DNA from: Candidatus Terraquivivens tengchongensis
GTDB taxonomy: Archaea > Thermoproteota > Nitrososphaeria_A > Caldarchaeales > Wolframiiraptoraceae
DNA: 64,000 bases
Reading direction: 5' to 3'
NCBI GenBank assembly: GCA_023261845.1
Contig: JALNJZ010000006.1
Coordinates: 19,113-83,112 of the forward strand
This document shows positions 1-64,000 of this stretch, piece by piece. The translations under genes and the position numbers were made by a program. Below the pieces are notes generated by a model. That model made no database searches and was not told the DNA's origin. It saw nothing but the letters and a program-made list of their open reading frames with translations. How positions within the stretch are numbered: position 1 is the stretch's first letter; the number at the start of each line of letters is the position of its first letter.

Positions 1-456
<456 letters not shown>

Positions 457-500
457 AGGCTAGAGTTTTATAGCTGAGTCTAACCTCTTTTCTTTTATAC

Positions 501-977
501 GTGGTAGGGTTGACGAAGCTTAGTTATGAGGATAAGCTAAAAGAATTGGGTTATTCGCTACCGGAACCACCCAAACCCATCGCATCGTACGTTCCGAGCG
601 TAAGGGTGGGCAAGCTGCTCTTCGTGAGTGGCGTCATACCACTAGTAAACGACAGGCTGCTGTACGCTGGCAAGCTGGGCAGAGAGGTTACAGTGGAGCA
701 GGGATACGAGGCGGCTAGAGTTGCTGCGTTGAATGCCCTTTCTATCATAAAATCCTCACTCGGTAGTCTCGAAAAAGTGAGGAGGATTGTGAAGCTAGTT
801 GGTTACGTGGCTTCGGCGGAAGGTTTTAGTGAGCAGCCGAAGGTCGTCAACGGCGCTTCAGACCTCTTAATACAAGTGTTCGGTGAGAGAGGGAAGCATT
901 CGAGGGTCGCGGTTGGTGTCATAGAGTTACCGAGGGGTGCTCCGGTAGAGATCGAGATGATAGTTCAAACAAAATAA
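501..977 (+). CDS. RidA/YjgF family reactive-intermediate deaminase-like protein (GTG start)
   Basis: 158 aa. LPEPPKPIASYVPSVRVGKLLFVSGVIP matches the RidA signature (..Y..a...g.llfvSGqip). Confidence 0.75.
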   Translation: MVGLTKLSYEDKLKELGYSLPEPPKPIASYVPSVRVGKLLFVSGVIPLVNDRLLYAGKLGREVTVEQGYEAARVAALNALSIIKSSLGSLEKVRRIVKLVGYVASAEGFSEQPKVVNGASDLLIQVFGERGKHSRVAVGVIELPRGAPVEIEMIVQTK

Positions 978-989
978 GGTAGTGACAAC

Positions 990-1637
990 ATGCCCAAGCA
1001 AAAGCTGATAGTTTTCGATATAGACGGAACGCTCTACAGAAGCGACGATTACGAGAGGGAACTCCATAAAGAGATCGTGGAGCTGCTTGCTGAGAAACTT
1101 GGCTGTAGCACCGAGGAGGTTAAAGCCAAGCTCAGGGCTTTGAGGAAGGAAACTCCGAGCATAAGCTGGTGCTTGATAAAGCTCGGGATAAACCTGAAGG
1201 AGTTTTATGAAGAGCTTGCTAGAAGGGCAAACCCCTCAAAGTACATAAGGGAGGCGAAAGATGTCAAGGCTTTGCTGGGAAAGCTCAAGGAGGCTGGATT
1301 CAAACTTGCAGCACACACAAATTCCGGTAGAGCGCTTGCCCTTAAGGTGCTCGGAGCCCTTGGGATAAACCCCTCGATGTTTGATATAATGGTCACGAGT
1401 GACGATGCAGAACCGAAACCTTCCCCTGACGGCTACCTGAAGATTCTAGGACTTGCGGGCATAACCGCTGAAGAGGCCGTATACGTCGGCGACCGCTACG
1501 ACGTCGACTTGAAGCCTGCGAAGGAGCTCGGCATTAGGACAGTCATCGTAGGAAAAGGCATAACCCCAAAGGACGTGGACTTCAAAGTTGAAAACATCCT
1601 CGAGATCGAAGACCTATTTCTGAAGACACAAGGATAA
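990..1637 (+). CDS. HAD-superfamily hydrolase
   Basis: N-terminal LIVFDIDGTL (DxDGT motif I). C-terminal GDRYDVD (motif IV). Confidence 0.75.
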   Translation: MPKQKLIVFDIDGTLYRSDDYERELHKEIVELLAEKLGCSTEEVKAKLRALRKETPSISWCLIKLGINLKEFYEELARRANPSKYIREAKDVKALLGKLKEAGFKLAAHTNSGRALALKVLGALGINPSMFDIMVTSDDAEPKPSPDGYLKILGLAGITAEEAVYVGDRYDVDLKPAKELGIRTVIVGKGITPKDVDFKVENILEIEDLFLKTQG

Positions 1638-1735
1638 GGCTTGTGTCGAGTAGTTGTGAATTCTTCAAATTCAAGTATAAAAGGAGCGGATGTGGAATAG
1701 TATTATTTTGAGCAGAAAGCCTGGGATGTAAACTC

Positions 1736-2320
1736 ATGAAAGCAGATTCTGACGTGCTAAAAAGGTTCATATCCGAATTGGAAAAGCTAGGAGCGACCGC
1801 CGAACTTCTTGAAACACGTACACAAGTCGTTAAACATCTTTCAGATTTCGTAAGGGAAAAAGGGGCAAAGATGGTGCTCGCATACGGTCTGGAGCGCATG
1901 CTGTCTTCTGAACTCTCAAAGGCCATAACATCGATGGGCATATCTTACTTTGATATAAACGATGTCGATAGACGGGACCTTCGTAAACTCCTTGAAAGAG
2001 CCGATATAGGCATAACGGGTGCCGACTTAGCAGTCGCCGAGACCGGCTCGCTCATCATAACGAGCGAAAACGATGCGGCGAGGCTCTTATCCTGCTTACC
2101 GCCGATCCACGTCGCAATACTTCCAAGGGAAAACATACTTGATAGCTTCTTGGATCTTGCCGAATGGCTTAGAAAGATGCAGGGTACAAGTAAGCGCACG
2201 GTATCCGTGATCACCGGACCGAGTAGGACAGCTGATATAGAGCTCGAGATAGTGTTGGGTGTCCATGGACCTTGTGAACTTCACGTCATAATCTTAGGAG
2301 GTGCGTTGAGTGAAGGGTAG
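1736..2320 (+). CDS. lutC: LUD-domain protein (LutC/YkgG-like lactate utilisation protein C)
   Basis: 194 aa. ADIGITGADLAVAETGSLII and PIHVAILPRENI match LUD/DUF162 family blocks. It overlaps the next gene by 11 nt, consistent with an operon. Confidence 0.65.
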   Translation: MKADSDVLKRFISELEKLGATAELLETRTQVVKHLSDFVREKGAKMVLAYGLERMLSSELSKAITSMGISYFDINDVDRRDLRKLLERADIGITGADLAVAETGSLIITSENDAARLLSCLPPIHVAILPRENILDSFLDLAEWLRKMQGTSKRTVSVITGPSRTADIELEIVLGVHGPCELHVIILGGALSEG

Positions 2321-4439
2321 AAACTTAATCGCTGAGGTTTCAGAGGCGCTGAAGAACAAGAGTCAGATCGAGAACCTAAGGACCTCAATGTTGTGTATGA
2401 GGGACAAAAGAGACGCTGCCATGGCAGGATACAGTGAGAAGGAATTGGCTGAGTTAAGAAACATAAGGCAGGCATCGCTAAGCTCACTCAACGAAAGTAT
2501 CAAGATGCTTAAGGACAAGCTCGAAGAAAACGGTTGCGGTTTTTACTTCGCTAAAACTGCCAAAGATGCGTGCGAGTATGTTGTCAACGTAGCAAAGACA
2601 AGGGGCGTTAAAAGAATCGTTAAGGCGAAGTCCATGACGACGGAGGAGATAGAGCTGAACAAGAGGCTCGTGGCCGAAGGTTTCGAGGTGATAGAGACAG
2701 ATCTGGGCGAATGGTTGGTTCAGTTAGCTGGACAGAAGCCGTCGCATCTGACGGCACCGGCTATACACCTTTCAAGGTACGAAATATCCAAGCTCATAGA
2801 AGACAGATTGGGGGTAAGACTGCCAGCAGACCCAAAAGAGGTCACGAAATTTGTACGTGCATTCCTCAGAGAGAAGTTCCTCACAGCAGACATGGGGATA
2901 ACGGGCGGGAACTTCGTGGTTGCAGAGACTGGAAGCCTGGTGCTCGTGACAAACGAAGGGAACGGTAGGCTCGTTACAGCGCTTCCACGTATTCATGTTG
3001 CTATCGTGGGTGTCGAGAAACTTGTCAGAACTTGGGAAGATGCCTTGAAGATACTAAATGTTTTGCCGAAAAGTGCCACCGGACAGAACATGGCCACGTA
3101 CGTTACAATATTGAACTCAGGCTCTGAAACACCATCACTGGACGGTGGGTTTGTTGAACGGGAGTTCCATCTGGTTTTGTTGGACAACGGAAGGCTTAGC
3201 GCGCTCCAAGACACGGTAATGTCCGAGGCGTTGAAATGTATAAGGTGCTCTGCATGCTTCAATGTATGCCCAACTTACAGAGTTTTAGGCGGCCACGTCT
3301 TCGGCTATATCTACAGCGGACCCACAGGCATACCCTGGACGTACATATCGCATGGTCTCGAGAATGCGGCGAGCTATGCACCACTCTGCATATCTTGTGG
3401 ATTATGTCGGGAAACATGTCCGATCGGTATAGACATGCCGACTATGATCTCTGAGATAAAGCGGAGGTATGGGGAGCGTAATGGTTATCGTTGGGTGGAC
3501 AGAAGGCTTGCTGGATATGAGAGCCTTGTAAAGCTTGCAAGCAACACAGCACCCGTGTCAAATTTCTTACTTGGTACGAGTATGGCGAAGTGGATATTAG
3601 AAAAACTCATCGGCATAGATAGAAGGGTAAACCTTCCGAAGTTCTCAGGGAAGACTTTACGTGAGCTGTTGGACGGCGTGCTCGTTCCACGTGCAGAAAG
3701 CGACAGAAAGGTTGCATACTTCGCGGACAGCATGGCCTACTACATTGACGTAGACGTAGGATTGGCTACCGTCAACGTACTCCAGAAAAATGGTTTCAAC
3801 GTTGTCATGCCACCCCAGAAAGGCAGCGGCATGCCCTCATTCCTTTATGGTCTCCTAGACGATGCGAAGAAGCTGGCGGAGTACAACGTAAAGCAAATGT
3901 ACGAGTACGTGTCTAAAGGTTACGACATAGTTTCTGCGGAGCCGACGGCCATCTACTGCCTCAGATTTGTCTATCCTAAGTTACTCGGAACAACAAAAGA
4001 GGTCCAAGAGGTGGCGGAGAGGAGTTATGAGTTATTTGGCTACCTTTTAAGGATGCTGGAGAGCGGCATGCTCGACCTAAGCTTTAAGCGATATAACGGT
4101 GTCAAGGCCGTTTACCATCTTCCGTGCCATTCCAGGCACTTGAGCAAGGATAGGCCTGTCTTGAAATTTTTGGAAATGCTCGGCATAGATGCTGAGTTCA
4201 TCGATTACGGTTGCTGCGGCATGGGCGGTACGTGGGGTATGGAGAAAGGTTACGAAGGGTATGAGATAAGTAAAGCAATCGCTGAGCCGCTTGTCATGGC
4301 AATATCTAAATCGGGCGCAGATTTTGTCGTTACAGAGTGCAGCCTCTGCAAGATGCAGATAGAGCGTTTTACCGGCAAAAAAGTCGTTCATCCGATACTT
4401 TTGTTAGACAAGGCATATAAGGGCCTACCCATGCCCTAA
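2310..4439 (+). CDS. lutB: Iron-sulfur LUD-domain protein fused to a CCG cysteine-rich domain (LutB-LutA/GlpC-like fusion)
   Basis: Second LUD block MGITGGNFVVAETGSLVLV...RIHVAIVG. Two 4Fe-4S ferredoxin motifs CIRCSACFNVCP and CISCGLCRETCP. C-terminal CCG-type repeats (YHLPCH...GCCGMGGTWG...ECSLCKMQ). Confidence 0.75.
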   Translation: MKGRNLIAEVSEALKNKSQIENLRTSMLCMRDKRDAAMAGYSEKELAELRNIRQASLSSLNESIKMLKDKLEENGCGFYFAKTAKDACEYVVNVAKTRGVKRIVKAKSMTTEEIELNKRLVAEGFEVIETDLGEWLVQLAGQKPSHLTAPAIHLSRYEISKLIEDRLGVRLPADPKEVTKFVRAFLREKFLTADMGITGGNFVVAETGSLVLVTNEGNGRLVTALPRIHVAIVGVEKLVRTWEDALKILNVLPKSATGQNMATYVTILNSGSETPSLDGGFVEREFHLVLLDNGRLSALQDTVMSEALKCIRCSACFNVCPTYRVLGGHVFGYIYSGPTGIPWTYISHGLENAASYAPLCISCGLCRETCPIGIDMPTMISEIKRRYGERNGYRWVDRRLAGYESLVKLASNTAPVSNFLLGTSMAKWILEKLIGIDRRVNLPKFSGKTLRELLDGVLVPRAESDRKVAYFADSMAYYIDVDVGLATVNVLQKNGFNVVMPPQKGSGMPSFLYGLLDDAKKLAEYNVKQMYEYVSKGYDIVSAEPTAIYCLRFVYPKLLGTTKEVQEVAERSYELFGYLLRMLESGMLDLSFKRYNGVKAVYHLPCHSRHLSKDRPVLKFLEMLGIDAEFIDYGCCGMGGTWGMEKGYEGYEISKAIAEPLVMAISKSGADFVVTECSLCKMQIERFTGKKVVHPILLLDKAYKGLPMP

Positions 4440-4457
4440 AAATCACCTGTAAAAAGG

Positions 4458-5021
4458 TTGAGGGTAGGATTGAAATACGGTAGCGGTGACGATGGAACTA
4501 CCGGGCTTTTAGGAGGAGTAAGGGTTCCAAAGGACGATCCAAGGGTTGAAGTTTTGGGAGCGCTCGACGAGTTGAACGCTATCATAGGTCTTGCCAGAAC
4601 TTTAACCGGATACCAAGACGTGAAGGATGTTCTATTGAGCATACAAAGGTCACTGTATGTTGTGGGCGTTGAGGTAGCTTCTATCGGAACGCCAGCATAT
4701 AAAAAGACAGTTAGCGACGATATGTTAAAGGAGCTTGAGAACTTAATCAAGCGTTACGAGTCAGAGGTGCATGAGGTAACGGGGTTCATAATACCTTATG
4801 GAGCTATGAGTAGTTTAGTACTGCATATGGCGAGGGGTGTTGCCCGAAGGCTCGAAAGGAGAGCCGTATCGTTAAAAACTAGTTTCAACGTAAGTAAAAC
4901 GCTTCTTGCATACTTGAATAGGCTTTCTACGTTCCTCTTCATCATGGCAAGGGTAATAAATGCCAGAGGGTATGTCGAGGAAGAAGTTTTGAAAATTAAA
5001 GACGTAGCTGATAAATTCTAA
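4458..5021 (+). CDS. PduO-type ATP:cob(I)alamin adenosyltransferase
   Basis: N-terminus YGSGDDGTTGLLGGVRVPKDDPRVEVLGALDELN matches the PduO/MMAB family signature (TGDdGtTsL..g.rvsKdd.r..a.GtlDE). Confidence 0.8.
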   Translation: MRVGLKYGSGDDGTTGLLGGVRVPKDDPRVEVLGALDELNAIIGLARTLTGYQDVKDVLLSIQRSLYVVGVEVASIGTPAYKKTVSDDMLKELENLIKRYESEVHEVTGFIIPYGAMSSLVLHMARGVARRLERRAVSLKTSFNVSKTLLAYLNRLSTFLFIMARVINARGYVEEEVLKIKDVADKF

Positions 5022-5755
5022 CGACGTTCAGATTGCGCGTATTTATTCGCTTCCTTTTCTAACATATCTACTAACAGTAGCGATGCCATTCCAAGCTCAC
5101 GGGCTGGAAGGAACCTGTCAGAATTTGCGCTGAATGAAATGTTAGCCACCGCTGGTATGTACTCTTGTTTCTCAGCAGCCCAAAGTTGGCAAAGAATTCG
5201 AACCCTTGGAAGCATCACGAAAGAAAAACTCACACCTCCCAATTTTTCTCGTTTTCCACCAAGCATCTTGCAAGCATATTCGTATGCATCCACCATGTTA
5301 CCGAACTTCTTAGCTAATCGCTTTAGAACGAAGTCTTCAAACTCTCTGATGTATGGAACTGCGCCAGCGATATCCTTGTAGTTTACCCATGTTGTTCCTA
5401 GCGGCGTACCATCACCAGTTACAAGGTATTTGAGGATTATATACTGGACGATTGTAGGTGCAAGTTTGTCGGTCAACAAGTCAACGACACGTTCTTCTGA
5501 AACCTCGAGCGAGTAGGTCCTGTTAAGGAAAGTTATTATGAACCTGCCCTTCATGTTCAACTCACGGGGAGGTATGTATGCGACGGAACATTTTTTGGCG
5601 ACTTCATCAAGGTTTCTTTGTGAGAGTTCAGCGAACGCCTTCTTGGTTTCAACAATTAATATATCGTCGGGCATCTTAATCGTACGGTAGCTCGACATCC
5701 CAGGCCGCAATTCAAAATTGACCAATGTTTCTATATGAATTTTGCTATCCGACAA
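5018..5755 (-). CDS. Conserved hypothetical protein
   Basis: 245-aa ORF with normal codon composition. No motif I can name. Confidence 0.45.
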   Translation of the reverse strand: MSDSKIHIETLVNFELRPGMSSYRTIKMPDDILIVETKKAFAELSQRNLDEVAKKCSVAYIPPRELNMKGRFIITFLNRTYSLEVSEERVVDLLTDKLAPTIVQYIILKYLVTGDGTPLGTTWVNYKDIAGAVPYIREFEDFVLKRLAKKFGNMVDAYEYACKMLGGKREKLGGVSFSFVMLPRVRILCQLWAAEKQEYIPAVANISFSANSDRFLPARELGMASLLLVDMLEKEANKYAQSERR

Positions 5756-5808
5756 GTTTAAGAAAAGTTTTAAGGCATGAGTCGATAAGCATATCTTGGT
5801 GCTGATAG

Positions 5809-6639
5809 TTGACGCATAGGACCAAACATAAGCAAACCACTTTCGAGATAATATGTGTCGGAAATGAGTTGCTGATAGGCAAAGTTGTTAACACGAATGC
5901 AAACTGGTTGGCTAAAAAGATTACAGAGATCGGTGGATTTGTCAGGAGGATTATGGATGTTAGAGATGATTTGTCTGAGATCTCCTCGGCCGTGAGGGAG
6001 GCGCTGAAAAGGGGTACGGAGTGGATAATAACGAGTGGCGGTCTTGGACCTACCTTTGATGATATGACGCTGAACGGTGTTGCTAAGGCTATAAAGAGGC
6101 CGCTAAAGTTGAACAAGCAGGCCTACCAAATGCTCTTGGAAAAATACAAGGAGATGTTCGAGCGCGGCATCCTCAAGAGCCTCGACATTACACCGGAGCG
6201 GAGGAAGATGGCCGAGCTCCCTGCAGGCGCCATTCCCTTACGGAACCGTGTAGGTACTGCACCAGGTGTGCTCATAAAATTCGGCCGCCAAAGGATAGCT
6301 TGCCTACCTGGTGTTCCGGCAGAGCTGATGGACATTTTCGAAAATGAACTGTTACCGATAATTCAAAAATCGATAAAGCGCGTATACACAACCGAGAGAG
6401 TGTTGATCGCAAAGGATGTCATAGAGTCTGCGTTGGCTCCGGTGATAAAAGAGGCGATGTCAAAGCACCCTGAGGTTTATATAAAATCGCATCCAAAAGG
6501 TAGAGAATCTGGTGTATCTATAATAGAGCTGCATATAACGGCGACCGCTAAATCGTCCGAGAGAATCGAGAAGGAAATGGAGCAGGTTGTGCAAGAGCTA
6601 AAGGAAAAAATAGTAGCATTAGGTGGAACTGCCGAATAA
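5809..6639 (+). CDS. CinA-like/MoCF-biosynthesis (molybdopterin-binding) domain protein; start uncertain (TTG)
   Basis: FEIICVGNELLIGKVVNTNANWL and ITSGGLGPTFDDMT match the CinA N-terminal/MogA-like domain (GGLGPTxDDlT). Confidence 0.65.
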   Translation: MTHRTKHKQTTFEIICVGNELLIGKVVNTNANWLAKKITEIGGFVRRIMDVRDDLSEISSAVREALKRGTEWIITSGGLGPTFDDMTLNGVAKAIKRPLKLNKQAYQMLLEKYKEMFERGILKSLDITPERRKMAELPAGAIPLRNRVGTAPGVLIKFGRQRIACLPGVPAELMDIFENELLPIIQKSIKRVYTTERVLIAKDVIESALAPVIKEAMSKHPEVYIKSHPKGRESGVSIIELHITATAKSSERIEKEMEQVVQELKEKIVALGGTAE

Positions 6640-7736
6640 TGAAGCTAGATGAGCTTAGCCTATATGAAAAACCCGAGTTGAGGGAATTCCTAGCCCAGCT
6701 GAGGACGGAACCGGATGGCTTCTTGGAAGGCATGGAGTCTGCTGAGGCCATTTCGCTCAAATTACGTCATGATGTAAGCTCCGTGGTTTTCTTAGGGGTT
6801 GGCGGCTCCGGGATAGTCGGCGACCTCTTATCGGATATCACAGCAAAGCGCAGGAACCTGCCGATCATCTGCCATAAGGACTACTCCTTTCCTCCATATC
6901 TAACGAAGGACGCGCTGGTCGTTGTCGTCAGTTACTCAGGCAATACCGCCGAGACATTGTCCGCTATGGTTAAGGCTTACGATGCTGGCTTGTCAATGTT
7001 CGCTATTACATCAGGCGGCTTAATGGGAAGAGTTTGCAAGAAGTCAGGAATACCGGTCGTCGAGATTAAAGCCGGTCTGTTGCCACGAATGGCCGTCCCT
7101 CACATGCTCGGTGCTGCCATTTCTGTCTTGACGGGTGTTGGCATCATAAAGATGTCTACCGACGAATTAAGGAATGCTGTTGAAAGGGCGAAGCGTGCGC
7201 AAGCGTCAGTGGAGGTTCATGTAGGACTGGAGTCAAACGTAGCAAAGCAGGTTGCGAGTCGCATATACGATAAAACAGCATTCATATACTCTCATGGACC
7301 CCTGTCTTCGGTTGGTTACCGTTTAAAGTGCCAGTTAAACGAGAATGCTAAGATGCTGGCGGTGAGTCAATGTTTACCGGAGATCTTACATAATGATATA
7401 GAAGGGTGGAGTCCAGAGGTGGCTAGATGCTTGGCGGCCGTTATGCTAAGGTGTAAAGACGAGTATCCAGCCGTCAAGGAGGCGCTGGATAAGATGGAAG
7501 CTGACCTAAGGGAGCGATTCGGTATCACGGTATCGAGGATAGAAAGCGACGAAGGGGATGAGGTTACCAAAATCTTCTCTACTATGGTTATATGCGACTA
7601 CATGAGCTTCTACGCGGCAATCATGAGGGGGGTTGACCCCGTGAGGGTTGATAGGATAAAATCTATGAGGGAAGGTATCGTGAGCAACACGAAGTTACTC
7701 GAGCAAGTTGTAAGTAGGTTTGGGGTTAAACATTGA
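6639..7736 (+). CDS. SIS-domain sugar-phosphate isomerase, probably bifunctional phosphoglucose/phosphomannose isomerase
   Basis: VFLGVGGSGIVGDLL and VVVSYSGNTAETL are SIS-domain blocks. Size and architecture resemble crenarchaeal PGI/PMI. Confidence 0.55.
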   Translation: MKLDELSLYEKPELREFLAQLRTEPDGFLEGMESAEAISLKLRHDVSSVVFLGVGGSGIVGDLLSDITAKRRNLPIICHKDYSFPPYLTKDALVVVVSYSGNTAETLSAMVKAYDAGLSMFAITSGGLMGRVCKKSGIPVVEIKAGLLPRMAVPHMLGAAISVLTGVGIIKMSTDELRNAVERAKRAQASVEVHVGLESNVAKQVASRIYDKTAFIYSHGPLSSVGYRLKCQLNENAKMLAVSQCLPEILHNDIEGWSPEVARCLAAVMLRCKDEYPAVKEALDKMEADLRERFGITVSRIESDEGDEVTKIFSTMVICDYMSFYAAIMRGVDPVRVDRIKSMREGIVSNTKLLEQVVSRFGVKH

Positions 7737-8254
7737 TGACCGGTTCAATCACAATTAAGCGTAGAACGATTCTAGTCGCTATTACTACAATAGCGCTGAT
7801 GATCATTCTCCTACTTGGATCTTTTGCGACCTTAACTCGGGAGGAGAGTGAGGAGGTTATTCAACAGGTTAACGAGTTGCTTCGCGATATAGACGTCTGG
7901 AAGATCTTCTTTAACAATTTTCAGATAGCTTTGCTGATGTTTATTCCAGCAGTCGGCACTTTCATTGGCGGGTACATCATCTACTCAACAGGGATAGTCT
8001 TCGCGGCCTACTCGCTTCAGTCAAGCATACCCTCCATATACCTCGTGGGGTTTGCCATATTGTCGCCTTACGGCATCTTAGAATTCTTAGGATACGGGCT
8101 GGCTACGTCCGAGGGGTTGCTAATAATCTACGCCGCTTTTAAGAAAAGGCTCAGGTCAGAGGTTAAAGCGCTTCCGTTAATAATTTTGGCAGTAGCTGGT
8201 TTATTGCTTACAGCAGCGGCTTTAGAGATGCTAATGGTAGAGTTATACGTTTAA
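7733..8254 (+). CDS. Integral membrane protein (SpoIIM/DUF95-like)
   Basis: 173 aa with four or five hydrophobic helices. Confidence 0.45.
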   Translation: MMTGSITIKRRTILVAITTIALMIILLLGSFATLTREESEEVIQQVNELLRDIDVWKIFFNNFQIALLMFIPAVGTFIGGYIIYSTGIVFAAYSLQSSIPSIYLVGFAILSPYGILEFLGYGLATSEGLLIIYAAFKKRLRSEVKALPLIILAVAGLLLTAAALEMLMVELYV

Positions 8255-8970
8255 ACACCAAACAACCTGTGGAATATTATGCCCAATATGTCACCATAGA
8301 ATACAGAGACTACGAAGCCGCCGGTTATAAAGACCAGTAAAGGTACGCCCGGTGTGAGCCATGCTCTATCCCTATCAACTTGCGGCTCAATGTCAACAAA
8401 AATGTTGAACGTAAATCTGCGCTTACCATCAAAAACACCCTCCATCGGCATCCAGAACTTTTTAGCCTTCGCATCGTCGCATAACGTTCCAATGAAGCAC
8501 ACCAAAGCTTTCCTCGAGATAGGTTCATACTCTAGCCCCTCGAATATCTTGTCGCCCTTGAGTATGCGTATAAGGTTATAGACTGCAAAGCTTATCGGTA
8601 AAGCAGCGGATATCAGCAAACCGTTCATGAGGGAATAGATTGCCGTAAAGGGATGTATGGCAGCTGTCGGCCAGTATATGGGCATTATCACTGAGATCAC
8701 GGTCAAAGCTTTTGCATCAGCTCCGCCATAAAGCCTAGCATAATATAGACCGAAGGATATGGCGGCGCTTACACCTATTGAAATTAGACATAAAAAAGTG
8801 TAGCTAGGTAGTCCTGTAGTCACGAGGTCGTACGCCGTTATGAGTGCGCCGATAGAACCAAAAACCACCCATAGTTTGTCGCTAACCTCCCTGAACCTCA
8901 AATCGCTATAGGACGCATAGCACATCATCACCAGTATCAGGACTATTCTAAGGGTATCTAGCGTTAGCAT
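8251..8970 (-). CDS. A24-family prepilin/preflagellin peptidase (PibD/FlaK-like)
   Basis: Polytopic membrane protein. CYASYSDLRFREV carries the first catalytic Asp motif of type IV prepilin peptidases. Confidence 0.65.
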   Translation of the reverse strand: MLTLDTLRIVLILVMMCYASYSDLRFREVSDKLWVVFGSIGALITAYDLVTTGLPSYTFLCLISIGVSAAISFGLYYARLYGGADAKALTVISVIMPIYWPTAAIHPFTAIYSLMNGLLISAALPISFAVYNLIRILKGDKIFEGLEYEPISRKALVCFIGTLCDDAKAKKFWMPMEGVFDGKRRFTFNIFVDIEPQVDRDRAWLTPGVPLLVFITGGFVVSVFYGDILGIIFHRLFGV

Positions 8971-8983
8971 GATCTTACCTTGG

Positions 8984-10234
8984 TTAAGGCCAGCTACCTA
9001 AAGACTTTACCGCTTCCGCAACCCTTTTCACCGCGACGACCATAGCCGTCAGCCGTGTATTCGTTTTATACTCTTTGGCGAACTTCATAACCTCGTCAAA
9101 CGCTTTCACCATTTTCCTCTCTAAGTTCGCCCTAACCTCTTCTATGGACCACTTGGTACGTGTAAGGTTTTGAACCCACTCGAAGTAGCTGACAGTCACA
9201 CCGCCAGCGCTGGCTAGGATGTCCGGTACGATGAGTATTCCTTTTTCGAACAATATCCTATCGGCCTCGGGAGTTGTCGGTCCGTTGGCCGCTTCTATTA
9301 CGGCTGATGCCTTAATCCTGTCTGCATTCTTTGACGTTATCACGTTCTCGATGGCGGCAGGTATTAGGAAGTCGCACTCTAATTCTAGAAGCTCCTCGTT
9401 CGTTATGTTCTTGGCCTTTTCGTAGTTTATAACGGAGCCTGTCATCTTTTTATGGTTTAAAACTTTTTCGACGTCGAGTTGTTCGTTAGAACATATGCCA
9501 CCCTTTGAGTCACTTACGGCTATGATCCTACAACCCATCTCTTGGAGCAGCTTAGCCGATATGTAGCCTACATTACCGAACCCCTGCACGACTACCCTAG
9601 CACCCTTCAGCGGTTTCCCCAAATACTTGCTGACCTCCCTTGTGAGAATGGCTACGCCCATCCCTGTTGCCTCATTTCTACCCTCACTTCCACCTAAAGT
9701 GATGGGCTTACCAGTTACAACGGCAGGTGCTGGTTCGTTTTTTATCTTGCTATAAGTGTCCATTATCCAGGCCATAGTCTGTGCGTCCGTGTAGACGTCA
9801 GGGGCAGGTATGTCCAAATAGGGACCTATGACGTTTGCAATCGCCATCGTATATTTTCTAGTGAACCTTTCGAGCTCCGCCTGGCTCATGTTTTTCGGAT
9901 CGCACTTTACCCCTCCTTTTGCACCACCGAATGGTATGTCAACCACTGCACACTTCCAAGTCATCAGCATGGCCAGTGCCGTGACTTCCTCCAAAGTTAC
10001 GTCTGGATGATACCTTATACCGCCTTTGTACGGCCCCCTCGCTGAATTGTGTTGAACCCTGTATCCTGTAAAAACCTTGAGCTCGCCGTTGTCCATTCTA
10101 CAAGGCAAGGATACTATGATGCTACGCTCAGGCTTCTTCAAAACATCGCACAAGTCTTGGCTTAGGCCTATGGTCTGCGCCGCTTCATCAAACTGTTTCA
10201 TTACGTAAGATAGAAAAGATATGTTTGACGTCAT
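8984..10234 (-). CDS. gdhA: Glutamate dehydrogenase (paralog 1)
   Basis: GPYKGGIRYHP, MTWKCAVVDIPFGGAKGGVKCDP and GFGNVGYISAKLL are GDH signatures. The start was chosen at the Met at 10234, which leaves about 35 aa before the PERSIIV block as in other GDHs. Alternatives are 10300 and 10201. Confidence 0.85.
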   Translation of the reverse strand: MTSNISFLSYVMKQFDEAAQTIGLSQDLCDVLKKPERSIIVSLPCRMDNGELKVFTGYRVQHNSARGPYKGGIRYHPDVTLEEVTALAMLMTWKCAVVDIPFGGAKGGVKCDPKNMSQAELERFTRKYTMAIANVIGPYLDIPAPDVYTDAQTMAWIMDTYSKIKNEPAPAVVTGKPITLGGSEGRNEATGMGVAILTREVSKYLGKPLKGARVVVQGFGNVGYISAKLLQEMGCRIIAVSDSKGGICSNEQLDVEKVLNHKKMTGSVINYEKAKNITNEELLELECDFLIPAAIENVITSKNADRIKASAVIEAANGPTTPEADRILFEKGILIVPDILASAGGVTVSYFEWVQNLTRTKWSIEEVRANLERKMVKAFDEVMKFAKEYKTNTRLTAMVVAVKRVAEAVKSLGSWP

Positions 10235-10278
10235 GTTTAATAGAAATTCAGCAAAACATAAATAGTTATCGTAAGAAT

Positions 10279-11526
10279 TTACAAATCCTCGATCCTCCAC
10301 ATATATTCCTCCAGATCTTCACGAGCGTATGCCTCCGTGGCTACGTCTATGGCACCCTCTCTCAACAGCATTGCCTTTTTGACTCTTCTCTTTGCTACCT
10401 CTTCGGCAACACTCCTAGGCGGGTGGTTTGAATGTACTGACTCTATCAAGACCCTCTTTACATTGGTAGTTATCTTATACTTGATCAGCTCAAATGCCTG
10501 TATCTCGGTTCCGCCTATATATTCAACATAAGAACCGATGACACCGCCTGCGTTCACAAGAAAGTCAGGCATTATCCATACACCGTTTTCCCACAATATT
10601 CTTTCTGCTTCTTTCGTCGTCGGTATGTTTGCAGCCTCAACGACCATCTTCACTTTAGACGAGATAAGACTGTATGCTGCTTGCTCATTTATCGTGTAAG
10701 AGGCCGCGGCAGGTATGAATATATCAACTTCTTTCTCAAATATTTTGTCCCTAGGTTCTTTTAAACCGGTCTTCAAATCATTGAGCATAGGAGCTTTCAT
10801 TTTTGTTCTTAAGAGCTTTAGCTCTTCCATTATCTTCGGTATATCCAAACCGTTTGGGTCGCATATACAGGCTGAGGCGTCGTTTATAGCAACAACTTTG
10901 TATCCCATCTCGTCGAGGAACTTTGCCGTAAATGAACCCACGTTACCGAATCCCTGTATGGCAACCCTAGCCTCCTTCGGTTCTATATTCAATATGTTTA
11001 ACTTATCCAGAATCTTGACTGACAAGTCTGTTGCGATTGCTACACCGTAGCCCGTGGTACCGAGTTCATGCGGTATGCCTCCTAACTCCGTAGGCTTACC
11101 GGTGCATGCTTTCATGTCACCTATCTCATGTGCAAATATAGCCATATCCATCTCCGTCGTTCCCATATCCGTAGCAGCTATGTATTGCAGCGGAACGTAT
11201 GGTTTAATGGCCTTTGCAAACGCTCTAACCCAAGCTACTCTATCAACTTCTAGAGGATTGCCCCTAATGCCTCCTTTTGCTCCACCAAACGGTAGCCCAG
11301 CTATAGCACATTTCCAAGTCATAACCCTTGCGAGTAGAAAAACCTCTTGGGGCGTTACAGTCGGCTGGAACCTTATTCCACCTTTTCCTGGACCCATGGC
11401 CGTGTTGTCGATTACCAAGACGCCCTGCATCTTCGTATGCGGGTCGTAAACCTGTATGACTTTCTCTGGCCCCCACTCGTCAGCTAGACTCCACACATCA
11501 TCCTTTTTAAAATTCTGACCTGACAT
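10279..11526 (-). CDS. gdhA: Glutamate dehydrogenase (paralog 2, divergent from paralog 1)
   Basis: GPGKGGIRFQP, MTWKCAIAGLPFGGAKGGIRGNP and GFGNVGSFTAKFL. Confidence 0.85.
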   Translation of the reverse strand: MSGQNFKKDDVWSLADEWGPEKVIQVYDPHTKMQGVLVIDNTAMGPGKGGIRFQPTVTPQEVFLLARVMTWKCAIAGLPFGGAKGGIRGNPLEVDRVAWVRAFAKAIKPYVPLQYIAATDMGTTEMDMAIFAHEIGDMKACTGKPTELGGIPHELGTTGYGVAIATDLSVKILDKLNILNIEPKEARVAIQGFGNVGSFTAKFLDEMGYKVVAINDASACICDPNGLDIPKIMEELKLLRTKMKAPMLNDLKTGLKEPRDKIFEKEVDIFIPAAASYTINEQAAYSLISSKVKMVVEAANIPTTKEAERILWENGVWIMPDFLVNAGGVIGSYVEYIGGTEIQAFELIKYKITTNVKRVLIESVHSNHPPRSVAEEVAKRRVKKAMLLREGAIDVATEAYAREDLEEYMWRIEDL

Positions 11527-11861
11527 ATCATCCTCACCTCTTACAACCTCAGGAAGTCATCTCAGAGTTTTTCATGTTCTGCATCCCAACTACCTTGCTA
11601 AGAGATTGATCTAGTATTTTTAACAAAGTATAAGAGGCATACAAACCATGAGTCCCTTTTATTATCATCCCTTGCGCATTTATCAACATTTTTTCCATAT
11701 AACGCTATTGTTGCACATATATCTAATTGAAGTGAACTTTTCGTAACTTATTTGATGTTGCAACACGCGATAAGTTGTATAAATAGCGTAAACCTTCTTT
11801 ACGCTATATCAATATGAACGTTTTGCGGACATTTTACAAATTTTTAATGTTATGATGATCT

Positions 11862-11878
11862 TAGCGAAATTTTATATA
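11862..11878 (+). promoter_or_regulatory. Candidate archaeal TATA box for the chaperonin-like gene
   Basis: TTTTATATATG lies about 30 nt upstream of the ATG at 11904, inside an AT-rich divergent intergenic region (11527-11891). Confidence 0.3.
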
Positions 11879-11891
11879 TGAACGTCTGAGT

Positions 11892-13733
11892 TTGGTTAAA
11901 AAGATGTCTACATCCGCCCACAGGTTCAGAGGCAGGGATTTTGCACCAACCATTTCCCAAAGATTGCTCTTGGAAAAGCTCGACAGAGGTTACGCTAAGC
12001 TGGCTAAGGTTGACCAAAGAATGCTGCCTCTGTCGCATGAATCCGTGCCAGAACCTACAATATACGTTGACGGTAAACCAGCGTCCGTGCTCAGCATAGG
12101 TTCTGAGCTGAAGTTGGGAGAAGATGCTCAATTCGAAAAATTTTCTGCCGTCCGATGGATGACGGAGTTCGTCTCAGGACTTTATGGACCGTTTAGAATG
12201 AATAAGTTGATAATAGACGAGGGTGGTCTAAAGTATTTGGCAAGCGATATTAGGACTATTCTGATGAAAGCAGGATTAGCACATCCAATAGCCCAGCTCA
12301 TGGCAGGCGCTGGTTTGGCGGTGTCCAAGACTGTGGGCGACGGTGCTGTGTATACCGTCATCTTAAGCGGTAAGATTTTAGAAAGATGTCAGGAGCTTAT
12401 GCTAAAAGGGGTTAGCGTATCAACAATACTTGACGGGCTCCTAGAAGCGCTCAACCAAACCCTACAAACAGTGGAACGGCTGTCAATCGACGTTTCATCT
12501 CAACGCGAAAAGATGTTGATGTCGGTTATAGAAACGAGCATACTGAATAGGCTGCCTGAACACGTTCGGCATAAGTTTGCGAGTATTTTACACAAGGTGG
12601 TGGAAATTGTCGGAATAGATGAGTTAATGTCTGTTGACGTGGACAAAGTAGTTGACGTTAAAGCTGTCGAGAGCGGAACACTCGATGAATCGTTAGTTTT
12701 AGATGGTGTTGCCGTTTTCAAAGAAATGGCACATCCAGACATGCCGAAAAAGATAAAGGCCGCGAGGGTTGCCGTACTCAAAGATGAACTGCGAGTACAT
12801 GAAAAAATTGGACGCCAACTAAACTATTCCTTGGAACTTGGTGATGTAGGATTAAAGGAGCTGCTAGACAATAAAAATGCATACGTATCCGACTTGGTTA
12901 AAAAAATCATCGATCTGAATGTTGACTTCGTGGTTATCGAGAAAGGAGCAAACCCCATGGCTATTGAACAATTAGCAAAGGCAGGAATTGGTGCTATATA
13001 CGGACTTCCGCACCCAGAAGTTGAGTTGATAGCTAGAGCAGTTAACGCGCTGCCGACAAAAGTGATGCTCCTAGAAGAGTCAGACATTGGCTGGGCAGGA
13101 ATCGTAGAGGAAGTTGAGTTTGATGGGAAGAAAACGATACTCATCCACGAATGTAAGAAGCCTAGAAGTGTTAGCATTCTGCTTAGGGGCGTAACGAACT
13201 TATTACAAAGTGACGTGGAGAGGAGTCTCAAGCACTCCCTTCCGATATTCTCCCTTGTTAGAGAGTGTTGTAAGGTTGTCTATGGTGGCGGTGCCTTCGA
13301 GATAGAGTTGTCGCTACGCCTTAAAGAGTATGCTGAGAGCATTCCAGACAAGAGGCAGTTGGTCATTAAATCTGTAGCGGACGCGTTCGAGGACGTAGTA
13401 TCGATTTTGTCTAAAAACCTAGGTCAAGATTTTGTGGAGGTGTTAAGCAAGCTGAAGTCAGAGCACGTATCTGGAAAAATCGATGCATGTGTTAATTATG
13501 AATGTGGTGTTGCGAGTGCTAAAGAGCTAGGCTTATACGAGTTGTCTGCTGTTAAGCAACAGGCCATTAAGACTGCCTTCGAGCTTGCATACACCATCCT
13601 GAGAATAGATGGAATAATAACCGGTAGAAAGTTATCAGAGTCTGAATATTATTATGTAAAAAGGATTAAAGGGACTTCTCCAGAAAAATTGAGGGAGCTT
13701 AAGAAAGAATACGGTCTTGAGACATTAGAATAG
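11892..13733 (+). CDS. Divergent group-II chaperonin (thermosome/CCT)-like protein with degenerate nucleotide-binding motifs
   Basis: Collinear with the thermosome: LYGPFRMNKLI aligns with TLGPKGMDKML; VGDGAVYTVILSGKIL with AGDGTTTAVVIAGELL; VIEKGANPMAIEQLAKAGIGAIY and ILLRGVTNLLQSDVERSLKHSL with the equatorial C-terminal blocks. The ATG at 11904 may be the true start. Confidence 0.7.
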   Translation: MVKKMSTSAHRFRGRDFAPTISQRLLLEKLDRGYAKLAKVDQRMLPLSHESVPEPTIYVDGKPASVLSIGSELKLGEDAQFEKFSAVRWMTEFVSGLYGPFRMNKLIIDEGGLKYLASDIRTILMKAGLAHPIAQLMAGAGLAVSKTVGDGAVYTVILSGKILERCQELMLKGVSVSTILDGLLEALNQTLQTVERLSIDVSSQREKMLMSVIETSILNRLPEHVRHKFASILHKVVEIVGIDELMSVDVDKVVDVKAVESGTLDESLVLDGVAVFKEMAHPDMPKKIKAARVAVLKDELRVHEKIGRQLNYSLELGDVGLKELLDNKNAYVSDLVKKIIDLNVDFVVIEKGANPMAIEQLAKAGIGAIYGLPHPEVELIARAVNALPTKVMLLEESDIGWAGIVEEVEFDGKKTILIHECKKPRSVSILLRGVTNLLQSDVERSLKHSLPIFSLVRECCKVVYGGGAFEIELSLRLKEYAESIPDKRQLVIKSVADAFEDVVSILSKNLGQDFVEVLSKLKSEHVSGKIDACVNYECGVASAKELGLYELSAVKQQAIKTAFELAYTILRIDGIITGRKLSESEYYYVKRIKGTSPEKLRELKKEYGLETLE

Positions 13734-13762
13734 GAGTTAAAATAAAAATGTTTGGAATTATT

Positions 13763-15172
13763 TTACACCGGAAGTGCAACCTTTAACTCCTCGAACTTTT
13801 TAACGTAGTAGTCGTTGTTGTCGGGAAGGTCCGGCGATAGGAAGTATCTCGTCATTTTTTGTTTATCCTCGACAGAGCCGAGGTCCCTGAGGTTGCCCCT
13901 CGGATGCGGCGTGCCCGTTCTGGGTGGCTCACCTGTCCAGAAGTGCTTGAAGTATACGTCAGGTAGGAATAGTGCATTCTGTAATCTTTCTGGTAGCGTA
14001 GCAAACTCCGGCTTATCAGGCCATATGACTTTCATCACTTCATCTATCGGCAAGTAAGTGCTCTTGCCCTCGTAGAACCAACCGTAGAACTCGTCTCCCA
14101 TGGCATTCTTATAATCCTCCCAAGCCCAAGCGGGCGTCGGATATCCTTGTTTAGTGTAAAGCATCTGCGTGTAAAGCTCGAGGTGCCAGTTGAGTAGCTT
14201 TATGCACTCTTCTGCAACCTCAGGTGAGACTAGAGAAGAGACATAGCCGGAGTTATACCAGAAGAATGGTCCATGCTGTAACGCTGCGTAGTATGCAGGC
14301 GTTCCAGCCTTTCTCGTATCGAAGCACACCGGCTGCCAAGTACTGGCTAGCCATACCTCCCTAGTTGAAAACAGCGTAACTATATCTCCATAGGAGAACC
14401 AGAAAGTCTTTATGAAGCCCTGCTTAACGTATGGTAGAAGATAGTTGAAAACTTTATCGACTTCCTCCGGAGTTAGATTAGTTATAGCACCTGAAAACGT
14501 CATCTGCTCGGTTGCTTCCAAGTAGTTTGCAGTCTCGCTAAATACCGTAAAACCTTCGTCCTGCATTCCGGTCCTTCCTTTCCACTCCGGGTTCCAAAGT
14601 TCTGAATAAGCCAACGTCCTTTTAGTACCGCCACGCTCCTCATAAGGCACGAACTCAGGGAGGTACGTTACAGAGTCAAAGTTCCACATGACTGGAACTG
14701 CTACAAGGGTCTTTCCAGGCTCCTTCCAGAGCAGGTAGTTGAACCTCTCTGCTTGAGCTGGCTTGAAGTACTTCTCGACATGGTAGAACATGTCCAAGAC
14801 CTTGTCCGCCCTCCACCTAGGCACCTTCTCAACAGGTATGGCTCTTGCTAGTCCCTCGGCTATGATGGGTCTGTACCTTCCAGAGGCTGCCACGTCCCAT
14901 GCAGCAGGGTTGGCCAGTTGTTTCTGGGTCATAACAAAGAAGTCTAAGTAAGTGGTTTCTACGTCGATGCCTGTTAACTTCTCGTACTCTTTCTCAGCGT
15001 CGGGCGGGAAGTAGAACGGATGTGTTGAGTACCTAATCTTCGATGGTTTCGTAATTGTCGGAGTTGGTGGAGCGCTTGTATAGAGGTACCATGCCAAACC
15101 ACCGACAACAGCAGCGGCAGCAACTCCTCCAACAGCGGCTAGGAATTTCCTTCTAGATACTTTTTCCGACAT
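13763..15172 (-). CDS. ABC transporter substrate-binding protein with twin-arginine-type signal (polyamine/iron PotD/AfuA-like)
   Basis: N-terminal RRKFLAAVGGVAAAAVVG signal. About 470 aa is typical SBP size. Last gene of the ABC operon. Confidence 0.7.
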   Translation of the reverse strand: MSEKVSRRKFLAAVGGVAAAAVVGGLAWYLYTSAPPTPTITKPSKIRYSTHPFYFPPDAEKEYEKLTGIDVETTYLDFFVMTQKQLANPAAWDVAASGRYRPIIAEGLARAIPVEKVPRWRADKVLDMFYHVEKYFKPAQAERFNYLLWKEPGKTLVAVPVMWNFDSVTYLPEFVPYEERGGTKRTLAYSELWNPEWKGRTGMQDEGFTVFSETANYLEATEQMTFSGAITNLTPEEVDKVFNYLLPYVKQGFIKTFWFSYGDIVTLFSTREVWLASTWQPVCFDTRKAGTPAYYAALQHGPFFWYNSGYVSSLVSPEVAEECIKLLNWHLELYTQMLYTKQGYPTPAWAWEDYKNAMGDEFYGWFYEGKSTYLPIDEVMKVIWPDKPEFATLPERLQNALFLPDVYFKHFWTGEPPRTGTPHPRGNLRDLGSVEDKQKMTRYFLSPDLPDNNDYYVKKFEELKVALPV

Positions 15173-15247
15173 TATTGATTACTTTTTTACAAGACATATT
15201 TAAATTTTTTTACGAAGAATTATTCATAATATGAGTTTGAGTTTCGT

Positions 15248-16069
15248 TTAACGAACTCTTCTGGACATTATGTAGGCGAATATTGCTAAGCCTATAAAGG
15301 CCACTATCGCGATGATCGTGCCGGCTGCAAACCACTTAGGGGTTATCGGGTTTATCGAAAGCTCGTTTTTGATGTAAGTTGCTAAGGTGCCCGTACCTTT
15401 CATGACGAATTGTGTTCTGATTACTTCGCCCCATGAGAGTAGGAAGCCTATTATAGCTGCCGATATGACCTCGAATATTATCAAAGGCAACGTTATGCGT
15501 CTGAATACGCTGAGGGGACTTGCTTTTAATACGCTAGCTGCGTACTCGTATGTGGCTAGTTCAGGGTCAAACCTTGACATCATGAGTATGAGGCCGAAGG
15601 GCACCGTGTAAACCGTAAGAATAGCCGCAACAGCTAAGAGGGATGATTCGATGCCGAAAAGCCTGAACATGAAAGTTACACCTAAGCCAAGCGCAACGCC
15701 GGGAACTATGAAGCCCAAGATGAACAAGTAGAATAGCAAGTCCCTACCCACGATTCTCTTTCTAAGAGCTAAAGCAGTCGTGGTAACCAAGAGGCATGTC
15801 AGCAACGCAGTGACGATCGATACGAATAGCGAGTTGTTCAAGGCCGTGAAGAAGTTCTTGTCATGCATTATCGAGATGTATGCGGAATATTCATAACCTG
15901 TCGGTGGTTTTATGTACCAGTCTAGCGTAAGGCCCTCTATGGGGAAGCTTATCCTAGCACCGCTCTTGAAGGATAGCAATATCATGAAGAATACTGGGAG
16001 ATATATGAAGAGTATGATCAACGCGATGTAAACTTTTGCTAACCTATCTCCCCATCCCATTCCCAACAC
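15248..16069 (-). CDS. ABC transporter permease (PotC-like)
   Basis: 273 aa with six TM segments, in an operon with the ATPase and SBP. Confidence 0.75.
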   Translation of the reverse strand: MLGMGWGDRLAKVYIALIILFIYLPVFFMILLSFKSGARISFPIEGLTLDWYIKPPTGYEYSAYISIMHDKNFFTALNNSLFVSIVTALLTCLLVTTTALALRKRIVGRDLLFYLFILGFIVPGVALGLGVTFMFRLFGIESSLLAVAAILTVYTVPFGLILMMSRFDPELATYEYAASVLKASPLSVFRRITLPLIIFEVISAAIIGFLLSWGEVIRTQFVMKGTGTLATYIKNELSINPITPKWFAAGTIIAIVAFIGLAIFAYIMSRRVR

Positions 16070-16073
16070 CTCG

Positions 16074-16964
16074 CTAATACACTAACTTCTTTATATCAAC
16101 CACCTTTAGAAGCACGTAAAGCACGAGTAGCGCTATTACCACCAAAATTGTCGAAAGCGCGGCGGCGTAAGGCCACACGAAGTTAGCGGCATAGTTCGCT
16201 ACCGATAGACCAAGCGTCTGTATACCTCCGGCCCACAGGGCTGGCGTTATGTAGTCTCCTAAGGTGCTTACGAAGACGAATATGAAGCCCATCACAACGC
16301 CGGGAAGCGATAACCTGAAAGTTACGTCAAGGAAGACACGGTGCGGCGGAGCCTTTAGCACTTTGGCCGCATTTATTATATCAGGGTCTATTCTCGTCAA
16401 CGCAAGATACGATGGGAATATCATCCAAAGTAGGTAGGTCTGAGGCCAGATTATGAGCAGGGTGCTACGTCCGAATAACAACTCTAAGGGCTCTTTGATC
16501 ACACCTAAAGACATGAGGGCATAGTTGATTATACCGCTCTCTCCAAGTATCGGTAGCCAAGCAACAACACGGACGCTCCAGTCAATCAGGAAGGGTACGA
16601 GCAACAAGCTGACTATGAAAAACCTTGCGCGCGCACTCTTAACCCTAAACACCAGAAAGTAAGCCATAGGATAACCGAGCACGAACGATATAAAACATGC
16701 AAGCAAGGACATCCCGAACGTGTTTAACAGTATTGTCGGCATTTGCGGCGATGTAAAGAATGCAATGTAGTTCTTCAGCGTGAAAGTCTCAGGACCTGCG
16801 ATCGTAAACCTTTCAAAAAAGCTTATGCCTACTATCATGCTAAGAGGTATCAGCAAAAAAAGTAGCAAGAGTACAAATCCTGGAAGGAGCAATAGGTAGC
16901 GAGAGTACTTGGCAACCCTATCGATCAAACCCATCTTCAGCTGAGGGGCACTCAAGCCGCACAC
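16074..16964 (-). CDS. ABC transporter permease (PotB-like)
   Basis: 296 aa polytopic membrane protein, 1 nt from the ATPase gene. Confidence 0.75.
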   Translation of the reverse strand: MCGLSAPQLKMGLIDRVAKYSRYLLLLPGFVLLLLFLLIPLSMIVGISFFERFTIAGPETFTLKNYIAFFTSPQMPTILLNTFGMSLLACFISFVLGYPMAYFLVFRVKSARARFFIVSLLLVPFLIDWSVRVVAWLPILGESGIINYALMSLGVIKEPLELLFGRSTLLIIWPQTYLLWMIFPSYLALTRIDPDIINAAKVLKAPPHRVFLDVTFRLSLPGVVMGFIFVFVSTLGDYITPALWAGGIQTLGLSVANYAANFVWPYAAALSTILVVIALLVLYVLLKVVDIKKLVY

Positions 16965-18092
16965 CTACTTTCCGTATATCACTTCTTCTATGTCCAGCCC
17001 TTCTATCATGCACGGCTTCTCTATTAACAGAGCATCCTTTGCGCTCCATCCTAGGAGGTATGTGGACCCAAGCGTGAGGTTGCCTACCTTCTCGGTGGGA
17101 ACCGAGACCTTTATCTTTGTATTACCGCCTGCTTGGAACACATACTCCATATAATGACCAAAGTAGTAATAGCTGACGAGTTTCGCCTCTATTTTGTTGT
17201 CGCATAGCCTGGCCTCTTCTCCTATCTTTACGCGTTCAGGTCTTACCGCATATGCTACCTTGTCGCCGGACGGTAAAGCATTCTTGTTTTTGGGATTTGC
17301 CTTGAGCTCGCCTATCTCGGTGTTAAGATAACACAATTCGCCATCCCAAGACTTGATTTGTGCTGAGAATAGGTTTATTTCACCGACGAACCTTGCGGCA
17401 AAGACCGTGGCAGGGTTGTTGTAGACTTCTTCAGGCTTTCCGATCTGTTCTATTACACCCGTGTTCATGACCATAACGGTATCTGCAAGGTTGAGCGCAT
17501 GTTCCTGGACGTGGGTCGTCAAGATGAAAGTGTTACCTACTTTCCTGTGAATTTCCTTAAGGTCCTCCATTAGCTTTCTTTGTAGCCTATAGTCCACATG
17601 GCTGAGTGGTTCATCGAGTAGAAGGATGCTCGGGTTGATGACAAGCGCCCTTGCCAGCGCAACCCTTTGTCTCTGCCCACCGCTCAGCTCGAGCGGCATC
17701 CTCTTCTCCAATCCAGCTAAACCGACTAGCTTCAGAGCTTCCTTTACCTCTTTCTCTATTTCCGATTTGTCCTTTCCTAGCATCCTAAGACCGAATGCTA
17801 CGTTATCGAAGACGTTCATGTGGGGGAAGAGGGCATAGTTCTCCAACATCATTGAAACGTCCCTCTTGTACGATGGAACGTTTTTCATATCTACGCCGTT
17901 TATGTAAAGCTTCCCGGAGTCGTAATCCAGTATACCTGCGATGATTTTCAAGAGGGTACTCTTACCGCATCCGCTAGGACCGATTATGACGAAGAAGTCC
18001 CCCGCATCTACGTCAAACGTTACCTTATTGAGTGCTAAAACCTCTTTTCCATACCATTTCACGAGCTCTTTGGTTTCTAAGGCCTTGCCCAT
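16965..18092 (-). CDS. potA: ABC transporter ATP-binding protein (PotA/spermidine-putrescine type, with C-terminal TOBE-like domain)
   Basis: Walker A GPSGCGKST. Signature LSGGQRQRVALARAL. Walker B LLLDEP. Confidence 0.85.
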   Translation of the reverse strand: MGKALETKELVKWYGKEVLALNKVTFDVDAGDFFVIIGPSGCGKSTLLKIIAGILDYDSGKLYINGVDMKNVPSYKRDVSMMLENYALFPHMNVFDNVAFGLRMLGKDKSEIEKEVKEALKLVGLAGLEKRMPLELSGGQRQRVALARALVINPSILLLDEPLSHVDYRLQRKLMEDLKEIHRKVGNTFILTTHVQEHALNLADTVMVMNTGVIEQIGKPEEVYNNPATVFAARFVGEINLFSAQIKSWDGELCYLNTEIGELKANPKNKNALPSGDKVAYAVRPERVKIGEEARLCDNKIEAKLVSYYYFGHYMEYVFQAGGNTKIKVSVPTEKVGNLTLGSTYLLGWSAKDALLIEKPCMIEGLDIEEVIYGK

Positions 18093-18251
18093 AGTGGCAC
18101 CGCACCTTCTTTATTAACTACTTATACTTATATTTTTACAAATTTTAGCACGATTTCCGAGGATTTCTTGTTATGCGTTTTACAATCCATTCATCGCACG
18201 AAAAACTTATAAGCGCATCTTCTTTCGTTTTGCCCGTCGGAGGAATTTAAA

Positions 18252-19304
18252 ATGAGAATCTTAAAGGAAAAAGAGCTAAAGGATATTGTATACGGAGCCA
18301 CTCTACTTGGTGCTGGTGGTGGCGGTTCTCCTGAGAACGGAATGCAACTCGTTAAGAGCATACTGGAAATTAGTGAAGGAGTTCGGATGGTAAGCCCGGA
18401 GGAAGTGCCGGACTATTGTATGGTAGCGGTCGTGGCGGGCATGGGTGCTCCGGAAGTATTGCTTAAAAGAGGGTGGAAAAACGAGGACATACCTGCCCTC
18501 AGATTGTTGGAACAGGTAGTTGGCAGGAAGATGGATTATATTATTGCGATTGAAACCGGAGGCTTTAACTCAATAACTCCGCTCCATGCTGCTGCGGCAA
18601 GCGGTGTTCCGGCAATCGACGGAGATGGGGTAGGAAGGGCCATACCACAGCTGGAGATGACGATGTTCTACGTGCAAAACGTGCCTTTAGCCCCAGTTAC
18701 GCTGGCAGATGCTCACGGGAATTCGGCTATCCTTTACCCCGTAGACGCTCCGATGGCCGAAAAGATGGCTAGGGGCATAACCGTGGCTTTTGGCATGCAA
18801 GCCGGCATTGCATGTCACCCCATGGCAGGCTGGCAGATGAAGAAGGCAGTAATAAGCGGAACCTACACGATGGCCGAAAAGGTGGGCAGGGCCATTAGGG
18901 AGGCGAGGGATAAGGGTAAAGACCCCGTCAAGGCTGTAGTGGAAGTCACGAACGGTTTTGAGATCGCCAGGGGGAAGGTTACTAAGAAGGAAGTCGAAAC
19001 CAAGGGAGGCTTTGACTATGGAAGGGTCTACGTCGCAGACATACGTGTAGACTATAAGAACGAGAACATGATAGCCTGGAGGGCAGGAAAACCCATAGCA
19101 ATATCGCCCGACTTAATATGCTGGATGACGACGGACGGACGGCCCTTAACCAACGCTGATATAAAAGAAGGTTTAGAGGTTGCCGTGATAGGAATAAAGG
19201 CTTACGAAAAGTGGAGGACGCCCGAGGGGCTTGCCGTGTTCCGTCCAGTCCTCGCCGAGCTGGGCTATACTGGCGAATACATACCCATAGAAAAGCTCCT
19301 CTAA
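18252..19304 (+). CDS. DUF917-family protein
   Basis: N-terminus LKDIVYGATLLGAGGGGSPENG matches the DUF917 glycine-rich block. About 350 aa. This family is typically found with hydantoinase/racemase genes. Confidence 0.55.
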   Translation: MRILKEKELKDIVYGATLLGAGGGGSPENGMQLVKSILEISEGVRMVSPEEVPDYCMVAVVAGMGAPEVLLKRGWKNEDIPALRLLEQVVGRKMDYIIAIETGGFNSITPLHAAAASGVPAIDGDGVGRAIPQLEMTMFYVQNVPLAPVTLADAHGNSAILYPVDAPMAEKMARGITVAFGMQAGIACHPMAGWQMKKAVISGTYTMAEKVGRAIREARDKGKDPVKAVVEVTNGFEIARGKVTKKEVETKGGFDYGRVYVADIRVDYKNENMIAWRAGKPIAISPDLICWMTTDGRPLTNADIKEGLEVAVIGIKAYEKWRTPEGLAVFRPVLAELGYTGEYIPIEKLL

Positions 19305-19369
19305 AATCGGAACCACAATACTGTAAAGACCCAAAACACCTTTTATCCTACTTTTTTGTTTACAAGTAT

Positions 19370-20122
19370 ATGCGAAAAGTAAGGGTCCTAGTAGTTCTTC
19401 CCATATTGAAGAATCCTGCTTTGGAGGAAGTTACGCGAAGAGAAATCGAGCAAATCCGAGATGAAAACCTTGAGGTGAGCTTGGTCAGCTTAGAACAAGG
19501 GCCGGCCTCTATTGAGTCAGAATTTGATGACAGGATAGCATCGCCTTGGGTTCTGGAGAAGGTTAAGGAAGCTGAGGTTAATGGTTTTGATGCCGTGTTC
19601 CTGGATTGTATGGGAGATATAGCCCTGAATGCTGCAAAGGAAATCGTGAGAATACCCGTGATCGGTCCGTGTCAAGCTACGATGGCGATGGCGTCGATGC
19701 TCGGTGATAGGTTCTCGGTGATCACTATCTTAGAGAACGTAGTCCCACTTTTTTGGAGAAAGGCCAGAGAATATGGTTTCATACAAAACCTTGCATCGGT
19801 AAGGTCCGTGGAGGTGCCTGTGCTCGAGTTGGATACGAAGAGAGAGTTAGTTAAGGAGAAGTTGGTCGAGGAATCAAAGATTGCGATAAAGGAAGATGGT
19901 GCTGATGTGATAATCTTAGGATGTACAGGGATGGTAGGTATGGCAAAAGACGTTCAGGAAGTTGTAGGCGTACCGGTCATAGACCCGGTACCGGTATCGA
20001 TAAAGCTCGCCAAACTCATGGCGGAACTTAGGCTCATCCATAGTCGCAAAGCCTATCCAAAACCACCATCTAAGCTGAGAAAGTTCCCGGGGATGTCGGA
20101 GCTGCTACTCGAGAAAATTTAA
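19370..20122 (+). CDS. Asp/Glu/hydantoin racemase family protein
   Basis: Two-lobed pattern VLVVLPI...FDAVFLDCMGD...GADVIILGCTGMVG. The ATG at 19370 was chosen. The long 5' extension of the six-frame ORF overlaps the previous gene. Confidence 0.6.
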   Translation: MRKVRVLVVLPILKNPALEEVTRREIEQIRDENLEVSLVSLEQGPASIESEFDDRIASPWVLEKVKEAEVNGFDAVFLDCMGDIALNAAKEIVRIPVIGPCQATMAMASMLGDRFSVITILENVVPLFWRKAREYGFIQNLASVRSVEVPVLELDTKRELVKEKLVEESKIAIKEDGADVIILGCTGMVGMAKDVQEVVGVPVIDPVPVSIKLAKLMAELRLIHSRKAYPKPPSKLRKFPGMSELLLEKI

Positions 20123-20145
20123 CACCAATCCAATTTTTTGAGGCA

Positions 20146-21780
20146 TTACTTTGATGCTTTGCTGAGCTCCTCTTCCCTCAAAAGCCTTCTATGAACCTTA
20201 CCCGCAGACGTCAGAGGCAGCTCCTTTCTGAACTCCACCTCCCTCACAAGCTTGTACGGCTCCAGTCTTTCCTTCAGGAAGTTGATCAGCTCGTCCGCCG
20301 TCAGCTGGGCTCCGTCCTTCAACACAACAAATGCTTTTGGCACCTCACCCGCAACCGGGTCGGGCTTGCCAACGACCGCGCAAAGCTTCACGGCTGGATG
20401 TTCGTATATGACATCTTCGACCTCCCTCGGGTATACTGAATAGCCTTTATGTTTGATGAGGTCCTTCTTCCTGTCGACGATGTAGAAGTATCCGTCTTCG
20501 TCCATCTTTGCCACGTCGCCCGTGTATAGCCAGCCGTCCCTCAGCACCTCCCTAGTCTCTTCGGGCCTCTTCCAGTAGCCTAGCATGACCTGCGGCCCCT
20601 TTATGACAAGCTCGCCTATCTCTCCGGGAGGTAACGTCTTGCTTCCAGTCTCAAGGTCAACTATCCTTGCATCTACATCAGGCCAGGGTAAGCCGATGGA
20701 GCCTATCTTGACGGATTTCATGCTGGGGTCAACCGGGTTTGTATGCGTTCCAGGTGAGCACTCTGTTAGACCATAGCCTTCCACGAGTACGCCACCTGTA
20801 AGCTGGATGAATTTTCTCTGAACTTCCGGTGGGAGTGGAGAGCCGCCAGATATACAACATCTTATTGACCTGAGGTTATAAGATTGCACCTCAGGTGATG
20901 CAACTATAAGCGCATACATCGTCGGCACGCCACAAAAAACTGTTACACCATAACTCTGAATTGTCTCCAAAACTTTCTTTACGTCAAACTTTTGAAGTAG
21001 AACGATCGTTCCGACAGTATAGATTGGCGCATTCATCGATGTCGTCATCCCGAATATATGGGAGAGTGGTAGCACCGTTAGAAAGACTTCTTTTGCAGGT
21101 CTACATCTTGTCCAGACCGAGAACGCTATAGCATTCGATACCATGTTGAAGTGCGTTAGCATTGCCCCTTTGGGTGTACCCGTCGTTCCTCCAGTATACT
21201 GGAGACAGGCAAGATCCCTCTTCGGATTTATCTCGACTTTTGGTGGTTCCGGAGAGTATTTCGATAACACCACGTCAAACCAATGGTAATTTCCTTCTGG
21301 GAGCTGGGGCGGTTTGTTTGTGTCACCACCTGTTACGAATATTCTCTTAACTTTGGTTGAAGATGCAACCTTAAGAAATGTAGGAAGTAAAGGCTCGTAA
21401 ACGACCAAGCTCTCAGCCTCAGAGTCGTTAAGCTGGAAGAGCAACGTGTTCTCACGTGCCAGCGGGCTTATGGTTGTCACCACACAACCAGCCTTAAGCG
21501 CACCATAGTATGCTATCAAGAACTGCGGCATGTTAGGTAAGAAAAGCGCAACCCTATCACCCCTGGCCGCATCCATGCTGATCAGCACATTTGCGAAGCG
21601 GGATGCTAATTCGTTCAGCTCACGATACGTCAACCTATACCCATTCTCGCCAGAAACGACCGCGATCTTTTCCGGATAGGCCGAGGCGGAGCGCTCCAAC
21701 AGACCATGAAGCGGCATCTCTGGATAATCTATAGACCTAGGTACGCCTTCGGGGTAGAACCTGTACCAGGGCCGATCCAT
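20146..21780 (-). CDS. AMP-dependent acyl-CoA synthetase/ligase
   Basis: AMP-binding motif YTGGTTGTPKGAMLTH. GYGLTE. C-terminal conserved Lys region. Confidence 0.85.
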   Translation of the reverse strand: MDRPWYRFYPEGVPRSIDYPEMPLHGLLERSASAYPEKIAVVSGENGYRLTYRELNELASRFANVLISMDAARGDRVALFLPNMPQFLIAYYGALKAGCVVTTISPLARENTLLFQLNDSEAESLVVYEPLLPTFLKVASSTKVKRIFVTGGDTNKPPQLPEGNYHWFDVVLSKYSPEPPKVEINPKRDLACLQYTGGTTGTPKGAMLTHFNMVSNAIAFSVWTRCRPAKEVFLTVLPLSHIFGMTTSMNAPIYTVGTIVLLQKFDVKKVLETIQSYGVTVFCGVPTMYALIVASPEVQSYNLRSIRCCISGGSPLPPEVQRKFIQLTGGVLVEGYGLTECSPGTHTNPVDPSMKSVKIGSIGLPWPDVDARIVDLETGSKTLPPGEIGELVIKGPQVMLGYWKRPEETREVLRDGWLYTGDVAKMDEDGYFYIVDRKKDLIKHKGYSVYPREVEDVIYEHPAVKLCAVVGKPDPVAGEVPKAFVVLKDGAQLTADELINFLKERLEPYKLVREVEFRKELPLTSAGKVHRRLLREEELSKASK

Positions 21781-21844
21781 TTTATTCTAAAAGAAAGAAT
21801 TAGCGCACTATATAAGCTTAAGACGGGGTCGCTTTTTTATCCCG

Positions 21845-21891
21845 AATTAGTTCAGCACCGCAGAAATTTTTTTCCAGCATGCTGAACTAAT
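21845..21891. promoter_or_regulatory. Perfect 13-bp inverted repeat (AATTAGTTCAGCA...TGCTGAACTAATT) upstream of the acyl-CoA synthetase gene, next to a TATA-like element (21810-21820)
   Basis: Read directly. The arms are 21845-21857 and 21879-21891. TTATATA lies about 32 nt upstream of the acs ATG on the minus strand. Confidence 0.3.
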
Positions 21892-22007
21892 TACTCTATA
21901 TACTCTAAGAACGAGTACCAATCAATACTTAATTATCAATTAGGGCGAGCATGGGTATAATGCAAATGCTTGGTTTAACTAAATCATAATCCTAAATGGG
22001 CATTTTG

Positions 22008-22490
22008 TTAATATTTGATGCTGATGTACAAAAGAACGACGAGTGCCGCAAATGTGAATAGGTCGGGCAATAATGCAAACGGTCCCAGACCGAACGGCCT
22101 AAACCCGCAAGCCCACATTATCAAAGGGTTAGAGGTAAGGGCGTATAGGAACAAGATTACCGAAAATATTATCAGCCCGACAGTAAACTCAGACCTAGTT
22201 TTTCTGTATATGTCAACGTACACTATCAGCAAGAAGATTAAAAGAGCTATGTTGACAGTTGAGACAACAGTCTTCGCTATGTAGAAAAACTCTATGTCTC
22301 CTGGGATGACGTACAGATGAAATCTAGGACGCCATGCAAGCTGGAAATACCAAAGCGTAGATGCCATCCACATAATAATCAACATTACAGCTATCACAAG
22401 AATTGGCAGAAGTATGAATAATAACCAAGCCGTAGATCTTTGGCTCATTTTATCATTCATTTGCATCACCCCCTTTTCTACTTTTTCCAA
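22008..22490 (-). CDS. Membrane protein, hypothetical
   Basis: 160 aa with four hydrophobic helices. Overlaps the upstream wHTH regulator gene by 13 nt. Confidence 0.5.
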   Translation of the reverse strand: MEKVEKGVMQMNDKMSQRSTAWLLFILLPILVIAVMLIIMWMASTLWYFQLAWRPRFHLYVIPGDIEFFYIAKTVVSTVNIALLIFLLIVYVDIYRKTRSEFTVGLIIFSVILFLYALTSNPLIMWACGFRPFGLGPFALLPDLFTFAALVVLLYISIKY

Positions 22491-22780
22491 ATTTTCCTCA
22501 CAATCTCTTCAAACAAGGCATAATTCTCCTCCATAATAGGGGATAAAAAATACGTAGTACCATAACCTTCTCCCGTAGACACTACCAAGTTGTTCCTTTC
22601 GAGGACCTCAAGGTGGTGCCTTATCGTTCTGTAGTCCATTTTGAGCCTATTCGCCAGCTGGTTCGCATTCTGCGGAGCTTCTTTTAATGTCATGAGTATC
22701 TTCGCTCTCGTCAATCCGCCTCTCGTGCCTGCAATCAACCAGCCGAGCAAATACTTCAGAGGGTGTGCTTCACCTGACAT
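22478..22780 (-). CDS. Winged-helix transcriptional regulator (ArsR/PadR-like)
   Basis: 100 aa. GGLTRAKILMTLKEAPQNANQLANRLKMDYRTIRHHLEVLERNNLV shows an HTH-plus-wing pattern. Confidence 0.55.
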   Translation of the reverse strand: MSGEAHPLKYLLGWLIAGTRGGLTRAKILMTLKEAPQNANQLANRLKMDYRTIRHHLEVLERNNLVVSTGEGYGTTYFLSPIMEENYALFEEIVRKIWKK

Positions 22781-22904
22781 TTATGCAATCCAGCTTTGGT
22801 TGAAGCTTACATCATCCTGATTATAAACATGCTCCCCATTTCTGAATTTGGAAATGAATTGGAGTTAATTTTGGAAAACGCTTTAATTCGAACGGGCCGT
22901 TAGC

Positions 22905-23411
22905 TTGGCGAAAGTGGAGGTGAAAAGTGTGGATAGGAAGAAGATGCTGATCGCCTCGCTGAGTATAGCTACCATAGCCGTAGCGGTTGCGATAATAGTG
23001 ACATACCCAACCGTCAGCGCCGCATCTCTTTTCATCGAACAGAACAATCCTCCAGCATGGAACAACGGAAACCTAGGAATTGTACCGAACGGATGGCCGC
23101 ATAAGATGATGCGCGGACAAGGATGCTTTGGATTCTTCGAGGTTAGCGAGGGGTTTAAAGACAAAGTACTCAGCATAGCCAAAAGCGACAAGGATGTGCA
23201 AAACCTGCTAAACGATGGGTACAGCGTTATTGGTGTAAGACCCATAGTGAAAGCCATAGTCGGGGATGATGGCAGTGTCACGATGAAGGCAACCGGAGCT
23301 ATCGTAGTGTTAAGCAAAGATTCAGCGAGAACGTTTGTGAAGGTTGATGTGGAAAATTCTAAAGTAACGGAGATTATAACCTTGACAAAGACGGTGATAA
23401 CGAAGCCTTAG
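22905..23411 (+). CDS. Secreted/membrane-anchored hypothetical protein
   Basis: N-terminal hydrophobic anchor (LIASLSIATIAVAVAIIV), then a beta-rich domain. Confidence 0.4.
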   Translation: MAKVEVKSVDRKKMLIASLSIATIAVAVAIIVTYPTVSAASLFIEQNNPPAWNNGNLGIVPNGWPHKMMRGQGCFGFFEVSEGFKDKVLSIAKSDKDVQNLLNDGYSVIGVRPIVKAIVGDDGSVTMKATGAIVVLSKDSARTFVKVDVENSKVTEIITLTKTVITKP

Positions 23412-23654
23412 AGATGCGTTTTTAACAAGTTCCTAAATTTTTTATGCTTATATAAACCTGGCCCTCAATAATGATGTGGGATGATGAGCAACGTCCGAGT
23501 TGATTTATGATACTCGACGGGCAGACTGACCTTATGTAATGAGTGACTTGTGCAGAATAATCGGTCTCAGAGCAAAAATCGCGGCATAGTTTATGTCAAA
23601 ACTTAAAAAATATTGGTGAATTTTACTTGACTCTGTATAAACTCATCTCAGGGT

Positions 23655-25268
23655 TCAATCATCTAGCAGTATTGCCTCAATCTCATCTACTCCGGATTCT
23701 TCTGCAAGCGGCATCCCAGTAGCTTTTGCCGCCCTCTCGCTCAACGCAAAGATATCATTTCTTGATATCAGGTATAGCTTGAATTTTCTCAAACCAGCGA
23801 GAAGTTGCTGCATCCCGATCTTAATCCTCTCCAAATAACTATAGACACCTAAGGCTCCACATGGAATCTTAGATACGTCTTGGACAACATTTTTCAATTC
23901 TGGTAATGCTGCGAAGAATTTTTCAGGAGTTTTGCCATAGTATTTCGTGAAGCTTTCTGGGATTTTCTCCTCCTTAGCTAATCTTGCAAAGTATTCTGCC
24001 TTCATCGCAGCGGTTAGCATTGCTCTACCTATTACCACGGCCTTAACGTATGGTTGGTCACCGAAGTTGCTCAAGGCTATTGCCTTCAATATCTGCGTTT
24101 CATTGATGAAACCTCCGGCCATAACTATGTCTGGGACGTACCTACCCTTCTTGCTCAAGATTTGTGCGCATTTTAGGACCAACGCTTCCAAGTAGACAGT
24201 TGGGATTCCCATCTCATCCATCATTGGGACTGGGCTCATCCCGGTTCCGCCCTCGCATCCGTCGAAGGTTATATAATCTATTTTTGCCTCAGATGCAAGC
24301 TTAAGTGTGTAAGCTGTCGCCGCAGGCCTATAGGCTCCGGTCTTCAGGCTTATGTACTTCGCTCCGGCTTCTCTTAGTTTATCTATGCCTTCTAAGAACT
24401 CTTCTTTTGTTGCCATCCCAACCCTACTGTGCCTCTCAAAACCGTGTATTTGGCCGTTCTTGAATGCCTCTTGGACTGCTGGATCCTCCGGATCCGGTAT
24501 GACAAGGTAGCCTCTTTTCTTCAACATTAAGGCCTTTTCCAGGTTGAAGACTCTGACCTCTCCGCCGATTGCCTTGGCTCCTTGTCCCCACTTTCTCTCG
24601 ATTATGTTAACCTCGAGTTTGCTTATACCATAAATGTCCACTCCGAGTCTCTCATCCTCGACATTTGTTTGGAGAGCTATGCCGCCGTACTTCCCATCCC
24701 AGAACTCCCTATATGCCTTAACTCTCTCTTCGAGAGCTGGTGATTTTGTAATCTTCCCACCGCTAATCACGGCATTTGGATCCATGCCTCCAACGTTCTC
24801 ACCTATTGTAACAACTATGCCGGACAAGGCAGCACCGGCTGCAATGCTCCTCCAATATGTAGCGGCAACATCTGTCGAGCCTAAGGCTCCGGTGATTACT
24901 GGCATCTTTAGCTTTATTCCGCCGACCTTCGCCTCCACGTCAACGTTTGGGAATAACGCACTATCAGGGTCGGGCACAATCCCTTCAGCTCCTCGAACTT
25001 CGCAGTGGAAGTTAAAGTGACTCCAATCAAGGCCGTAATCCTTGACTGCACCGGCCGTAGCATGTCCGAAGAGGAAAGGAGCCGGATATAGCGCTTCTCT
25101 TCCCCTAAAAGCCGAGAGGGATATTTCGCAGATAACCGGGCATTCATCGATGCAGAGAGGACACATTCCGGAAGTGGCTGCTGGATCTCTAACTCGAAGG
25201 GACGTCCAAGTCGTGGACTTTGAATTCAGATACCTTGAATCCATCATCTCGCCTCCAATTTTTTCCAA
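23655..25268 (-). CDS. Glutamate synthase large-chain FMN-binding domain-like protein (GltS domain 2 family)
   Basis: Collinear with the GOGAT FMN domain: GALGSTDVAATYWRSIAAGAALSGIVVTIGE, FDGCEGGTGMSP and IVMAGGF. Confidence 0.7.
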   Translation of the reverse strand: MEKIGGEMMDSRYLNSKSTTWTSLRVRDPAATSGMCPLCIDECPVICEISLSAFRGREALYPAPFLFGHATAGAVKDYGLDWSHFNFHCEVRGAEGIVPDPDSALFPNVDVEAKVGGIKLKMPVITGALGSTDVAATYWRSIAAGAALSGIVVTIGENVGGMDPNAVISGGKITKSPALEERVKAYREFWDGKYGGIALQTNVEDERLGVDIYGISKLEVNIIERKWGQGAKAIGGEVRVFNLEKALMLKKRGYLVIPDPEDPAVQEAFKNGQIHGFERHSRVGMATKEEFLEGIDKLREAGAKYISLKTGAYRPAATAYTLKLASEAKIDYITFDGCEGGTGMSPVPMMDEMGIPTVYLEALVLKCAQILSKKGRYVPDIVMAGGFINETQILKAIALSNFGDQPYVKAVVIGRAMLTAAMKAEYFARLAKEEKIPESFTKYYGKTPEKFFAALPELKNVVQDVSKIPCGALGVYSYLERIKIGMQQLLAGLRKFKLYLISRNDIFALSERAAKATGMPLAEESGVDEIEAILLDD

Positions 25269-25301
25269 AAACTTAAAAGCACTGTGTTATAAACTTCATT
25301 A

Positions 25302-25799
25302 TTAAGGCAATATCGTACGATTTTCGTAATTGCTGGCATTATTCTGATCCGTTATAGAGAATTTTTTAGTTCTTTCCCATGGTTCAATTCCACCGTCTAC
25401 CACTCTAAATACAGGATTAGCCTCCAATTCGTCGGTCGATAAATTTTTCAACTCACCAAATTTTTTCCTATCTCTCTTCTTAAGCTTAATCAGCAAGTGC
25501 ATAAACTCGAACTCAAGTTGCCCTCTAGTGACAGTTATCTCTCCTAACAAGATTATGGGCCTTATCTTTGACAGGTCGAACTTGTAGTTTCTGCGACTTG
25601 CTTCAAGATAAACCTGATATAGATATGCGTTTATTAGCTCCACCGGGTTCTTATACATCTTAAATCTCTCAAGCTGAGGGTGATTTGCATAACCCCGAGT
25701 GCACCCCTCTAAAACCTTCTTCGCTAAGAGCCCCTCCCTCCAAAGTGCGACCAAACCTTTCACGTCCAAGTATTTTGGATGAATGGACCACAACCTCAT
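25302..25799 (-). CDS. Pyrimidine-dimer DNA glycosylase (T4 endonuclease V / Pyr_excise family)
   Basis: N-terminus MRLWSIHPKYLDVKGLVALWREGLLAKKVL...NHPQLERF matches the family N-terminal block. Confidence 0.6.
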   Translation of the reverse strand: MRLWSIHPKYLDVKGLVALWREGLLAKKVLEGCTRGYANHPQLERFKMYKNPVELINAYLYQVYLEASRRNYKFDLSKIRPIILLGEITVTRGQLEFEFMHLLIKLKKRDRKKFGELKNLSTDELEANPVFRVVDGGIEPWERTKKFSITDQNNASNYENRTILP

Positions 25800-25885
25800 T
25801 CAAATCCACCGGCACAATCGCCCATGTTGACCTCCTTGATTCTGGTGCAACATAGCTCGCAAACGTTTTGCTTAGCCGTAATTTT

Positions 25886-26557
25886 CTATATAATTTTCAT
25901 AGGACCTGTGAGGAGTAGCAAGGATACGAAACCGACAAGCGGGACCGTTATGTTGTCATCTATTAAACCAAACTCAAACCTCTCTACGATGCTTGCGAGG
26001 GTTGCAGATATGAGGCCTGCGAAGTTAAAAATAGCAAATGCCATTGGCGCACATACTGCGAACATAGCTAAATTTCCCCACCATGACTTGGTCCTCTTTC
26101 GGTAGAGCAAATTCCTTACGATTCCTGTCACACCATCTCCAAAACTCATGAAGAGTATTGGGACTATGGCAATCCATATGTTATTGATTAAGAACCCGAT
26201 CATAATTACTAACCCCCACATCAATATGAAGTGAACCTCGTACATATTCTCTTTAACTTGGTACCAGTAAAACAACCTATTTTGCTTATGTGGTAAATAG
26301 TTGCCGATTGCTAGAAAAATTACCATAACACCTATGGGTATGAAGCTTTTGTATAGAAAGGGAACGAGGATTGCAATCAGCCCGCCGGTCAACATATGTA
26401 TGATCTTTCTGTTATAGTAGACGGCGACGTTATGTGTATATCCCCATGCGATGAATGCCTCGTAAGTTTTCTTGGTTAAGAAGAGGCTGACGAATAACAC
26501 CCAGCCCACAAGCACAAAACTGATTGCGATCTCTTCGAGTGTTGGTATGGGAAACAT
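25886..26557 (-). CDS. Polytopic membrane protein (possibly polyprenol/dolichol-kinase-like)
   Basis: 223 aa with six or seven TM helices and RKIIHMLTGG and FGDGVTGIV motifs. The functional call is weak. Confidence 0.4.
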   Translation of the reverse strand: MFPIPTLEEIAISFVLVGWVLFVSLFLTKKTYEAFIAWGYTHNVAVYYNRKIIHMLTGGLIAILVPFLYKSFIPIGVMVIFLAIGNYLPHKQNRLFYWYQVKENMYEVHFILMWGLVIMIGFLINNIWIAIVPILFMSFGDGVTGIVRNLLYRKRTKSWWGNLAMFAVCAPMAFAIFNFAGLISATLASIVERFEFGLIDDNITVPLVGFVSLLLLTGPMKII

Positions 26558-26687
26558 GAAGCTTAATGCTAATTTTAAAGATATATAATTTTCAAGGTCG
26601 CTCTAATCTATTCAGAAGCAGAATGCATCCTGAAGGAAACGCGAACTTCCGTCTAAAAGTGGGAGATTGTTAAACCTTTTTTAAGAT

Positions 26688-26993
26688 TTACCTATGTGTT
26701 GTCGCTTTTTTAATTGCCTCTATAGCCTGATCAACCGTTAACATAGGAACTACTTCAAAGTGAGCGTAGGGCATCCACGTAAGCAAGCGGGTGAAGAGTT
26801 CCGCTTCGTTTGCTGCTTCGCTAATTGTGTATCCGAAATCTCCACCTGCAGCCATTCCCCAGTCCTTCGTTACTCCAGCGTTCAAACTTGCTTTAACCAT
26901 ATCAAGCATTGAAAGCCAGACTTTAGCCCTTTGTTCAGCGTCAACTGGCACCTTAGTCGGCTCCAGCCACCATTTCACATAAAATTTGGTCAC
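26688..26993 (-). CDS. Small conserved hypothetical protein
   Basis: 101-aa ORF with good coding composition. Confidence 0.4.
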   Translation of the reverse strand: MTKFYVKWWLEPTKVPVDAEQRAKVWLSMLDMVKASLNAGVTKDWGMAAGGDFGYTISEAANEAELFTRLLTWMPYAHFEVVPMLTVDQAIEAIKKATTHR

Positions 26994-27145
26994 TTTATTT
27001 CACCTCCTTTTTTGTGGACTCCACTAACGAGTAAAGAAAACTTTCTTAGCGTTCGCTTTACAAGCCAGCAGAGCTTGTTTATTTGTAGAGGGCATCTTAG
27101 ATAAACCTTGCTGTTGGTCCTGAAATTCAGTAATACAGCCCAAGA

Positions 27146-27161
27146 TGCGGGGGTGGGATTT
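27146..27161. repeat. Distal att repeat copy of the integrated element (duplicate of the tRNA-Leu 3' end)
   Basis: TGCGGGGGTGGGATTT matches 38545-38561 (TGCGGGGGGTGGGATTT) at 16/17 with a one-G indel. That sequence is the 3' acceptor/T-stem region of the tRNA-Leu gene. Confidence 0.6.
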
Positions 27162-27358
27162 CAGCATTAATTTACCGGTAAATTATCTCTTATCTTCTTT
27201 GTCACCGTTTTTGGCGCTATCTCGATAAAATAACTTTTTCGGTAAAACATGCTCATAAAAGGTTACTATCCAAACGCTGAACTTATAGTTTTATGTTAAC
27301 CTTCTAGGTTTTGTCGGCTGTGGCCTGCATGCAAATTGATTATCTGGCGATCTAGATT

Positions 27359-27769
27359 TTGAAAAAATTTTTTAAAGATTTTGATGGTTTGTTTTTTAGG
27401 GTTGCTCGCAGGTATTTGGGTGGTGTTAGGGACGTGGATGTGGTTGTTATGGTTGATGATTTGACGCTTGTTGATGGAGATTCGCCTCTAGCCTATAAAG
27501 CGCCTGAGGGTAGCGAGTGGGGTAAACAGAAATTTTCCAGTGAGGTTTTGGAGAGGGCTAGGGCTGTTAATGAGAGGTTTTTGGAGAAGAAGCTTAGGAA
27601 TGGGCGGTATGGTGAGGTTTATTTGGCTATGGGGAAACAGTATGCCGCGGCCCTGCCAGACTTGGCAAAATACGGTGTGAAAGTGGTTTTTCCAACTAGC
27701 GGCGGACCCGGACCAAAAGCACAAGCACTAAAACAATGGATTTTGAGGGAAGAATCTAATGAGTTTTGA
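27359..27769 (+). CDS. Hypothetical protein, first cargo gene of the island (TTG start; start uncertain)
   Basis: 136-aa ORF with extreme G+T-rich composition. Ends 11 nt inside the MTase gene start. Contains VVFPTSGGPGP. No family recognised. Confidence 0.4.
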   Translation: MKKFFKDFDGLFFRVARRYLGGVRDVDVVVMVDDLTLVDGDSPLAYKAPEGSEWGKQKFSSEVLERARAVNERFLEKKLRNGRYGEVYLAMGKQYAAALPDLAKYGVKVVFPTSGGPGPKAQALKQWILREESNEF

Positions 27770-30728
27770 GAGGTTTGTAGAAGAGAAGTTGCCATTAACT
27801 CTTTTGAATAAGCTTAGTGCTAAAGAGTCGGGTTTTATTCGGATTCCAAAAATTCATAATATCCATACGTGGTTTGCTAGGAGGCCAGCTGGCGCTGCTC
27901 GTGCATTGACTTTAGCGGCTGTATTGCCGAAACATGTTGAGGAGAATATTTACAATAAGATTTCGTCTCTGGTAGATGCTGAAAGATTAGATAAAGTAAT
28001 TTATATTGTTAACCCAGACAGGGATACTATTAATAGTAAATTGAAAAGTTTCATCGGTAAAAGCGCAAAGGATGTTGTTGTTTGTGATCCTATGGCTGGT
28101 GGTGGCAGTATTCCTCTTGAGGCTTTGAGGCTTGGTTTTAGGACTATTGCGGTTGAGTATAATCCTGTTGCCTATCTGGTTTTGAGGGCTTCTGTGGAGT
28201 TTCCAGCCAAATATGCTGATTCGGGGCTTTTTGAAGAAACATTGAAGGCTTCTAAAGAGTTTGTTAGTAGGGCTAGAGAAGAGCTTGGCAAGTATTATGG
28301 TGAGGATGCTGAGAACTACATTTTTGCTCGTGGTGTGAGGTGTCCATTCTGTGGCGGGCTTATTCCAATTCAGGGGATTGAACCGGCGATAACTAAGGCG
28401 CCGAGGTTCAAGAAAAGGTTCTTGAAAATAACTTATGACAAGGAGAAGAAGACTTTCTCTGCTGAAACAACAGATAAAGCCATAGCATCTGGAACCATTG
28501 CTAAACGTGGAAACAATATTAAATGTCCTTACGATGGCTGTGGAAAATGGTTCCAACTACGTGGGCAAGCGAAAGGAGAAACAACAGCCTTTGACCAATG
28601 GTTTTACGAACATGCAAAAATGATGGAAAGCATCGTTGAGGGTTTCGCTCCAATTACTGGCGAGCTTGAAGAGAAAATGCTTAACCTACACATTTCACTG
28701 GTAAAGCAGGTTGGCAACAGTTTTCAAGCAATATGGGACGAAAGAATAGAAAAAGGAAAGTTTGTGGATGCTTTGCATGCTCTTAGCAATGAGCTTTTAG
28801 AACTTCAAAACTACATCCCTCTGGACGAGATTTCGGCGGATAACGTTTGGGCTAGCACTGCGGTAAGCAAGGGATTGACGAAGTGGTATATGCTCTACAA
28901 CCCAAGACAACTACTGGCCATAGCGAAACTATCAAAAATTGTGGCTGAAACCGCCGAGAAACTAACTTCAAAAGATGGAGAGTTTGGAGCAGCAGTAGCC
29001 ACATACATTGCATTGGCGTTAGACAAGATAATAGACTACAACACTATAGCCACCCATTGGCAAGGAACAGGCTTTAAAACTGGTATTGCACACACTTTGC
29101 GGGGTGAGAGCACCCTTGACTTCAGAAAAGAATACTGCGAAATAAAACGTGTAGACGAAGCATTGATGTGGACTTTGGAACCTGATGTCGCTGAATCAGA
29201 CGTTCTAACAAAAACAACTGGTGGGGTTCTCCCAGTATTAAAATTCCTCTGCGATGAGTTTAGAAGCGCAGATGCTAAAGAAAAGGTAAACGTCTATTTG
29301 GGTGATGCCACTCAGCTTTCTTCCATTTTAGGCATAAAATCTATTGACCTTATTAATGTTGATCCACCCTACTTCGAGCAGGTAATATATAGCGACAGAA
29401 GCGAGTTCTTCTGGGTTATACTCCGCAGATCCCTAGCTCCAGCCCTAGAACTCTTATTCAAACCAAACCTCAAACTCTCCAATTGGACATGGACAAGCCC
29501 CACAGTGCCAAGAGAAAGAGAAGTTGTAACCTACGACAAAGAAGACACGCAGGGAAGATTCCGCAAATTCTTCACCGACTTCATAACAGAAACCTCAAAA
29601 GTCCTAAAAGACGACGGAGTCCTAACCCTCTGGTTCACGCATCCCACAGCACTAGCATGGCGGGTTGTCAGCGAATCCCTATACCAAAACGGCTACGTAG
29701 TCCCAAAAGTCTGGCCCCTACAAACAGAAATGAAAACCCGCTACAAAAAACACGTAAACATAGTAGCTCAAGAAATGAGCCTAGTAATAGTAGGCCGCAA
29801 ATACCCACGCCAAAAACTACTGGAAGTGTCGCCCCAAGACGTTAAGGGAAGCCTTATGGAAAACCCCCTATTCACAAAGACAGTTGAAGAAACAGTAGAA
29901 GACACAAGAAAAATAATCATGGAAGCAAACGCCTCCCCAGCCGACACAGCCGCCCTAATGTTCGGAACAGCCCTCAGCGTAGCCTCCCGCTTCGAACTAC
30001 CAATAGGCGCAACCTTCACAGACCTATACGACACAGCCATAACCGCCGTAATATCAAGATACACAGAACCCCTAATCTACAAGGTGCTAACCCAAATAGG
30101 ACCCCAAAAACTAGACGAAAATACAGCCCAAAAAATAGCCAAAAATATAGCCCAAGCCATGCTATGGGACCCAGCAACCCGCTCATACCTGACGTTATGG
30201 CTAATATCCCGCGTAGACCTCGCCACAGCAAAAATACGCCAAGAACCCTTAGGCTTGCATTTTGACCTCGTCCAAACAGTAGGCAAACTATGCGGCTTCG
30301 GCATAGAAAACCTAAAACACTACAGCCTCATAACAGAAAAAACCATAAACAAAACAGGAAAAGCCTACTACCCCCAATTCCTAGAAATGCTAACCCTACC
30401 AGGCGGACAAACCTACCCAGACAGACTAATGCAGGTAGCCCCAGGATTGGCGACAATCCTAGCCCGCATGGCCATGACAGAAAGCGGAGACCCAGCAGCC
30501 AGAGCAAAAACCATAAAGGCGAAAATGAGCATGCACAGCGACAGAGAACTCTCAAGCTGCGCCGCCCTAGCCACAATCCTACTAGAAACCGCACGCGACC
30601 AAGACTTAGGCTATAGAATAACAGACAAAACAAAAATAACAGGATACTTCCCAGGCATGGACGAAAGCGAAATAGCAAAACTCGTAAGAGAATTAGCTAT
30701 AAAAACCCTAACACACTTAGTCTTTTAA
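27759..30728 (+). CDS. DUF1156-type N6-adenine DNA methyltransferase with inserted Zn-ribbon (PglX/PglXI-like)
   Basis: HTWFARRP at aa 36-43 is the DUF1156 N-terminal hallmark. SAM motif I VVCDPMAGGGSIPLEA at aa 108-123. Cys4 ribbon CPFC (aa 195-198) and CPYDGC (aa 256-261). Catalytic motif IV NVDPPYF at aa 533-539. SD-like GAGGG lies 11 nt upstream of the ATG. Confidence 0.8.
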   Translation: MSFERFVEEKLPLTLLNKLSAKESGFIRIPKIHNIHTWFARRPAGAARALTLAAVLPKHVEENIYNKISSLVDAERLDKVIYIVNPDRDTINSKLKSFIGKSAKDVVVCDPMAGGGSIPLEALRLGFRTIAVEYNPVAYLVLRASVEFPAKYADSGLFEETLKASKEFVSRAREELGKYYGEDAENYIFARGVRCPFCGGLIPIQGIEPAITKAPRFKKRFLKITYDKEKKTFSAETTDKAIASGTIAKRGNNIKCPYDGCGKWFQLRGQAKGETTAFDQWFYEHAKMMESIVEGFAPITGELEEKMLNLHISLVKQVGNSFQAIWDERIEKGKFVDALHALSNELLELQNYIPLDEISADNVWASTAVSKGLTKWYMLYNPRQLLAIAKLSKIVAETAEKLTSKDGEFGAAVATYIALALDKIIDYNTIATHWQGTGFKTGIAHTLRGESTLDFRKEYCEIKRVDEALMWTLEPDVAESDVLTKTTGGVLPVLKFLCDEFRSADAKEKVNVYLGDATQLSSILGIKSIDLINVDPPYFEQVIYSDRSEFFWVILRRSLAPALELLFKPNLKLSNWTWTSPTVPREREVVTYDKEDTQGRFRKFFTDFITETSKVLKDDGVLTLWFTHPTALAWRVVSESLYQNGYVVPKVWPLQTEMKTRYKKHVNIVAQEMSLVIVGRKYPRQKLLEVSPQDVKGSLMENPLFTKTVEETVEDTRKIIMEANASPADTAALMFGTALSVASRFELPIGATFTDLYDTAITAVISRYTEPLIYKVLTQIGPQKLDENTAQKIAKNIAQAMLWDPATRSYLTLWLISRVDLATAKIRQEPLGLHFDLVQTVGKLCGFGIENLKHYSLITEKTINKTGKAYYPQFLEMLTLPGGQTYPDRLMQVAPGLATILARMAMTESGDPAARAKTIKAKMSMHSDRELSSCAALATILLETARDQDLGYRITDKTKITGYFPGMDESEIAKLVRELAIKTLTHLVF

Positions 30729-30747
30729 ATAGAAAGAGGCAGTAGCC

Positions 30748-33700
30748 TTGAAAACCATAGGCCAAATTTTCCAACTGAAAGAATCCCTTCTAGAAATAAA
30801 GTCAGAACTAACACCAAGCTTCGACGAAGTAATAAGAAGCTACCTAGGCCAACATGTAAAAACAAAATTCAAAGACCCCGCCTACACAACAGAAATCACA
30901 TACCCTACACCTCCACTCCAAACCTTCATCAAAAGAATCCTTGAAGGCCTAACAATACCAACAGTTCAAGGCACATACCTAATAAGAGGATTCGGCTTCG
31001 GAAAAACCCACGCCATAATACTCCTCTGGCACATGCTAAACTCAAAAGAAGGAGCAAACTCCCAACTAGCCAAACAATTCGGCCTAAAAGAAAACATAGC
31101 CCAAGAAACCCTAGCCCTAGGAATAGACTTCAGCAAAGAACAACCCTTCCCCCACCTATTCAACCAGCTAGAAGCCATAGCAAAAAGACAACCAGAACAA
31201 TGGCAAATAAAAGACCCAAGGCTTTCCCAAGCCATAATAGAAGTAACCAGAGAAATAAGCAGAACCAAAGCCCTAGCCCTACCCTCAGAAGAACTCGCAA
31301 ACCTAATAATCAAAATACTAGAAAAATATAGGGAAGCGAAAGCTAATCCGAGGCTTCTACTCCTAATAGATGAACTTGGAATAGGAATAATCAGCAGACT
31401 TACAAGCTACATAGAAACCCAAAACGAGGAAAAATACGGCGAAATCGAATACATAACCAACTTCATAGAACAACTCTACACAAAACTAAGCGGAAAAGGC
31501 ATACCAGCCTACATCATAGTCGCCCTCGCAGAACAAGACATCAGAGAAATAGACCACATATACCTCCAACAAGCAGACAAACCCATAATCCAAACAAAAA
31601 TAGACGGCCTAAGAAAACGCCTCAACATCCTAAAAGAACGACTAAGCAGAGCAGTCGGGGGCCTAGGCGAAGAAGCTGCACTATCCTATGACCCAGAACA
31701 CGCCATAAACATAGCAAAACACAGAGTCTTCAAAAAAATCGAAGAGGAAAAAGACATAGAAAAAACCCTAATAGCATACCTAACTCTACAAGCCCAACAA
31801 TACAACCTCCAAGAAACCTTCGAAACCTACAAAGAACAAATCAAAAACTACTATCCGCTTTCCCCAAGCATGATTTGGCTGTTCCGGAAAATCCTAAACC
31901 CCTACGACGCTCCTGGAACAGAATACGTAAGAACAACCCTAAACATACTCGCAGAAGCCGCCGAAAACGCCCTAACATACGAGCCCCACAAGTCGCTAAC
32001 CGTAAGCGCAAAACACCTCTCCATAGGACGGGCAGGCGTAATCGACCTCATGGGAGACTTCGAAGCAGAATGGGCCAGCACAGCCTCAGACATAGAACAC
32101 GCCATAAAATCAGCAAATCCAGAAATACAAAAAGCCGTAGACATAGTCGCCAAACAAATACTTGCAAAAGGCACAACAGCCAACGTTACAGCCCTCATAG
32201 AAGTAAGAGACATAAAAGAAATCAAAAGATACGCCGTTTCACCAGAAGAAATGCAAATAGACATACTAACCACGCTACCCTCAGAAGAAGCAACCAAAAC
32301 CATAACACAACTCCAAGAGGCCATAGAATACCTAAAAACACAAAGCGCAAGAATCGAAGAAAAAGAACATGAAAAACAAAAATTCTATCTGCCATCCCCA
32401 ATGAGAACAATCTACGACAAACTTGCAGCCTTTGTAGCAGAACACAAAAGGATACTTGAAGAACCAACCCAATTACCAGGATACCTACAACAAGCAAACC
32501 TGCCTAGCCTCCTATACAGCCCAAAAGCAGCAATACCATCAAGAGAAAAAGAAGTCACAATACTTCTAAAGGAATACAACACTGTCACAAATGCTGAAGA
32601 ACTCATAAACAGTGTGGACGTAAGAGATGCTCAAAACGAAGGAAACCTCTCCATAATAGTTGTCCCACCATGGGACGCCTTTCTCTTCAACGAACTCTAC
32701 CAAAGAAAAACAGACTACCATACCCTCACAAACACAATAGCCCAAAAACTCCAAAGCATAAATCTGGCAGGAAAAATCAGCCACCCCTTACACCTATTAG
32801 TCCTCATACCAAACATAAACCAAGACAAACTGACACGACTAATAGACGACGTAATATCATACGCAGCCGTAAAAGACTTCATCAAACACCTCGAAAACAA
32901 AGAAAAAATCCTAGAAGAAAAAATGTATGACTACGAAAGAACCGTCAAAAAGAGACTCACACTAAGGCTAACAGAGTTCTTAGAAGAACAACGCAAAAAA
33001 CTCGAGATAAGCCTTAAAAGCTCCATAGAACGACAAGTAAGAGACGCCAGATCATCCGCCCAAAAAGAACTCATAAAACTAACACGAAAAATAGCCACAA
33101 GTGCAATAGAACTCTACGAAGACGTAATCTATTACAGCCTACAATCCCAAAACTTCACAGCTCAAAGCCTAATCAAACTCTTCGGTGAACTATCCGGAGA
33201 AGCCTCAAAACTAGAACAAAGCGGAAAATCCTCCCTGTCAGAATACTCTCTAATCGTAAACATGTTCTTCAGAAGAGTAACAGAATCCACAGGATTCTCA
33301 TGGGAGCCAGACACCATAGCAGAAGCCATATACAAACACTACAAGGCAGAAATTGAAAGTGGAGTAATCCGAAAACAAGACAGGATAAACGAAATAGTTG
33401 AAAACTCACTTCTCGGCACATACGAAGTAAAACCACTAAGCTCTAAAGTAGTTCAAGAAGCCATCCAAAAACTAAACGGCAAAACAATAGAAGCTGAAAA
33501 CAAAAAAGTAACATTAAAAGTCGACGAAAAAACCAACCGGATAATCTTTAAAATAGAGGAAATAAAGCCGCCAGAAATAATAACAGAAGAAAAACCCACC
33601 GAAATACCACCAGAAGAAATACCCGTTCCAACAGAAGACCGCCCCGCAATTGCTGAAAAAACCCTTGGAGAAGTCATAATCGAAGTAGACCAAAACTTCA

Positions 33701-34011
33701 ATTATGAAGATTTCAAACAAAAATTAGACTCACTTTATCAAACCTATGGAACACTAATAAGCTCCATAAAAATCGGGACAAGCGGAAACTTCATCAGAGT
33801 AACTTTTGACTTCCTAGGTTCAAAACACTCAACCACCACAATTATTAGCGCAGCAAGATTCCTCAGACAAATCTCAAACATGTATAAGGCCACCCCGCAA
33901 CTTGAAATCAAGTTCACAAGCCCACTTCCAGAAGAGAAGCTCCAAGAAATACTCGGCTCATTCTTCACTAAAAAAGTGAGAAGAAGCTGGGATCGACTTC
34001 TACCGAGTTAA
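30748..34011 (+). CDS. Large P-loop NTPase, DUF499/COG1483-like (BrxC/PglY-like), TTG start
   Basis: 1087 aa. Walker A GFGFGKTH at aa 81-88. Walker B LLLLIDELG with D208/E209. Long alpha-helical C-terminal two-thirds and a Pro/Glu-rich linker (aa about 930-960). The gap from the MTase gene is 19 nt. Confidence 0.65.
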   Translation: MKTIGQIFQLKESLLEIKSELTPSFDEVIRSYLGQHVKTKFKDPAYTTEITYPTPPLQTFIKRILEGLTIPTVQGTYLIRGFGFGKTHAIILLWHMLNSKEGANSQLAKQFGLKENIAQETLALGIDFSKEQPFPHLFNQLEAIAKRQPEQWQIKDPRLSQAIIEVTREISRTKALALPSEELANLIIKILEKYREAKANPRLLLLIDELGIGIISRLTSYIETQNEEKYGEIEYITNFIEQLYTKLSGKGIPAYIIVALAEQDIREIDHIYLQQADKPIIQTKIDGLRKRLNILKERLSRAVGGLGEEAALSYDPEHAINIAKHRVFKKIEEEKDIEKTLIAYLTLQAQQYNLQETFETYKEQIKNYYPLSPSMIWLFRKILNPYDAPGTEYVRTTLNILAEAAENALTYEPHKSLTVSAKHLSIGRAGVIDLMGDFEAEWASTASDIEHAIKSANPEIQKAVDIVAKQILAKGTTANVTALIEVRDIKEIKRYAVSPEEMQIDILTTLPSEEATKTITQLQEAIEYLKTQSARIEEKEHEKQKFYLPSPMRTIYDKLAAFVAEHKRILEEPTQLPGYLQQANLPSLLYSPKAAIPSREKEVTILLKEYNTVTNAEELINSVDVRDAQNEGNLSIIVVPPWDAFLFNELYQRKTDYHTLTNTIAQKLQSINLAGKISHPLHLLVLIPNINQDKLTRLIDDVISYAAVKDFIKHLENKEKILEEKMYDYERTVKKRLTLRLTEFLEEQRKKLEISLKSSIERQVRDARSSAQKELIKLTRKIATSAIELYEDVIYYSLQSQNFTAQSLIKLFGELSGEASKLEQSGKSSLSEYSLIVNMFFRRVTESTGFSWEPDTIAEAIYKHYKAEIESGVIRKQDRINEIVENSLLGTYEVKPLSSKVVQEAIQKLNGKTIEAENKKVTLKVDEKTNRIIFKIEEIKPPEIITEEKPTEIPPEEIPVPTEDRPAIAEKTLGEVIIEVDQNFNYEDFKQKLDSLYQTYGTLISSIKIGTSGNFIRVTFDFLGSKHSTTTIISAARFLRQISNMYKATPQLEIKFTSPLPEEKLQEILGSFFTKKVRRSWDRLLPS

Positions 34012-34023
34012 AAGGGAAGATCC

Positions 34024-35439
34024 TTGACAGAATTAGAAGAAAAAATCCAAAAAACATTCGGAGAAGTAGCCGTCAACAAAGGATTAGCCCTACGCCACGA
34101 AGTTGCAAGACTACCACGCTTCATATCCGAATACCTAATATCCAAATACTGCGCCGCATACCCAGACTGCGAAACAGCCTTCAGCAAACTCGCCGAAGTA
34201 GTAGCAGAAAACTTCCCAGAACCCAAAGACAAAGACCGAGTATTCTACAAGCTAAAACGTCTAGGCATAGTCCAATTAATGGACGAGTTCAAAGTAAGCA
34301 TTGACCTAAAAAGAAACCTATACCTCTTACACATACCATGCCTACAAATTTACGACGCACTGGCTGACGAAGGAATAGTCAGAAAATTTGAAAGAACACT
34401 ATCCGGAATGTGGGGCCTAGGAACACTAGAATATCGTCCAGACTTACCCGAAAACATGGACGAAACCCTCTCACCAATCCTGCTAATAGACATAGAACCC
34501 TTCCAAGTCTATAACATTGATGTTAAGGGCTTTATCGAGAACCGCCAAAAATTCACATTGGACGAGTGGATAGATCTAATAATAACAACAATTGGGCTAA
34601 ACCCCAACGCCTATTCTCCCAGACAGAAACTTTTGCAGCTAGCAAGACTAATCCCCCTCATAGAAGCAAACGTCAATCTTATGGAGTTAGGACCAAGAGC
34701 CACAGGAAAAACATATCTTTACAGGAATCTATCCCACTACACTCGCATATACTCTGGAGGTGCAATAAGTCCAGCTCGACTCTTCTTTGACGCCAGATTA
34801 CGATTGGTTGGAGATATAGCAACACATGACCTTGTTGCATTTGATGAAGTAAGCAGAATCAGATTCACAAACCCAGATGAAATGGCTGGAAAACTAAAAG
34901 ATTTTATGGTTGATGGTTTCTTTGAACGTGGCACCCTAAAAAGAGCCCATAGCGGTTGTTCTATAGTATTTCTCGGAAACATCGAAAAAGAAGAAGGCAT
35001 ACCAATTAAAGAAATAAGATACGCTCTGCCCGATATTATGCAAGATTCAGCGTTTCTGGACAGAATACACGGTCTCCTACCAGGCTGGGAAATGCCTAAA
35101 ATAATGAAAAGTGAAGAACACTTGGCCCAAGGAATAGGGTTAGCGGCAGACTATTTCGCGGAGATAATTCATGAACTGAGAAAAGAAAGCTTTAGAGATG
35201 TAATAAACGCCCATGTAGAGTTTGGAAGCAGCTTCACAATAAGGGATGAAAATGCTGTCCGAAAATTAGCTTCAGGACTAGTTAAACTACTATTCCCAAA
35301 TCGAGAATTCAATAACAATGAACTAAGACAAGTGCTCAATTTAGCAGTAGAAATGAGACAGTACATTGTAGACGAATTAAGTGAGATGTCACCCGTTGAA
35401 TTTCCGCGCAAACGTCTAGAGGTAAAAGTGAAAGGATAA
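34024..35439 (+). CDS. Lon-related AAA ATPase, BrxL-like (N-terminal ATPase module only, no protease domain)
   Basis: 471 aa. Walker A GPRATGKT at aa 223-230. Walker B DLVAFDEVSRI. Size and organisation resemble the COG4930/BrxL-family ATPase domain. The gap to the previous gene is 12 nt. Confidence 0.55.
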   Translation: MTELEEKIQKTFGEVAVNKGLALRHEVARLPRFISEYLISKYCAAYPDCETAFSKLAEVVAENFPEPKDKDRVFYKLKRLGIVQLMDEFKVSIDLKRNLYLLHIPCLQIYDALADEGIVRKFERTLSGMWGLGTLEYRPDLPENMDETLSPILLIDIEPFQVYNIDVKGFIENRQKFTLDEWIDLIITTIGLNPNAYSPRQKLLQLARLIPLIEANVNLMELGPRATGKTYLYRNLSHYTRIYSGGAISPARLFFDARLRLVGDIATHDLVAFDEVSRIRFTNPDEMAGKLKDFMVDGFFERGTLKRAHSGCSIVFLGNIEKEEGIPIKEIRYALPDIMQDSAFLDRIHGLLPGWEMPKIMKSEEHLAQGIGLAADYFAEIIHELRKESFRDVINAHVEFGSSFTIRDENAVRKLASGLVKLLFPNREFNNNELRQVLNLAVEMRQYIVDELSEMSPVEFPRKRLEVKVKG

Positions 35440-35441
35440 GA

Positions 35442-36260
35442 ATGATGGTTAATTTTACAAGCGAACTTGAAGCTATAGTTAAAACGGCATCAACCCTCAG
35501 CAACATGCCCGTAGAAGTATTCCACAGAATAATATTTTGCTCTTTCATAAAAGCTGGTCTATCAATTTACGGAGCCCAAAAAGAACAAGAAATAGAATTA
35601 GAAAACCTAATTAAAACCGTTGCTGCGCCATACCGTGGACTAGTGAATGGAAAATTATATTTGAGCGCCCTCCGCTTTGTAAAAACTTTTAACACTCTTT
35701 TAAAAAACAGCAAACGTGCAACTATACTTAAAGAGGCAGATCTTCAATATATCCTAAAATTTCTTGAAAATAAGATTGGTAAAGTTGACACCGTGTTTGT
35801 TCTCGACTGCGCATCAATCCCAGAAATCATAGCAATAGCAAGTAAATTTTCTGCTTCAAGGCGTAATACAACATTCTATGAAGAAGTTTTCATAAATCCC
35901 GTTGGCATTACGCGTTTTCTAACCGGGCAGCTTGAATCATTCAATCGCGAAAGCTACCTAGTGCAGTATGCAAAACTGTTAAAGGAAAGACTAAACGCCA
36001 ACTTCTTTACAAAAATCTCAAAGGTAGATCTTATAACACATCAGCACGGTTACACGTTAGATGGCTTTCTAAAATCCATCGAAATGCAGAAATTATTTGA
36101 CCACATAAGCCATTTCGCAAAACAAAGCTCCGTGCTTATCACGTCAGACCACGGATATGACGTAGTCGCAGATGAGCATGGACTTTATATAACACATGGT
36201 TATAAAAAGGAATGCCCACTAAATTTCAGCAGAATAGCCCTATTCCTCGTAATCGACTGA
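35442..36260 (+). CDS. Small protein with alkaline-phosphatase-superfamily-like motifs (candidate mini PglZ-like domain)
   Basis: 272 aa. FVLDCASIPE (D122-C123) and VLITSDHGYDVVADEHGLYITHGY (S235-D236-H237-G238) resemble the Asp/nucleophile and DHG metal-ligand blocks of the AP/PglZ fold. The gap to the previous gene is 2 nt. This is inference only. Confidence 0.35.
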   Translation: MMVNFTSELEAIVKTASTLSNMPVEVFHRIIFCSFIKAGLSIYGAQKEQEIELENLIKTVAAPYRGLVNGKLYLSALRFVKTFNTLLKNSKRATILKEADLQYILKFLENKIGKVDTVFVLDCASIPEIIAIASKFSASRRNTTFYEEVFINPVGITRFLTGQLESFNRESYLVQYAKLLKERLNANFFTKISKVDLITHQHGYTLDGFLKSIEMQKLFDHISHFAKQSSVLITSDHGYDVVADEHGLYITHGYKKECPLNFSRIALFLVID

Positions 36261-36271
36261 GGGGACCAAAA

Positions 36272-36784
36272 ATGGAACACAGCTACTACCTAATCTTCAA
36301 GACCAAAAAGAAAGGAAGCGAAATATCCTTCAACGTCGGGACCAAAGAAAAAACCACAACATTACTCAAATTCAGGGGACGCCGTACCGAAGAAATATTT
36401 AACAAAATTCTCAAGGCTCTAAGCAAAGTAGGATGCATAACACCCCTTCAAACGGGCAATCCTAGCGTATATTACGTAAGAGATGATGTAGGTCCAGTTT
36501 TAGGCACTTATCTCATTCTTATTCGGCGTGCACAAAAAATCGATTATTGGATAACCTTTTTAGATGAATTACTAACAGGTAAATATGCGAGACTCGGGGA
36601 AACATTCTCAACATTACTTGAGTCATCTATAGAATTGTCAAAAGCAACAATTTCAAAAAGCCAAAGGAAAGAATACACACTTTCACCTGTTATCGTTTCC
36701 TCTTTTTCATCGGCACTTAAAGTACTGGTCAAAAGGTTAAAATCATACGAAACTGAGCCCCCCGCTAAAACGTTTCATCATTAA
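36272..36784 (+). CDS. Hypothetical protein, last cargo gene of the cassette
   Basis: ATG at 36272 with SD-like GAGGGGA 8 nt upstream. An alternative ATG at 36212 overlaps the previous gene. No family recognised. Confidence 0.4.
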   Translation: MEHSYYLIFKTKKKGSEISFNVGTKEKTTTLLKFRGRRTEEIFNKILKALSKVGCITPLQTGNPSVYYVRDDVGPVLGTYLILIRRAQKIDYWITFLDELLTGKYARLGETFSTLLESSIELSKATISKSQRKEYTLSPVIVSSFSSALKVLVKRLKSYETEPPAKTFHH

Positions 36785-36911
36785 ATCTATAGCGTGTAGC
36801 GACATTAAAGTAAAACAGAAATGTTCTGTTAGTTGCATCTAAGCGAAAGATAGATTCCGCGATGGGTTTAGTTGATTTTAAGGTTCTTGAGGAGAGGCTA
36901 CCACTTTTGAC

Positions 36912-37968
36912 TTAAAAGTTGTAGTTTTTCGAGTGTTTTTGCTGGTTTAGGTTTGGAGAGAAGCCTAAATCTTGCTTGAAAATAAACTTGGATTTTTGGT
37001 TGTTTAAAAGAGGTGTTAAAATCCCCAATTTTGGTATACATGCCAAATATGTTTTTCTTAGTTCTTCTTTGTCTATGTGGTGGTATATGTCTATGGCTTC
37101 CCTGCGCCGGTCGCCTCTAAGCTCCTTCACGTATTCGCGGGGCATGTCGTTCCGTAAAAGCCAGGTTGTGAACCAGTGCCTGAAACAGTGGGGGCCGAAG
37201 TGGTCTTCTAGGCGGGGTGAGTTTGGGTTGTGGAAGCCAAGGCGCTTCGCGTATTTGACTATGGCTGTGTATAGGCCGTTTCTATCCAGCCTCCCAAGGC
37301 TTTGGTAACTTATGAAAAGCGCCTTTGTAGGCGGGTTCAGTTTCTCCCTAACCCTAAGCCACCTTTTAAGCGCGGCTGCGCATTCCTCATCAAAGAAAAC
37401 CGTGCGGTTGCTTCTTTTAGGCGTGGGCTTAAGCGTAATGGAATACTCAGCCCAATTTATGTCCTCAACATCAAGCCTCAAAAGTTCGCCCCTTCTTATT
37501 CCAGTCTTCGCCAGTAGCACTGCTATGGCTTTGTCCCTTGGATCCAAAATGGAGTTTACCAGTCGGCTCATCTCCTCAACGCTTAAAAGCCTCCGCTCAG
37601 GATCGTCATAGCCATCCTTATAGCGCTTAAGATACCGTTTTCTGAAGGGCAGAACAATGTTGCTGGTGATGTAGCCCTCAAAGGCCAAATAATCGTAAAA
37701 GGCTGAAAGCGCAGAAAAATAATTCTCAACAGTCTTATGCTTTGCGTTCATAAACCACGTGCTGGAGAAAGTCCCTAAGCACCTTAACATCCACGTCACT
37801 TATGCTGAAACCTCGGCTTTCAAGAAATTCCATAAATATCTTCAGGCTTGAAACGTATCTTCTTATGCTTTCCTCGGTCATGCCCCTAAGCCTACAGTCT
37901 CGGCTGAAACCCTCAACCAGAACCCATGAGTTTTGAAGCGTTTTCAAGCTTAACCCGTCCACCGCCAA
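36912..37968 (-). pseudogene. int: Tyrosine recombinase/integrase (XerC/D-like) disrupted by a single-nucleotide frameshift
   Basis: N-terminal SAM-like domain in one frame (...SLKIFMEFLESRGFSISDVDVKVLRDFLQHVVYERKA*, 37735-37968). The rest is in another frame (KHKTVENYFSALSAFYDYLAFEGYI..., 36912-37799), with catalytic R (GIRRGE), HxxR (HCFRHW) and Y (IDIYHH). Removing one A/T from the run at about 37741-37743 joins them as ...VVYERKHKTVENY... Confidence 0.7.
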
Positions 37969-38522
37969 CCCCTACCCTTATACTCAACCAGCCCATAGGC
38001 TTCAAGGGCTTGAAGCTGCCTGTCAACAGCCCTAACCAAATCAACATCTGACGGATCGATGTTTAGGGCTGCCAAGATTTCCTTCTGCGTGTAAGATCCG
38101 CCCTTCCTCAACAAATCGATAAGGTCCTTGTCAAACTTTCTAACGCCCTCGAAGGTTTCCTGGAGGAAGGGCTGAGCCCTGTAACGCTTAAGCTCATTAT
38201 CCAAGTTCTCCGCCAACCTCTTCAAAAGCCTATTCTCCTCGCGTAGGCTCTTCAACTCCTCCTCGGCGCTGCGTAAACGCTTAACAAGCTCAGCACGGCT
38301 CAAGTAGCCTTCTTCACCCTCCTCACGCCGGATAGAATCCTCAACACGCTCAACAACAAACCTAGAAATCGACACGCCCGCCTTTTCCGCCCGACGCCGC
38401 CAATCCTCAACCATCTCAACAGACGGTAGATAAACATAAACCGCCCGATCCTTAATTGTACACGTCTTACCCCTATTAGGCCTCGTCACACCCACCAACA
38501 AAAATAACACACTTACGAGCAT
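37950..38522 (-). CDS. Coiled-coil plus C-terminal winged-helix protein (putative excisionase/regulator of the element); start uncertain
   Basis: Central heptad-rich region (LVKRLRSAEEELKSLREENRLLKRLAENLDNELKRY). C-terminus ILAALNIDPSDVDLVRAVDRQLQALEAYGLVEYKGRGWRW is wHTH-like. It lies between the integrase and the tRNA. Confidence 0.45.
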   Translation of the reverse strand: MLVSVLFLLVGVTRPNRGKTCTIKDRAVYVYLPSVEMVEDWRRRAEKAGVSISRFVVERVEDSIRREEGEEGYLSRAELVKRLRSAEEELKSLREENRLLKRLAENLDNELKRYRAQPFLQETFEGVRKFDKDLIDLLRKGGSYTQKEILAALNIDPSDVDLVRAVDRQLQALEAYGLVEYKGRGWRWTG

Positions 38523-38544
38523 TTATAATTTACCAGCAAATTAG

Positions 38545-38561
38545 TGCGGGGGGTGGGATTT
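38545..38561. repeat. Proximal att repeat, part of the tRNA-Leu 3' end
   Basis: TGCGGGGGGTGGGATTT. Its partner is at 27146-27161. Confidence 0.6.
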
Positions 38562-38646
38562 GAACCCACGAACCCCTACGGGACAGGGTCTCCCATCATA
38601 AAGGAATCTGAGCCCTGCGCCGTTGACCAGGCTTGGCAACCCCCGC
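38545..38646 (-). tRNA. tRNA-Leu(CAG) with 17-nt intron at 37/38 and long variable arm
   Basis: Folded by hand. Acceptor GCGGGGG/CCCCCGC with discriminator A. 3-bp D-stem GCC/GGC. Anticodon stem CAGGG/CCCTG. Loop CTCAGA[intron TTCCTTTATGATGGGAG]A. Variable arm TCCCGTAGGGGTTC. T-arm GTGGG-TTCAAAT-CCCAC. Confidence 0.8.
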
Positions 38647-38693
38647 TCCCGATCTATTCTAGCTCATCAAAATTATGAGATCATCCCGTACTT

Positions 38694-39122
38694 TTACTTT
38701 AGCGTTTCTAAGGGAGCGTAGACATCTAGCTCGAATTCCGACAGGTGAGCTTTTCCGGAATCGGTCATGACCATGTGGTAGGTTGACTTTGGGGGTAGCT
38801 TTCTCTTTTTTAGACCGGCTTCCCTCACGATATCCTTAGAAACGGGCAGTCCGAGCTGGCCTGGTTCTACAACTATTAGCGGTGAGTCGTAGTCGAAGAA
38901 CGATACGGGAACTCTGCTGTATCCAAGCCCTTTCAGTATGTTGTAGCGGTGGTGTCCGTCCAAGATTACCATGGTTTTGTAATCTACCGCCAAAGATTTC
39001 TTAAGGTACCCATCGCGGAGTATCTCTGCTTTCAGCTCCTCTAAGTGCACTGGGTCTATCTCCTCATGCTCGATAAGCTCGTCTATCCTTACAACCTTCA
39101 CCTGCAAGGGCCGCAGCATCAT
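38694..39122 (-). CDS. ParB/Srx-like nuclease-domain protein
   Basis: 142 aa. ILDGHHRYNILKGLGY matches the ParB-like DGHHR motif. Confidence 0.5.
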   Translation of the reverse strand: MMLRPLQVKVVRIDELIEHEEIDPVHLEELKAEILRDGYLKKSLAVDYKTMVILDGHHRYNILKGLGYSRVPVSFFDYDSPLIVVEPGQLGLPVSKDIVREAGLKKRKLPPKSTYHMVMTDSGKAHLSEFELDVYAPLETLK

Positions 39123-39261
39123 TATCTACGGGGCAAAACATCACTTCTATTAATCTGTTTTCTCGAAAAATGCATTTAAGACACCTTATGCTTAAAAACC
39201 CCAACCGACTACCGTTCTCGCAAGCTAATGTAGTCAGTATAGACTGAGAGGTCGTTATGGT

Positions 39262-39804
39262 TTGAAGAGTAGGACAAGGTCTTTAGCCGTTTCGTCCATT
39301 CTGGCATCTCTTTACGCAGTCTTAGTAGTAACACTTGCGCCCTTCAGCTTCTTACCTTTTCAGGTAAGGGTTGCCGACGCTCTTCTTCCACTTTCTATAG
39401 TATTCGGAATTCCAGCAGCCTATGGCCTATCCATAGGCTGTGCGGTCGCCAATTACGCCGGTGGTCTAATGCTTTTTGGTGGCGCATCCATAATAGACGT
39501 GACCGGTGGCGCTATAGCCAACTTTCTCGCATGCTATCTCGCATGGCTCATAGGAAGGCAGGGTGGCGTAAAGAGGAGGTTTGTCGCAAGCCTCGTCCAG
39601 ACGGCAGTCATTACATTAATTGTTGGAAGCTATCTCTGGGTTTTAGTCGGCATGCCCGGCACTTATGATATCTTCGGCCTCGAACTGCCTGGTCTATTTG
39701 CCGTTATCGTGGGTGTGGCCATAGGTTCTGTGATAGCTATAAACGTCCTAGGATTCGCGCTGGAGGAGGCTGTTAGAAGGACGCTATACGTAACGGATAA
39801 GTAA
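39262..39804 (+). CDS. QueT/ECF-S-component-like small membrane transporter protein
   Basis: 180 aa with five or six TM helices. RVADALLPLS and Gly-rich helices resemble the QueT family. Confidence 0.4.
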   Translation: MKSRTRSLAVSSILASLYAVLVVTLAPFSFLPFQVRVADALLPLSIVFGIPAAYGLSIGCAVANYAGGLMLFGGASIIDVTGGAIANFLACYLAWLIGRQGGVKRRFVASLVQTAVITLIVGSYLWVLVGMPGTYDIFGLELPGLFAVIVGVAIGSVIAINVLGFALEEAVRRTLYVTDK

Positions 39805-39828
39805 GGACGATGCTTTGAGGGTTTTGGT

Positions 39829-40656
39829 ATGAGCGGTAGCGTGACCGTCGCTTTTCAGGGTGAACTTGGTGCTTACAGCCATATAGCCGCCTTGAAGTTC
39901 TTCGGGTCGATAGACGCCTTACCCCAGAAGACGATAGCAGACGTTTTCGAGGTCGTTGAGGCATCCGGTGCTAGATACGGCGTTGTACCATTCGAGAATT
40001 CGCTGGAGGGTAGTGTGAACGAGACCTACGATATGCTTCTTGAGACCAACCTGCATGTCGTAGGCGAGGTGAAGTTGAGAATAATTCACTGCTTGATAGC
40101 CAGCCCGGACACCACAACATCCGAAATAAAACGCGTTTACTCACACCCTCAGGCGCTCGCCCAGTGTAGGTCTTACATTAGGGCCATGGGCTGGGAAACC
40201 GTTCCATACTACGATACTGCCGGAAGCGTAAAGATGCTAAAAGAATTGAACATTAAAGACGCTGCGGCAATCGCAAGCGAGCTAGCCGCCGAGACATATG
40301 GGATGAAAGTTCTTCAAAAGGGCATAGAGGACTTTGCTGCGAATTACACGAGGTTCTTAGTGATTGGTAGGGATCGAGTTCCAAGAACTGGCAGGGATAA
40401 AACTTCGATAATTTTCACGACGAAACACGTACCTGGCGCACTTTACATGGTTCTCGAAGAATTTGCAAAAAGGAACATTAACTTGACCATGCTTGTGTCG
40501 AGGCCGACGAAGAGGACGCCTTGGGAGTACAATTTCTACGTAGACTTCGAGGGGCACGTTTCGGATGAACCCATAAGGCGCTGTCTGGAGGCGCTAAAGG
40601 ATAGGACGGTATTCCTAAAAGTTTTGGGCTCATATCCAGCGGCGACCGATGCATAA
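39829..40656 (+). CDS. pheA: Prephenate dehydratase with C-terminal ACT domain
   Basis: VAFQGELGAYSHIAAL, the TRF block (TRFLVIGRD), and ACT domain PGALYMVLEEFAKRNINLTMLVSRP. Confidence 0.85.
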   Translation: MSGSVTVAFQGELGAYSHIAALKFFGSIDALPQKTIADVFEVVEASGARYGVVPFENSLEGSVNETYDMLLETNLHVVGEVKLRIIHCLIASPDTTTSEIKRVYSHPQALAQCRSYIRAMGWETVPYYDTAGSVKMLKELNIKDAAAIASELAAETYGMKVLQKGIEDFAANYTRFLVIGRDRVPRTGRDKTSIIFTTKHVPGALYMVLEEFAKRNINLTMLVSRPTKRTPWEYNFYVDFEGHVSDEPIRRCLEALKDRTVFLKVLGSYPAATDA

Positions 40657-40696
40657 TTGCTCCGTTAATCTTTTTAAGTAAACCCGAAGGCTTAGG

Positions 40697-41188
40697 TTGT
40701 CGATGGTCAAGGTCGTTGTCCTCTCCGACACGCATACGTCTAGTTTGAATTCATTTCCAAGCAAGGTTTTAGATGAGATTGCCGATGCAGATTGGGTAGT
40801 TCATGCTGGAGACTTCACGGAGGTCAGCCTCGTTAACGAACTAAAAGCCTACGGTAACTTTAAGGGCGTTCGTGGGAATATGGATTCACCGTCAGTGAAG
40901 GCTTTGCTTCCGGAGATAGAACTACTAGAAGTCGGCGGTTTCATCATAGGCATATGTCACCCTGCCGAGGGTGGGCCACCATTAAGAATTGAGGATAGAA
41001 TAAGGAAAAAGTTCGATAAGGTTGACGTCATAGTCTACGGCCATACCCATAAACCAAAAAATGAGGTCCGGGACAACATCCTGTACCTCAACCCAGGTAG
41101 CGCAACAGGTGCTTGGCCCGCTGCCCGCGCATCCTATGGCGTACTAGAGATTGAGGACACCGTTAGGGCCAGGATAGTCCAACTATAA
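40697..41188 (+). CDS. Metallophosphoesterase (YfcE/MJ0936 family)
   Basis: VVVLSDTH, VHAGD, GNMD, VYGHTH and NPGS motifs. Confidence 0.75.
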   Translation: MSMVKVVVLSDTHTSSLNSFPSKVLDEIADADWVVHAGDFTEVSLVNELKAYGNFKGVRGNMDSPSVKALLPEIELLEVGGFIIGICHPAEGGPPLRIEDRIRKKFDKVDVIVYGHTHKPKNEVRDNILYLNPGSATGAWPAARASYGVLEIEDTVRARIVQL

Positions 41189-41223
41189 ACGCTTTTGAAC
41201 ATCTATAACAACTATATTTTGGA

Positions 41224-41682
41224 ATGGCTGTCTGGTACTTCGCTTACGGTGCCGACCTCAACAAGGATTTGATGAGAAAAAGAGTCGGTGAGTGGAAGGA
41301 CTGTAAGAGGGCTACGTTGGAAGGCTATAGGCTAAGCTTCGGTGTCTTCTCAAAAAGCTGGAAAGGTGGTGCAGCTGATATAAGGGAAGAAAGCGGCTCC
41401 AGAGTTTATGGTGCGATTTATCTACTCGACGAGGAACAATTAAGAATGCTGGACAGGTACGAGGGTGTTCCGAACGTTTACCTCAGGAGGAAGGTTATCG
41501 TGAAGACGGATGACGGTGAGGTCGAGGCCGTGACCTACGTCGCCGCCAACCCGAAAGAGTTCGTTAAACCATCGGCAGAATACCTTGCGGTAATACAAAA
41601 GGGTTTAAAACAGCATGGCTACGGCGACGATGTTATAAGAAAGATTAGAAGGCTGGCTGAGGGGCTCGGGCCGAAGGCTTAA
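41224..41682 (+). CDS. Gamma-glutamylcyclotransferase (AIG2-like) family protein
   Basis: YFAYGADLN...R N-terminal block and overall size. Confidence 0.65.
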   Translation: MAVWYFAYGADLNKDLMRKRVGEWKDCKRATLEGYRLSFGVFSKSWKGGAADIREESGSRVYGAIYLLDEEQLRMLDRYEGVPNVYLRRKVIVKTDDGEVEAVTYVAANPKEFVKPSAEYLAVIQKGLKQHGYGDDVIRKIRRLAEGLGPKA

Positions 41683-41709
41683 TACAGACTCCGTCGTGTT
41701 TCGATAACG

Positions 41710-42261
41710 TTGAAGATAGCGCTCGATCTTGATGGCGTCTTAGCGGACAGCATATCCGTGTGGCTGATGATATGGAATGCGTCGAAGGGTAGCTCGTTTG
41801 CGCTCGAGGATGTGAAATGTTGGGATTTTTGGAAGGAGCTTGGAATCACATCGGGCGAGTTTCATAGAATATTCTACAAAGCGTGGAAAAATTGGAAACT
41901 GATACAACCGACGGAACCGAGCCTTGTTTCTAAGGTCATCATGCTGGAAGAGCTAGGCAGGGTTGATATCGTGACCTCAAGACCGAAGAACACCAGAACG
42001 TACGTCTTAAAGTGGTTAGAAAGGTATGGGTTTGGTAACAAGAACATAGTCTTCGTTAAGAGCAATAAATCAGAACTCGACTACGACGTTTACATAGACG
42101 ACTCCCCGATAAACGCTGAGGAGATCGCGTCTGCAGGAAAGTACGTAGCATTATACGACAGACCTTGGAATAGAGACGTGAAGGACACCGATAGGATAAA
42201 GCGCGTCATGAACCTGGAAGGGGCGTACTTATTCATAAAGGGACATATATTAGGACGTTGA
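41710..42261 (+). CDS. HAD-like 5'(3')-deoxyribonucleotidase-type hydrolase (TTG start)
   Basis: IALDLDGVLAD (DxDGV), then the IVTSRP and YIDDS motifs. Confidence 0.55.
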   Translation: MKIALDLDGVLADSISVWLMIWNASKGSSFALEDVKCWDFWKELGITSGEFHRIFYKAWKNWKLIQPTEPSLVSKVIMLEELGRVDIVTSRPKNTRTYVLKWLERYGFGNKNIVFVKSNKSELDYDVYIDDSPINAEEIASAGKYVALYDRPWNRDVKDTDRIKRVMNLEGAYLFIKGHILGR

Positions 42262-42280
42262 GACTCCACGCTAAAAGATT

Positions 42281-43696
42281 TTACGAGCCCCAATCGGTGT
42301 GGAACGTTCCCGGCTTGTCAATCCTCTCGTAGCCATGCGCACCGAAGCGATCCCTCAAAGCCTGTATGAGGTTTGCCGGCAGACGCTCACGCCTAAAGCT
42401 ATCGAAGTAGTCCAAAGCAGAGGCTATTGCAGGACAAGGAATGCCGCTAAGCTTTGCCGTGCTTATCAACGACCTCCATTCCACCTGTCTCTCACACAGT
42501 TCTTTTGCGTAAGCGCTATCGAGTAGGAGATTCGTCAGGTCCGGTCTTCTGGAGTAAACGTCCATTATCATGTTGAGTAGCCTCGCCCTTATGATGCATC
42601 CACCCCTCCATATCCTGGCCACCTCCCTGAGCTTCGTGGCATAGCCGAATTCCTTTGATGCCATAGATATGAGGGACATCCCTTGAGCAAATGCTATGAG
42701 CATCGTGCAATACAAAGATGACTTCGCCTCACTTATAAGAGATGGCTTGTCCACATGCCTCACATTCGTTGTACATGTTATGGTCTTCGATGCGGCAACC
42801 CTTTCTTCTTTCAACGCGGATACATTTCTCGCAGAGACTGCGGCATCGATTGTTGGCACAGGTACACCCAAGTCCATCGCCGTCTGCGACGTCCACTTCC
42901 CAGTCCCCTTCTGGCCTGCCTTATCCAGTATTAACTCAACGAGTGGTCTTTTGGTCTCTTCATCGATCTTTGCCAAAACCTCAGAGGCTATCTCCAAGAG
43001 GAAGGAGTTTAGCTCACCCGCGTTCCACTCGGCAAATATCCTCGAAACTGCCGGAGCACCTAGTCCGAGTAGCACTGTGAAGATATCGTAGACTTCTGCT
43101 ATAGCCTGCATTATTGCATACTCAATACCGTTGTGTACCATCTTTACAAAGTGACCAGCACCACCAGACCCCATGTAGCCGTAGCACACATCGTCCTCAA
43201 TCTTTGCGGCAATCTTTACAAATACAGGCCTCATGATTTCTTCGGCCTCCGGCGGCCCACCGGCCATTATGCAGGGTCCCTTCAGCGCACCCTCCTCGCC
43301 GCCGCTTATCCCGACACCCATGAAGTGTATGCTATGTTCTTCTAGCATCTTCATCCTTCTTTCCGTATCCTTGAAGTGCGAGTTACCGCCATCTACAACT
43401 ACGTCCCCCGACTCAAGATACACCAGCAACTGGTTGAGAAATTCGTCAACAGCCTCACCGGCTTTGACCATTAGCATTATCCTGCGAGGTTTATCGAGGG
43501 ACTTGACAAAGTCTTCCATGGAAAAGTGCGCAGATATGTTTTTCCCTTTTGCCCTATGCTCTATGAATGCTTTAGTCCTATCCGCGGTCCTGTTATAAAC
43601 GGATACAACGAACCCTTTGTCCTCGATGTTAAGGGCAAGGTTAGCACCCATCGTCGCAAGTCCTATAAGCCCTATGTCCGACTTCCGCATAACCAT
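42281..43696 (-). CDS. gnd: 6-phosphogluconate dehydrogenase, decarboxylating
   Basis: IGLIGLATMGANLALN Rossmann block. GGNSHFKDTERR. C-terminal Gnd domain (HAGHFVKMVHNGIEY). Confidence 0.85.
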   Translation of the reverse strand: MVMRKSDIGLIGLATMGANLALNIEDKGFVVSVYNRTADRTKAFIEHRAKGKNISAHFSMEDFVKSLDKPRRIMLMVKAGEAVDEFLNQLLVYLESGDVVVDGGNSHFKDTERRMKMLEEHSIHFMGVGISGGEEGALKGPCIMAGGPPEAEEIMRPVFVKIAAKIEDDVCYGYMGSGGAGHFVKMVHNGIEYAIMQAIAEVYDIFTVLLGLGAPAVSRIFAEWNAGELNSFLLEIASEVLAKIDEETKRPLVELILDKAGQKGTGKWTSQTAMDLGVPVPTIDAAVSARNVSALKEERVAASKTITCTTNVRHVDKPSLISEAKSSLYCTMLIAFAQGMSLISMASKEFGYATKLREVARIWRGGCIIRARLLNMIMDVYSRRPDLTNLLLDSAYAKELCERQVEWRSLISTAKLSGIPCPAIASALDYFDSFRRERLPANLIQALRDRFGAHGYERIDKPGTFHTDWGS

Positions 43697-43795
43697 ATTT
43701 GTTCGTCAAGGTAACAAAAAAGCTTATCGTATAACAGATCGATGGGTTAACGTAAAAACTATAATTCTGACCTTTCTTCATAAATTTCGAGAAAC

Positions 43796-44953
43796 ATGTC
43801 CCAAACCGTCAGCAGCTTAGGTTACATCAATCGGATATTCCAAAACATAGAGCTTGTTGATGCAGCTCAGCAGGAGAATTTCTATTACAGCCTTGTGAAG
43901 AGTGGTGTGATAATTCCATCAGCCGAAGGCAGGTCCAAGGGTGCGTTGAGCATAGTGTGCAGCGAAATGGCCAAGATGAGGAAAGGAAAGATAATCGTGG
44001 ATAGAAGCGATCTTGGTTTTCCAGGCAGGAGCATTTCTGAAGCGGCACCGATCCTGAAACACAGATACGGTTACGTAAGCCTGTTAATAAACAGCGGCAG
44101 CGGTAAATCACTCATGCCCCTTATAGATGCCCAGAGCATGGCCCTTTATATAGAAAAGACAGGTGACGTCAAAAACTTCAGCATAGACGTCATGACTTCA
44201 GATGCCAACTCACCAATTGGGAAGCTCGGTGAAAAGTATGGAAACATACTCATAATTAAGGGACGGGAGGAGAACAAGCGGGCGGAAGGTGAGACAAGGG
44301 AGTTTCAAACTTACGGTATACTGGAAGACGTGTTCATTTTGAGTAGCATGGTAGTGCTTTATGCTATGGCAGAGGCCATGAACGACGATAAGCCAGCTGA
44401 GAAGATACAGGACTACATACGTCCACTTTCAGTGGAGATAGGCAACATGGTGGATGACATTATTAAATCAAAATTCTTTGAATTTCTGTTAGATAATTTA
44501 GAAGAGAGGAAAGCCTGCTTCTTTGCTGGTCTTGGTAGCGGTCAGGAAGTCGCTAGGATGACTGCCGTGAGGGTTGGACACGTGAAGAGGGCGATAGGTG
44601 ACCATGTATATGTTGCAGGCGAGTCAAGCACACCCGCTCCGAGAGCTGGCGATATTTTGGTGGTTATTTCTCAAAGCGGTGAGACTGAGATAGTCTTGAG
44701 TTGGTGCAAGAACTTCAAGAGGTTGGGCGGCAAGCTCGCCGCCATAGTTGGGACACCTGGTTCGACGCTCCAGTCAATTGCTGACGAATCTTACGTAATA
44801 AAGAGCGAAAGGGTTCCCGGCAAACCTAGCGACTTTTACGTTAAGGCTGCGTTCGCGTTAAGCCCCTTACCCATATACTTAGTTAGCCGTATCGAGGGGC
44901 GCGGTCTAAGGCTGCCTGAATATATACTAAGATGGTATCATTCGGTAATGTGA
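43796..44953 (+). CDS. Double SIS-domain sugar-phosphate isomerase-like protein
   Basis: Second half FFAGLGSGQEVARMTAVRV...VVISQSGETE is SIS. The first half is a degenerate SIS (LLINSGSGKS). Confidence 0.5.
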   Translation: MSQTVSSLGYINRIFQNIELVDAAQQENFYYSLVKSGVIIPSAEGRSKGALSIVCSEMAKMRKGKIIVDRSDLGFPGRSISEAAPILKHRYGYVSLLINSGSGKSLMPLIDAQSMALYIEKTGDVKNFSIDVMTSDANSPIGKLGEKYGNILIIKGREENKRAEGETREFQTYGILEDVFILSSMVVLYAMAEAMNDDKPAEKIQDYIRPLSVEIGNMVDDIIKSKFFEFLLDNLEERKACFFAGLGSGQEVARMTAVRVGHVKRAIGDHVYVAGESSTPAPRAGDILVVISQSGETEIVLSWCKNFKRLGGKLAAIVGTPGSTLQSIADESYVIKSERVPGKPSDFYVKAAFALSPLPIYLVSRIEGRGLRLPEYILRWYHSVM

Positions 44954-44954
44954 A

Positions 44955-45989
44955 CTACTCTACGACTTTTCTTATAGGTTTATCCAACATTTCGTGAAAC
45001 TCCCTCATCCAAGGTAGCACGTCCCTTCCAAGAATGCTGATGAACTTTTCCTCGTCCGGGCTGGCACTGTGTATGTAGACTATGTCAAGCCTCAGCTTAA
45101 GGAATTCCGCAAGCTCCTTGAATATGTCGTCTGAGTCCGTCGTTATGAGCCACGTTCTTTTAATTTTTTCTACCTCCTCCGGACCGACGTTGGCCTCCAA
45201 CTCTCTCGGGTCATAAATCTTTTCCCGTTTCTCCCTCGGTATGGCTGTTGATGCCCAGAAGAGCGCAGAGTTTAGTGCCCTATCGTAATCCACGTCGTAT
45301 GAAACCTTGAACTCCATGGACTTTACGAGTTTTGACGGGTCCCTTCCTGCTTCTATTGCGGCCTTCTCCATAGCACGAACTATCTCGTAATATTTTTCAA
45401 GACCCCTAGGATTTATCAGCATACCATCGCAAAGCCTTCCGGCGATCTTCGCAACCCTTGGACATGCTGATGCTACATAGATCGGTATCTTCATCTTTGG
45501 CTTCGTGTAAAGTTTCGCATTCCTCAGCCTGTAGTACTTTCCCTCAAAATTTACAAAATCGCCTTTCCAGAGCTCTAGTATTATCTTGATAGCTTCCTCA
45601 AGCCTTCCGACTTTTTCCTCAAAGTTTGGCCATTCAAACCCTAAAGGCTTCTCGTTCATCGCATGACCCGTACCGACCGTCAGGAACACCCTTCCAGGAT
45701 ACATGCAATCCAACGTTGCAAAAGCCTGGGCCACGATTGCCGGATGATACCTGAACATTGGCGTAGTTACAGCAGTACCTACTTGAACCCTTTTCGTCCT
45801 TTCTGCCGCCGCTGCTAGCCAGACCCACGGAAAACCCGATTGTCCGCCAGTGTCACGCCATGGATGAAAGTGGTCGCTTGTGGCTATTATATCAAAACCC
45901 GCGACCTCTGCTCTGACTGCAAAGTCCAGCAAACGGACTGGGTCATATTGCTCTTGCGCTGCCCAATAACCTAGCCTAAGAGTCTTCAT
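44955..45989 (-). CDS. LLM-class (luciferase-like) F420-dependent oxidoreductase, G6PD(FGD)-like
   Basis: LGYWAAQEQYDP...ATSDHFHPW...VGTAVTTP...LTVGTGHAMNE is collinear with the F420-dependent glucose-6-phosphate dehydrogenase family. Confidence 0.65.
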   Translation of the reverse strand: MKTLRLGYWAAQEQYDPVRLLDFAVRAEVAGFDIIATSDHFHPWRDTGGQSGFPWVWLAAAAERTKRVQVGTAVTTPMFRYHPAIVAQAFATLDCMYPGRVFLTVGTGHAMNEKPLGFEWPNFEEKVGRLEEAIKIILELWKGDFVNFEGKYYRLRNAKLYTKPKMKIPIYVASACPRVAKIAGRLCDGMLINPRGLEKYYEIVRAMEKAAIEAGRDPSKLVKSMEFKVSYDVDYDRALNSALFWASTAIPREKREKIYDPRELEANVGPEEVEKIKRTWLITTDSDDIFKELAEFLKLRLDIVYIHSASPDEEKFISILGRDVLPWMREFHEMLDKPIRKVVE

Positions 45990-46095
45990 ATCTACCTTAC
46001 CGTAAGCAAGTCAGAGTTATTTAGCCTTACCTTATAAATTGGGTCAAAATTTAATATTTTACCAAAAGACACGCTAACTGGATCAGGTCGGGTCC

Positions 46096-46752
46096 ATGTT
46101 CGTACTGCTTTCGCATAAACTCAGCACTTCAACACCTGCATATGCTGGAGGTCCAAATCTTGTGTTGAAACCTTTGAAGCAGATAACTAAGGGTGACAGT
46201 AGCAACAGCTACATAATAGAGATGCCGAACCATTTGGGAACGCATGTGGATGCACCCCGGCACTTCGACCCTTCTGGACGCTCGATAGCCGATTACGGGA
46301 TAGAGAGCCTGATCTTTAGAAAACCATTGCTGCTCAACATACCGAAGCGAGATTCGGAGCTGATCATGGCTGAAGAGTTAGAAGCGCATAAGGATAGGAT
46401 TGCAGAGGCAGACATACTCCTGATAAAGACCGGATTCCAGAAGTTTAGGTTGTCCGATCCCGAAAGGTACAGCATGCATAACCCAGGCTTCTCTTCGAAT
46501 GCCGCCAGCTATATCGTCAAAAACTTTCCAAAGCTCAGAGCCTTGGGTTTGGACACGGTATCCCTGTCCTCTGTTGACCACAGAGAGGACGGTAGGCTTT
46601 CGCATAAGATATTGCTGAGCGGTAGGGATTTCTTTATCATAGAAGACATGGACCTTTCTAAGCTCTCCGAAAGCCCAAAAACGATAATGGTCATACCGCT
46701 CTTCATAGAGGGTATCGATAGCGCCCCTTGTGTGGTACTCGCCGAGATCTAG
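46096..46752 (+). CDS. Cyclase-family protein (kynurenine formamidase-like)
   Basis: HLGTHVDAPRH metal-binding motif (HxGTHxDxPxH). Confidence 0.7.
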   Translation: MFVLLSHKLSTSTPAYAGGPNLVLKPLKQITKGDSSNSYIIEMPNHLGTHVDAPRHFDPSGRSIADYGIESLIFRKPLLLNIPKRDSELIMAEELEAHKDRIAEADILLIKTGFQKFRLSDPERYSMHNPGFSSNAASYIVKNFPKLRALGLDTVSLSSVDHREDGRLSHKILLSGRDFFIIEDMDLSKLSESPKTIMVIPLFIEGIDSAPCVVLAEI

Positions 46753-46888
46753 CTATCGTATTAAACGATCCTGAAATTTTTCGGAACAAAGTTACACGTT
46801 AATGAAAAAGAATACATATTCTCTTACGAAAGACGTAAACATTATGCTTAAATACGTATAATAGTAACGATAAACATACGAATCGGCC

Positions 46889-48286
46889 ATGAGACCTGTC
46901 ATCCTCGATTCAACCTTACGTGAAGGGCAACTTTACAAGATTTTTAGCCGTGAGGTCAACATGCAGATAGCCGTTCAGCTGGCAGAGATAAATATTCCAA
47001 GGATAGAGCTGACTGTTGATTATCCGCCTAGAACTACGCATGAGGACATAGCCTGCATCGTAGACGCGCTGAGTCCTTACGATGTAGAGGTTGTGATGCA
47101 TGGCAGGGCTTATCAAAGGGATGTAGAGGCTATGAGTAAGTACGACATCGAAGGTTGTGCCCTTTACCTCGCACCGACAGACATTCATAGGGAGTACAAG
47201 TTAGGTGGCATATCTTATGAGGAAGCTGTTCGGAGGATGGCAGAATCAATAGAATTGGCAAAATCCTTTGGCTTCAAGTATATCAGAGCGACGGTCGAGG
47301 ATGCGAGTAGATTTTACTTAGAGGGTCCAGCAGGTATTGAGAAGCTTGAGAGGCTTATCGACTTCTTAGGCGATGTAGGCGCCAGTTTAGTCAGCGTACC
47401 GGATACAGCTGGTATGCTATCTCCGACCCAAGCTAAAGACTTCGTGTCGAAGATAAAGCAGAAATGCAAGACACCAATAGCGTGTCACTTTCACAACGAC
47501 TACGGTTATGCCTCAGCTAATACTGTCGAGGCGGTAGCTGAAGGGGCGGATGAGGCGCACGTATGTATACTCGGAATCGGTGACAGAAACGGGATAGCAG
47601 ACCTTTACGAGGTTGTTGCAGGGCTGGAAGATTTATACAACGTAGACACTGGCGTGAAACGTGAGGCTATTTCTAAACTCTACGAAAAATTTTCAAAGCT
47701 TACAGGCATAAGACCCTACTTCTCCCATCCGCTTTCGAAGGAGGCGAGGACTGTTAGGGCAGGCGTGCATCAATCCATGGTCGTTAAGATGCCGAAGGGA
47801 TATGTTCCTGAAAAGAAGCTGATATACGACTTTAACGGAAGCCTCATGTTTGAGGCTACTCCATACTTGAGCCACAAAATTGTTGAAAAGCTCCTATCAA
47901 AGTACGGAGTCAAGGACGATGAGGCGAAGAAGATCACAGAGATTCTCGCCTCAAGCGCCAGTAGCAAAGGAAGAAGACTCCTGCCCTCAGAGGTTAGGGA
48001 GATTCTGGTGAACGCTGGCATACCCGTCAAGATGGAAGAGATCTCGAGCCTGTTCGGAGCCGAGAGCGCCTACATACTGATAAGGCTGAAACCACAGTTC
48101 CCTGCATCGAAGATAATAAGCGAGCTCATTACGTGGGATGATGTGGAAAGCATAGACGAGGTTTACGGCGACGTGGACATGATAATAAAGGCAAAGGTGT
48201 TACCGAGTGACGATAACGTGGTTTCTCGCCTTAAGAAGGCTTTTTCCGGCGTTGTCGAAGACGTTAAGGTCCTAATCACTGACTAA
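46889..48286 (+). CDS. DRE-TIM metallolyase (2-isopropylmalate/citramalate/homocitrate synthase family), divergent
   Basis: DSTLREGQ (compare DTTLRDGEQ), HFHNDYGYASANTVEAV (HxH metal site) and a C-terminal regulatory-like domain. Confidence 0.55.
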   Translation: MRPVILDSTLREGQLYKIFSREVNMQIAVQLAEINIPRIELTVDYPPRTTHEDIACIVDALSPYDVEVVMHGRAYQRDVEAMSKYDIEGCALYLAPTDIHREYKLGGISYEEAVRRMAESIELAKSFGFKYIRATVEDASRFYLEGPAGIEKLERLIDFLGDVGASLVSVPDTAGMLSPTQAKDFVSKIKQKCKTPIACHFHNDYGYASANTVEAVAEGADEAHVCILGIGDRNGIADLYEVVAGLEDLYNVDTGVKREAISKLYEKFSKLTGIRPYFSHPLSKEARTVRAGVHQSMVVKMPKGYVPEKKLIYDFNGSLMFEATPYLSHKIVEKLLSKYGVKDDEAKKITEILASSASSKGRRLLPSEVREILVNAGIPVKMEEISSLFGAESAYILIRLKPQFPASKIISELITWDDVESIDEVYGDVDMIIKAKVLPSDDNVVSRLKKAFSGVVEDVKVLITD

Positions 48287-49103
48287 TGAGTTCACTGATA
48301 TATTCTCCAATCACTTCTGCGCTAGTTAGTCCCCTGAAGATTTTGACTATGTTTCCGTCTTTATCCATCAACACCATGTACGGATACCCAGTTACTCCAA
48401 AAGCGTTTATGAGCTTACCTTCGGGGTCTATTCCTGTCTGCCAAGAGACACCATGTTCCTCGTTGAATAGTACAACATCTTTAACTGTCGCTCCGCTGGC
48501 TGTGCATACAGATAACACGTTGATTGTGTCGTTATAATTTTCCACGATTTTCTTTAATTCATAGGCCTGCATACTACAGTACTTGCACCAAGGCGACATG
48601 AGTTCTAACAATAAAGGCTTACCTCTAAAATTCGATAGGGTTACAACATCACCATTCAAAAGCTCAAACTCCACATGGAGGTATGGTTGCTCGTAGGGTC
48701 CTAGCTCTCCACCAACGTATGCCATCGCAACCACACCCACGATACCAATGAAAGAAACAATCAACGATATGCCCACAGTGTTTTTTAGCTTGGTTTGAAA
48801 GGTCTCCTTTTTAGAGGCGTAAAGTAATAGGAGTAGCATGCCCAGAACAAGTGTTGGAAGCAAGAAACTTAGGTTGACCTCCAGCATTCCAAACTTAACA
48901 TAATATCCCAGAAAGCTGACAAGTGCAGGGCTGCAAAGACAATCAAGACCAGGCTCTTTCGCTGCGAGGTTCGGAACACCTACGATCGCCGCTAATATGC
49001 CGGACACCAACCATATGGCAAACACCACAAACAACCCAAGGACCAATCTCACCAGAAACGAGTCCTTTGTGCCCTTTGTAGAAACTTTTGTCTTCTTTGA
49101 CAT
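48276..49103 (-). CDS. Membrane-anchored thioredoxin-fold thiol:disulfide oxidoreductase (TlpA/ResA-like)
   Basis: N-terminal TM region with CLC. C-terminal thioredoxin fold with WCKYC active site. Confidence 0.55.
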   Translation of the reverse strand: MSKKTKVSTKGTKDSFLVRLVLGLFVVFAIWLVSGILAAIVGVPNLAAKEPGLDCLCSPALVSFLGYYVKFGMLEVNLSFLLPTLVLGMLLLLLYASKKETFQTKLKNTVGISLIVSFIGIVGVVAMAYVGGELGPYEQPYLHVEFELLNGDVVTLSNFRGKPLLLELMSPWCKYCSMQAYELKKIVENYNDTINVLSVCTASGATVKDVVLFNEEHGVSWQTGIDPEGKLINAFGVTGYPYMVLMDKDGNIVKIFRGLTSAEVIGEYISELISQ

Positions 49104-49151
49104 TAAACCCAGAGTATTATAAGAGTGCCTATTCGTTAATTAAGTTTTTCC

Positions 49152-51248
49152 TTAATCGGTGAGCTCATAGATGTATACGTAGGCATAACTCCTGTATGGA
49201 GGACTTGACGAATAAATGAGCTTGAAGCCACTTACGTTGGGCTCCTCATAATAATGTACGACGTTGCCGTCTTCAGTGCTCGGCTTGTAGGGTATAAGCT
49301 GACCGAGTAACGTTTCCTTCCAAAACTTATCCGTGGCACCCTCGGTTAGCGGTTTCGTCGGGTCATAGTAGTCATTCTCGTTGAAAGGTTGTATGCCGAG
49401 CTTATCCGCTTCTTGGTTTGCTATCTTCAGCATCCAGACCCATTTTCCTTCATCACCATAACCAAGCAACCTCGGAAAATACTTACCAGCGTACGGTACA
49501 ACCTCATGCGTTACGAATATTAGAACATGCGTCGCACCATGCTGCTTTAGTATCTGAGCAGCTTTTTCAGGTGGTGACATGAATGCAAGGGCCAATACTC
49601 CAATCTGTGTGCTATTCGTGGTAGAGTTATCGGCAAGCGTCGTTTTGTTCCCCATCACCGTAATCCAATAACCATAGTCCCACCATGCAGCAACGACTGC
49701 ATTGTCCGGGAGGTTGTCCCTCATCCATGACAAAGCATTTACCCAATCAGGTATGTTTGCCGCAACTGGTAGTGTGCTCTGTATCACCGTAGGAGGAACG
49801 TAGGCCTGGTCTATTGGTGATAGGCTCGGTAAACTTCTACCGATGAGAAAGGAGGGCGCTAACGGAACTGCTAATAGCAATACCACGAGTATAGGGGTCA
49901 CAATTGCATATTCTATGGGAACTTTTTCGCCTTTCCTCCTTTTAGTCTTGATTGTGATCATGTTCCCAAGCGAGTTGAATATTCTACTGATCGCGTATCC
50001 AGAGGTTATGGCGATGAACGGTGCGGCTAATACAGATAACCTTACCATGGATGCTGAGAAGTATATACTGAAGACGGTAAGAGTGGAGATGAATATTGCC
50101 TCGTCAGTTCCTTCCTTCAACATGTAATAAATTCCTACTGGAGCGAACACCAAGAAGAATCCTAAGTCCGTGAACATCGTCACCCAAGTACTTACCTGGT
50201 TCTCCGCAACCGATATCAGAATTGGCAAATCGCCCCTTATACCTGGCAGTAACGTCGAAAGGAACTTAATGCCCGGAAGGGTGGCTAGAACACCAACCGA
50301 TACCAGTAAAGCCACAGTCGTAATCCTAGGCACGAAGCTTCTTAGGAATTTATTACTGAAGTTGCTCGACAACTCAAAAACTACAAGCAAGACGAGGACG
50401 GACAGTCCAGTCATTATTGTCAGGTCACCTACATAACCCACACCGCCTAACTTAGGGACGGATGTGGCTATCGTTGACGATAACCCGAAGGTTATCGAAT
50501 AAGATACTAGAAGTTCCCTCCTGTATCGCCCTATGAATGAGAGTAACAAAGTTATTACGTGTATGAACATGAATGGAAATTTATGAGCACCCCAACATGT
50601 TGCGACGTATCCTAGGAAGAAACCAGATAAGACAGAGTAGACGGTCACCTGTTTGAAGCTCCTTCCTTTCTTGATGGCGTATATATACATAAGAAAGCTT
50701 ACCAACATGAAGGGAATGGAAATACTCTCGTCGTCAAACCAGCCTGCATGCGTCCTGCTTATGTTTGCATTACTTACCGCTAATGCAAACGCTGCCAATA
50801 GACCAGTCGACTTTCCTCCGACCTCCTTACCTAAGAAATAAACCACCAGTACCGCTACCATAGACATTATGACGGGAAAGACGACAGCTAGCTCCAAAAG
50901 GTTGACATGTATACCTATCGATGATAAAGAGAGATAAACGAACGCCAGTAAGAAAGGAAGTCCTGGATAGAAAGATCTGCTCACAAACTGCCCATAAGGA
51001 TACCAGCGCTCCATGTCTATCCAAGAGAAGTATTCGATAAAGCCCGACCATCCTCTTTCGACGATAAATTCAGCTTGGCGAAACTGCATCCATGGATCAA
51101 ACTCTGAGAGAAGAGCGCCCCATCTGATTGGCAGCATCCTGATGATGAAGGCAATTGTTAAAATGGACATTAATGCTGCAATCTCTAAGACAACGGGTCT
51201 AGACTTAAAAAATGTGCGAAAACTGCTTTTAATTTCCATAAATCTCAC
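49152..51248 (-). CDS. aglB: Archaeal oligosaccharyltransferase AglB (STT3 family)
   Basis: 698 aa. N-terminal 13-TM region. WWDYGYWI motif. Acidic loop motifs in TM loops. Confidence 0.9.
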   Translation of the reverse strand: MRFMEIKSSFRTFFKSRPVVLEIAALMSILTIAFIIRMLPIRWGALLSEFDPWMQFRQAEFIVERGWSGFIEYFSWIDMERWYPYGQFVSRSFYPGLPFLLAFVYLSLSSIGIHVNLLELAVVFPVIMSMVAVLVVYFLGKEVGGKSTGLLAAFALAVSNANISRTHAGWFDDESISIPFMLVSFLMYIYAIKKGRSFKQVTVYSVLSGFFLGYVATCWGAHKFPFMFIHVITLLLSFIGRYRRELLVSYSITFGLSSTIATSVPKLGGVGYVGDLTIMTGLSVLVLLVVFELSSNFSNKFLRSFVPRITTVALLVSVGVLATLPGIKFLSTLLPGIRGDLPILISVAENQVSTWVTMFTDLGFFLVFAPVGIYYMLKEGTDEAIFISTLTVFSIYFSASMVRLSVLAAPFIAITSGYAISRIFNSLGNMITIKTKRRKGEKVPIEYAIVTPILVVLLLAVPLAPSFLIGRSLPSLSPIDQAYVPPTVIQSTLPVAANIPDWVNALSWMRDNLPDNAVVAAWWDYGYWITVMGNKTTLADNSTTNSTQIGVLALAFMSPPEKAAQILKQHGATHVLIFVTHEVVPYAGKYFPRLLGYGDEGKWVWMLKIANQEADKLGIQPFNENDYYDPTKPLTEGATDKFWKETLLGQLIPYKPSTEDGNVVHYYEEPNVSGFKLIYSSSPPYRSYAYVYIYELTD

Positions 51249-51250
51249 CT

Positions 51251-51424
51251 ACTTTCCTCGTAAAATCCTGATATTTTGGGCGGATGGTTTCAGGGTCTTG
51301 CCACATTTAGGACAAACGTTCGCATACTCCCGAACTACTTCATTAAGCATCTTTAATTCATTGCCTTCGTACAACACATAACCGCAGTGTCCACAGACTA
51401 TTGTCAGCAAGCCGCCCACCGAGC
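51251..51424 (-). CDS. Small zinc-ribbon protein (about 57 aa, GTG start), absent from the ORF track
   Basis: Minus-strand translation ..GGLLTIVCGHCGYVLYEGNELKMLNEVVREYANVCPKCGKTLKPSAQNIRILRGK* has two CxxC pairs. The stop is 3 nt before the aglB start. Confidence 0.3.
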
Positions 51425-51435
51425 TATCCTCAAAA

Positions 51436-51948
51436 GTGTTTGTTAACGAGTTTTATATAGCTTTAGGAATCTTTAAAACTGACCACGATTGTTTAATATA
51501 TACAACATTCGGTAATGTGACGTTAAAGAACGGTGCTCGTGAAATGGAGAGGAAGCTAGAGGAACTTTACAACCGTCTTGCTGAGGCGTTTAGTAAGATT
51601 ATTTCGGCAAAGCAATTCAAGATAGGCCTTCCATTAGCTATTGCACTGTTTGTCGTAATCCTTATGAGTGGTCTTCTGTACTGTATCTCGAATCCAACAG
51701 CAGCAGTTATATTTGTAGGAGGCGTAGTGCGTGTTTTCATTCCTGACTATATGATGCAGACATACGGTGAATTATTCGTCATGTTTACATACTACCTCAT
51801 GGCCCTAATCGGCGCCGTACTTTACATAATGGCAGGAAGGGAGAGCTTTTTGGGCAGAAGGGTAAAGTACATGTACATCTTTAGTTTCATACTTTTGCTG
51901 ATAGCATTTGTCGGCATACTACTGGCTCTACAGGCAAAAATTGGGTGA
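51436..51948 (+). CDS. Membrane protein, hypothetical
   Basis: Four TM helices. The start may be the internal Met at about 51546. Confidence 0.4.
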   Translation: MFVNEFYIALGIFKTDHDCLIYTTFGNVTLKNGAREMERKLEELYNRLAEAFSKIISAKQFKIGLPLAIALFVVILMSGLLYCISNPTAAVIFVGGVVRVFIPDYMMQTYGELFVMFTYYLMALIGAVLYIMAGRESFLGRRVKYMYIFSFILLLIAFVGILLALQAKIG

Positions 51949-52620
51949 TCAGTCTATAGCTTCCACGCCCGCATCCGTTATCCTGAACCTTTGTTCAAAG
52001 GGCGGTCCGCCTTTTTCAACCTTAAGCAATCTGATGCCCGTAGGAATGTTCTCAACTCTGAATATGACGTCAGACCAGTACCCGACTATCCTGGATGCCA
52101 CAGGTTTTGTGCCCATGCCGGGTACCTCGTGAACTTGCCCCACTATGATTACCGGTATATCGTTTGTTAGCGCGACTTCTTTGAGTGATGCCGTCTGAAA
52201 CGTCAGCCTCTTGAATATGGACGCGTCCTCTTTCACTTCTCCCTTCATCTCTATTCTGTGTAGGTACGTGTAATCGTCAAGCACTATTAATCTCGTACCA
52301 AGCGAGGTACTCTCTAGCAAGCTTATGACCGCTGTTTCCTGCTCGTCGAAATCCTTAACTGGCGTAAGTATAAGCTTGGAAGCGTCTGCTCTGTTCGTGG
52401 AAAGCACTTGCAAGAGTCTTTTAACATGTATTCTTTGTCCACAATCTATCCATACAACCTTACCGCCGAGTTTAATAGCATTCGCGGCGGCTAGGAGTGC
52501 GAGGCTCGTTTTGCCGCTTTTCTCCTCACCATAGATGAAGTGGAGCGCACCACCTACGTAACCACCTATGCTCATGTCAAGCTTCGGCAGACCCGTAGGA
52601 ACGCGCACCATTCTCCTCAA
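51949..52620 (-). CDS. RecA-superfamily ATPase (RadB/KaiC-like)
   Basis: 223 aa. Walker A GEEKSGKTSLAL. Walker B LIVLDD. The size is RadB-like. Confidence 0.55.
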   Translation of the reverse strand: MRRMVRVPTGLPKLDMSIGGYVGGALHFIYGEEKSGKTSLALLAAANAIKLGGKVVWIDCGQRIHVKRLLQVLSTNRADASKLILTPVKDFDEQETAVISLLESTSLGTRLIVLDDYTYLHRIEMKGEVKEDASIFKRLTFQTASLKEVALTNDIPVIIVGQVHEVPGMGTKPVASRIVGYWSDVIFRVENIPTGIRLLKVEKGGPPFEQRFRITDAGVEAID

Positions 52621-52692
52621 GTAGTCGTCACCAAACTCGCATTAAACGTTTAATACGGTGAGAGTTTTGAAGACGTCCAGAGGGGTCACGAA

Positions 52693-53457
52693 ATGGTAAG
52701 CTTAGCTGAGGTTGTCGTTGGTTTGTCTGAAACTAAAAAGCTTTACCTTGATGATGCTTACAAAAAAGAGGCAGAATCTCACATACTACGTTGGATAAGG
52801 GAGACGGGAAGAAAGGGCTACGTCGTCGTTGATGAAACGATAATGCATCCAAAATCCGGAGCTCAACCATCTGACCGTGGTGTTTTAGAGTCCACTGGTA
52901 TCACTTTCACGGTAAGCAAGGTCATGGAATACGGTGGCGTAATTGTGCACTACGGAGAGATAAGCGGCGGCGATTTTAAGGAAGGAATGAATGTAAAAAT
53001 GCGTCTTGACTGGGAAAGGAGATATAAAATAATGAGAACACATACTGCTGGCCATATAGTTGATTATGCTGTCGTAACGACCTACGGAAAACTTTTTCAA
53101 TCTCAGTCGGCGATGCACGATGTAGGACATGGTTTCCAAGAATACCTCGGCGAATATCTTGGCGATTTAAAGGAAAGAATAGAAGAAGTTGCCAACGAAG
53201 TTGTAGCATCAAGCAAACCTGTATTCGCAGAATATGTAAGTGTTCACGAACTGAGTAAGAAGGTCTTCGGTGCGCCTAACTTAAGTTGGTTGCCCCGTTT
53301 AGATGTTTATAGGATAGTAGTAATAGAGGGTATAAACGCGATACCATGTGGCGGAACACATGTAAAGAGCACATCTGAGGTTGGACGCATAAAGATCGAT
53401 TTGATTGAGCAAACCAGCAATGGTTTTAAGATAACCTATAGAGTTTTAGATTACTAA
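52693..53457 (+). CDS. alaX: Alanyl-tRNA editing protein AlaX (tRNA_SAD)
   Basis: HTAGHIV (HxxxH) and CGGTHV (CxxxH) zinc-binding motifs. Size is AlaX-M-like. Confidence 0.7.
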   Translation: MVSLAEVVVGLSETKKLYLDDAYKKEAESHILRWIRETGRKGYVVVDETIMHPKSGAQPSDRGVLESTGITFTVSKVMEYGGVIVHYGEISGGDFKEGMNVKMRLDWERRYKIMRTHTAGHIVDYAVVTTYGKLFQSQSAMHDVGHGFQEYLGEYLGDLKERIEEVANEVVASSKPVFAEYVSVHELSKKVFGAPNLSWLPRLDVYRIVVIEGINAIPCGGTHVKSTSEVGRIKIDLIEQTSNGFKITYRVLDY

Positions 53458-54251
53458 AATTCTCCGGAGAGGTTGTATTTTCTTACGAACCAATCGCCGA
53501 TACTTGGTGAGAGCGTGTTTAATGTGAGAAAAATTTTGACGTTTATCGGATTAGGTATTATGACTTCGGCCTTGTCTTTTTCTACAGCATCGAGTATCGC
53601 GGCCGCAACTTGTTCTGATGGTATGGGTTTTGTTATCTTTCTGTCGGGTAGCCTCAATTTCTTTATCAGAGGCGTATCAACGTATCCAGGATAGACACCT
53701 AAAACACGTATGCCTGTCCCATACAGCTCCTGCCTGAGAAGGTCTGTAAAACCCGTCAGAGCAAACTTGCTGCATACGTAGCCAGGGGGATGCTTCAGAG
53801 CTTTTTTGCCCTCAACCGACGAAACGTTTACTATAACACCCCTACCTCTCTTCAGCATCTCCCTTAAAGCTTTTAGTGTGCAGTAAACGGGTCCGAAGAA
53901 ATTCACCCTCATGACCTCCTCTATGTCAGATGGATCGGCCTCGGTCACCCTTCTTACATCATATATACCGACGCTGTTTACGAGTATGTCCAACGTCCCA
54001 AAAGTTTGGACTACCCAGTCGATAAGTCCCTCAGCCTGCTGTCTGACGCTTACGTCAGACGGGAACGGATAGGCCTCGAACCCTTCGGAGCGGAGAGTTT
54101 TCGCTATGGACTCGAGCTTATCAGCAGAACGTGCGGAGAGTATAGTCTTTGCCCCTTCCCTTGAGAAGGCTTCTGCTGTAGCTCTTCCTATTCCACTAGA
54201 TGCGCCAACAACAAGGACGACATGATTTTTGAATCGTCCGCCCTTTGTCAT
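53454..54251 (-). CDS. SDR-family short-chain dehydrogenase/reductase
   Basis: VVGASSGIGRATA (TGxxxGxG). NSVG. YxxxK. Confidence 0.8.
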   Translation of the reverse strand: MTKGGRFKNHVVLVVGASSGIGRATAEAFSREGAKTILSARSADKLESIAKTLRSEGFEAYPFPSDVSVRQQAEGLIDWVVQTFGTLDILVNSVGIYDVRRVTEADPSDIEEVMRVNFFGPVYCTLKALREMLKRGRGVIVNVSSVEGKKALKHPPGYVCSKFALTGFTDLLRQELYGTGIRVLGVYPGYVDTPLIKKLRLPDRKITKPIPSEQVAAAILDAVEKDKAEVIIPNPINVKIFLTLNTLSPSIGDWFVRKYNLSGEF

Positions 54252-54306
54252 AATTATGTATTGTGTAGCATTGTGTTTTTGAGTTTTGCCCTTAATGGTT
54301 CACGCA

Positions 54307-54933
54307 TTACTTACGAATTCTGCATAGGGTAGCCTTTAATTCTTTGAGTTTTTCCTCGTTCACGAATACGGGCAACTCTCCAAGGAACGTTAGATCGTCC
54401 TCATACCATGGCCCCTCTATCCATATAGAGGCTTTGCAAACGATTCTTCCGCCGGCCTTATTGGTCACACTTTCCAAGGCTTTTAGTGTGCCTCCCGTTG
54501 ATACCACGTCATCCAGAAGACAGACCCTTTTCCCCTTCAGGTATTCTGCATCTCCTCTAGTTAACACAAGAGTTTGTTTTTCGCTTGTCGTGATAGACTT
54601 CGCCTCTACGAGTAAATAGTCTGACATGTAAGCTTTGATGCTTTTCCTTGCAAAGACCATTCTATTATGACCAAGATTCTTTGCGACTTGGAACGCAAGC
54701 GGTAACGCCTTTGCCTCAGGCGCAACTACTACTTCTGGGTCCAAATGTCCAACCTTTCTAGAAATAAGCTCTGCTGCATGTGAAATGAACTCTATATCGC
54801 CCAAAACTAAGTCTGCATCAGAGGCTATCCAAAGCCCTTCATCAACCTGAACTATTGGCAACTCCCTTACGATGTCGCCGACTTTAATCCTGTAAGTAGA
54901 CTCTCCGTTGTAGAGCACGACTCTTTTCAGCAT
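54307..54933 (-). CDS. Phosphoribosyltransferase-domain protein
   Basis: PRPP-binding VCLLDDVVSTGGTL. ATG chosen at 54933. Confidence 0.6.
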   Translation of the reverse strand: MLKRVVLYNGESTYRIKVGDIVRELPIVQVDEGLWIASDADLVLGDIEFISHAAELISRKVGHLDPEVVVAPEAKALPLAFQVAKNLGHNRMVFARKSIKAYMSDYLLVEAKSITTSEKQTLVLTRGDAEYLKGKRVCLLDDVVSTGGTLKALESVTNKAGGRIVCKASIWIEGPWYEDDLTFLGELPVFVNEEKLKELKATLCRIRK

Positions 54934-54934
54934 A

Positions 54935-55645
54935 TTAAATGACCCCCACCCAATAATGTAAAATTGCAATCGATAGCATAACGAGAGAAGTTGTCATCAA
55001 CAATATGTCCAAAGGACCGAGCCTTTCACCGTTCCTTCGCTTTTTGTCAAGCGAGAATATCTTTAATTTCATAGCAAGCACGAGCTTTTCAGCATTCTCG
55101 ATACTCTTTACTAACAACGGTGTTAAAACGAACGTATAGTTTTTAATCCTTTTGATGAGCGAGCCTTTGTCAAACTCCAGACCTCTTGACGATAGAGCCT
55201 CTTTGATAGCATGGTAATCATCCGCTACGGTGTAGATGTGCCTAAAAGCCAGACCAGTTGTGAACACTACTCCGTATGGTACACCAAATAGTGAAAGCCC
55301 CTTCATCAGCTCTCCTGGCTTAACTGTTGCTAAGAACCCATTCGATATCATTAAAATTGTGAATAACCTTGTCGCCATGAAGCTTCCTAGCTGCCAATCT
55401 AGGCCAGTCCCTCCATATTGGAAGAGGGACCAATTATGTAGCAGGGACCATACTACAAACGCGACGATGACCATGGGAAGTATCATCTTCAAGCTCTTAC
55501 TGACTAAGGAAGCTCCCTTAATGGCCACCGTTGCAAATGCAATAGCTAAGAGGATGAGTATGCACCAAAAGTCCTTACAAATGAAGGTAAGGGCCATGAT
55601 CGAGAAGAAAAAGATCAACTTGCTTCTACAATCAAGCCTTGGCAT
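54935..55645 (-). CDS. ecfT: ECF transporter transmembrane component (EcfT/CbiQ)
   Basis: Polytopic. Conserved AR.RG-like region. Directly follows the duplicated ATPase. Confidence 0.65.
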   Translation of the reverse strand: MPRLDCRSKLIFFFSIMALTFICKDFWCILILLAIAFATVAIKGASLVSKSLKMILPMVIVAFVVWSLLHNWSLFQYGGTGLDWQLGSFMATRLFTILMISNGFLATVKPGELMKGLSLFGVPYGVVFTTGLAFRHIYTVADDYHAIKEALSSRGLEFDKGSLIKRIKNYTFVLTPLLVKSIENAEKLVLAMKLKIFSLDKKRRNGERLGPLDILLMTTSLVMLSIAILHYWVGVI

Positions 55646-55647
55646 AA

Positions 55648-57117
55648 TTAAGATGCCTCCTTGGCATATTGGATTAACAGGTGCGATGGGGGCTCCAATC
55701 CGAATTCTTCGAGCAAGTTTCTATCAAACAATATTCTCTTTGGTTGACCGTCTGCTACGACATTACCATCATATATGACGGTGATTCTGTCGCCTATCTT
55801 CAGGGCAAAATCGCTATCATGGGTGATCACTAACACAGCCTTCCCTTCGGCTTTCATTCTTATTAACATCGAACTTATGATAGATAAGGTCTCTTCATCC
55901 TGTCCCGTAGTAGGTTCATCGAGTATCAGTATTTCTGGGTTCATGGCCAAAATGCCCGCGATCGATAACCGAATCCTTTCACCCATGCTTAGACGGTAGG
56001 GCGGCTCGTTTTTTCGATGATTAAGACCCAGCGCTTCTAAGGCCATCTCGGCATAAGAATAGGATAATCCCAGATTTTTTGCCCCAAAGATAACCTCATC
56101 CCATACACTCTCTTGTGTAATATGCCTATCTGGGTCTTGAAAGACGAAGCCCACATGCCTTGCCATCTGCGCTGGTCCGTGTGTTTTCGTATCTTTTCCG
56201 AGAACTAAGACCCTTCCGCTCGAAGGTTTAAGCAAGCCATTGATGTGCTTAGCGAGGGTAGTCTTTCCTGAGCCGTTCGGTCCCATCAGAACTACACATT
56301 GGCCGCGACCTATGCTTAGGTTGATACCTTTTAAAACCATCCTCTTAGCATACTTGAACCAAACATTCTCAAACTTGATAACAGGGTCATCTTTGATGAA
56401 CGTCAGATGAGATTCGTCCATAGCTTCATCCGGTATACCTTGCTGAGCTAACTTCTGCCCCAAGACTATTGTTTTGTCTATCACCGGTTCTAGACCTTTG
56501 AGTCTCCTAGACATTATCACTAGACCATGTCCACTCTCTTTCAACATTTGGAGTGTTCGCCTTAGTTCAACTATACCGCGCCAATCTAAGTTGGCCATAG
56601 GGTCATCCATCACAAGGTATTTTGGTTGCATCAGGAGCGTCGAAGCTAACGCAAGCTTCTGTCGAAGTCCACCCGAGAGCTCGTTAACCTGATAGTTTCT
56701 GTACTCCTTCAGCCCGAAGCATTCGAGAGCCAATTCAAGTCTCTTCTCTGCTTCTTTTTCGTTCAACTCAAGGTTATCGAGAACGAACAAAAGATCTTCT
56801 TCAACCGTAAGGCCGAATATTTGCACCTCGTAATTCTGCAGGACCACGTTTACAATCTTATACCTTTCTTTGTCGTCCAGCTCCAGTATGTTTTTTCCAT
56901 CAACGTAAACACCTCCGGTTACCTCACCCTTCAAGTTCTTAGGGATAATTCCCGTAAGGCAGTAAGCGAGGGTAGTCTTTCCTGAACCACTCGGTCCAAC
57001 TATACCAAGGGCTTCTCTAGGTTTAACAAAAAAAGTAAGGTCTTTGAATATCCATTCTCTGTCGTACTTACACCCTAGGGCGACCGCTTTAAGACCATGG
57101 TTATCTAGAGTCTCCAT
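55648..57117 (-). CDS. ecfA: ECF transporter ATPase, fused tandem ABC domains (EcfA-EcfA')
   Basis: Two Walker A motifs (GPSGSGKTTLA, GPNGSGKTTLA). Two signature motifs (LSGGLRQKLALA, LSMGERIRLSIA). Two Walker B motifs. Confidence 0.85.
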   Translation of the reverse strand: METLDNHGLKAVALGCKYDREWIFKDLTFFVKPREALGIVGPSGSGKTTLAYCLTGIIPKNLKGEVTGGVYVDGKNILELDDKERYKIVNVVLQNYEVQIFGLTVEEDLLFVLDNLELNEKEAEKRLELALECFGLKEYRNYQVNELSGGLRQKLALASTLLMQPKYLVMDDPMANLDWRGIVELRRTLQMLKESGHGLVIMSRRLKGLEPVIDKTIVLGQKLAQQGIPDEAMDESHLTFIKDDPVIKFENVWFKYAKRMVLKGINLSIGRGQCVVLMGPNGSGKTTLAKHINGLLKPSSGRVLVLGKDTKTHGPAQMARHVGFVFQDPDRHITQESVWDEVIFGAKNLGLSYSYAEMALEALGLNHRKNEPPYRLSMGERIRLSIAGILAMNPEILILDEPTTGQDEETLSIISSMLIRMKAEGKAVLVITHDSDFALKIGDRITVIYDGNVVADGQPKRILFDRNLLEEFGLEPPSHLLIQYAKEAS

Positions 57118-57668
57118 TTGAGGAGTCCCCTCCTAACCAGCGGAGGGGCTATGGCTTTCAGGACTATTGGTGTTCCGATGAGGATTGGTGGCAGGTCGCT
57201 GACCGCTAACATGAAGACCGCGGGTCCGAACGGTGCTACTCCGACCCAATCGAAACCTACTGCGACTATCGGTACCATGATTATACCCGCTATGAGCGAA
57301 ATCACCGCCGCTTTCAGAACCCCCCTACCGCTCATCAAGTCCTTGGGCTTGCAGACTAGCCCGGGTATGAGGCCCGTCAGACCTACGCCTATTAAGTCAA
57401 AGATCGGGGTCGCTGGATTAAAGTAGCCCCCTATTATCGCCCATAAAGTGTTGCCTATGGCACCAGATAAGAACCCTATGATCGGGCCGAACAGTACACC
57501 GAATACGCAGGGAAGGAATGCCAAGACCCTCCAGTGGATTGCACCAGGTATCAGGGGTATGGGAGCGGTGAGCAAAAAGCCTACGCCGGTAATTGCTCCG
57601 GTCATAACTATGTAGGCAATCGCTGTTAATGCGTCCGGTTTCGTGTACTTTATGGCTACTTGTTCCAT
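57105..57668 (-). CDS. ECF transporter substrate-specific (S) component
   Basis: 187 aa with six TM helices. Overlaps the ATPase gene by 13 nt. Confidence 0.5.
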   Translation of the reverse strand: MEQVAIKYTKPDALTAIAYIVMTGAITGVGFLLTAPIPLIPGAIHWRVLAFLPCVFGVLFGPIIGFLSGAIGNTLWAIIGGYFNPATPIFDLIGVGLTGLIPGLVCKPKDLMSGRGVLKAAVISLIAGIIMVPIVAVGFDWVGVAPFGPAVFMLAVSDLPPILIGTPIVLKAIAPPLVRRGLLKWRL

Positions 57669-58236
57669 GCCGTTACTGCTTTTTACTCCAATATATAAAT
57701 AATATTTTTTATACGAAGATAAATTTTACATGTTCATGTAATCGCTTTGTGTGGTTTATCTAGCGCACTGCTTTTGAGGGGTTTTAGTAAAAAATTATGT
57801 TCCTGACGGGCAAGTAATTGGACGAAGGGACTTTATTAAGACGGTGTCAAGTTTGGTTTCTACTTCTCGCATCGCCGACCGGTTCTTTAAAAGAACAAAG
57901 ATTCGTCTTTGTGGTGCTTTCATCAATCTTCCCGTTGGAGGTGACGAAGCTTGGTAAATAGAAGGACTGTAATAAAAGGCATAATAGGAGCTGTTGCACT
58001 CGGTACTTTCGCACTTGGGTATTCTGAGGTCTTCGAAAAGATAGTCAGACCGTCTACAAGACTATACTGTCCAGATAAGTTGGATGGTGTTAGGTATGTT
58101 TACAGCAGTTGTTTGGGGGTGTAACATTAGATGTGGTATCAGGGTTAGAATCGTACTACATCAATCCAGCTAAGATTGCGAAGACCGGTAAAAGAGGAAA
58201 GAATTAAGATATACTCAAAAGATATGGTAAGTATAG

Positions 58237-58354
58237 CGCCGGGGCTGGGATTTGAACCCAGGCGACCCTCATCGGGTCAGCGGCTTTCTTGACCAGCACC
58301 GTTTCATTATAGAGATCTCGAGGCCGCCCCTATACCTGGCTAAGGGACCCCGGC
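58237..58354 (-). tRNA. tRNA-Ser(CGA) with about 31-nt intron at 37/38
   Basis: Acceptor GCCGGGG/CCCCGGC with discriminator G. 3-bp D-stem. Anticodon stem GCGGC/GCCGC. Loop CTCGAG[intron]A. Long variable hairpin GACCC-GATGA-GGGTC. T-arm CTGGG-TTCAAAT-CCCAG. Confidence 0.75.
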
Positions 58355-58440
58355 TCCGTGAGAACTATATCGCCCTTTAATATTAATTTTGCATAAAGAG
58401 CGCTACCTGAAGTGTGACCATGAAATCGTTACGACCCAGG

Positions 58441-59193
58441 TTACATCAAGTCGCCGCACTCGCATAAGGCCTCACGAATTAGCGTGTAGAGGTCATCCAT
58501 ACCTTCTTCCGTCTTAGCAGAGGTCTTAACTATCCTAATGGTTTTAGAGAATTCATCAACTAATTCGATAAATCTTGACGCCAAGTCTACTATCAACCCC
58601 TTCTCTTCAGATACCATCTTTTCTTTCAAATTACGTAAGTCTCTTGAGAACTCTTCAACTTTGTAGATCTCAGGTAGATCGGCCTTATTTATCACAGAGA
58701 CCACTGGAACCCCGAGCCTGAGCCTAGTTATCATCGGTAGTAAGAACGATATAGCCAAACCGCTTAGGGTAGAGGCTAAAGCCGGGTCGATTATGTATAC
58801 AGAGACTGTCGGAACGTGCTTGGATATCTCTTCGACGAACCGCGGACCCATGGATCTAAATAAAAAGAGCTCCATCTGTCCGGGAGTATCTATCAGCTTA
58901 AAATCCGATTTTAGATCGTAGACCCTTCTGGATACCTCAGAGATTTTCTCTTCTATTATCTCAGCCGCCCTAATCATCGCTCCATTAGGCCCTAGCCCAT
59001 GCTCCATTAATCTCTCAACAGTTATTAACTCCCTTACGTCGTATGACGGGACATACGGTGTCCTATGCACTCCAGGGTCTAAATTGACATAAGATATCTC
59101 TGCGTCTAACTCATGCTCCAACCATTTACCAAAAACATGTGTTAAGCTTGTCTTCCCACATCCAGCCGTACCGATAAAAACTATATTTAGCAT
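58441..59193 (-). CDS. GPN-loop GTPase
   Basis: VFIGTAGCGKTS P-loop and the GPNGA motif. ATG chosen at 59193. Confidence 0.75.
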   Translation of the reverse strand: MLNIVFIGTAGCGKTSLTHVFGKWLEHELDAEISYVNLDPGVHRTPYVPSYDVRELITVERLMEHGLGPNGAMIRAAEIIEEKISEVSRRVYDLKSDFKLIDTPGQMELFLFRSMGPRFVEEISKHVPTVSVYIIDPALASTLSGLAISFLLPMITRLRLGVPVVSVINKADLPEIYKVEEFSRDLRNLKEKMVSEEKGLIVDLASRFIELVDEFSKTIRIVKTSAKTEEGMDDLYTLIREALCECGDLM

Positions 59194-59282
59194 TCCATAA
59201 GTTTTGATTATACAAAGTATAATTTTAAGATCTTGATGGTTGCCCCATGAGGGGCTAGAGAGATCATATCTGATAGCGTTTT

Positions 59283-59618
59283 CTATTTCGGTAACCACTC
59301 ATTTAACAGCTTACGGTACCACCTATCCTCCTCGTATATTTCTTCATACTTTCCGCTCTCCGAAGCTATCTTGGCGGCCAATAGATGATAACACATAGGC
59401 TTCTCGTGACTTAATACCCTAAAATAGAAATCATCGCATGTGCAATATCCTGCTTTGAGCAGAATGAGGTAATCTTGTGTCCTACCCACAACAACCCACC
59501 TCGTCCTACCACTCGGCTTAAAGATGTAACGCTTCACGAGGCCCTTCTCTACGGCATTGAGAGCTTCCTCATACATCGAGCCGTATTTTTCCTTTAACGA
59601 ATTCAGCTCATCCTTCAC
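59283..59618 (-). CDS. SWIM zinc-finger protein
   Basis: CxC...CxH: GYCTCDDFYFRV...PMCYHLLA. Confidence 0.6.
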   Translation of the reverse strand: MKDELNSLKEKYGSMYEEALNAVEKGLVKRYIFKPSGRTRWVVVGRTQDYLILLKAGYCTCDDFYFRVLSHEKPMCYHLLAAKIASESGKYEEIYEEDRWYRKLLNEWLPK

Positions 59619-60409
59619 GCAAACTCCCTCAGATCCGAAACTTTGCCCAGATGCGTACCGTCAAGCATGTAGACCTCAGCCTTAGATAGATCGAATAAGC
59701 CCGATCTCATTACCGGTCCTAACAATTCACGCCCTTCCGATACAGTGTTTACAGCAACACCTGAAAGAAAGTCATTGAAGGAAGGCATCACCAAAAGACT
59801 CAGACGCCCCCTCGGAGCCTTCAAGTCCTGCTTACGTCTTAACCTCTTCACCAACGAAGCCCTATCAGCCTCGAGAATTAACCAAACTCTTTTCCTGATA
59901 GTGAAGCCGATTTCTGCCCTTAGTCTAACGACGGGATGCATGTGTCCCATTACCAGCATGTCGGCGTTGGAAAGGGTTATCGATGGCCACGTATGTCCGT
60001 GAAATAAACCGACCTTATGTTCTTCGTCTTCGATCATGAAACCTCTTGAGGGTGCATAAGTAACAGAGTCCCCAAGTATCTTGCTTATACCAGCATCATG
60101 ATTCCCTGGTACTAGTACGATCTCGTCAACCATCCTCCGAATGTCTTCGACCATACCGGACAAATACCTCCATTCAATCTTAGATGTTCCGGGGACCTTA
60201 TGCTTGAGGTCGCCTAAGATTATTAGCCTTTTAGCTCCAGTATTCTTTATTAATTGCTTAATTTCTTCAACGAGTCTCCAGCTTTGGGAAGGAACTCTGA
60301 AACCCACATTATGAAGCTCTTCTTCAAAGCCTATGTGAACATCTGACATTATGAGGCTCTTAATGGGTCGTTCAACCAGTAGGGCAGGTGCTTCTGGTAT
60401 CTTAAACAA
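59615..60409 (-). CDS. Calcineurin-like metallophosphoesterase
   Basis: SDVHIG, ILGDLKH, GNHD, GHMH motifs. Overlaps the SWIM gene by 4 nt. Confidence 0.7.
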   Translation of the reverse strand: MFKIPEAPALLVERPIKSLIMSDVHIGFEEELHNVGFRVPSQSWRLVEEIKQLIKNTGAKRLIILGDLKHKVPGTSKIEWRYLSGMVEDIRRMVDEIVLVPGNHDAGISKILGDSVTYAPSRGFMIEDEEHKVGLFHGHTWPSITLSNADMLVMGHMHPVVRLRAEIGFTIRKRVWLILEADRASLVKRLRRKQDLKAPRGRLSLLVMPSFNDFLSGVAVNTVSEGRELLGPVMRSGLFDLSKAEVYMLDGTHLGKVSDLREFA

Positions 60410-60486
60410 GACTAGTCCCGGTCATACTGTTAGGTGATAATCTAAGTATTAAACCCATCTATCCAAAGATTTGTAGCTAAGTTCGT

Positions 60487-61626
60487 TTATCGCTTGGTCA
60501 GCTCTGCTAACCTTTCGGGCAAGAACTCCTTTACGATAAACTCTAAACCATACCTAGAGAAAGCCTCAAGTTCCGCTTTTCTCTCAATTTTTGAGAATAC
60601 AGCCAACTCCCTCTTCCAAGGGTCTGTCTGGTACCTTGGGTCTCTTTTTAGTTCCTCTAACCTCTTTGCGTCCTGCTCAGTAAATTTCATGGATGGTAGC
60701 TTGTACTTGATAATGTCAGACGCGTACAGACCAGCCCACACAGCATCGGGAATGTTCAACTCACGTAGATGTGCTGATATTGCTGAACCATGTATTAAGA
60801 CTGACGCTATATGGACACCGAATGGGTCAGCATCTGCAAAGATGTAAACAGGAAGGTTAAGTTCTTCATTCAATCTCCTGATCAACTTTCTTGCGTTTCT
60901 TGGAGATTGACCGGCCGTGTGTATTAAGAGGGCCTTATATTTCTTATCGGCTCTTTCTTCAACGAACCTTGCAAAGACTGCACCCTTCTCTATAACGAAG
61001 AGGACTTCGGCACCACATTTAACGAATTCAGCCGTCGTGAGAGCTGGACCTATGGCAAAACCATCTGGGTGTGATGAAAGGTCAACCCTTTTACCTCTAA
61101 ACCCTGGTACCGTATACTCTATCACTAAGTCACCGTATATGGAGGCTCTTTCTTCTGGGAATATGTTAAAGTCCTCCCTAGGATGTCCCAGCAAACTTTC
61201 CAACTCAACTATCGCGTCGTCACTTTCACTCTGATCCTCGAAATCTATACCTTCGCCTATAGCAACATAATACGTATCCCTAAGGGTGGATGTCTTGCCA
61301 GCCTTTATCAACTTCTTAGCAAAGCTACTTATCCAAATCAACTGGGCGAATGGTCTAAGATGTTTAACATTTTTTGTTGTCCTTAAAACATGTTTATCTC
61401 CCAAGACATATTGTCTTAAATTAGAATCGTATATTATGTTGCTCGTTGCCCTTAACGGAAGCTGAATTTCTGGAAAAACACCATTCTCGATGCTGTTCAC
61501 TATCTTTTCGCCTAGTTGCATTAAAGATTGCAATACGCTCTCCTTAATTTTATCGATTTTATACGAGTGCGTCGTATGTTCCTTGTCTCCGCCCTCCATA
61601 ACCATCACCAGCCCATATCTTTGCAT
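60487..61626 (-). CDS. top6A: DNA topoisomerase VI subunit A (Spo11 homolog)
   Basis: Catalytic Tyr region TLRDTYYVA. Toprim block LFVIEKGAVF...IHTAGQ. DxD (FADADP). Confidence 0.8.
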   Translation of the reverse strand: MQRYGLVMVMEGGDKEHTTHSYKIDKIKESVLQSLMQLGEKIVNSIENGVFPEIQLPLRATSNIIYDSNLRQYVLGDKHVLRTTKNVKHLRPFAQLIWISSFAKKLIKAGKTSTLRDTYYVAIGEGIDFEDQSESDDAIVELESLLGHPREDFNIFPEERASIYGDLVIEYTVPGFRGKRVDLSSHPDGFAIGPALTTAEFVKCGAEVLFVIEKGAVFARFVEERADKKYKALLIHTAGQSPRNARKLIRRLNEELNLPVYIFADADPFGVHIASVLIHGSAISAHLRELNIPDAVWAGLYASDIIKYKLPSMKFTEQDAKRLEELKRDPRYQTDPWKRELAVFSKIERKAELEAFSRYGLEFIVKEFLPERLAELTKR

Positions 61627-61748
61627 CTCCCTTTATTTATAGCTAGAATACTTAACGTAATATACAGAGCCGTGCCCGCTCGGATGTTGCGAAGTAGAGT
61701 TAAAGTTTATCTTAAAGGAACGTCTTACTGGCTAATAGGCGTGCGAAG

Positions 61749-62123
61749 TTGGACGCTGACCTAGAAGTCAGAGCACCTCTGAATCCGACCGAAGACGAGG
61801 AGAAGGTTGTGAAGAGCATACTCAGTATATTTAAAGTCAAGGTAAACGTGATGCAGAATGAAATAATAGGTTGTTCAGAAGACATAAATTCCCTCGAAAA
61901 ATTAAAGCGTATGATAAGGCAAAGAAGGATAAGGTCTGCTGCTAGGGCTGTTATGAGGGGCGGTATAAGAGGCAACATTGTGGAATTCTATCTGCATAAA
62001 CAAGCAGCATACGCTGGCAAAGTGTCGTTTTCAAACGCTGAGGGTGAATCACCACTCGGCCCGATTAGAGTCACAATAAAAACAGACGATCCGAATAAGC
62101 TGATAAATTGGCTCACTGAATGA
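61749..62123 (+). CDS. Conserved archaeal hypothetical protein (TTG start)
   Basis: 124-aa ORF, 4-nt overlap with the next gene. Confidence 0.4.
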   Translation: MDADLEVRAPLNPTEDEEKVVKSILSIFKVKVNVMQNEIIGCSEDINSLEKLKRMIRQRRIRSAARAVMRGGIRGNIVEFYLHKQAAYAGKVSFSNAEGESPLGPIRVTIKTDDPNKLINWLTE

Positions 62124-62884
62124 TGAAAGGATGCAAAAGCATGATATCATGTGTATCGACGCTCTCAGTTCATGAGTCGCCATTCGGCAGGATTTTGGAA
62201 TGGCTGAAGCATTTAGGGGCCAGGGCGTGGGAGATAATAGACGAAAAGCCCAATGAGTTAGACATCAAAAAAGTTGAGAGCTACAGGAACATAGCACTTA
62301 GTGAGCTGACGTTGATAAACGTTCATGGCCCATATAACCCGCTAGCGTTTGGACATGTTTGGTTTAAAAGGCTTGAGGCTACGGTAGCTTTGGCTGGGCT
62401 GTTACGTTCTAGCTATGTTGTGGTCCACATGCCAAAGTGTGAGGATCTTGAGGTTACGCTTAAAAACTTGGAAAAGGCATCATCCACTGCTTCAAAGTTT
62501 GGAATAAGTTTACTTGTTGAGAACTGCACGTCAAATGAAAGTGCATACATGAATACTCTCGAGGATTTCGTCATACTCTTCGATACAACATGTGCAAAAA
62601 ACCTAGGTTTATGTCTAGATGTAGGCCACGCATACATTGAGAGAAACTTAGACGATTTTTTGAGCAAATTTTATGAAAGGCTCATGAACGTTCATTTACA
62701 CGATAACGATGGATTACGTGATTTACATATGCCATTAGATGCTGGGAAAGTTCCGTGGCGGAAGGTTTTAGAAAACTTAGCTAGAAAAGGATACGATGGG
62801 TTTGTTACGTTAGAGTGTAAGAGCAGAATGGAAGATAGCTTAAACAAATTGAACGAGGTTTTACTCAAGCTTAAAATTCCTTAA
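62120..62884 (+). CDS. Sugar-phosphate isomerase/epimerase (xylose-isomerase-like TIM barrel)
   Basis: VVHMP, LLVEN and HLHDNDG...H metal-binding blocks. Confidence 0.65.
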   Translation: MMKGCKSMISCVSTLSVHESPFGRILEWLKHLGARAWEIIDEKPNELDIKKVESYRNIALSELTLINVHGPYNPLAFGHVWFKRLEATVALAGLLRSSYVVVHMPKCEDLEVTLKNLEKASSTASKFGISLLVENCTSNESAYMNTLEDFVILFDTTCAKNLGLCLDVGHAYIERNLDDFLSKFYERLMNVHLHDNDGLRDLHMPLDAGKVPWRKVLENLARKGYDGFVTLECKSRMEDSLNKLNEVLLKLKIP

Positions 62885-62935
62885 GTACTTTAGCATTATA
62901 GAATTTTTGATTTTTATAATAGAGTTCAGCATTTA

Positions 62936-63832
62936 ATGGCAACAATGCTTGGGTTGATTCTTTCATTAGTATCGGCCGTAATCTTCGGGCTGAATTCGGT
63001 CGTAATGAGAAGGGGGCTTATAATCGGCGACGTTTATCCAAGCGTATTGATCAGCCTACTATTCGCAATACCCTATACGATCGCCGTATCATTCCTTACT
63101 GGTGAGGTATGGACTCTAACTAATTTGAGTATTATGGCAACAATATATTTTATTATAGCAGGCATCTCAAACTTCCTCGTCGTAAGGTATTTGATATATA
63201 TGGCCATAAAGCTGGCTGGTGCTACGGTGACTATTCCAATAGTTTCTTGTGATACGCTGATAACTGTTTTTCTTGGGATAGTACTGCTCGGAGAAGAGTT
63301 TTCATACAAGCTGATAGTTGCGGCAATGCTCGTTGTAGTTGGTATCGTGCTTGTTACAAGCAAAGACGCTCATGCGGAGGGTGAATATGGATCTTTCACA
63401 AACTTCAAGCAAGGCATACTTTATGCAACTCTTGCAATGTTAGGCCTCAGTATATCGTCAATTACTGTTAGGTTGGGTGTACTAGAGACGAACTCACCAT
63501 CATTAGGTCTACTGATATCGAATTTTTTTGCTCTGATAACATGCTCTGTCTTCCTAACTTTTCCAAAATATAAAGAAGAAGTTCTTGGCATTAATGTGAA
63601 AGCTAAACAGTATTTTCTTTTAGGTGCGTTCTTGGTAACGACTGGTCAGCTGACACGTTATGTTGCGCTTGCATATGTGCCGGTTAGTCTTGCATCACCA
63701 GTCATTAACACATACCCTTTGTTCACTTTGATATTATCTTACATCTTTAATAGAAAGATCGAGGCTTTCAATTGGAAAGTTCTTGTAGGCACACCTCTAG
63801 TCGTGATAGCCATAATCTTAGCCTTCTTCTAG
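62936..63832 (+). CDS. EamA/DMT-family transporter
   Basis: 298 aa with ten TM helices and two EamA-like repeats. Confidence 0.65.
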   Translation: MATMLGLILSLVSAVIFGLNSVVMRRGLIIGDVYPSVLISLLFAIPYTIAVSFLTGEVWTLTNLSIMATIYFIIAGISNFLVVRYLIYMAIKLAGATVTIPIVSCDTLITVFLGIVLLGEEFSYKLIVAAMLVVVGIVLVTSKDAHAEGEYGSFTNFKQGILYATLAMLGLSISSITVRLGVLETNSPSLGLLISNFFALITCSVFLTFPKYKEEVLGINVKAKQYFLLGAFLVTTGQLTRYVALAYVPVSLASPVINTYPLFTLILSYIFNRKIEAFNWKVLVGTPLVVIAIILAFF

Positions 63833-64000
63833 AGAGTACGTTACATCAAGTTTCATAAGGTCCTCGGACAAATATGTTTGCGGGAATATGCTTTTTGCTT
63901 CTGATAAAAGTTGTTCCGGTTCGTCGTCGTAACGGGGACTTATGTGGAATAAACACAACCTCTTCACACCAGCCGCGGCTGCAACCTCTGCCGCTTCTCT

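Follow-up and report, generated by a model that had tools for sequence, protein, structure and literature searches.

In the usual view, the archaeal thermosome is an all-purpose folding machine driven by ATP, whose paralogues adjust the ring to temperature. The window considered here, that is, the whole 64-kb stretch of DNA that was analyzed, encodes a chaperonin-like protein with altered ATP-site motifs; the NCBI name for the identical protein is only "TCP-1/cpn60 chaperonin family protein". The question raised by this locus is whether such a gene is kept for the general thermosome, for some other task, or for none.

Gene Model and Family Assignment

The features of the chaperonin-like gene are the following:

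11864..11879, plus strand: predicted promoter, BRE-like GCGAAA (11864-11869) followed by the TATA box TTTTATATAT (11870-11879)
11904..13733, plus strand: coding region of the chaperonin-like protein (609 aa and stop), a putative tail-bearing, cluster-linked group II chaperonin paralogue
11904..12068, plus strand: N-terminal extension, residues 1-55 (alignment, AF2 model)
12186..12206, plus strand: GPFRMNK (residues 95-101) in place of GPKGMDK (motif reading)
12240..12263, plus strand: ASDIRTIL (residues 113-120) in place of TNDGxTIL; Asp115 kept, Asn and Gly lost
12336..12356, plus strand: GDGAVYT (residues 145-151) in place of the phosphate-binding loop GDGTTT (motif reading)
13215..13241, plus strand: VERSLKHSL (residues 438-446) in place of (I/L)ERxxxDA(L/I), with His444 (13233-13235) at the catalytic Asp position
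13284..13301, plus strand: GGGAFE (residues 461-466), glycine motif of the nucleotide pocket, retained
13623..13730, plus strand: C-terminal tail, residues 574-609, 36 aa, GRKLSESEYYYVKRIKGTSPEKLRELKKEYGLETLE (alignment)

The open reading frame at 11892-13733 on the plus strand encodes 613 aa if read from TTG. The true start is almost certainly the ATG at 11904, giving a product of 609 aa, since the close homologues, all 609-611 aa long, share this initiator methionine and the placement of the BRE/TATA block is conserved. The sequence GCGAAA-TTTTATATA occupies 11864-11879 with the TATA core at -33 to -26 from this ATG, so that the TTG at 11892 lies past the TATA box but ahead of the point where transcription is expected to begin. 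Promoter function is read off from the archaeal consensus. With the TATA core only 26-33 nt before the ATG, the mRNA should be leaderless or nearly so. A GCGAAAT(T/C)TTATA(T/C)A block stands at equal distance from the ATG in seven orthologous loci, so the strong TATA-like element pointed out in the sequence-only reading is present and conserved.

The same reading had the protein aligned along its full length with group II chaperonins, and on this point profile, structure database, and model agree. Pfam family PF00118 matches with an E-value of 1.7e-102 and 344 bits (cutoff 34.3) over profile positions 3-487 of 490, and thermosome alpha (PDB 1q3s) aligns with an E-value of 7.5e-71 and no large gaps. 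The AF2 model (pLDDT 81.7) superimposes on the closed thermosome 1q2v with a TM score of 0.91 and rmsd 2.3 A, and TM ranges over 0.86-0.92 for the closed thermosome and TRiC subunits. Identity to the archaeal thermosomes (Thermococcus KS-1 alpha, 1q2v/1q3s; Methanococcus maripaludis Mm-cpn, 3kfb/3ruq) is about 30%. As in thermosomes, the model contains the equatorial, intermediate, and apical domains and a helical protrusion (lid), the latter positioned at helices 300-337 with low confidence (pLDDT 54-59). The protein is thus confirmed as homologous to the group II chaperonins, and its predicted fold is thermosome-like. The predicted retention of the full fold, including the lid and the ring-building N- and C-terminal strands, is consistent with a regulatory or structural role, without catalysis, in the general thermosome: the protein would co-assemble with canonical alpha and beta subunits and modulate the ring in the service of general proteostasis. 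Eukaryotic CCT tolerates subunits with weak ATP use.

Curated cutoffs place the protein outside the thermosomes proper: it scores 326 vs 450, 320 vs 400, and 310 vs 671 bits against the NCBIfam models NF041082 (alpha) and NF041083 (beta) and against TIGR02339 (thermosome_arch). All models of the eukaryotic CCT subunits (TIGR02340-02347) fail likewise, the top score being that of CCT gamma (261 vs 553 bits). Since a group II chaperonin is ascribed to all archaea (PMC5220055), we regard the 609-aa protein as a probable specialized paralogue within the group II chaperonin (thermosome) family. No canonical thermosome gene was found elsewhere in the 64-kb window; two window ORFs of ~540 aa, considered as thermosome candidates, really encode an acyl-CoA ligase and a glutamate-synthase-like protein. 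A tRNA scan of the window detected no tRNA genes.

Nucleotide Site

Direct reading of the motifs bears out both replacements proposed from the sequence, GDGTT by GDGAV and GPKGMDK by GPFRMNK, and the nucleotide-binding residues are not conserved at shifted positions. The window protein keeps GP..K, Asp115, GDG, GGGA.E, and many structural glycines of the thermosome, but has Ala-Val-Tyr for Thr-Thr-Thr in the P-loop, SDI for NDG, and a histidine for the catalytic aspartate. Further, Asn-Arg (215-216) stand where thermosomes have the Gly-Lys of the TGK loop. The position of His444 is presumably equivalent to the known catalytic Asp398 of GroEL and Asp386 of Mm-cpn; it is occupied by H, G, S, N, E, or R in the core clade and by Asp in most canonical sequences of the alignment. 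The other clades of the lineage carry the P-loop variants GDG[AS]VST, GGGAAST, GSGAATT, and GDHSVYT, the last three of which have also lost the Asp or Gly of the loop, and early-branching members keep the catalytic Asp and a near-canonical P-loop. Phe465 of the retained GGGAFE motif hardly varies within the clade, but canonical thermosomes do vary at this position. The protein is therefore probably devoid of ATP hydrolysis: the earlier suggestion of an ATPase-dead subunit holds as probable and is reinforced by the loss of the catalytic Asp across the core clade.

Terminal Segments

Both ends of the protein differ from those of thermosomes. The N-terminal extension, put at about 50 aa in the sequence-only reading, is genuine: it measures ~51 aa relative to Thermococcus KS-1 alpha and is conserved among homologues, namely in the 609-aa clade and the more distant P0068, P0080, and P0083. 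Its residues 1-35 (RGRDFAP...GYAKLAK), with a low-confidence helix predicted at 19-34, are specific to the 609-aa and GDH-motif clades. Residues 36-55 hold the motif D.(T/R).LPL.HE..P.P, which is missing from canonical thermosomes; its LPL.HE..P.P part (here LPLSHESVPEP, residues 41-51) precedes the first equatorial strand, and P42, L43, H45, E46, and P49 are invariant in the core clade.

The charged C-terminal tail of 36 aa stands where thermosomes have a Gly/Met-rich tail, and two helices are predicted in it with low confidence. The window protein matches the tail pattern ..(S/P)E(P)E.YY..R..(G)TSPE......(E/D)YG(L/I/V)E, in which E581, Y584, and R587 are near-invariant in the core clade, with frequencies of 0.09, 0.00, and 0.04, respectively, in canonical thermosomes. 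The sequence-only reading had overlooked this conserved tail, the loss of the catalytic Asp, and the gene cluster downstream.

Gene Cluster and Its Conservation

The neighboring genes in the window are as follows:

8984-10300 and 10279-11526, minus strand: ELFV dehydrogenases (GDH pair), divergent from the chaperonin-like gene
13763..15172, minus strand: solute-binding protein (SBP_bac_8, distantly PotD-like) with the twin-arginine motif SRRKFL and a hydrophobic segment
15248-16069 and 16074-16964, minus strand: two ABC permease genes (15248..16964)
16965..18092, minus strand: ABC ATPase with a TOBE_2 domain (PotA-like)
18252..19304, plus strand: DUF917/S-Me-THD-family protein (profile match)
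19370..20122, plus strand: hydantoin/allantoin-racemase homologue (PF01177), start approximate

The solute-binding protein, both permeases, and the ATPase, which together make up a PotABCD-type ABC importer, as well as the racemase homologue and the DUF917 protein are all encoded at most 6.4 kb downstream, the gene for the binding protein being convergent with the chaperonin-like gene across a 29-bp gap. The DUF917 protein is a distant relative of the thiohydantoin desulfurases and scores below their cutoffs. The racemase homologue, whose ORF opens at 19211 and whose orthologue is called as 250 aa, is nearest to allantoin/hydantoin racemases (3qvj, 5e-36). The DUF917/hydantoin-racemase-like/ABC importer cluster is widespread but uncharacterized.

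Linkage was counted over 18 lineages below 80% identity, within 10 kb on either side of each locus. The most consistently linked neighbor is the solute-binding protein, found in 17 of the 18 lineages, in 12 of them within 1 kb, mostly convergent and with gaps of 11-36 bp. It is followed by the racemase homologue (16/18), the ABC permeases (14-15/18), the ATPase (13/18), and the DUF917/S-Me-THD protein (10/18); a hydantoinase-A homologue is sometimes present, and unbiased clustering of the flanking ORFs gave identical partners. Family loci with enough flank all carry homologues of the racemase, DUF917 protein, and ABC importer, a context seen at none of ~45 canonical thermosome loci. In the reverse direction, the profile of the binding protein retrieved 76 loci, and ~50 of the ~65 informative ones carry a chaperonin gene of this family. 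The twin-arginine motif is present in 55 of 70 binding proteins. With a single exception, every chaperonin gene in the loci anchored on the binding protein has the tail motif, including those that retain the ATP motifs, and early-branching members with ATP motifs are already located in the cluster. The C-terminal tail thereby marks the cluster-linked lineage as a whole.

Though the chaperonin gene is often convergent to the gene for the binding protein and not co-transcribed with it, it is embedded in co-directional operons in L068, L149-L151, and L144. For instance, it begins 3 bp after a permease gene in L149-L151. The L144 operon combines a tail-bearing gene with the exceptional tail-less one, the second of a tandem pair, which retains the catalytic Asp, a pairing that hints at hetero-oligomers and so speaks for a subunit of the general thermosome. 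That reading is opposed by the tight two-way linkage to the transporter/enzyme cluster, absent at canonical loci, by the restricted range of lineages in which the genome scan found the family, and by the exchange of both termini, which in group II chaperonins line the inside of the ring, for conserved lineage-specific segments. On balance, we consider a subunit of the general thermosome unlikely, although mixed assembly with canonical subunits may occur.

The divergent orientation relative to the tandem GDH pair, remarked upon earlier, is true of the window, with an intergenic region of 377 bp. Since this arrangement is kept only in the Terraquivivens clade (1/18 lineages), the link is incidental and a functional connection to the GDH pair was rejected. 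Upstream of the chaperonin-like gene, the window has the 13-mer TTTTACAAATTTT, whose only other exact occurrence is in the divergent intergenic region between the ATPase and DUF917 genes; as a shared operator it was rejected because it is not conserved in orthologous loci. A repeated ATGAACG motif was also considered as a possible shared operator.

Horizontal transfer of the cluster with its chaperonin gene into bacteria, which would have demonstrated that the gene is independent of thermosomes, was considered for the P0066 contig, labelled Thermoflexus, and rejected. The cluster there has a GC content of 0.48-0.53 vs 0.61-0.63 in the flanks. The contig is probably archaeal and mis-binned, since a flanking enolase-superfamily gene is, among named relatives, nearest to Caldarchaeum/Nitrososphaerota (61% vs ~50-52% for bacteria).

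Lineage and Selection

Members of the lineage were found in Caldarchaeales (Aigarchaeota) and in Bathyarchaeia and their relatives; no contig location was found for P0050. In the NJ tree, the tail-bearing lineage forms one clade, with bootstrap values of 32% for the whole lineage and 47-57% for its core. Because this bootstrap is weak, the tree alone does not establish monophyly, which is suggested by the tree together with the shared tail and shared gene context. A survey of the literature on thermosome paralogues, divergent group II chaperonins, Aigarchaeota/Bathyarchaeota, and DUF917/hydantoin yielded no published description of this lineage.

The loss of canonical ATP-site motifs could also mark a decaying, functionless duplicate of a thermosome gene. 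This is contradicted by the dN/dS ratio of 0.08-0.11 against six orthologues, a sign of strong purifying selection and hence of a gene that is not decaying, by a reading frame intact in all orthologues, by the conserved promoter, and by conservation of the lineage, which has invariant motifs of its own, in at least two archaeal classes (33-41% identity). These data refute decay, whose probability we put close to nil. The remodelled pocket segments are as conserved (mean pairwise identity 0.55 in the clade) as the canonical segments among thermosomes (0.53), and the earlier word "degenerate" is thus misleading. The corresponding values are 0.54 for the N-terminal motif and 0.44 for the tail, and the region-wise profile of conservation resembles that of canonical thermosomes.

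GGGAFE and HP.AQLMAGA are invariant in the clade. Given this strong conservation of the remodelled pocket, ligand or nucleotide binding and a role other than that of a chaperone may apply. The chaperonin fold would then serve the pathway either as a regulator that binds a ligand or nucleotide or as a scaffold; it might, for example, gate the ABC ATPase via its TOBE domain, sense a substrate in the pocket, or enclose or scaffold the racemase and DUF917 proteins. Consistent with such a role, few parts of the protein are as conserved as the altered pocket segments, G135, C162, and F495 are conserved specifically in the clade, the invariant His45, Glu46, and Cys162 could form a new site, and the clusters seen have, as a rule, no obvious regulator of their own. 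However, profile searches of the protein found no DNA-binding or known regulatory domain, early-branching members resemble working chaperonins, and both the apical domain and the lid have been kept and conserved (apical domain 0.41 in the clade vs 0.34 in canonical thermosomes), as would more readily be expected of a protein that still binds polypeptide clients. We therefore hold re-use of the fold outside chaperoning to be improbable.

Possible Role

The loss of residues for ATP hydrolysis and the tie of the lineage to one cluster argue for a specialized protein, not an ordinary thermosome subunit. The reading that we prefer, and to which we give an even chance, is a cluster-dedicated group II chaperonin paralogue that would serve one of the proteins of the cluster without hydrolyzing ATP. 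Of the two roles proposed in the sequence-only reading, a neofunctionalized or specialized chaperonin-fold protein is accordingly favored, and a regulatory or structural subunit of the general thermosome less so, the cluster being present in 17/18 lineages vs 0 of ~45 canonical loci.

Under the preferred reading, a cluster-dedicated paralogue, the lineage would have started as an ATP-driven chaperonin dedicated to the cluster, and the branch with the window protein would have lost catalysis later; this order of ATP-competent ancestors followed by loss depends on the weakly supported NJ tree. Without ATP hydrolysis of its own, the protein might act as a holdase, as an assembly chamber, or as a client-recruiting ring subunit. 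Tat-signal proteins fold before export. For this reason, and as the most constant neighbor, the Tat-signal binding protein would be the leading candidate client, with the racemase and the DUF917 enzyme as alternatives. The neighbors vary (racemase, DUF917 protein, permease) and the binding-protein gene is often convergent, so that no single client is indicated.

A bolder proposal, possible though with the chances against it, is a ring- or cage-forming archaeal "pseudo-chaperonin" that would be an obligatory part of a hydantoin-type uptake and conversion system and would not hydrolyze ATP. It might, for instance, be a chamber in which the Tat-signal binding protein is folded or proofread ahead of export, or it might cage or scaffold the racemase and DUF917 enzymes. 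To our knowledge, no group II chaperonin tied to an operon has been described; if the proposal is true, this would be the first known case of one that is linked to an operon and devoted to a client, and the idea developed for BBS6/10/12 would have a prokaryotic counterpart.

The lineage would differ from the usual view of thermosomes on three counts, as its catalytic residues are lost, it is under strong selection, and it travels with one transporter/enzyme cluster in more than one archaeal class. If confirmed, it would mean that group II chaperonins can become client-dedicated and free of ATP hydrolysis outside eukaryotes. It would also offer a tractable system, a chaperonin cage without a motor whose few candidate clients are all encoded next door, and a functional handle on the importer cluster in uncultured Caldarchaeales and Bathyarchaeia.

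Comparison with Other Chaperonins

Unlike the stand-alone housekeeping genes of thermosomes, the chaperonin-like gene lies inside a transporter/enzyme cluster. An analogy, one of principle only and with no specific relationship behind it, exists with eukaryotic chaperonin-like proteins, the diverged CCT paralogues BBS6/MKKS, BBS10, and BBS12 (PMC2846930). These diverged group II paralogues have a specific assembly task in place of general folding, whereas the window protein is archaeal, has its top scores with thermosome models and falls below all CCT models, and differs in gene context and terminal motifs. At least BBS6/MKKS has degenerate ATP-hydrolysis motifs.

The bacterial "group III" chaperonins, exemplified by Carboxydothermus (PMC5635000, PMC12696368), are another branch of thermosome-like chaperonins, set apart from the canonical archaeal ones. 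They are ATP-driven folding machines of bacteria, whereas the lineage described here has lost catalytic residues and has archaeal hosts. Bacteria with multiple chaperonin genes have client-dedicated GroEL paralogues. The likeness to these is in concept only: they too are duplicated, specialized chaperonins, sometimes encoded beside their clients, but belong to group I and are still ATPases, while the window protein belongs to group II. The N-terminal motif, the C-terminal tail, and ER..K[HGS] could serve as signatures in annotation, so that such genes are not labelled "thermosome subunit" or "GroEL".

Gene Structure and Promoter

The plus-strand reading frame 11892–13733 spans the chaperonin-like gene. 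The frame and end of this earlier assignment hold, but ATG 11904, giving a protein of 609 aa, is almost certainly the true start, since homologs share this methionine and the BRE/TATA spacing is conserved. Homologs with 55–100% identity are 609–611 aa long and begin with the same initiator methionine. The BRE/TATA block GCGAAA-TTTTATATAT (11864–11879, plus strand), in line with the TATA-like element noticed by the sequence-only reading, is conserved at seven orthologous loci, spacing included; its TATA core lies at −33 to −26 relative to ATG 11904, the geometry expected of a leaderless archaeal mRNA. An identical protein (100%) is deposited from a Nitrososphaerota/Aigarchaeota MAG, and Candidatus Terraquivivens species carry orthologs with 75–85% identity, which places the window in a Caldarchaeales (Aigarchaeota) archaeon.

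There are just two exact copies of the 13-mer TTTTACAAATTTT in the 64 kb. One lies upstream of the chaperonin-like gene (11832–11844), the other between the divergently transcribed ATPase and DUF917 genes (18134–18146). Three matches are found with one mismatch allowed (0.26 expected), and the 13-mer is not conserved at the corresponding places in orthologous loci.

Chaperonin Fold and Altered ATP Site

The protein belongs to the Cpn60/TCP-1 superfamily and has the group II architecture. The full-length homology to group II subunits proposed earlier is borne out by an end-to-end PF00118 match (E 1.7e-102), by alignment to the thermosome structure 1q3s without large gaps (E 7.5e-71), and by an AlphaFold2 model (pLDDT 81.7, pTM 0.76; low confidence in the N-extension, lid, and tail) that matches closed-state thermosome subunits with TM 0.91 at 2.3 Å. 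The score falls below the cutoff of every curated thermosome and CCT family (for the thermosome, 326 versus 450, 320 versus 400, and 310 versus 671 bits).

Motifs of the chaperonin-like protein (609-aa numbering)
95–101, GPFRMNK, canonical GPKGMDK
113–120, ASDIRTIL, canonical TNDGxTIL
145–151, GDGAVYT, canonical GDGTTT
215–216, Asn-Arg, canonical Gly-Lys of the TGK loop
438–446, VERSLKHSL, canonical ERxxxDA
461–466, GGGAFE, canonical motif retained

The two replacements first noticed, of GDGTT by GDGAV and of GPKGMDK by GPFRMNK, are read at residues 145–151 and 95–101. His444 occupies the catalytic Asp position of ERxxxDA, which we take to be equivalent to GroEL D398 and Mm-cpn D386; the Mm-cpn D386A variant, labeled as a "pre-hydrolysis ATP-bound" state, is among the PDB matches. 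None of the nucleotide-binding residues is conserved at a shifted position, so the loss stands. Judged from sequence, all tested features of a working thermosome subunit (curated score cutoffs, GDGTT loop, and catalytic Asp) fail, and the branch holding the window protein has lost the residues required for ATP hydrolysis. The N-terminal extension was also found, at about 51 aa, and is kept even in the far more distant relatives P0068, P0080, and P0083.

A Tail-Bearing Lineage under Selection

A word-indexed search yielded 42 relatives in three length classes (609, 578, and ~570 aa), with the altered motifs common to all. Profile searching across 1.84 billion representatives brought in further clades of database relatives (P0046–P0048, P0050–P0053, P0055, P0056, P0058–P0060, P0066, P0068, P0080, P0083, P0085, P0089, and P0116), with scores grading into canonical thermosomes. 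The relatives are united by a C-terminal tail, ..PE.YY..R...TSPE......EYG(L/I/V)E (residues 574–609). Motif decay among tail-bearing sequences is graded. P0052, P0053, P0055, P0056, P0060, and P0089 retain both the catalytic Asp and a loop of GDG(T/S/A) type; the core clade, to which the window protein belongs, has ER..K[HGS] at the catalytic-Asp motif and P-loops of the types GDG[AS]VST, GGGAAST, GSGAATT, or GDHSVYT, the last three of which mean that the P-loop Asp or Gly has been lost in some clades. In a neighbor-joining tree, the only phylogeny built, all tail-bearing sequences form one clade with ATP-competent-looking members basal; bootstrap values are weak (32% for the whole lineage, 47–57% for the core), and its monophyly is therefore treated as resting mainly on the shared tail and gene context. 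Named members belong to Aigarchaeota (Ca. Pelearchaeum and Ca. Terraquivivens), Bathyarchaeia, and Ca. Hecatellales. Database names for these proteins go no further than "TCP-1/cpn60 chaperonin family protein", "thermosome subunit", or "chaperonin GroEL".

A decaying thermosome duplicate without function is excluded by a dN/dS of 0.08–0.11 against six orthologs and by conservation across the core clade. Among 16 core-clade representatives, the pocket-forming segments are the most conserved part (mean pairwise identity 0.55; the corresponding columns of 40 canonical thermosomes score 0.53). The N-motif (residues 36–55; 0.54) and the C-tail (0.44) are conserved like the body, whereas these columns are near-random in canonical sequences (0.09 and 0.11). 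Clade-specific invariant residues include P42, L43, H45, E46, P49, G135, C162, F495, E581, Y584, and R587. Cys162 (12387–12389), in the helix after the P-loop, is invariant in the core clade and found in none of 120 canonical sequences; His45 and Glu46 (12036–12041) are invariant core-clade residues of the N-motif. Together these three could form a candidate new metal or ligand site. The highly conserved remodeled pocket and the new invariant His, Glu, and Cys residues would also suit a ligand-binding regulator or scaffold with no chaperone role; we consider this unlikely, given that the apical domain and lid are retained and conserved.

A Conserved Gene Cluster

The gene neighborhood is the decisive finding. 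On first inspection, three deeply diverged members had the same neighbors in differing orders: an Asp/Glu/hydantoin-racemase family gene, DUF917/S-Me-THD genes, and a PotABCD-type ABC importer. In the window, the whole partner set lies directly downstream of the chaperonin-like gene.

Cluster genes in the window
13763–15172, minus strand, solute-binding protein (SBP), directly downstream of the chaperonin-like gene
15248–16069, minus strand, permease
16074–16964, minus strand, permease
16965–18092, minus strand, ATPase
18252–19304, plus strand, DUF917 protein
~19370–20122, plus strand, racemase (start approximate)

The racemase is nearest to allantoin/hydantoin racemases (3qvj, 5e-36), and the DUF917 protein is distantly related to thiohydantoin desulfurases (99 bits versus a cutoff of 440).

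For the context mapping, proteins from the window itself served as phmmer queries, under score thresholds of our choice. A scan of 185,579 species genomes provided 67 loci; cluster partners were found beside every family member with enough flank, versus 0 of ~45 canonical thermosome loci. Unbiased clustering of flanking ORFs recovered the partners again; beyond them, just one cluster recurred, a NicX-like ORF (4/13 loci). In the reverse direction, metagenome contigs searched with an SBP profile instead of a chaperonin profile gave 76 loci, and about 50 of the ~65 with useful flank hold a family chaperonin gene. Every chaperonin gene of these SBP-anchored loci bears the tail, including members with ATP motifs retained, with the sole exception of a tail-less second gene at locus L144. 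Collapsed to 18 lineages below 80% identity, the SBP is present in 17 (in 12 within 1 kb, typically convergent and 11–36 bp apart), the racemase in 16 (9 within 1 kb), permeases in 14–15, the ATPase in 13, DUF917 in ten, and GDH in one, the Terraquivivens clade, the contigs being partial and absences thus uncertain.

Some loci form co-directional operons. L068 has the order DUF917, hydantoinase-A, racemase, ATPase, two permeases, and the chaperonin gene last. In L149–L151 (P0066), racemase, SBP, ATPase, and two permeases precede the chaperonin-like gene, with gaps of 3 bp to the second permease and of 44 bp to the DUF917 gene that comes next; hydantoinase-A follows. Transfer of the cluster into bacteria, implied by the Thermoflexus sp. 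(Chloroflexota) labels of L149, L150, and L151, was considered and rejected: these are probably mis-binned archaeal contigs, because the enolase-family gene in the flank has its nearest relatives in Caldarchaeum/Nitrososphaerota (61%). Their GC content is 0.48–0.53 in the cluster versus 0.61–0.63 in the flanks. At L144 (4950–8315), two chaperonin genes, one tail-bearing and the other tail-less with the catalytic Asp kept, close an SBP-permease-permease-ATPase-ATPase operon. P0045 (1057 aa) and P0049 (1047 aa) each consist of two whole chaperonin units joined in tandem; with the L144 pair, they suggest obligate hetero-pairs in some relatives. In L120 (219–2056), a chaperonin frame in four pieces lies beside a racemase gene, with an intact family member on the same contig, which points to a second copy in decay or else to a frameshift from sequencing.

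Predicted Role

The lineage thus comprises conserved, selected, putative group II chaperonin paralogs, defined by new terminal segments and one gene cluster. The retained fold would suit a role as a non-catalytic subunit in the general thermosome, but the gene context and restricted distribution make such a role improbable. We suggest instead that the protein serves its cluster, not general proteostasis. It would act without ATP hydrolysis of its own, either as a lone holdase or assembly chamber or by recruiting clients as one subunit of mixed rings, and the lineage may have begun as an ATP-driven dedicated chaperonin.

The first candidate client is the predicted Tat-signal SBP, as the most constant neighbor and because proteins exported by Tat have to be folded first. 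Of 70 SBPs, 55 carry the twin-arginine motif SRRK[FY]L together with a hydrophobic stretch; outside haloarchaea, such an export motif is unusual in solute-binding proteins. Alternatively, the client may be the racemase or the DUF917 enzyme. The SBPs (13763–15172 on the minus strand and 70 orthologs) are unusually long, 470–530 aa, with many invariant aromatic residues.

The likeness to BBS6/10/12 (PMC2846930), diverged, task-specific chaperonin paralogs, and to client-dedicated GroEL copies is one of principle, with no specific kinship. A literature search found no paper on the tail-bearing lineage or its cluster link. In a Caldarchaeales MAG study (PMC10547907), the table of genes from predicted "prophage regions" includes an archaeal chaperonin together with an Asp/Glu/hydantoin racemase and a spermidine/putrescine-type ABC transporter; this may be the cluster described here, met incidentally and mistaken for prophage cargo.

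Other Features of the Window

The GDH copy adjoining the chaperonin-like gene (10279–11526, minus strand) has diverged strongly within the ELFV dehydrogenase family (201 bits versus a GdhB cutoff of 620), and its substrate may be other than glutamate. The other copy (8984–10300) closely resembles archaeal GdhA (584 bits versus a cutoff of 750). A three-part defense-like island (27759–35439, plus strand) consists of a 989-aa DUF1156/HmaB-like DNA methyltransferase, a 1087-aa ORF (30748–34011) of extreme strand composition (AT skew 0.44–0.46, GC skew about −0.25) with no match in Pfam or PADLOC, and a BrxL-like protein (34024–35439, E 6e-113).

Follow-up and report, generated by a model that had tools for sequence, protein, structure and literature searches.

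Evidence for a modular integrative island with a decayed integrase at the 3′ end of an archaeal tRNA-Leu(CAG) gene

Results

The analysed stretch of 64,000 nucleotides (hereafter the window) contains a tRNA-Leu gene whose 3′ end adjoins a block of nine open reading frames (Table 1). As originally predicted, the tRNA contains an intron: the gene spans 102 nt, of which 17 nt (38590-38606) are an intron located at the canonical 37/38 position; this placement yields the anticodon CAG, and the tRNA has the long variable arm of class II tRNAs and A73. ARAGORN did not detect it in default mode. The Ser(cga) call of its intron mode arose because the intron was put within the anticodon; we rejected this call and read the anticodon by hand instead. 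The full hBHBh′ splicing motif for this intron placement was likewise drawn by hand, and the ViennaRNA minimum-energy fold of the isolated arm adopts another register. The body of the tRNA matches the intron-less tRNA-Leu(CAG) of locus L039.

Table 1 Features of the island and its target gene
Feature	Position	Strand	Description and support
Left att core (attL)	27146..27161		TGCGGGGGTGGGATTT, 16 nt, distal island end
P′ arm site	27168..27185		perfect 18-nt palindrome TAATTTACCGGTAAATTA, 6 nt inside left core
Cargo block	27162-36817		9.7 kb
First cargo gene	27389..27769	plus	126 aa (136 aa from TTG at 27359); no family match
DNA methyltransferase	27759..30728	plus	989 aa, DUF1156-type, N6-adenine; PF06634 E = 2.3e-7
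BrxC/DUF499-like AAA+ ATPase	30748..34011	plus	1087 aa; P-loop GFGFGKTH
Short BrxL	34024..35439	plus	PF13337 E = 3e-114; PF20442 E = 3e-23
PglZ-like protein	35442..36260	plus	272 aa, standalone, alkaline-phosphatase fold; motif TSDHGYD...H
Last cargo gene	36272..36784	plus	170 aa; no family match
Integration module	36818..38544	minus	1.7 kb; 179-aa gene, integrase and ~100 nt downstream
Tyrosine integrase pseudogene	36912..37968	minus	Xer-like, classical type; PF13495, PF00589 (E = 8e-25)
179-aa gene	37950..38489	minus	between tRNA and integrase; 190 aa from ATG at 38522
P arm site	38526..38543		near-palindrome TAATTTACCAGCAAATTA, 1 nt inside right core
Right att core	38545..38561		TGCGGGGGGTGGGATTT, 17 nt, tRNA 3′ end
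tRNA-Leu(CAG)	38545..38646	minus	integration target; Rfam RF00005, 42.5 bits (gathering score 29)

The direct repeat of 16/17 nt that was predicted to bound an element of about 11.4 kb is present at both ends of the block. Its right copy, TGCGGGGGGTGGGATTT on the plus strand, is the reverse complement of the tRNA 3′ end AAAUCCCACCCCCCGCA and forms attR together with the tRNA gene; the left copy is one G shorter, a G5 state common to L028, L029 and L030. Counting the core once, the island measures 11,399 bp. No further core match with up to two mismatches was found (0.00 expected from 100 shuffles), and simulating the window 300 times with an order-2 Markov model never produced a core match within one edit. 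The repeat is thus not a chance match, a possibility that the original prediction had raised against itself.

The empty site expected in related genomes, i.e., tRNA-Leu followed directly by the flank at 26.7 kb, is present in at least eight contigs from sister metagenome-assembled genomes (MAGs) of the same Bathyarchaeia species, as indicated by the 99.0–99.7% identity of the flanks between island-bearing and island-free contigs. In these contigs (L006-L014) the gene order is a 142-aa gene, tRNA-Leu and a DUF3303 gene with no insert, their tRNA is identical to that of the window, and the two edges of the 17-mer are the exact points at which window and empty-site sequences diverge (alignment A1). 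Island-bearing contigs are identical to each other across 9.8 kb of the right flank (5.4 kb in L029) and differ there from the empty contigs by approximately 4 substitutions per kb.

The island consists of two parts that differ in composition. Measured against the flanks, tetranucleotide distance reaches a maximum of 0.356 in the island, with a background of 0.11–0.17, and the GC content of the cargo is 41.7% compared with 46.3% and 45.4% in the flanks. The integration module, however, is host-like at 47.3% GC, so that the claim that all genes between the repeats deviate in composition was overstated; the foreign composition is confined to the cargo. The module shares 88–91% nucleotide identity with loci L015-L018, and this similarity ends at 36818, the boundary between module and cargo.

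The element contains its integrase close to the tRNA, although not directly beside it as predicted: counted from the tRNA, the 179-aa gene comes first and the integrase second. Nor is it a whole gene: it is a frameshifted pseudogene split over two reading frames, with an N-terminal fragment at 37735-37968 and a catalytic fragment within the ORF at 36912-37799. Relatives with an intact length of 316 aa exist and are up to 96% identical. DNA comparison revealed two lesions. One AAAGC unit (5 bp) has been deleted at approximately 37739-37743, and the stop codon has been lost through insertion of a single T at 37018-37021. The gene is broken in all three MAGs in which it is readable (frameshift in all, stop loss in two). 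All genomes compared are MAGs, in which homopolymer artefacts are possible, but recurrence of the lesions across three independent assemblies argues against an assembly artefact. As every readable copy is broken, present-day mobility cannot be claimed.

The 179-aa protein appears to have a ribbon-helix-helix at its N-terminus, a coiled coil and a winged helix at its C-terminus. Its domain matches are weak (HTH_5, E = 0.0045; PDB 2ef8, E = 0.007; HicB, 0.21), and we regard it as a putative DNA-binding protein. Its gene precedes the integrase in the same geometry in L015-L018, L023 and L024 (alignment A4). Dyad-symmetric sites lie next to both core copies. A TTTAC-YR-GTAAA palindrome comparable to the P′ arm site precedes the distal core in L058 and L064, and a degenerate version (9/12) does so in L049; these three segments share the att architecture but have no integrase. 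The P arm site overlaps a TATA-like TTATAAAT (38521-38528, minus strand) upstream of the 179-aa gene. The dyad is conserved: in the left half-site of 55 unique metagenome arms, 53 have T at the first of two free positions and 53 have A at the second, and this consensus T and A complete the dyad TTTAC/GTAAA. We infer that the palindromes are binding sites of the 179-aa protein and that this protein regulates the promoter which one of them overlaps.

Searching metagenomes with a pattern composed of the tRNA 3′ end and the arm recovered 67 contigs. The 179-aa gene occurs in 39 of them, accompanied in 38 by the integrase in identical geometry; L035 has a partial copy of the 179-aa gene and no integrase. 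All related modules with readable upstream sequence (12 earlier loci and 39 of the 67 contigs) follow this tRNA 3′ end, at loci independent of each other, and every typable tRNA beside a related module is a tRNA-Leu. ARAGORN typed 35 of the 67 metagenome tRNAs outright as Leu (GAG, TAG, CAG, TAA) and assigned TAG to L015 and TAA to L016, whereas GAG in L017 and CAG in the window were read by hand against ARAGORN calls of Ser, and the tRNAs of L023 and L024 were assigned to Leu from body architecture only. The module is specialised for tRNA-Leu. No excised circle or attP junction was found: pattern scans returned no hits in viral contigs, none in metagenome contigs for the exact arm, and a single one in species-representative genomes.

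The cargo is a divergent BREX-related, methylation-based defence system. The methyltransferase matches PADLOC MTase_II and HmaB (approximately 1e-40) and phrog_10183 (E = 7e-82), while its NF042963 score of 101 bits is far under the cut-off of 1000. BrxL scores 475.9 bits with TIGR02688 (cut-off 329) and consists of the N-terminal domains and the AAA+ ATPase without a Lon or HKD C-terminal domain. Neither the 1087-aa ATPase nor the 272-aa protein matched any profile (Pfam, PADLOC and NCBIfam for the ATPase), with PF04465 appearing weakly in 2 of 21 relatives of the former. Judged from AlphaFold2 models (pLDDT 84.5 and 85.7), they look BrxC-like and PglZ-like, respectively. The top two Foldseek PDB matches of the ATPase are Acinetobacter BREX BrxC (E = 3.7e-6 and 1.1e-5), and those of the 272-aa protein include the PorX PglZ domain (E = 4.5e-5), BREX PglZ 9zn5_B and alkaline phosphatases; both assignments derive from predicted structures with TM-scores of 0.26–0.48. 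The 170-aa last gene is kept at the equivalent position in L019-L021. The same block of five cargo genes also occurs in Sulfolobales and other Bathyarchaeia, beside other tRNAs and with a different integrase family.

Discussion

Empty site, exact breakpoints and integrase together support the prediction of site-specific integration into a tRNA 3′ end and of a discrete mobile island. We consider it highly probable that the locus, on the chromosome of a Candidatus Bathyarchaeia archaeon from a hot spring, is a modular integrative genomic island at the 3′ end of tRNA-Leu(CAG) whose integrase has decayed. The integrated island is genuine, yet fairly ordinary and of a kind already known. Like classical (Type II, non-suicidal) archaeal integrative elements at tRNA genes, e.g., those of the pNOB8 type (PMC8371274) and the Pyrococcus yayanosii island PYG1 (PMC5126054), it targets the 3′ part of a tRNA gene, is bounded by a direct repeat of the tRNA end, has an integrase gene unsplit by integration and carries cargo instead of a virus genome. 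It differs from them in its fixed 179-aa partner gene, the dyad sites flanking the core, the Bathyarchaeia host and the decayed integrase. That integrase is also of a different lineage from that of pNOB8, with H-x-x-R, as in Xer and bacterial enzymes, in place of Y-x-x-R.

The best relative of solved structure is the archaeal chromosome-dimer resolvase XerA (PDB 5hxy and 4a8e; E = 1.9e-19 with the family profile), with which the integrase shares the two-domain architecture and the aligned catalytic Arg, His-x-x-Arg and Tyr (5hxy). Unlike XerA, it reaches no more than 136 bits with NCBIfam recomb_XerA_Arch, whose cut-off is 220, has its second His replaced, always stands beside tRNA-Leu, is missing from island-free genomes and occurs in two copies in one MAG. 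The small conserved tRNA module with exchangeable defence cargo resembles defence islands that bacteria carry on integrative platforms, e.g., pipolins (PMC11551731), and integrase-less cis-mobilisable elements, and the integrase-less segments described above share its att architecture, although their mobilisation in trans is hypothetical. In contrast to pipolins, the host is archaeal, the integrase unrelated and piPolB absent.

Traits of several BREX and BREX-related (BR) systems come together in the cargo (PMC12839542). Its ATPase is BrxC/DUF499-like, and its N6-adenine methyltransferase has the DUF1156 N-terminus found in BR; PglZ stands alone, as it does in Type-3 BR, and BrxL has no C-terminal domain, which is also the case in Type-4 BREX. 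BrxL is described as specific to BREX Types 1 and 4, while BR systems carry a helicase (PMC12839542); here, BrxL accompanies the DUF1156 methyltransferase without a helicase, profiles from Pfam, PADLOC and NCBIfam miss the strongly diverged ATPase and PglZ, and no counterparts of BrxA or BrxB were identified in the cargo. The combination fits no BREX subtype in one 2026 survey.

An unlikely alternative is that the island is ancestral here and that the island-free genomes arose by precise integrase-mediated excision, i.e., by loss and not gain. Site-specific excision would leave precisely the observed empty site, and island-bearing and island-free genomes form two reciprocally distinct sister groups with no outgroup, so that gain is indistinguishable from precise loss on this basis. 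However, the island-free group is more diverse (0–1.9 substitutions per kb) than the clonal island-bearing group (0.0), the cargo is compositionally foreign, and every integrase copy examined is already broken. Loss would alter only the direction of the event and not the nature of the element.

Autonomous mobility, through cooperation of the integrase fragments or bypass by programmed +1 / −2 frameshifting, appears improbable. The catalytic fragment does remain open over 295 codons and keeps every catalytic residue, and an identical frameshift is retained in three MAGs, but these MAGs are clonal and therefore do not provide independent evidence. Moreover, each of over 100 closest relatives is encoded by one uninterrupted ORF of 302–323 aa, the deletion is the simple loss of one unit from the tandem AAAGCAAAGC, the frameshift falls inside the N-terminal core-binding domain, and two of the three copies have lost the stop codon as well.

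We consider it very improbable that the block is an integrated virus or plasmid. Archaeal proviruses and plasmids typically use a tyrosine integrase to integrate at a tRNA (PMC8371274), and the closest integrase in curated plasmid and phage collections is that of the free plasmid pC2A of Methanosarcina acetivorans (NC_002097.1; 45.7% identity over 96% of the protein). However, pC2A lacks the 179-aa partner gene, the TTTAC-YR-GTAAA palindrome and the tRNA-Leu core. None of the nine ORFs of the island encodes virion, capsid, packaging, replication or conjugation functions according to Pfam, NCBIfam, PADLOC and PHROGs, and six of them, covering most of its length and including five conserved as a block, form one defence-type cluster. 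A coincidental repeat, with the block arriving or varying by another route such as homologous recombination of the flanks or assembly error, has next to no probability: the core is short and G-rich, but no simulated window held a second copy, in eight contigs the breakpoints agree with the ends of the repeat at single-base precision, and the same junction sequence lies 3′ of tRNA-Leu in dozens of unrelated contigs.

For the integrative island, we envisage recombination between a circular form and the tRNA-Leu(CAG) 3′ end, with crossover presumably within the shared core of approximately 17 bp, catalysed by a classical Xer-like tyrosine integrase whose gene would not have been split by the event. 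The element would have brought a replacement tRNA 3′ end, thereby keeping the tRNA intact, and left a partial copy at the far junction. Its modular build joins a 1.7-kb integration module, with a dyad-symmetric site on either side of the core, to a 9.7-kb cargo operon, which we infer to protect its host against viruses. Two slippage indels have since hit the integrase gene in this lineage, and the island is thus most likely fixed, locked in place unless a related integrase acts in trans.

Occupied and empty alleles of the tRNA-Leu locus

The central claim of the original prediction, that a discrete island was inserted site-specifically at the 3′ end of a tRNA gene, is supported by empty sites, a direct repeat and integrase domains. 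To find related loci, the flanking DUF3303 protein (window 26688–26993) was looked up in public assemblies, which yielded 23 contigs. GCA_038897555.1, identical to the window, and similar contigs carry the island. In the island-free sister contigs L006–L014, the unoccupied site foreseen for related genomes, with tRNA-Leu joined directly to the flank at 26.7 kb, is present: it consists of left flank, one core and right flank, with breakpoints at the edges of the 17-mer and the gene order 142-aa gene, ~300 bp spacer, DUF3303 gene. Aligned with the window (A1), these contigs read ...CCCAAGA-TGCGGGGGGTGGGATTT-GAACCCACG...; at its left junction the window matches them as far as the final T of the core and then diverges, and its right junction joins them at the core's first T. 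The flanks of the island are 99.0–99.7% identical to the island-free contigs. In the right flank, compared over 9.8 kb (5.4 kb in the case of L029), island-bearing contigs are mutually identical and differ from the empty contigs by ~4 substitutions per kb, compared with 0–1.9 per kb among the empty contigs themselves. The island is thus polymorphic within a single species, present in one and absent from the other of two very closely related lineages; the source records label the species as Candidatus Bathyarchaeia MAG from hot springs. The 142-aa gene beside the tRNA (window 38694–39122, minus strand) shows weak ParB/SerK-like similarity at its N-terminus (NF053625, E = 2e-9, well short of the cut-off) and, since it also occurs in the empty-site contigs, is chromosomal.

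The target gene is an intron-containing tRNA-Leu beginning at 38545, as had been read from the sequence. It was recovered by Rfam and received no call at 38545–38646 from ARAGORN in default mode. Its variable arm is long, as in class II tRNAs, and removal of a 17-nt intron (38590–38606) at the canonical 37/38 position leaves the anticodon loop CUCAGAA with the anticodon CAG (Leu). For this placement a complete hBHBh′ splicing motif can be drawn by hand, with a central helix of C-G, U·G, C-G and A-U and the splice sites in two flanking 3-nt bulges; the ViennaRNA minimum-energy fold of the isolated tRNA arm adopts a register other than the hand-drawn one. ARAGORN in intron mode placed the intron inside the anticodon and called Ser(cga), which we rejected because an intra-anticodon intron cannot form the BHB motif, the discriminator is A73, and the body matches that of intron-less tRNA-Leu(CAG) in related contigs. 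Calls of Tyr, Ser or Pro by the same mode for several related tRNAs were likewise taken as mis-assigned. The window contains a second intron-containing class II tRNA (58237–58354, minus strand), whose loop CUCGAGA and discriminator G73 identify it as tRNA-Ser(CGA). It scored 38.7 bits in the Rfam E-value mode; neither the gathering scan of the 64 kb nor ARAGORN in default mode detected it, and no integrase or repeat adjoins it.

The right core copy spans the tRNA-Leu from the T-loop through the acceptor stem to A73. The direct repeat therefore duplicates the 3′ part of the gene and leaves the tRNA intact and identical to that of the empty site. The repeat coordinates proved exact, and a chance repeat is rejected: no further core match with two or fewer mismatches exists besides the left copy (shuffles expect 0.00), and 300 window simulations under an order-2 Markov model yielded no match within one edit. 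A crossover within TGCGGGG would also explain the G missing from the left copy. Given the perfect repeats in two metagenome segments with att architecture (L058 and L064) and two other slippage indels, the missing G more likely reflects later homopolymer slippage rather than an original difference in attP.

Coordinates and properties of the tRNA, attachment-site and gene features of the island (positions in the window)
Feature	Position	Strand	Remarks
tRNA-Leu(CAG), class II	38545–38646	minus	Rfam, 42.5 bits
Right core copy (attR side)	38545–38561	+	TGCGGGGGGTGGGATTT; 17-mer, reverse complement of the last 17 nt of the tRNA
Left core copy (attL side)	27146–27161		TGCGGGGGTGGGATTT; 16 nt, one G fewer than the right copy
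Left dyad	27168–27185		TAATTTACCGGTAAATTA; 6 nt from the left core copy
Right dyad	38526–38543		TAATTTACCAGCAAATTA; 1 nt from the right core copy
179-aa gene	37950–38489	minus	nearest gene to the tRNA inside the island
Cargo gene 1		+	126-aa ORF; no family match
Cargo gene 2		+	989-aa DUF1156-type N6 methyltransferase
Cargo gene 3		+	1087-aa P-loop protein, BrxC-like; AlphaFold model pLDDT 84.5
Cargo gene 4		+	short BrxL; TIGR02688 476 bits (cut-off 329), PF13337 3e-114
Cargo gene 5		+	272-aa PglZ-like protein; model pLDDT 85.7
Cargo gene 6		+	170-aa ORF; no family match

Integration module and broken integrase

The two genes that adjoin the tRNA, on its own strand, form a module that is shared with other loci. 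Nucleotide similarity to the copies in L015–L018 (88–91%) runs from the tRNA to 36818–36821 and ends there, which places the boundary between module and cargo at this point. The integrase had been described as lying directly next to the tRNA; it is indeed inside the island and near the tRNA, but as the second gene, with the 179-aa gene in between, and as a frameshifted pseudogene. The 179-aa protein begins with the strand-helix-G-x-S-helix pattern of ribbon-helix-helix proteins, continues as a coiled coil and ends in a winged-helix-like region. Its profile matches are all weak, including the HTH and ribbon-helix-helix hints from a PDB profile search.

The integrase gene, which overlaps the 3′ end of the 179-aa gene, is split over two frames, whereas more than 100 of its closest relatives (75–96% identity) are single ORFs of 302–323 aa, mostly 316 aa, and the integrases in the integrated copies L015–L018 are full length. 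DNA comparison with intact relatives (GAACGCAAAGCAAAGCATAAG, against GAACGCAAAGCATAAG in the window) identifies the first lesion as the loss of one tandem AAAGC unit, a 5-bp deletion at ~37739–37743 that leads to a stop at 37735–37737. The second lesion turns ATTTAA into ATTTTAA (37018–37021), which abolishes the normal stop and adds 35 codons. The contig L002 (GCA_023268295.1) has the first lesion and lacks the second. The gene matches PF00589 (E = 8e-25) and has kept the codons for the catalytic Arg, His-x-x-Arg and Tyr, which can be aligned with those of XerA (PDB 5hxy); the element thus holds a tyrosine recombinase with its catalytic residues in a frameshifted gene. As the integrase is broken in all three MAGs with a readable gene, the locus is best regarded as a defence island that was acquired recently and has since become immobile.

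Several contigs are irregular around the module. L002 matches the window through the module to 36761, beyond which its sequence (12349–12671 of GCA_023268295.1 contig 1) resembles the 5′ end region of the methyltransferase gene (window 28071–28393; 82–95% identity); L030, another contig of this MAG, carries a normal island. The L002 contig represents either a co-occurring variant element, rearranged or with different cargo, or a chimeric contig end. MAG contigs end inside or just past the module in L003 and L004 (window 38067 and 38120) as well as in L015, L016 and L017, and GCA_038881875.1 holds two intact module copies at different tRNA-Leu genes; the module thus acts as a dispersed repeat at which assemblies break.

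Several known systems were considered as identities for the element and its integrase. The island integrase is Xer-like. One MAG holds two copies of the island-type integrase, and an identity with XerA, a chromosomal housekeeping resolvase of chromosome dimers, was rejected on a score of 136 bits against the NCBIfam equivalog cut-off of 220 and on the absence of the gene from island-free genomes of the same species. In SSV-type suicidal elements, attP lies inside int, Int(N) and Int(C) are partitioned to the two element ends, and the integrase domain is PF16795. This class was rejected because the integrase fragments are adjacent at one end of the island, their split is a 5-bp deletion, and the domains are PF13495 and PF00589 rather than PF16795. 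The closest curated relative of the integrase is that of the Methanosarcina plasmid pC2A (45.7% identity). With neither the partner gene nor the att sites, pC2A was rejected as a free relative of the element. A provirus was rejected for want of virion or packaging hallmark genes: the island has no virion, replication or conjugation genes, and its PHROG matches are confined to methyltransferase, protease-like (BrxL) and integrase families, with none to structural or packaging families. Between the core and the start of the integrase are ~580 nt, including the 179-aa gene, so the att site is outside the integrase ORF. This position, the tRNA target and the lack of PF16795 place the element among the classical (Type II, non-suicidal) archaeal integrative elements as defined by She et al. 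(reviewed in PMC8371274).

Attachment sites and a tRNA-Leu-specific family

Each core copy is accompanied by a dyad on its island side. In a circular form the two dyads would flank the core with their centres ~41 bp apart, and the reconstructed attP would read ...TAATTTACCAGCAAATTAG-TGCGGGGG(G)TGGGATTT-CAGCATTAATTTACCGGTAAATTA.... The 179-aa protein probably binds these dyads; because the proximal dyad abuts the TATA-like box of this gene's own operon, binding could also regulate the module operon.

Among the earlier loci with readable upstream sequence (L015–L018, L023 and L024), the module starts directly after a tRNA gene and reads ...CCCACCCCCCGCA followed by CT(A/G)(A/T)T.T..C..GTAAA..TAAAT. 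ARAGORN assigned the tRNA of L015 to Leu(TAG) and those of L016 and L018 to Leu(TAA); that of L017 is Leu(GAG), read by hand against an ARAGORN call of Ser, and L023 and L024 have intron-containing class II tRNAs that are Leu by body architecture only. No distal core repeat was found within the available DNA of L015, L016 and L023. A degenerate pattern built from the junction of tRNA 3′ end and module, the only productive one among the junction patterns, retrieved 67 JGI/ENA metagenome contigs. The partner gene is present in 39 of the 67 at +62 to +95, and 38 of these 39 also carry the integrase at ~+590 (39–88% protein identity). ARAGORN called 35 of the 67 tRNAs outright as tRNA-Leu, with the anticodons GAG, TAG, CAG and TAA. 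The pattern leaves two arm positions unspecified; among the 55 unique full-length arms these are occupied by T (53/55) and A (53/55), which completes the dyad TTTAC-YR-GTAAA, and a TATA-like TAAAT(A) follows ~8 nt after it. Distal ends were captured in the metagenome segments L049, L058 and L064, where a palindrome-like site is followed by a short spacer and a core copy of 15–18 nt; this site is of the TTTAC-YR-GTAAA type in L058 and L064 and a degenerate version of it in L049. These elements accordingly form a family specialised for the 3′ end that tRNA-Leu genes share, with the arm sites as a conserved part.

These three segments, 2.7–3.0 kb long, have tRNA-Leu and a palindrome on one side, a palindrome and a core copy on the other, and ordinary-looking genes in between (surface proteins, a PLP-dependent enzyme), none of them an integrase. 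Such segments may represent islands that lack an integrase yet retain the att architecture and could be mobilised in trans.

Pattern scans yielded no excised circular form of the island: the attP-specific pattern had no match in viral contigs, and the exact junction pattern had none in metagenome contigs and one in species-representative genomes. The 1.1-kb contig L079 carries, at ~340–420, the core and the proximal arm of the L088 element (by comparison with L088 and L046/L091). Upstream of its core stands TACCGGTAAAGTCGGGTGGGGGT, an arm-type sequence and not a tRNA T-arm. This arrangement could be that of an attP, or of a tandem junction, in a related element.

A BREX-related cargo

The cargo (27162–36817) is encoded entirely on the plus strand. 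All genes between the repeats had been thought to differ in composition from the flanking chromosome, and the suggested GC and k-mer profile bears this out for the cargo only. Its GC content is 41.7%, compared with 46.3% and 45.4% in the flanks, its coding strand has a strong A excess, and its tetranucleotide distance exceeds background two- to threefold; the integration module (47.3% GC) is host-like and not foreign in GC.

The cargo genes resemble components of BREX defence systems. The DNA-modifying enzyme is a DUF1156-type N6 methyltransferase; it matches the PADLOC PglX/PglXI model only at 2e-6 (residues 598–681), and an identity as PglX was rejected. The 1087-aa and 272-aa proteins had no usable match in profile searches of Pfam, PADLOC, NCBIfam, PHROGs and PDB sequences and were placed by predicted structures only. 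The model of the 1087-aa protein has just two significant PDB neighbours, both Acinetobacter BrxC (E = 3.7e-6 and 1.1e-5), and the protein is predicted to be the BrxC/PglY AAA+ ATPase. The 272-aa protein has no Pfam PglZ match even at E ≤ 10; in Foldseek its model matches the PglZ domain of PorX (E = 4.5e-5), the BREX PglZ 9zn5_B and alkaline phosphatases, which suggests a PglZ of alkaline-phosphatase fold.

Type-4 BREX has a PAPS reductase (BrxP) instead of a methyltransferase, together with BrxC, PglZ and a short BrxL. The island shares with it the C-terminally bare short BrxL but has no PAPS reductase and a methyltransferase instead. We further compared the cargo with a 2026 survey of BREX diversity, which describes BrxL as specific to Types 1 and 4 and small BrxA-like and BrxB-like (iSTAND) components as universal (PMC12839542). 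The 126-aa and 170-aa proteins, which could be such components, matched no profile in Pfam, PADLOC, NCBIfam or PHROGs. In the same survey, Type-3 BR combines a BrxHII-like helicase without nuclease, a DUF499 ATPase, a DUF1156 methyltransferase and a standalone PglZ (PMC12839542). The other three components are present in the island, but there is no helicase, and the short BrxL occupies the equivalent place. With BrxL and a DUF1156 methyltransferase, and with neither helicase nor PAPS reductase, the combination falls outside the subtypes of that survey.

The defence block in other loci

In a database of 5.8 billion proteins, the 1087-aa protein has only about 90 clusters of relatives, and every named one belongs to a thermophilic archaeon (Bathyarchaeia, Sulfolobales, Korarchaeota, Thermoprotei and Fervidicoccus). 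A block of five genes (methyltransferase, ATPase, BrxL, 270-aa and 165-aa proteins) is kept in a Sulfolobales MAG (L020, 69.5% nucleotide identity) and another Bathyarchaeia MAG (L021, 76%); in a third MAG, L019, a 388-aa gene replaces the methyltransferase. In all three the block lies downstream of a tRNA 3′ end (L019 8823–19119; L020 5800–17835; L021 1–8984), and in L019 an SSV-type PF16795 integrase stands between the tRNA and the block. Its occurrence beside other tRNAs and another integrase type indicates that the defence block is a cargo carried by different tRNA-integrating elements. In the Sulfolobales contig, a QueC gene stands on either side of the block, and a nearby tRNA has a 3′ end similar to that of the window tRNA-Leu.

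Integration into a tRNA gene is in itself textbook biology, and the phenomenon is ordinary. What the locus adds are natural occupied and empty alleles of a cleanly delimited integrative island within one species, a well-defined tRNA-Leu-specific module, and a BREX-like cargo unseen by current profile libraries. Tentatively, and with slightly less than even confidence, we propose a widespread family of tRNA-Leu-specific 1.7-kb docking modules in Bathyarchaeia and other Thermoproteota (partner gene, Xer-like integrase and core-flanking dyads), with interchangeable cargo and perhaps mobilising integrase-less att islands. It would be joined here to a BREX-related subtype confined to thermophilic archaea (DUF1156 methyltransferase, BrxC-like ATPase, short BrxL, 272-aa standalone PglZ and two small proteins) that lies outside PMC12839542 and moves between lineages on such elements, both being undescribed. 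A literature search, incomplete in coverage, found no description of this integrase family or of the cargo combination.

The defined att core, the arm sites and intact integrase relatives (P0001, P0002) make the system testable in vitro, e.g., as a site-specific integration tool for thermophilic archaea. Because the ATPase and PglZ escape profile libraries, surveys of archaeal defence systems probably miss this gene set. Bathyarchaeia are abundant and uncultured and, to our knowledge, little is documented of their mobile elements; here a defence system is seen to move as cargo among Bathyarchaeia, Sulfolobales and other thermophiles.

Follow-up and report, generated by a model that had tools for sequence, protein, structure and literature searches.

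Strand-compositional asymmetry that changes sign inside the methyltransferase gene of a mobile BREX-related cassette in Candidatus Terraquivivens tengchongensis

A BREX-related cassette on an element integrated into a tRNA gene

The window analysed here is a 64,000-nt stretch of the Candidatus Terraquivivens tengchongensis genome (contig JALNJZ010000006.1 of assembly GCA_023261845.1, positions 19,113-83,112, forward strand). It contains an integrative element that carries a defence cassette, an integrase gene and a regulator gene, with the features listed below. AC3 stands for the A/C fraction at third codon positions, and handles such as L022 denote the genomes and loci with which the window was compared.

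27146-27161: attL, 16-nt direct repeat TGCGGGGGTGGGATTT that copies the tRNA 3' end (empty-site alignment with L022)
27162-38544: integrative element, 11,383 bp, carrying the defence cassette, integrase and regulator (comparison of L022-L026 with L021/L027)
27164-27186: 23-nt inverted repeat (core TAATTTACCGGTAAATTA), left copy, immediately inside the end of the element
27359-27769, plus strand: orf136, conserved small first cassette gene with G/T-ending codons, 5'-truncated relative to its homologues
27759-30728, plus strand: DUF1156-type N6/N4 DNA methyltransferase (MTase), 989 aa, holding both compositional change points
30748-34011, plus strand: P-loop ATPase, 1087 aa, BrxC/DUF499-like, the most skewed gene (AC3 0.87)
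34024-35439, plus strand: BrxL, Lon-like BREX protein (TIGR02688, 1.1e-142; Pfam BrxL_N and BrxL_ATPase)
35442-36260, plus strand: conserved cassette gene, 272 aa, no family match, moderately A/C-ending (0.63-0.64)
36212-36784, plus strand: conserved cassette gene, 190 aa, no family match, moderately A/C-ending (0.63-0.64)
36912-37799, minus strand: tyrosine recombinase (integrase), from its translation; the identical gene in L021/L027 is annotated Phage_integrase
37950-38522, minus strand: 190-aa coiled-coil/wHTH-like gene with G/T-ending codons (AC3 0.26) and a weak HTH_5 match
38525-38547: right copy of the 23-nt inverted repeat (repeat scan)
38545-38646, minus strand: tRNA gene with intron (Rfam RF00005), the integration site; attR is its 3' end, 38545-38561

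The MTase matched Pfam DUF1156 (2.3e-7), NCBIfam DUF1156_antiphage (3.9e-29, below the curated cut-off) and PADLOC MTase_II/HmaB (1e-40), and PglXI weakly (2e-6). Searches of Pfam, NCBIfam, PADLOC and PDB sequences returned no match for the ATPase, of which one distant homologue (37% identical) is named a DUF499 protein by UniRef. BrxL, a component of canonical BREX, scored 475.9 bits against TIGR02688, above the cut-off of 329.3. For the 272-aa protein, Pfam and PDB sequence searches gave no match and the single-sequence AlphaFold model was unusable (pLDDT 36.8). No cassette protein matched a profile of PglZ, BrxA or BrxB at E≤10, so that the gene set departs from canonical BREX.

According to an extract of the report on DUF499-centred BREX-related systems, these share a tripartite core of DUF499 ATPase, N6-MTase and helicase (PMC12839542). 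Our cassette combines an MTase and an ATPase and has no helicase gene, with BrxL in its place. It resembles BREX and the DUF499-centred systems, as far as that extract describes them (PMC12839542), in its large N6/N4 MTase, BrxC/DUF499-like P-loop ATPase, BrxL, island context and integrase. It differs from them in that PglZ, BrxA, BrxB and a helicase went undetected by profile search, and its MTase is of the DUF1156 type, unlike the PglX of BREX. The same extract mentions no compositional peculiarity of DUF499-centred systems (PMC12839542).

The element is present in L021/L027 and absent from the conspecific genomes L022-L026, where the genes at 26688-26993 and 38694-39122 of the window are separated by just 300 nt. 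Around this empty site the flanks are 98-99% identical at both junctions (L022 alignment). The tRNA gene, which ARAGORN missed, scored 42.5 bits against Rfam RF00005 (gathering score 29). An integrase gene, a tRNA 3' end duplicated as direct repeats and relatives with an empty site together identify a tRNA-integrating tyrosine-recombinase element, and its insertion into the tRNA gene of the present chromosome is recent. The two copies of the inverted repeat (I1) are 87% complementary and are its only matches in the window, with 0 expected by chance; the repeat probably binds the integrase on either side of the attP core. None of the contigs showed a terminal overlap that would mark it as a plasmid or virus, and the viral collection searched held neither relatives of the cassette nor the attP junction.

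Size and shape of the skew

From hand-counted samples, the first-pass annotation of this DNA had described a composition anomaly with reversal of both GC and AT skew. Recounting, sliding windows and third codon positions confirm the anomaly and show it to be stronger than claimed. Two of the hand counts were a few bases off (G 37, C 13, T 32, A 18 at 27401-27500, recounted as G 35, C 12, T 36, A 17; A 37, C 30, T 17, G 16 at 30101-30200, recounted as A 40, C 30, T 14, G 16), and the claim holds with the corrected values; the third, only 16 G at 29401-29500, was exact.

All skew of the 64-kb window lies inside the element at 27162-38544. GC skew runs from +0.36 (27.25 kb) to -0.36 (30.75 kb) and AT skew from -0.21 to +0.52, while, measured over 2 kb, neither exceeds about ±0.2 anywhere else in the 64 kb. 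Per 500 nt, A+C is 0.500±0.030 outside the element (n=105) and reaches a minimum of 0.41 (z=-3.0) and a maximum of 0.71 (z=+6.8) inside it. Third positions read G 0.33, T 0.39, A 0.20, C 0.09 in orf136 and A 0.53, C 0.33, G 0.06, T 0.07 in the ATPase gene, and in one 60-codon window A/C makes up 100% of them. The AC3 of orf136, whose homology to other loci starts at 27379, is 0.13-0.28 in sliding windows (0.15-0.31 in orthologues of skewed loci). The flanking chromosomal genes, noted from samples as far less skewed, are unskewed (AC3 0.494±0.052 over 53 other window ORFs), and so is the element's own integrase gene (AC3 0.53).

A three-segment likelihood model of third positions placed change points at nt 28469 and 29423; it improved on a single segment by 282 log-likelihood units and gave AC3 values of 0.26 (27359-28469), 0.56 (28470-29423) and 0.87 (29424 to about 34300). 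The segments are:

27359-28469, plus strand: left arm, G+T-rich on the plus strand, with G/T at 74% of third positions (three-segment model, sliding windows)
28470-29423, plus strand: neutral recombination-mosaic middle zone, ending just past the DPPY motif and a conserved AGCGAGTTCTTCTGGG stretch
29424-34300, plus strand: right-arm core, plus strand A+C-rich, third positions 78-100% A/C

The switch had been located between 28.5 and 29.35 kb, close to the DPPY motif. It does fall within the MTase gene, but this interval is itself the neutral middle segment, and the A/C-rich regime begins about 50 nt past the DPPY codons (29361-29372). The skew also extends beyond the end proposed for it at 34100: fading along the BrxL gene (AC3 0.96 to 0.62), it continues more weakly up to 36784 and reappears in the minus-strand wHTH-like gene, whose G/T-ending codons mean that the plus strand is A+C-rich at 37950-38522 too. 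Because the operon genes all lie on one strand, the sign flip cannot be explained by coding-strand bias, as had been argued.

AC3 declines from 0.9 to 0.63 along the right arm of the window and is flat or rising in L017, and recombination between alleles blurs any gradient. Some loci show a dip followed by a rise (in L033, 0.50 at the 272-aa gene and 0.81 twelve kb out). The skewed domain comprises 9-15 kb of island DNA only and does not extend over a replichore. Since the element is missing from conspecific genomes, the skew is older than the insertion; it was therefore made in the element's earlier life and not by the present chromosome. The GC3 of the islands stays at about 0.4 while that of their hosts is 0.33-0.78.

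The pattern follows the DNA strand in related cassettes

About 15 related BREX-like cassettes of thermophilic archaea, across a whole clade down to 61% protein identity, share the two-sided pattern. The profiles match in cassette coordinates, the flip keeps its position at the MTase gene even where flanks differ between loci, and the strengths of the left and right arms co-vary across lineages. Skew is absent from the basal or distant relatives L003, L018, L019 and L020 and was lost in the nested lineages L013 and L009. In the ATPase tree, the apparent length of the L016 branch was traced to a frameshift in the coordinates used and discarded as an artefact.

Nine verified genes discriminate between a coding-strand and a DNA-strand rule, and all nine follow the DNA strand. 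In left arms, A/C-ending codons mark the minus-strand genes (L005 GmrSD_N/HNH 0.82, L001 integrase 0.70, two L033 genes 0.77 and 0.85) and G/T-ending codons the plus-strand genes (orf136 everywhere, L031 GmrSD 0.30). Right arms show the reverse, with A/C-ending plus-strand genes and G/T-ending minus-strand genes (L004 UvrD 0.20, L012 AbiEi 0.23, L033 Dam-like MTase 0.19, wHTH of the window 0.26). Homologues of AbiEi/AbiEii that lie in opposite orientation have opposite codon skew. Non-coding DNA is skewed as well, with A+C at 0.65 in L002 15538-16093 and 0.38 in L002 5135-6076.

The asymmetry also reaches the proteins. Threonine rises from 3.8% to 7.0% in the window (5.5-7.7% across skewed loci), valine falls from 6.8% to 3.9%, and leucine TTR codons drop from 37 to 7. 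Between L003 and the window, 96 ATPase replacements went towards A/C-rich codons and 53 the opposite way, compared with 71 and 81 in a control comparison; in orf136, 6 went towards A/C-rich codons and 22 the opposite way.

These observations bear on the idea that selection shaped the nucleotide content of transcript or DNA, be it for a terminator-free, unstructured A/C-rich mRNA, for NNA/NNC codons or for GT-rich 3' tails favoured by RadA. Oligo-T acts as an intrinsic terminator in archaea, and the sense strand contains 0 runs of five or more T from 28470 to 34300, against 9.4 per kb on the antisense strand and a background of 1.6 per kb. NNA and NNC codons, moreover, form Watson-Crick pairs with archaeal U34 and G34 tRNAs. 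However, sense T5+ runs number 6.1 per kb in the 5' genes of this operon, host native genes lack such a codon preference, and codon bias is opposite in the genes of "wrong" orientation (L031 GmrSD, L012 AbiEi, L004 UvrD, the L033 Dam-like MTase and orf136). Together with the skewed non-coding DNA and the shifted amino-acid composition, the DNA-strand rule largely refutes selection on nucleotide content, to which we give little credence. Translational or tRNA selection in particular was rejected on the same three grounds. The marks of codon-usage bias, namely restriction to synonymous choice, dependence on the coding strand and agreement with highly expressed native genes, are absent.

We consider it similarly improbable that transcription produced the asymmetry, either through convergent sense and antisense transcripts with deamination of the non-template strand or through divergent transcription from inside the MTase gene with reversed sign. 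The skewed domain does coincide with the operon in the window and in L017, and both G/T-ending genes, orf136 and the wHTH-like gene, are promoter-proximal and border one shared intergenic region once the element is circular. With the classical sign, however, antisense transcription would have to dominate nearly every island gene over 9-13 kb, where the antisense T5+ runs should halt it; for the reversed sign no mechanism is known, and native genes do not show it. The switch has no conserved promoter-like element: the TATA-like GTAATATATAGC of the window is not conserved in other loci, a BRE/TATA pattern scan found no excess anywhere and 0 matches in the element, and synonymous-site conservation does not peak there. 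Ordinary transcription-associated deamination was rejected because its polarity does not fit. A search for long-range RNA pairing between the G/T and A/C arms gave short inverted matches, none of them compelling, and this candidate was dropped.

Recombination at the switch

Several comparisons place a recombination junction at about 29.4 kb. Nucleotide identity between the window and L002 rises abruptly, from 0.61-0.63 over MTase codons 441-519 to 0.83-0.91 over codons 539-740, and differences from the closest relative, L015, cluster at 28.9-29.45 kb and then stop. The nearest relative switches about 12 times over 27.4-30.0 kb and is constant (L001/L005) over 30.05-36.4 kb.

Nothing but the sign change speaks for an internal inversion within the island, which the first-pass annotation had offered as an alternative. 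The 989-aa MTase ORF is continuous and collinear over its full length with the unskewed homologues L003 and L018, and what switches is synonymous-site composition, not sequence order; we thus exclude an inversion, which has next to no chance of being correct.

The same annotation had favoured a mosaic origin, in which the 5' and 3' parts came from two replicons oriented oppositely to asymmetric replication and were joined inside the MTase gene, leaving the skews as relics. The mosaic part of this claim is borne out by the recombination junction, by the heavily mosaic state of orf136 and the N-terminal MTase half, and by the conserved nucleotide stretch past DPPY as a possible crossover point. 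Patches of opposite sign also occur at the same MTase codons (AC3 0.12-0.33 at codons 500-720 of L003 and L013), and recent changes look like decay. A one-off fusion of opposite replicons, on the other hand, does not account for a two-sided pattern whose profile recurs in every cassette of the clade, at identities as low as 61%, for arm strengths that co-vary across lineages, or for biases that were maintained on both sides, as described below. We regard relic skews as unlikely, though less so than selection or transcription.

The bias has been maintained in both arms

At 292 four-fold sites of the ATPase gene compared between the window and L002, A↔C differences amount to 33% while G and T each account for only 3-10%; 133 of these sites are identical, close to the roughly 118 expected at random. 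Left-arm four-fold sites show 9-15 G↔T exchanges and 10-14 transitions at a G+T content of 0.67-0.79. The favoured pair has thus been randomised between lineages while the disfavoured pair is still rare, which means that the bias has been actively maintained and is not a fossil. Since randomisation affects A↔C in the right arm and G↔T in the left, with the other pair excluded each time, both biases have been maintained since the lineages split, and the force is still acting, with opposite sign in each arm.

Recent changes suggest the reverse, although not decisively. Polarised with outgroups, plus-strand differences between the window and L015 comprise 24 C→T against 10 T→C and 11 A→G against 5 G→A, and singletons in nine sequences are mostly A→G and C→T; both counts are biased by composition and by constrained ATG/TGG sites, and parsimony and ascertainment bias push them towards decay. 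These changes oppose the proposed bias and look like decay in present hosts.

Strand-asymmetric deamination as the proposed cause

We propose, with moderate confidence, that the anomaly was left by a strong and persistent bias in transitions that acts asymmetrically on the two strands and is carried by the mobile BREX-related cassette. As far as can be inferred from base composition, the force would be mutational and of the single-stranded-DNA deamination type: C→T together with A→G on one DNA strand would be the signature expected of DNA that is repeatedly single-stranded. On the left, across orf136 and the first ~240 MTase codons, damage to the plus strand would leave it G+T-rich. On the right, from just past DPPY through the ATPase gene and beyond, the damaged strand would be the minus strand, which makes the plus strand A+C-rich. 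The polarity would flip in the recombination-mosaic N-terminal half of the MTase gene. Third positions of the putatively damaged strand have composition-based ratios of about 9 for T/C and about 5 for G/A, from which we infer that C→T is the stronger change on the exposed strand. The skew has no dinucleotide context, which argues against a motif-specific deaminase, and this candidate was rejected.

The strand could become exposed in two ways, namely by resection that starts at recurrent breaks or nicks in the MTase zone and proceeds 5'→3' in both directions, or by converging or two-ended asymmetric replication of the element. The polarity, with top-strand C-type changes on the left and G-type changes on the right, fits either candidate. 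Bidirectional resection is described as leaving a single-switch pattern, "5' C to 3' G" (PMC6786661), and on the plus strand the left arm is indeed C-/A-poor and the right arm G-/T-poor. The dip and rise along the right arm of L033 match a simple gradient of neither resection nor replication. Rolling-circle replication and a replication origin located at the switch were both rejected, as sign or polarity would be wrong, and so was a G-quadruplex trigger, since the element contains no G4 motif.

More tentatively, the exposure may come from a hotspot of breaks or nicks that is intrinsic to the cassette and located in the half of the MTase gene that determines specificity. Repair by homologous recombination would then leave a permanent two-sided deamination footprint; we consider this reading possible but doubtful. 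Each such repair would expose kilobases of 3'-ended single strands at hot-spring temperatures, and the footprint would be a natural, fixed analogue of "single-switch" mutation clusters.

Some observations count against deamination. Its magnitude requires an asymmetric process about 5-10-fold above all other mutation, for which we know of no precedent in a chromosomal island. The unskewed integrase gene inside the element also stands against it. Archaeal replicative polymerases stall at template uracil and hypoxanthine (PMC5045986), and archaeal replicons generally show little strand-specific mutational skew (PMC12999951).

Comparison with known asymmetries

In vertebrate mitochondrial DNA, strand-displacement replication with deamination of the displaced strand produces the asymmetry between heavy and light strands. 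The cassette resembles it in having one strand on which both transitions are biased, C→T more than A→G, and in a comparable magnitude; third-position G is about 5%, A+C dominates most sense strands, and amino-acid composition is dragged along. Unlike mitochondrial DNA, the cassette is a 9-15 kb domain in archaeal mobile DNA whose sign changes within a gene, the element of the window has no replication module, and a monotonic gradient is not seen.

Linear protein-primed genomes (adenovirus, phi29-like) are replicated from both ends, and G+T enrichment of the displaced 5'-ended strand gives them a two-armed skew. The cassette skew has the same sign on each arm. It differs in lacking a protein-primed polymerase, in integrating by a tyrosine recombinase, in a skew that is not maximal at the ends and in very unequal arms (1-4 kb against 9-14 kb).

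The replichore GC/keto skew of bacteria and some archaea is likewise independent of gene orientation and visible at third positions and in non-coding DNA, and the flip of the cassette from a G+T-rich to an A+C-rich plus strand has the polarity of a replichore terminus. The cassette skew is, however, several-fold stronger and local rather than genome-wide, and its flip is fixed in the cassette despite differing flanks.

Yeast single-switch clusters at double-strand breaks (PMC6786661) share with the cassette an identical polarity, tracts of many kb and an association with homologous recombination, the last matched by the position of the switch in a recombination-mosaic zone. They are single events caused by a cytosine-specific mutagen (PMC6786661), whereas the cassette is near evolutionary equilibrium and involves deamination-type changes of both C and A, with a break site that is at most putative.

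Strand compositional asymmetry is a classic read-out of DNA replication and repair. Here it is as strong as in animal mitochondria and local to a mobile defence cassette, in a domain of life where asymmetry has been reported as weak (PMC12999951); its sign flips inside one gene, it has been upheld through divergence to saturation, and its strength suffices to reshape proteins. If mutational, it would mark a process that holds one strand of the element in single-stranded form much more than happens elsewhere in the genome, with hotspot recombination, an unusual replication mode and single-strand transfer as candidates, and would allow such processes to be located and oriented in uncultivated thermophiles from sequence alone. 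Should a break hotspot prove to be the cause, the skew profile would read out archaeal end resection and a programmed recombination that diversifies defence specificity.

The skew also has consequences for annotation. It creates long spurious ORFs, biases codon-based tests for foreign DNA and has removed all oligo-T terminator signals from 5.8 kb of the sense strand.

Strand composition of the defence cassette

Sliding windows show strong base asymmetry at one place in the 64 kb and nowhere else: GC skew passes from +0.36 at 27.25 kb to -0.36 at 30.75 kb, and AT skew changes from -0.21 to +0.52 across the region. A reversal of both skews inside the methyltransferase (MTase) gene had been proposed in the first-pass annotation from 100-nt samples, and our recount came within a few bases of those samples, confirming the observation. 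The simplest description is a keto/amino skew, with the plus strand G+T-rich on the left and A+C-rich on the right. Per 500 nt, A+C reaches extremes of 0.41 (z=-3.0) and 0.71 (z=+6.8), compared to 0.500±0.030 in the remaining window. The affected genes form a plus-strand operon:

orf136, plus strand, first gene
Methyltransferase, plus strand, second gene; DUF1156-type N6/N4, 989 aa
P-loop ATPase, plus strand, third gene; 1087 aa, no profile match, a distant homologue bears the DUF499 name
BrxL, plus strand, fourth gene; TIGR02688, E=1e-142
Two small conserved genes, plus strand, end of the operon; 272 and 190 aa

The operon is a BREX-related defence cassette; it stands apart from canonical BREX because PglZ, BrxA and BrxB were undetected in it. 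Tripartite DUF499 systems (PMC12839542) have a helicase, which the window cassette lacks.

The signal is concentrated at third codon positions, where orf136 has G 0.33, T 0.39, A 0.20 and C 0.09 and the ATPase gene A 0.53, C 0.33, G 0.06 and T 0.07; one 60-codon window of the A/C-rich regime contains no G- or T-ending codon at all. The A/C fraction at third positions (AC3) of the 53 other window ORFs is 0.494±0.052. A three-segment likelihood model (log-likelihood gain 282) places change points at 28469 and 29423, with AC3 values of 0.26, 0.56 and 0.87 in order. The DPPY codons lie ~50 nt upstream of the start of the A/C regime, which weakens past ~34.3 kb to AC3 0.6-0.7 as far as 36784.

Oligo-T runs (T5+), which signal intrinsic termination in archaea, number 6.1 per kb along the sense strand in orf136 and the 5' part of the MTase gene, with two T6 runs within 40 nt at the orf136 start. 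Across 28470-34300 the sense strand has none and the antisense strand 9.4 per kb (background ~1.6 per kb). The scarcity of T on the plus strand and of A on the minus strand makes stop codons rare in every frame at 29483-32372, and long spurious ORFs result, e.g., 31875-32372 (plus), 31902-32324 (minus) and 30328-30678 (minus). Gene callers could mis-annotate skewed regions of this sort.

The skew arrived with a mobile element

Window genes 26688-26993 and 38694-39122 are just 300 nt apart in the conspecific genomes L022-L026, while the insertion is present in two others, L021 and L027. The empty site aligns to both junctions with 98-99% identity and thus delimits an element of 11,383 bp carrying the cassette, a tyrosine recombinase and a wHTH-like gene:

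27162-38544, the element, with a 16/17-nt flanking direct repeat
directly inside both element ends, 23-nt inverted repeats
36912-37799, minus strand, tyrosine recombinase, unskewed
37950-38522, minus strand, wHTH-like gene, G/T-ending codons
38545-38646, intron-containing tRNA gene, 102 nt, the integration target

The direct repeat is the 3' end of the tRNA gene, which has an Rfam match of 42.5 bits and was missed by ARAGORN both in the window and in the empty-site genome. Nearly identical genomes differ in having the insertion, so the skew cannot have originated at this chromosomal position; it arrived together with the element. The gene orf136 is 5'-truncated (27359-27400) relative to its homologues, which start with a conserved RLLILGPSFRRRR segment; its homology to all other loci begins at 27379, and its present start is a TTG beside the element end.

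The skew tracks the DNA strand

Composition was analysed in 23 related loci drawn from collections of genomes and metagenomes. The skew tracks the DNA strand, whichever strand is coding. Left of the sign change in the MTase gene (the flip), minus-strand genes are A/C-ending (AC3 of 0.82 for GmrSD_N/HNH in L005, 0.70 for the L001 integrase, 0.77 and 0.85 for two L033 genes) and plus-strand genes G/T-ending (orf136 in every locus; GmrSD in L031, 0.30). Right of it, plus-strand genes are A/C-ending and minus-strand genes G/T-ending, including UvrD in L004 (0.20), AbiEi in L012 (0.23), the window wHTH gene (0.26) and, 12 kb from the flip, a Dam-like MTase in L033 (0.19). In two right arms AbiEi/AbiEii homologues are oppositely oriented, and their codon skews are opposite as well. 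ORF-free stretches of 556 and 942 nt share the local skew (A+C 0.65 and 0.38), and amino-acid composition is shifted in the same direction. In the window ATPase, Thr rises from 3.8% to 7.0% (5.5-7.7% across skewed loci), Val falls from 6.8% to 3.9% and Leu TTR codons from 37 to 7. From L003, an unskewed relative, to the window, 96 ATPase replacements go toward A/C-rich codons and 53 in reverse (71 vs 81 in a control pair); in orf136 the numbers are 6 and 22. Since the skew follows the DNA strand and extends to non-coding DNA and amino acids, translational selection and selection on the operon mRNA are ruled out as its main cause, and ordinary transcription-coupled explanations are very strained.

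The L004 locus (4490-5536 and 9938-13294) shows that skewed genes of both signs exist outside the cassette too. Its cassette is truncated, with the ATPase beginning at residue 364, and neighbours unskewed minus-strand genes, a strongly G/T-ending IS110-family transposase (AC3 0.24) and a fragmented UvrD gene.

The skew is shared by related cassettes and maintained

All relatives come from thermophilic archaea (Bathyarchaeia, Thermoprotei, Sulfolobales, Korarchaeota, Fervidicoccus), and AC3 of their ATPase orthologues forms a continuum.

AC3 of ATPase orthologues in the window and related loci
0.49-0.53: L003, L013, L018, L019, L020
0.61-0.63: L009, L010, L032
0.72-0.75: L007, L008, L011, L012, L017, L033
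0.84-0.91: L001, L002, L004, L005, L006, L014, L015, L031, window
0.82 to 0.68 within the gene (mosaic): L016

In the same loci orf136 is G/T-ending (AC3 0.15-0.31), and the strengths of the two arms co-vary among lineages. In cassette coordinates the profiles are superimposable: a G+T pole occupies 0-0.9 kb and an A+C pole 2.4-5.2 kb, and the sign changes between them at ~1-2.2 kb. In the protein tree L018 and L003, both without skew, branch basally, and L013 and L009, with weak skew, are nested; the private changes of the latter two are mainly plus-strand A→G and C→T, indicating that skew was lost secondarily. An opposite-sign patch (AC3 0.12-0.33) occupies MTase codons ~500-720 of the otherwise unskewed L003 (Sulfolobales; 8420-9090) and L013 (2230-2900) cassettes, unlike the window, where these codons are A/C-rich. 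In several further loci (L001, L008, L011, L016) codons 500-600, directly before the A/C regime, form a shorter G/T patch.

At 292 four-fold ATPase sites compared between the window and L002, A↔C differences occur at 33%, and A and C are near-randomised (133 identical vs ~118 expected), with G and T at 3-10% in both. Since transitions normally outpace A↔C transversions, there was plenty of scope for them to bring back G and T, yet this did not happen. The left arm is the mirror image, its four-fold sites having G+T of 0.67-0.79 and G↔T exchanges (9-15) about equalling transitions (10-14). Because A and C on the right, and G and T on the left, were exchanged while the other pair stayed rare, these comparisons show a bias that is maintained and no relic, with a force of opposite sign acting on each arm throughout the divergence of the lineages. 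Polarised recent changes between the window and its closest relative L015 (96% identical) run counter to this, favouring C→T and A→G on the plus strand; they suggest, softly given the parsimony bias in skewed sequence, a relaxation of the skew in the present host.

Candidate processes behind the two-sided skew

Third positions on the strand inferred as damaged have T/C of ~9 and G/A of ~5, and no dinucleotide context of the skew was found. By analogy with vertebrate mtDNA, where cytosine is likewise the more affected, this is the pattern that single-stranded DNA would acquire through hydrolytic deamination, mainly at cytosine and to a lesser degree at adenine. The damaged strand would be the plus strand on the left arm and the minus strand on the right.

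One process that could expose these strands is 5'→3' resection running in both directions from a break or nick located at the flip. Single-switch clusters in yeast have the same order, top-strand C-type then G-type changes (PMC6786661). The flip lies within the most recombination-mosaic part of the cassette, where the nearest relative switches ~12 times over 27.4-30.0 kb and is constant beyond; this zone lies between the skew poles, and the position of the flip within the cassette is constant despite differing flanks. However, skew is still strong 10-13 kb away in L033, and a very high break frequency would be needed.

Converging replication forks, i.e., a terminus, or two-ended strand-displacement replication could produce the same polarity. 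The skew is coextensive with the mobile island (in L005, 2989-18097, ending at host genes), islands hold GC3 of ~0.4 in hosts with GC3 of 0.33-0.78, and one island (L002) encodes a primase-polymerase. Yet the window element has no replication gene, its arms are very unequal in length, the skew maximum lies away from the element ends and the integrase is unskewed. Convergent transcription could also act. An origin at the flip, break-induced replication running outward and sense transcription all predict the polarity opposite to that observed, and rolling-circle replication would yield no sign change at all.

The first-pass annotation had read the reversal as a mosaic origin or an internal inversion. 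Collinearity with unskewed homologues excludes the inversion. Mosaicism holds as a description, with a recombination junction at the second change point; crossover could plausibly have occurred in the conserved AGCGAGTTCTTCTGGG stretch that follows DPPY. Mosaicism does not explain the skew, which is clade-wide, two-sided and maintained. The cassette skew behaves like mitochondrial strand asymmetry, replichore strand asymmetry and resection-associated strand-coordinated mutagenesis, yet does not fully match any of these. In a full-text literature search we found no account of a skew that is local, two-sided and near-complete at third positions in archaeal islands or BREX-type systems; a 2026 survey reports little strand-specific mutational skew in archaeal chromosomes and plasmids (PMC12999951).

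The island in L002 has, at 893-6076, the primase-polymerase gene, a zinc-ribbon protein of 633 aa and, upstream of orf136, 942 nt of gene-free G+T-rich DNA. Together these may be the replication module and origin of an element resembling a plasmid; no terminal overlap occurs in the contig. RmuC is encoded in the L005 and L031 islands, the latter also having a Holliday-junction-resolvase-like gene, and L004 has UvrD fragments. In L033, a Mre11-Rad50-NurA-HerA operon and the Dam-like MTase lie directly downstream of the cassette (16139-22888). Because they share the GC3 (~0.4) and strand skew of the island, this defence island appears to carry along a copy of the end-resection machinery of archaea.
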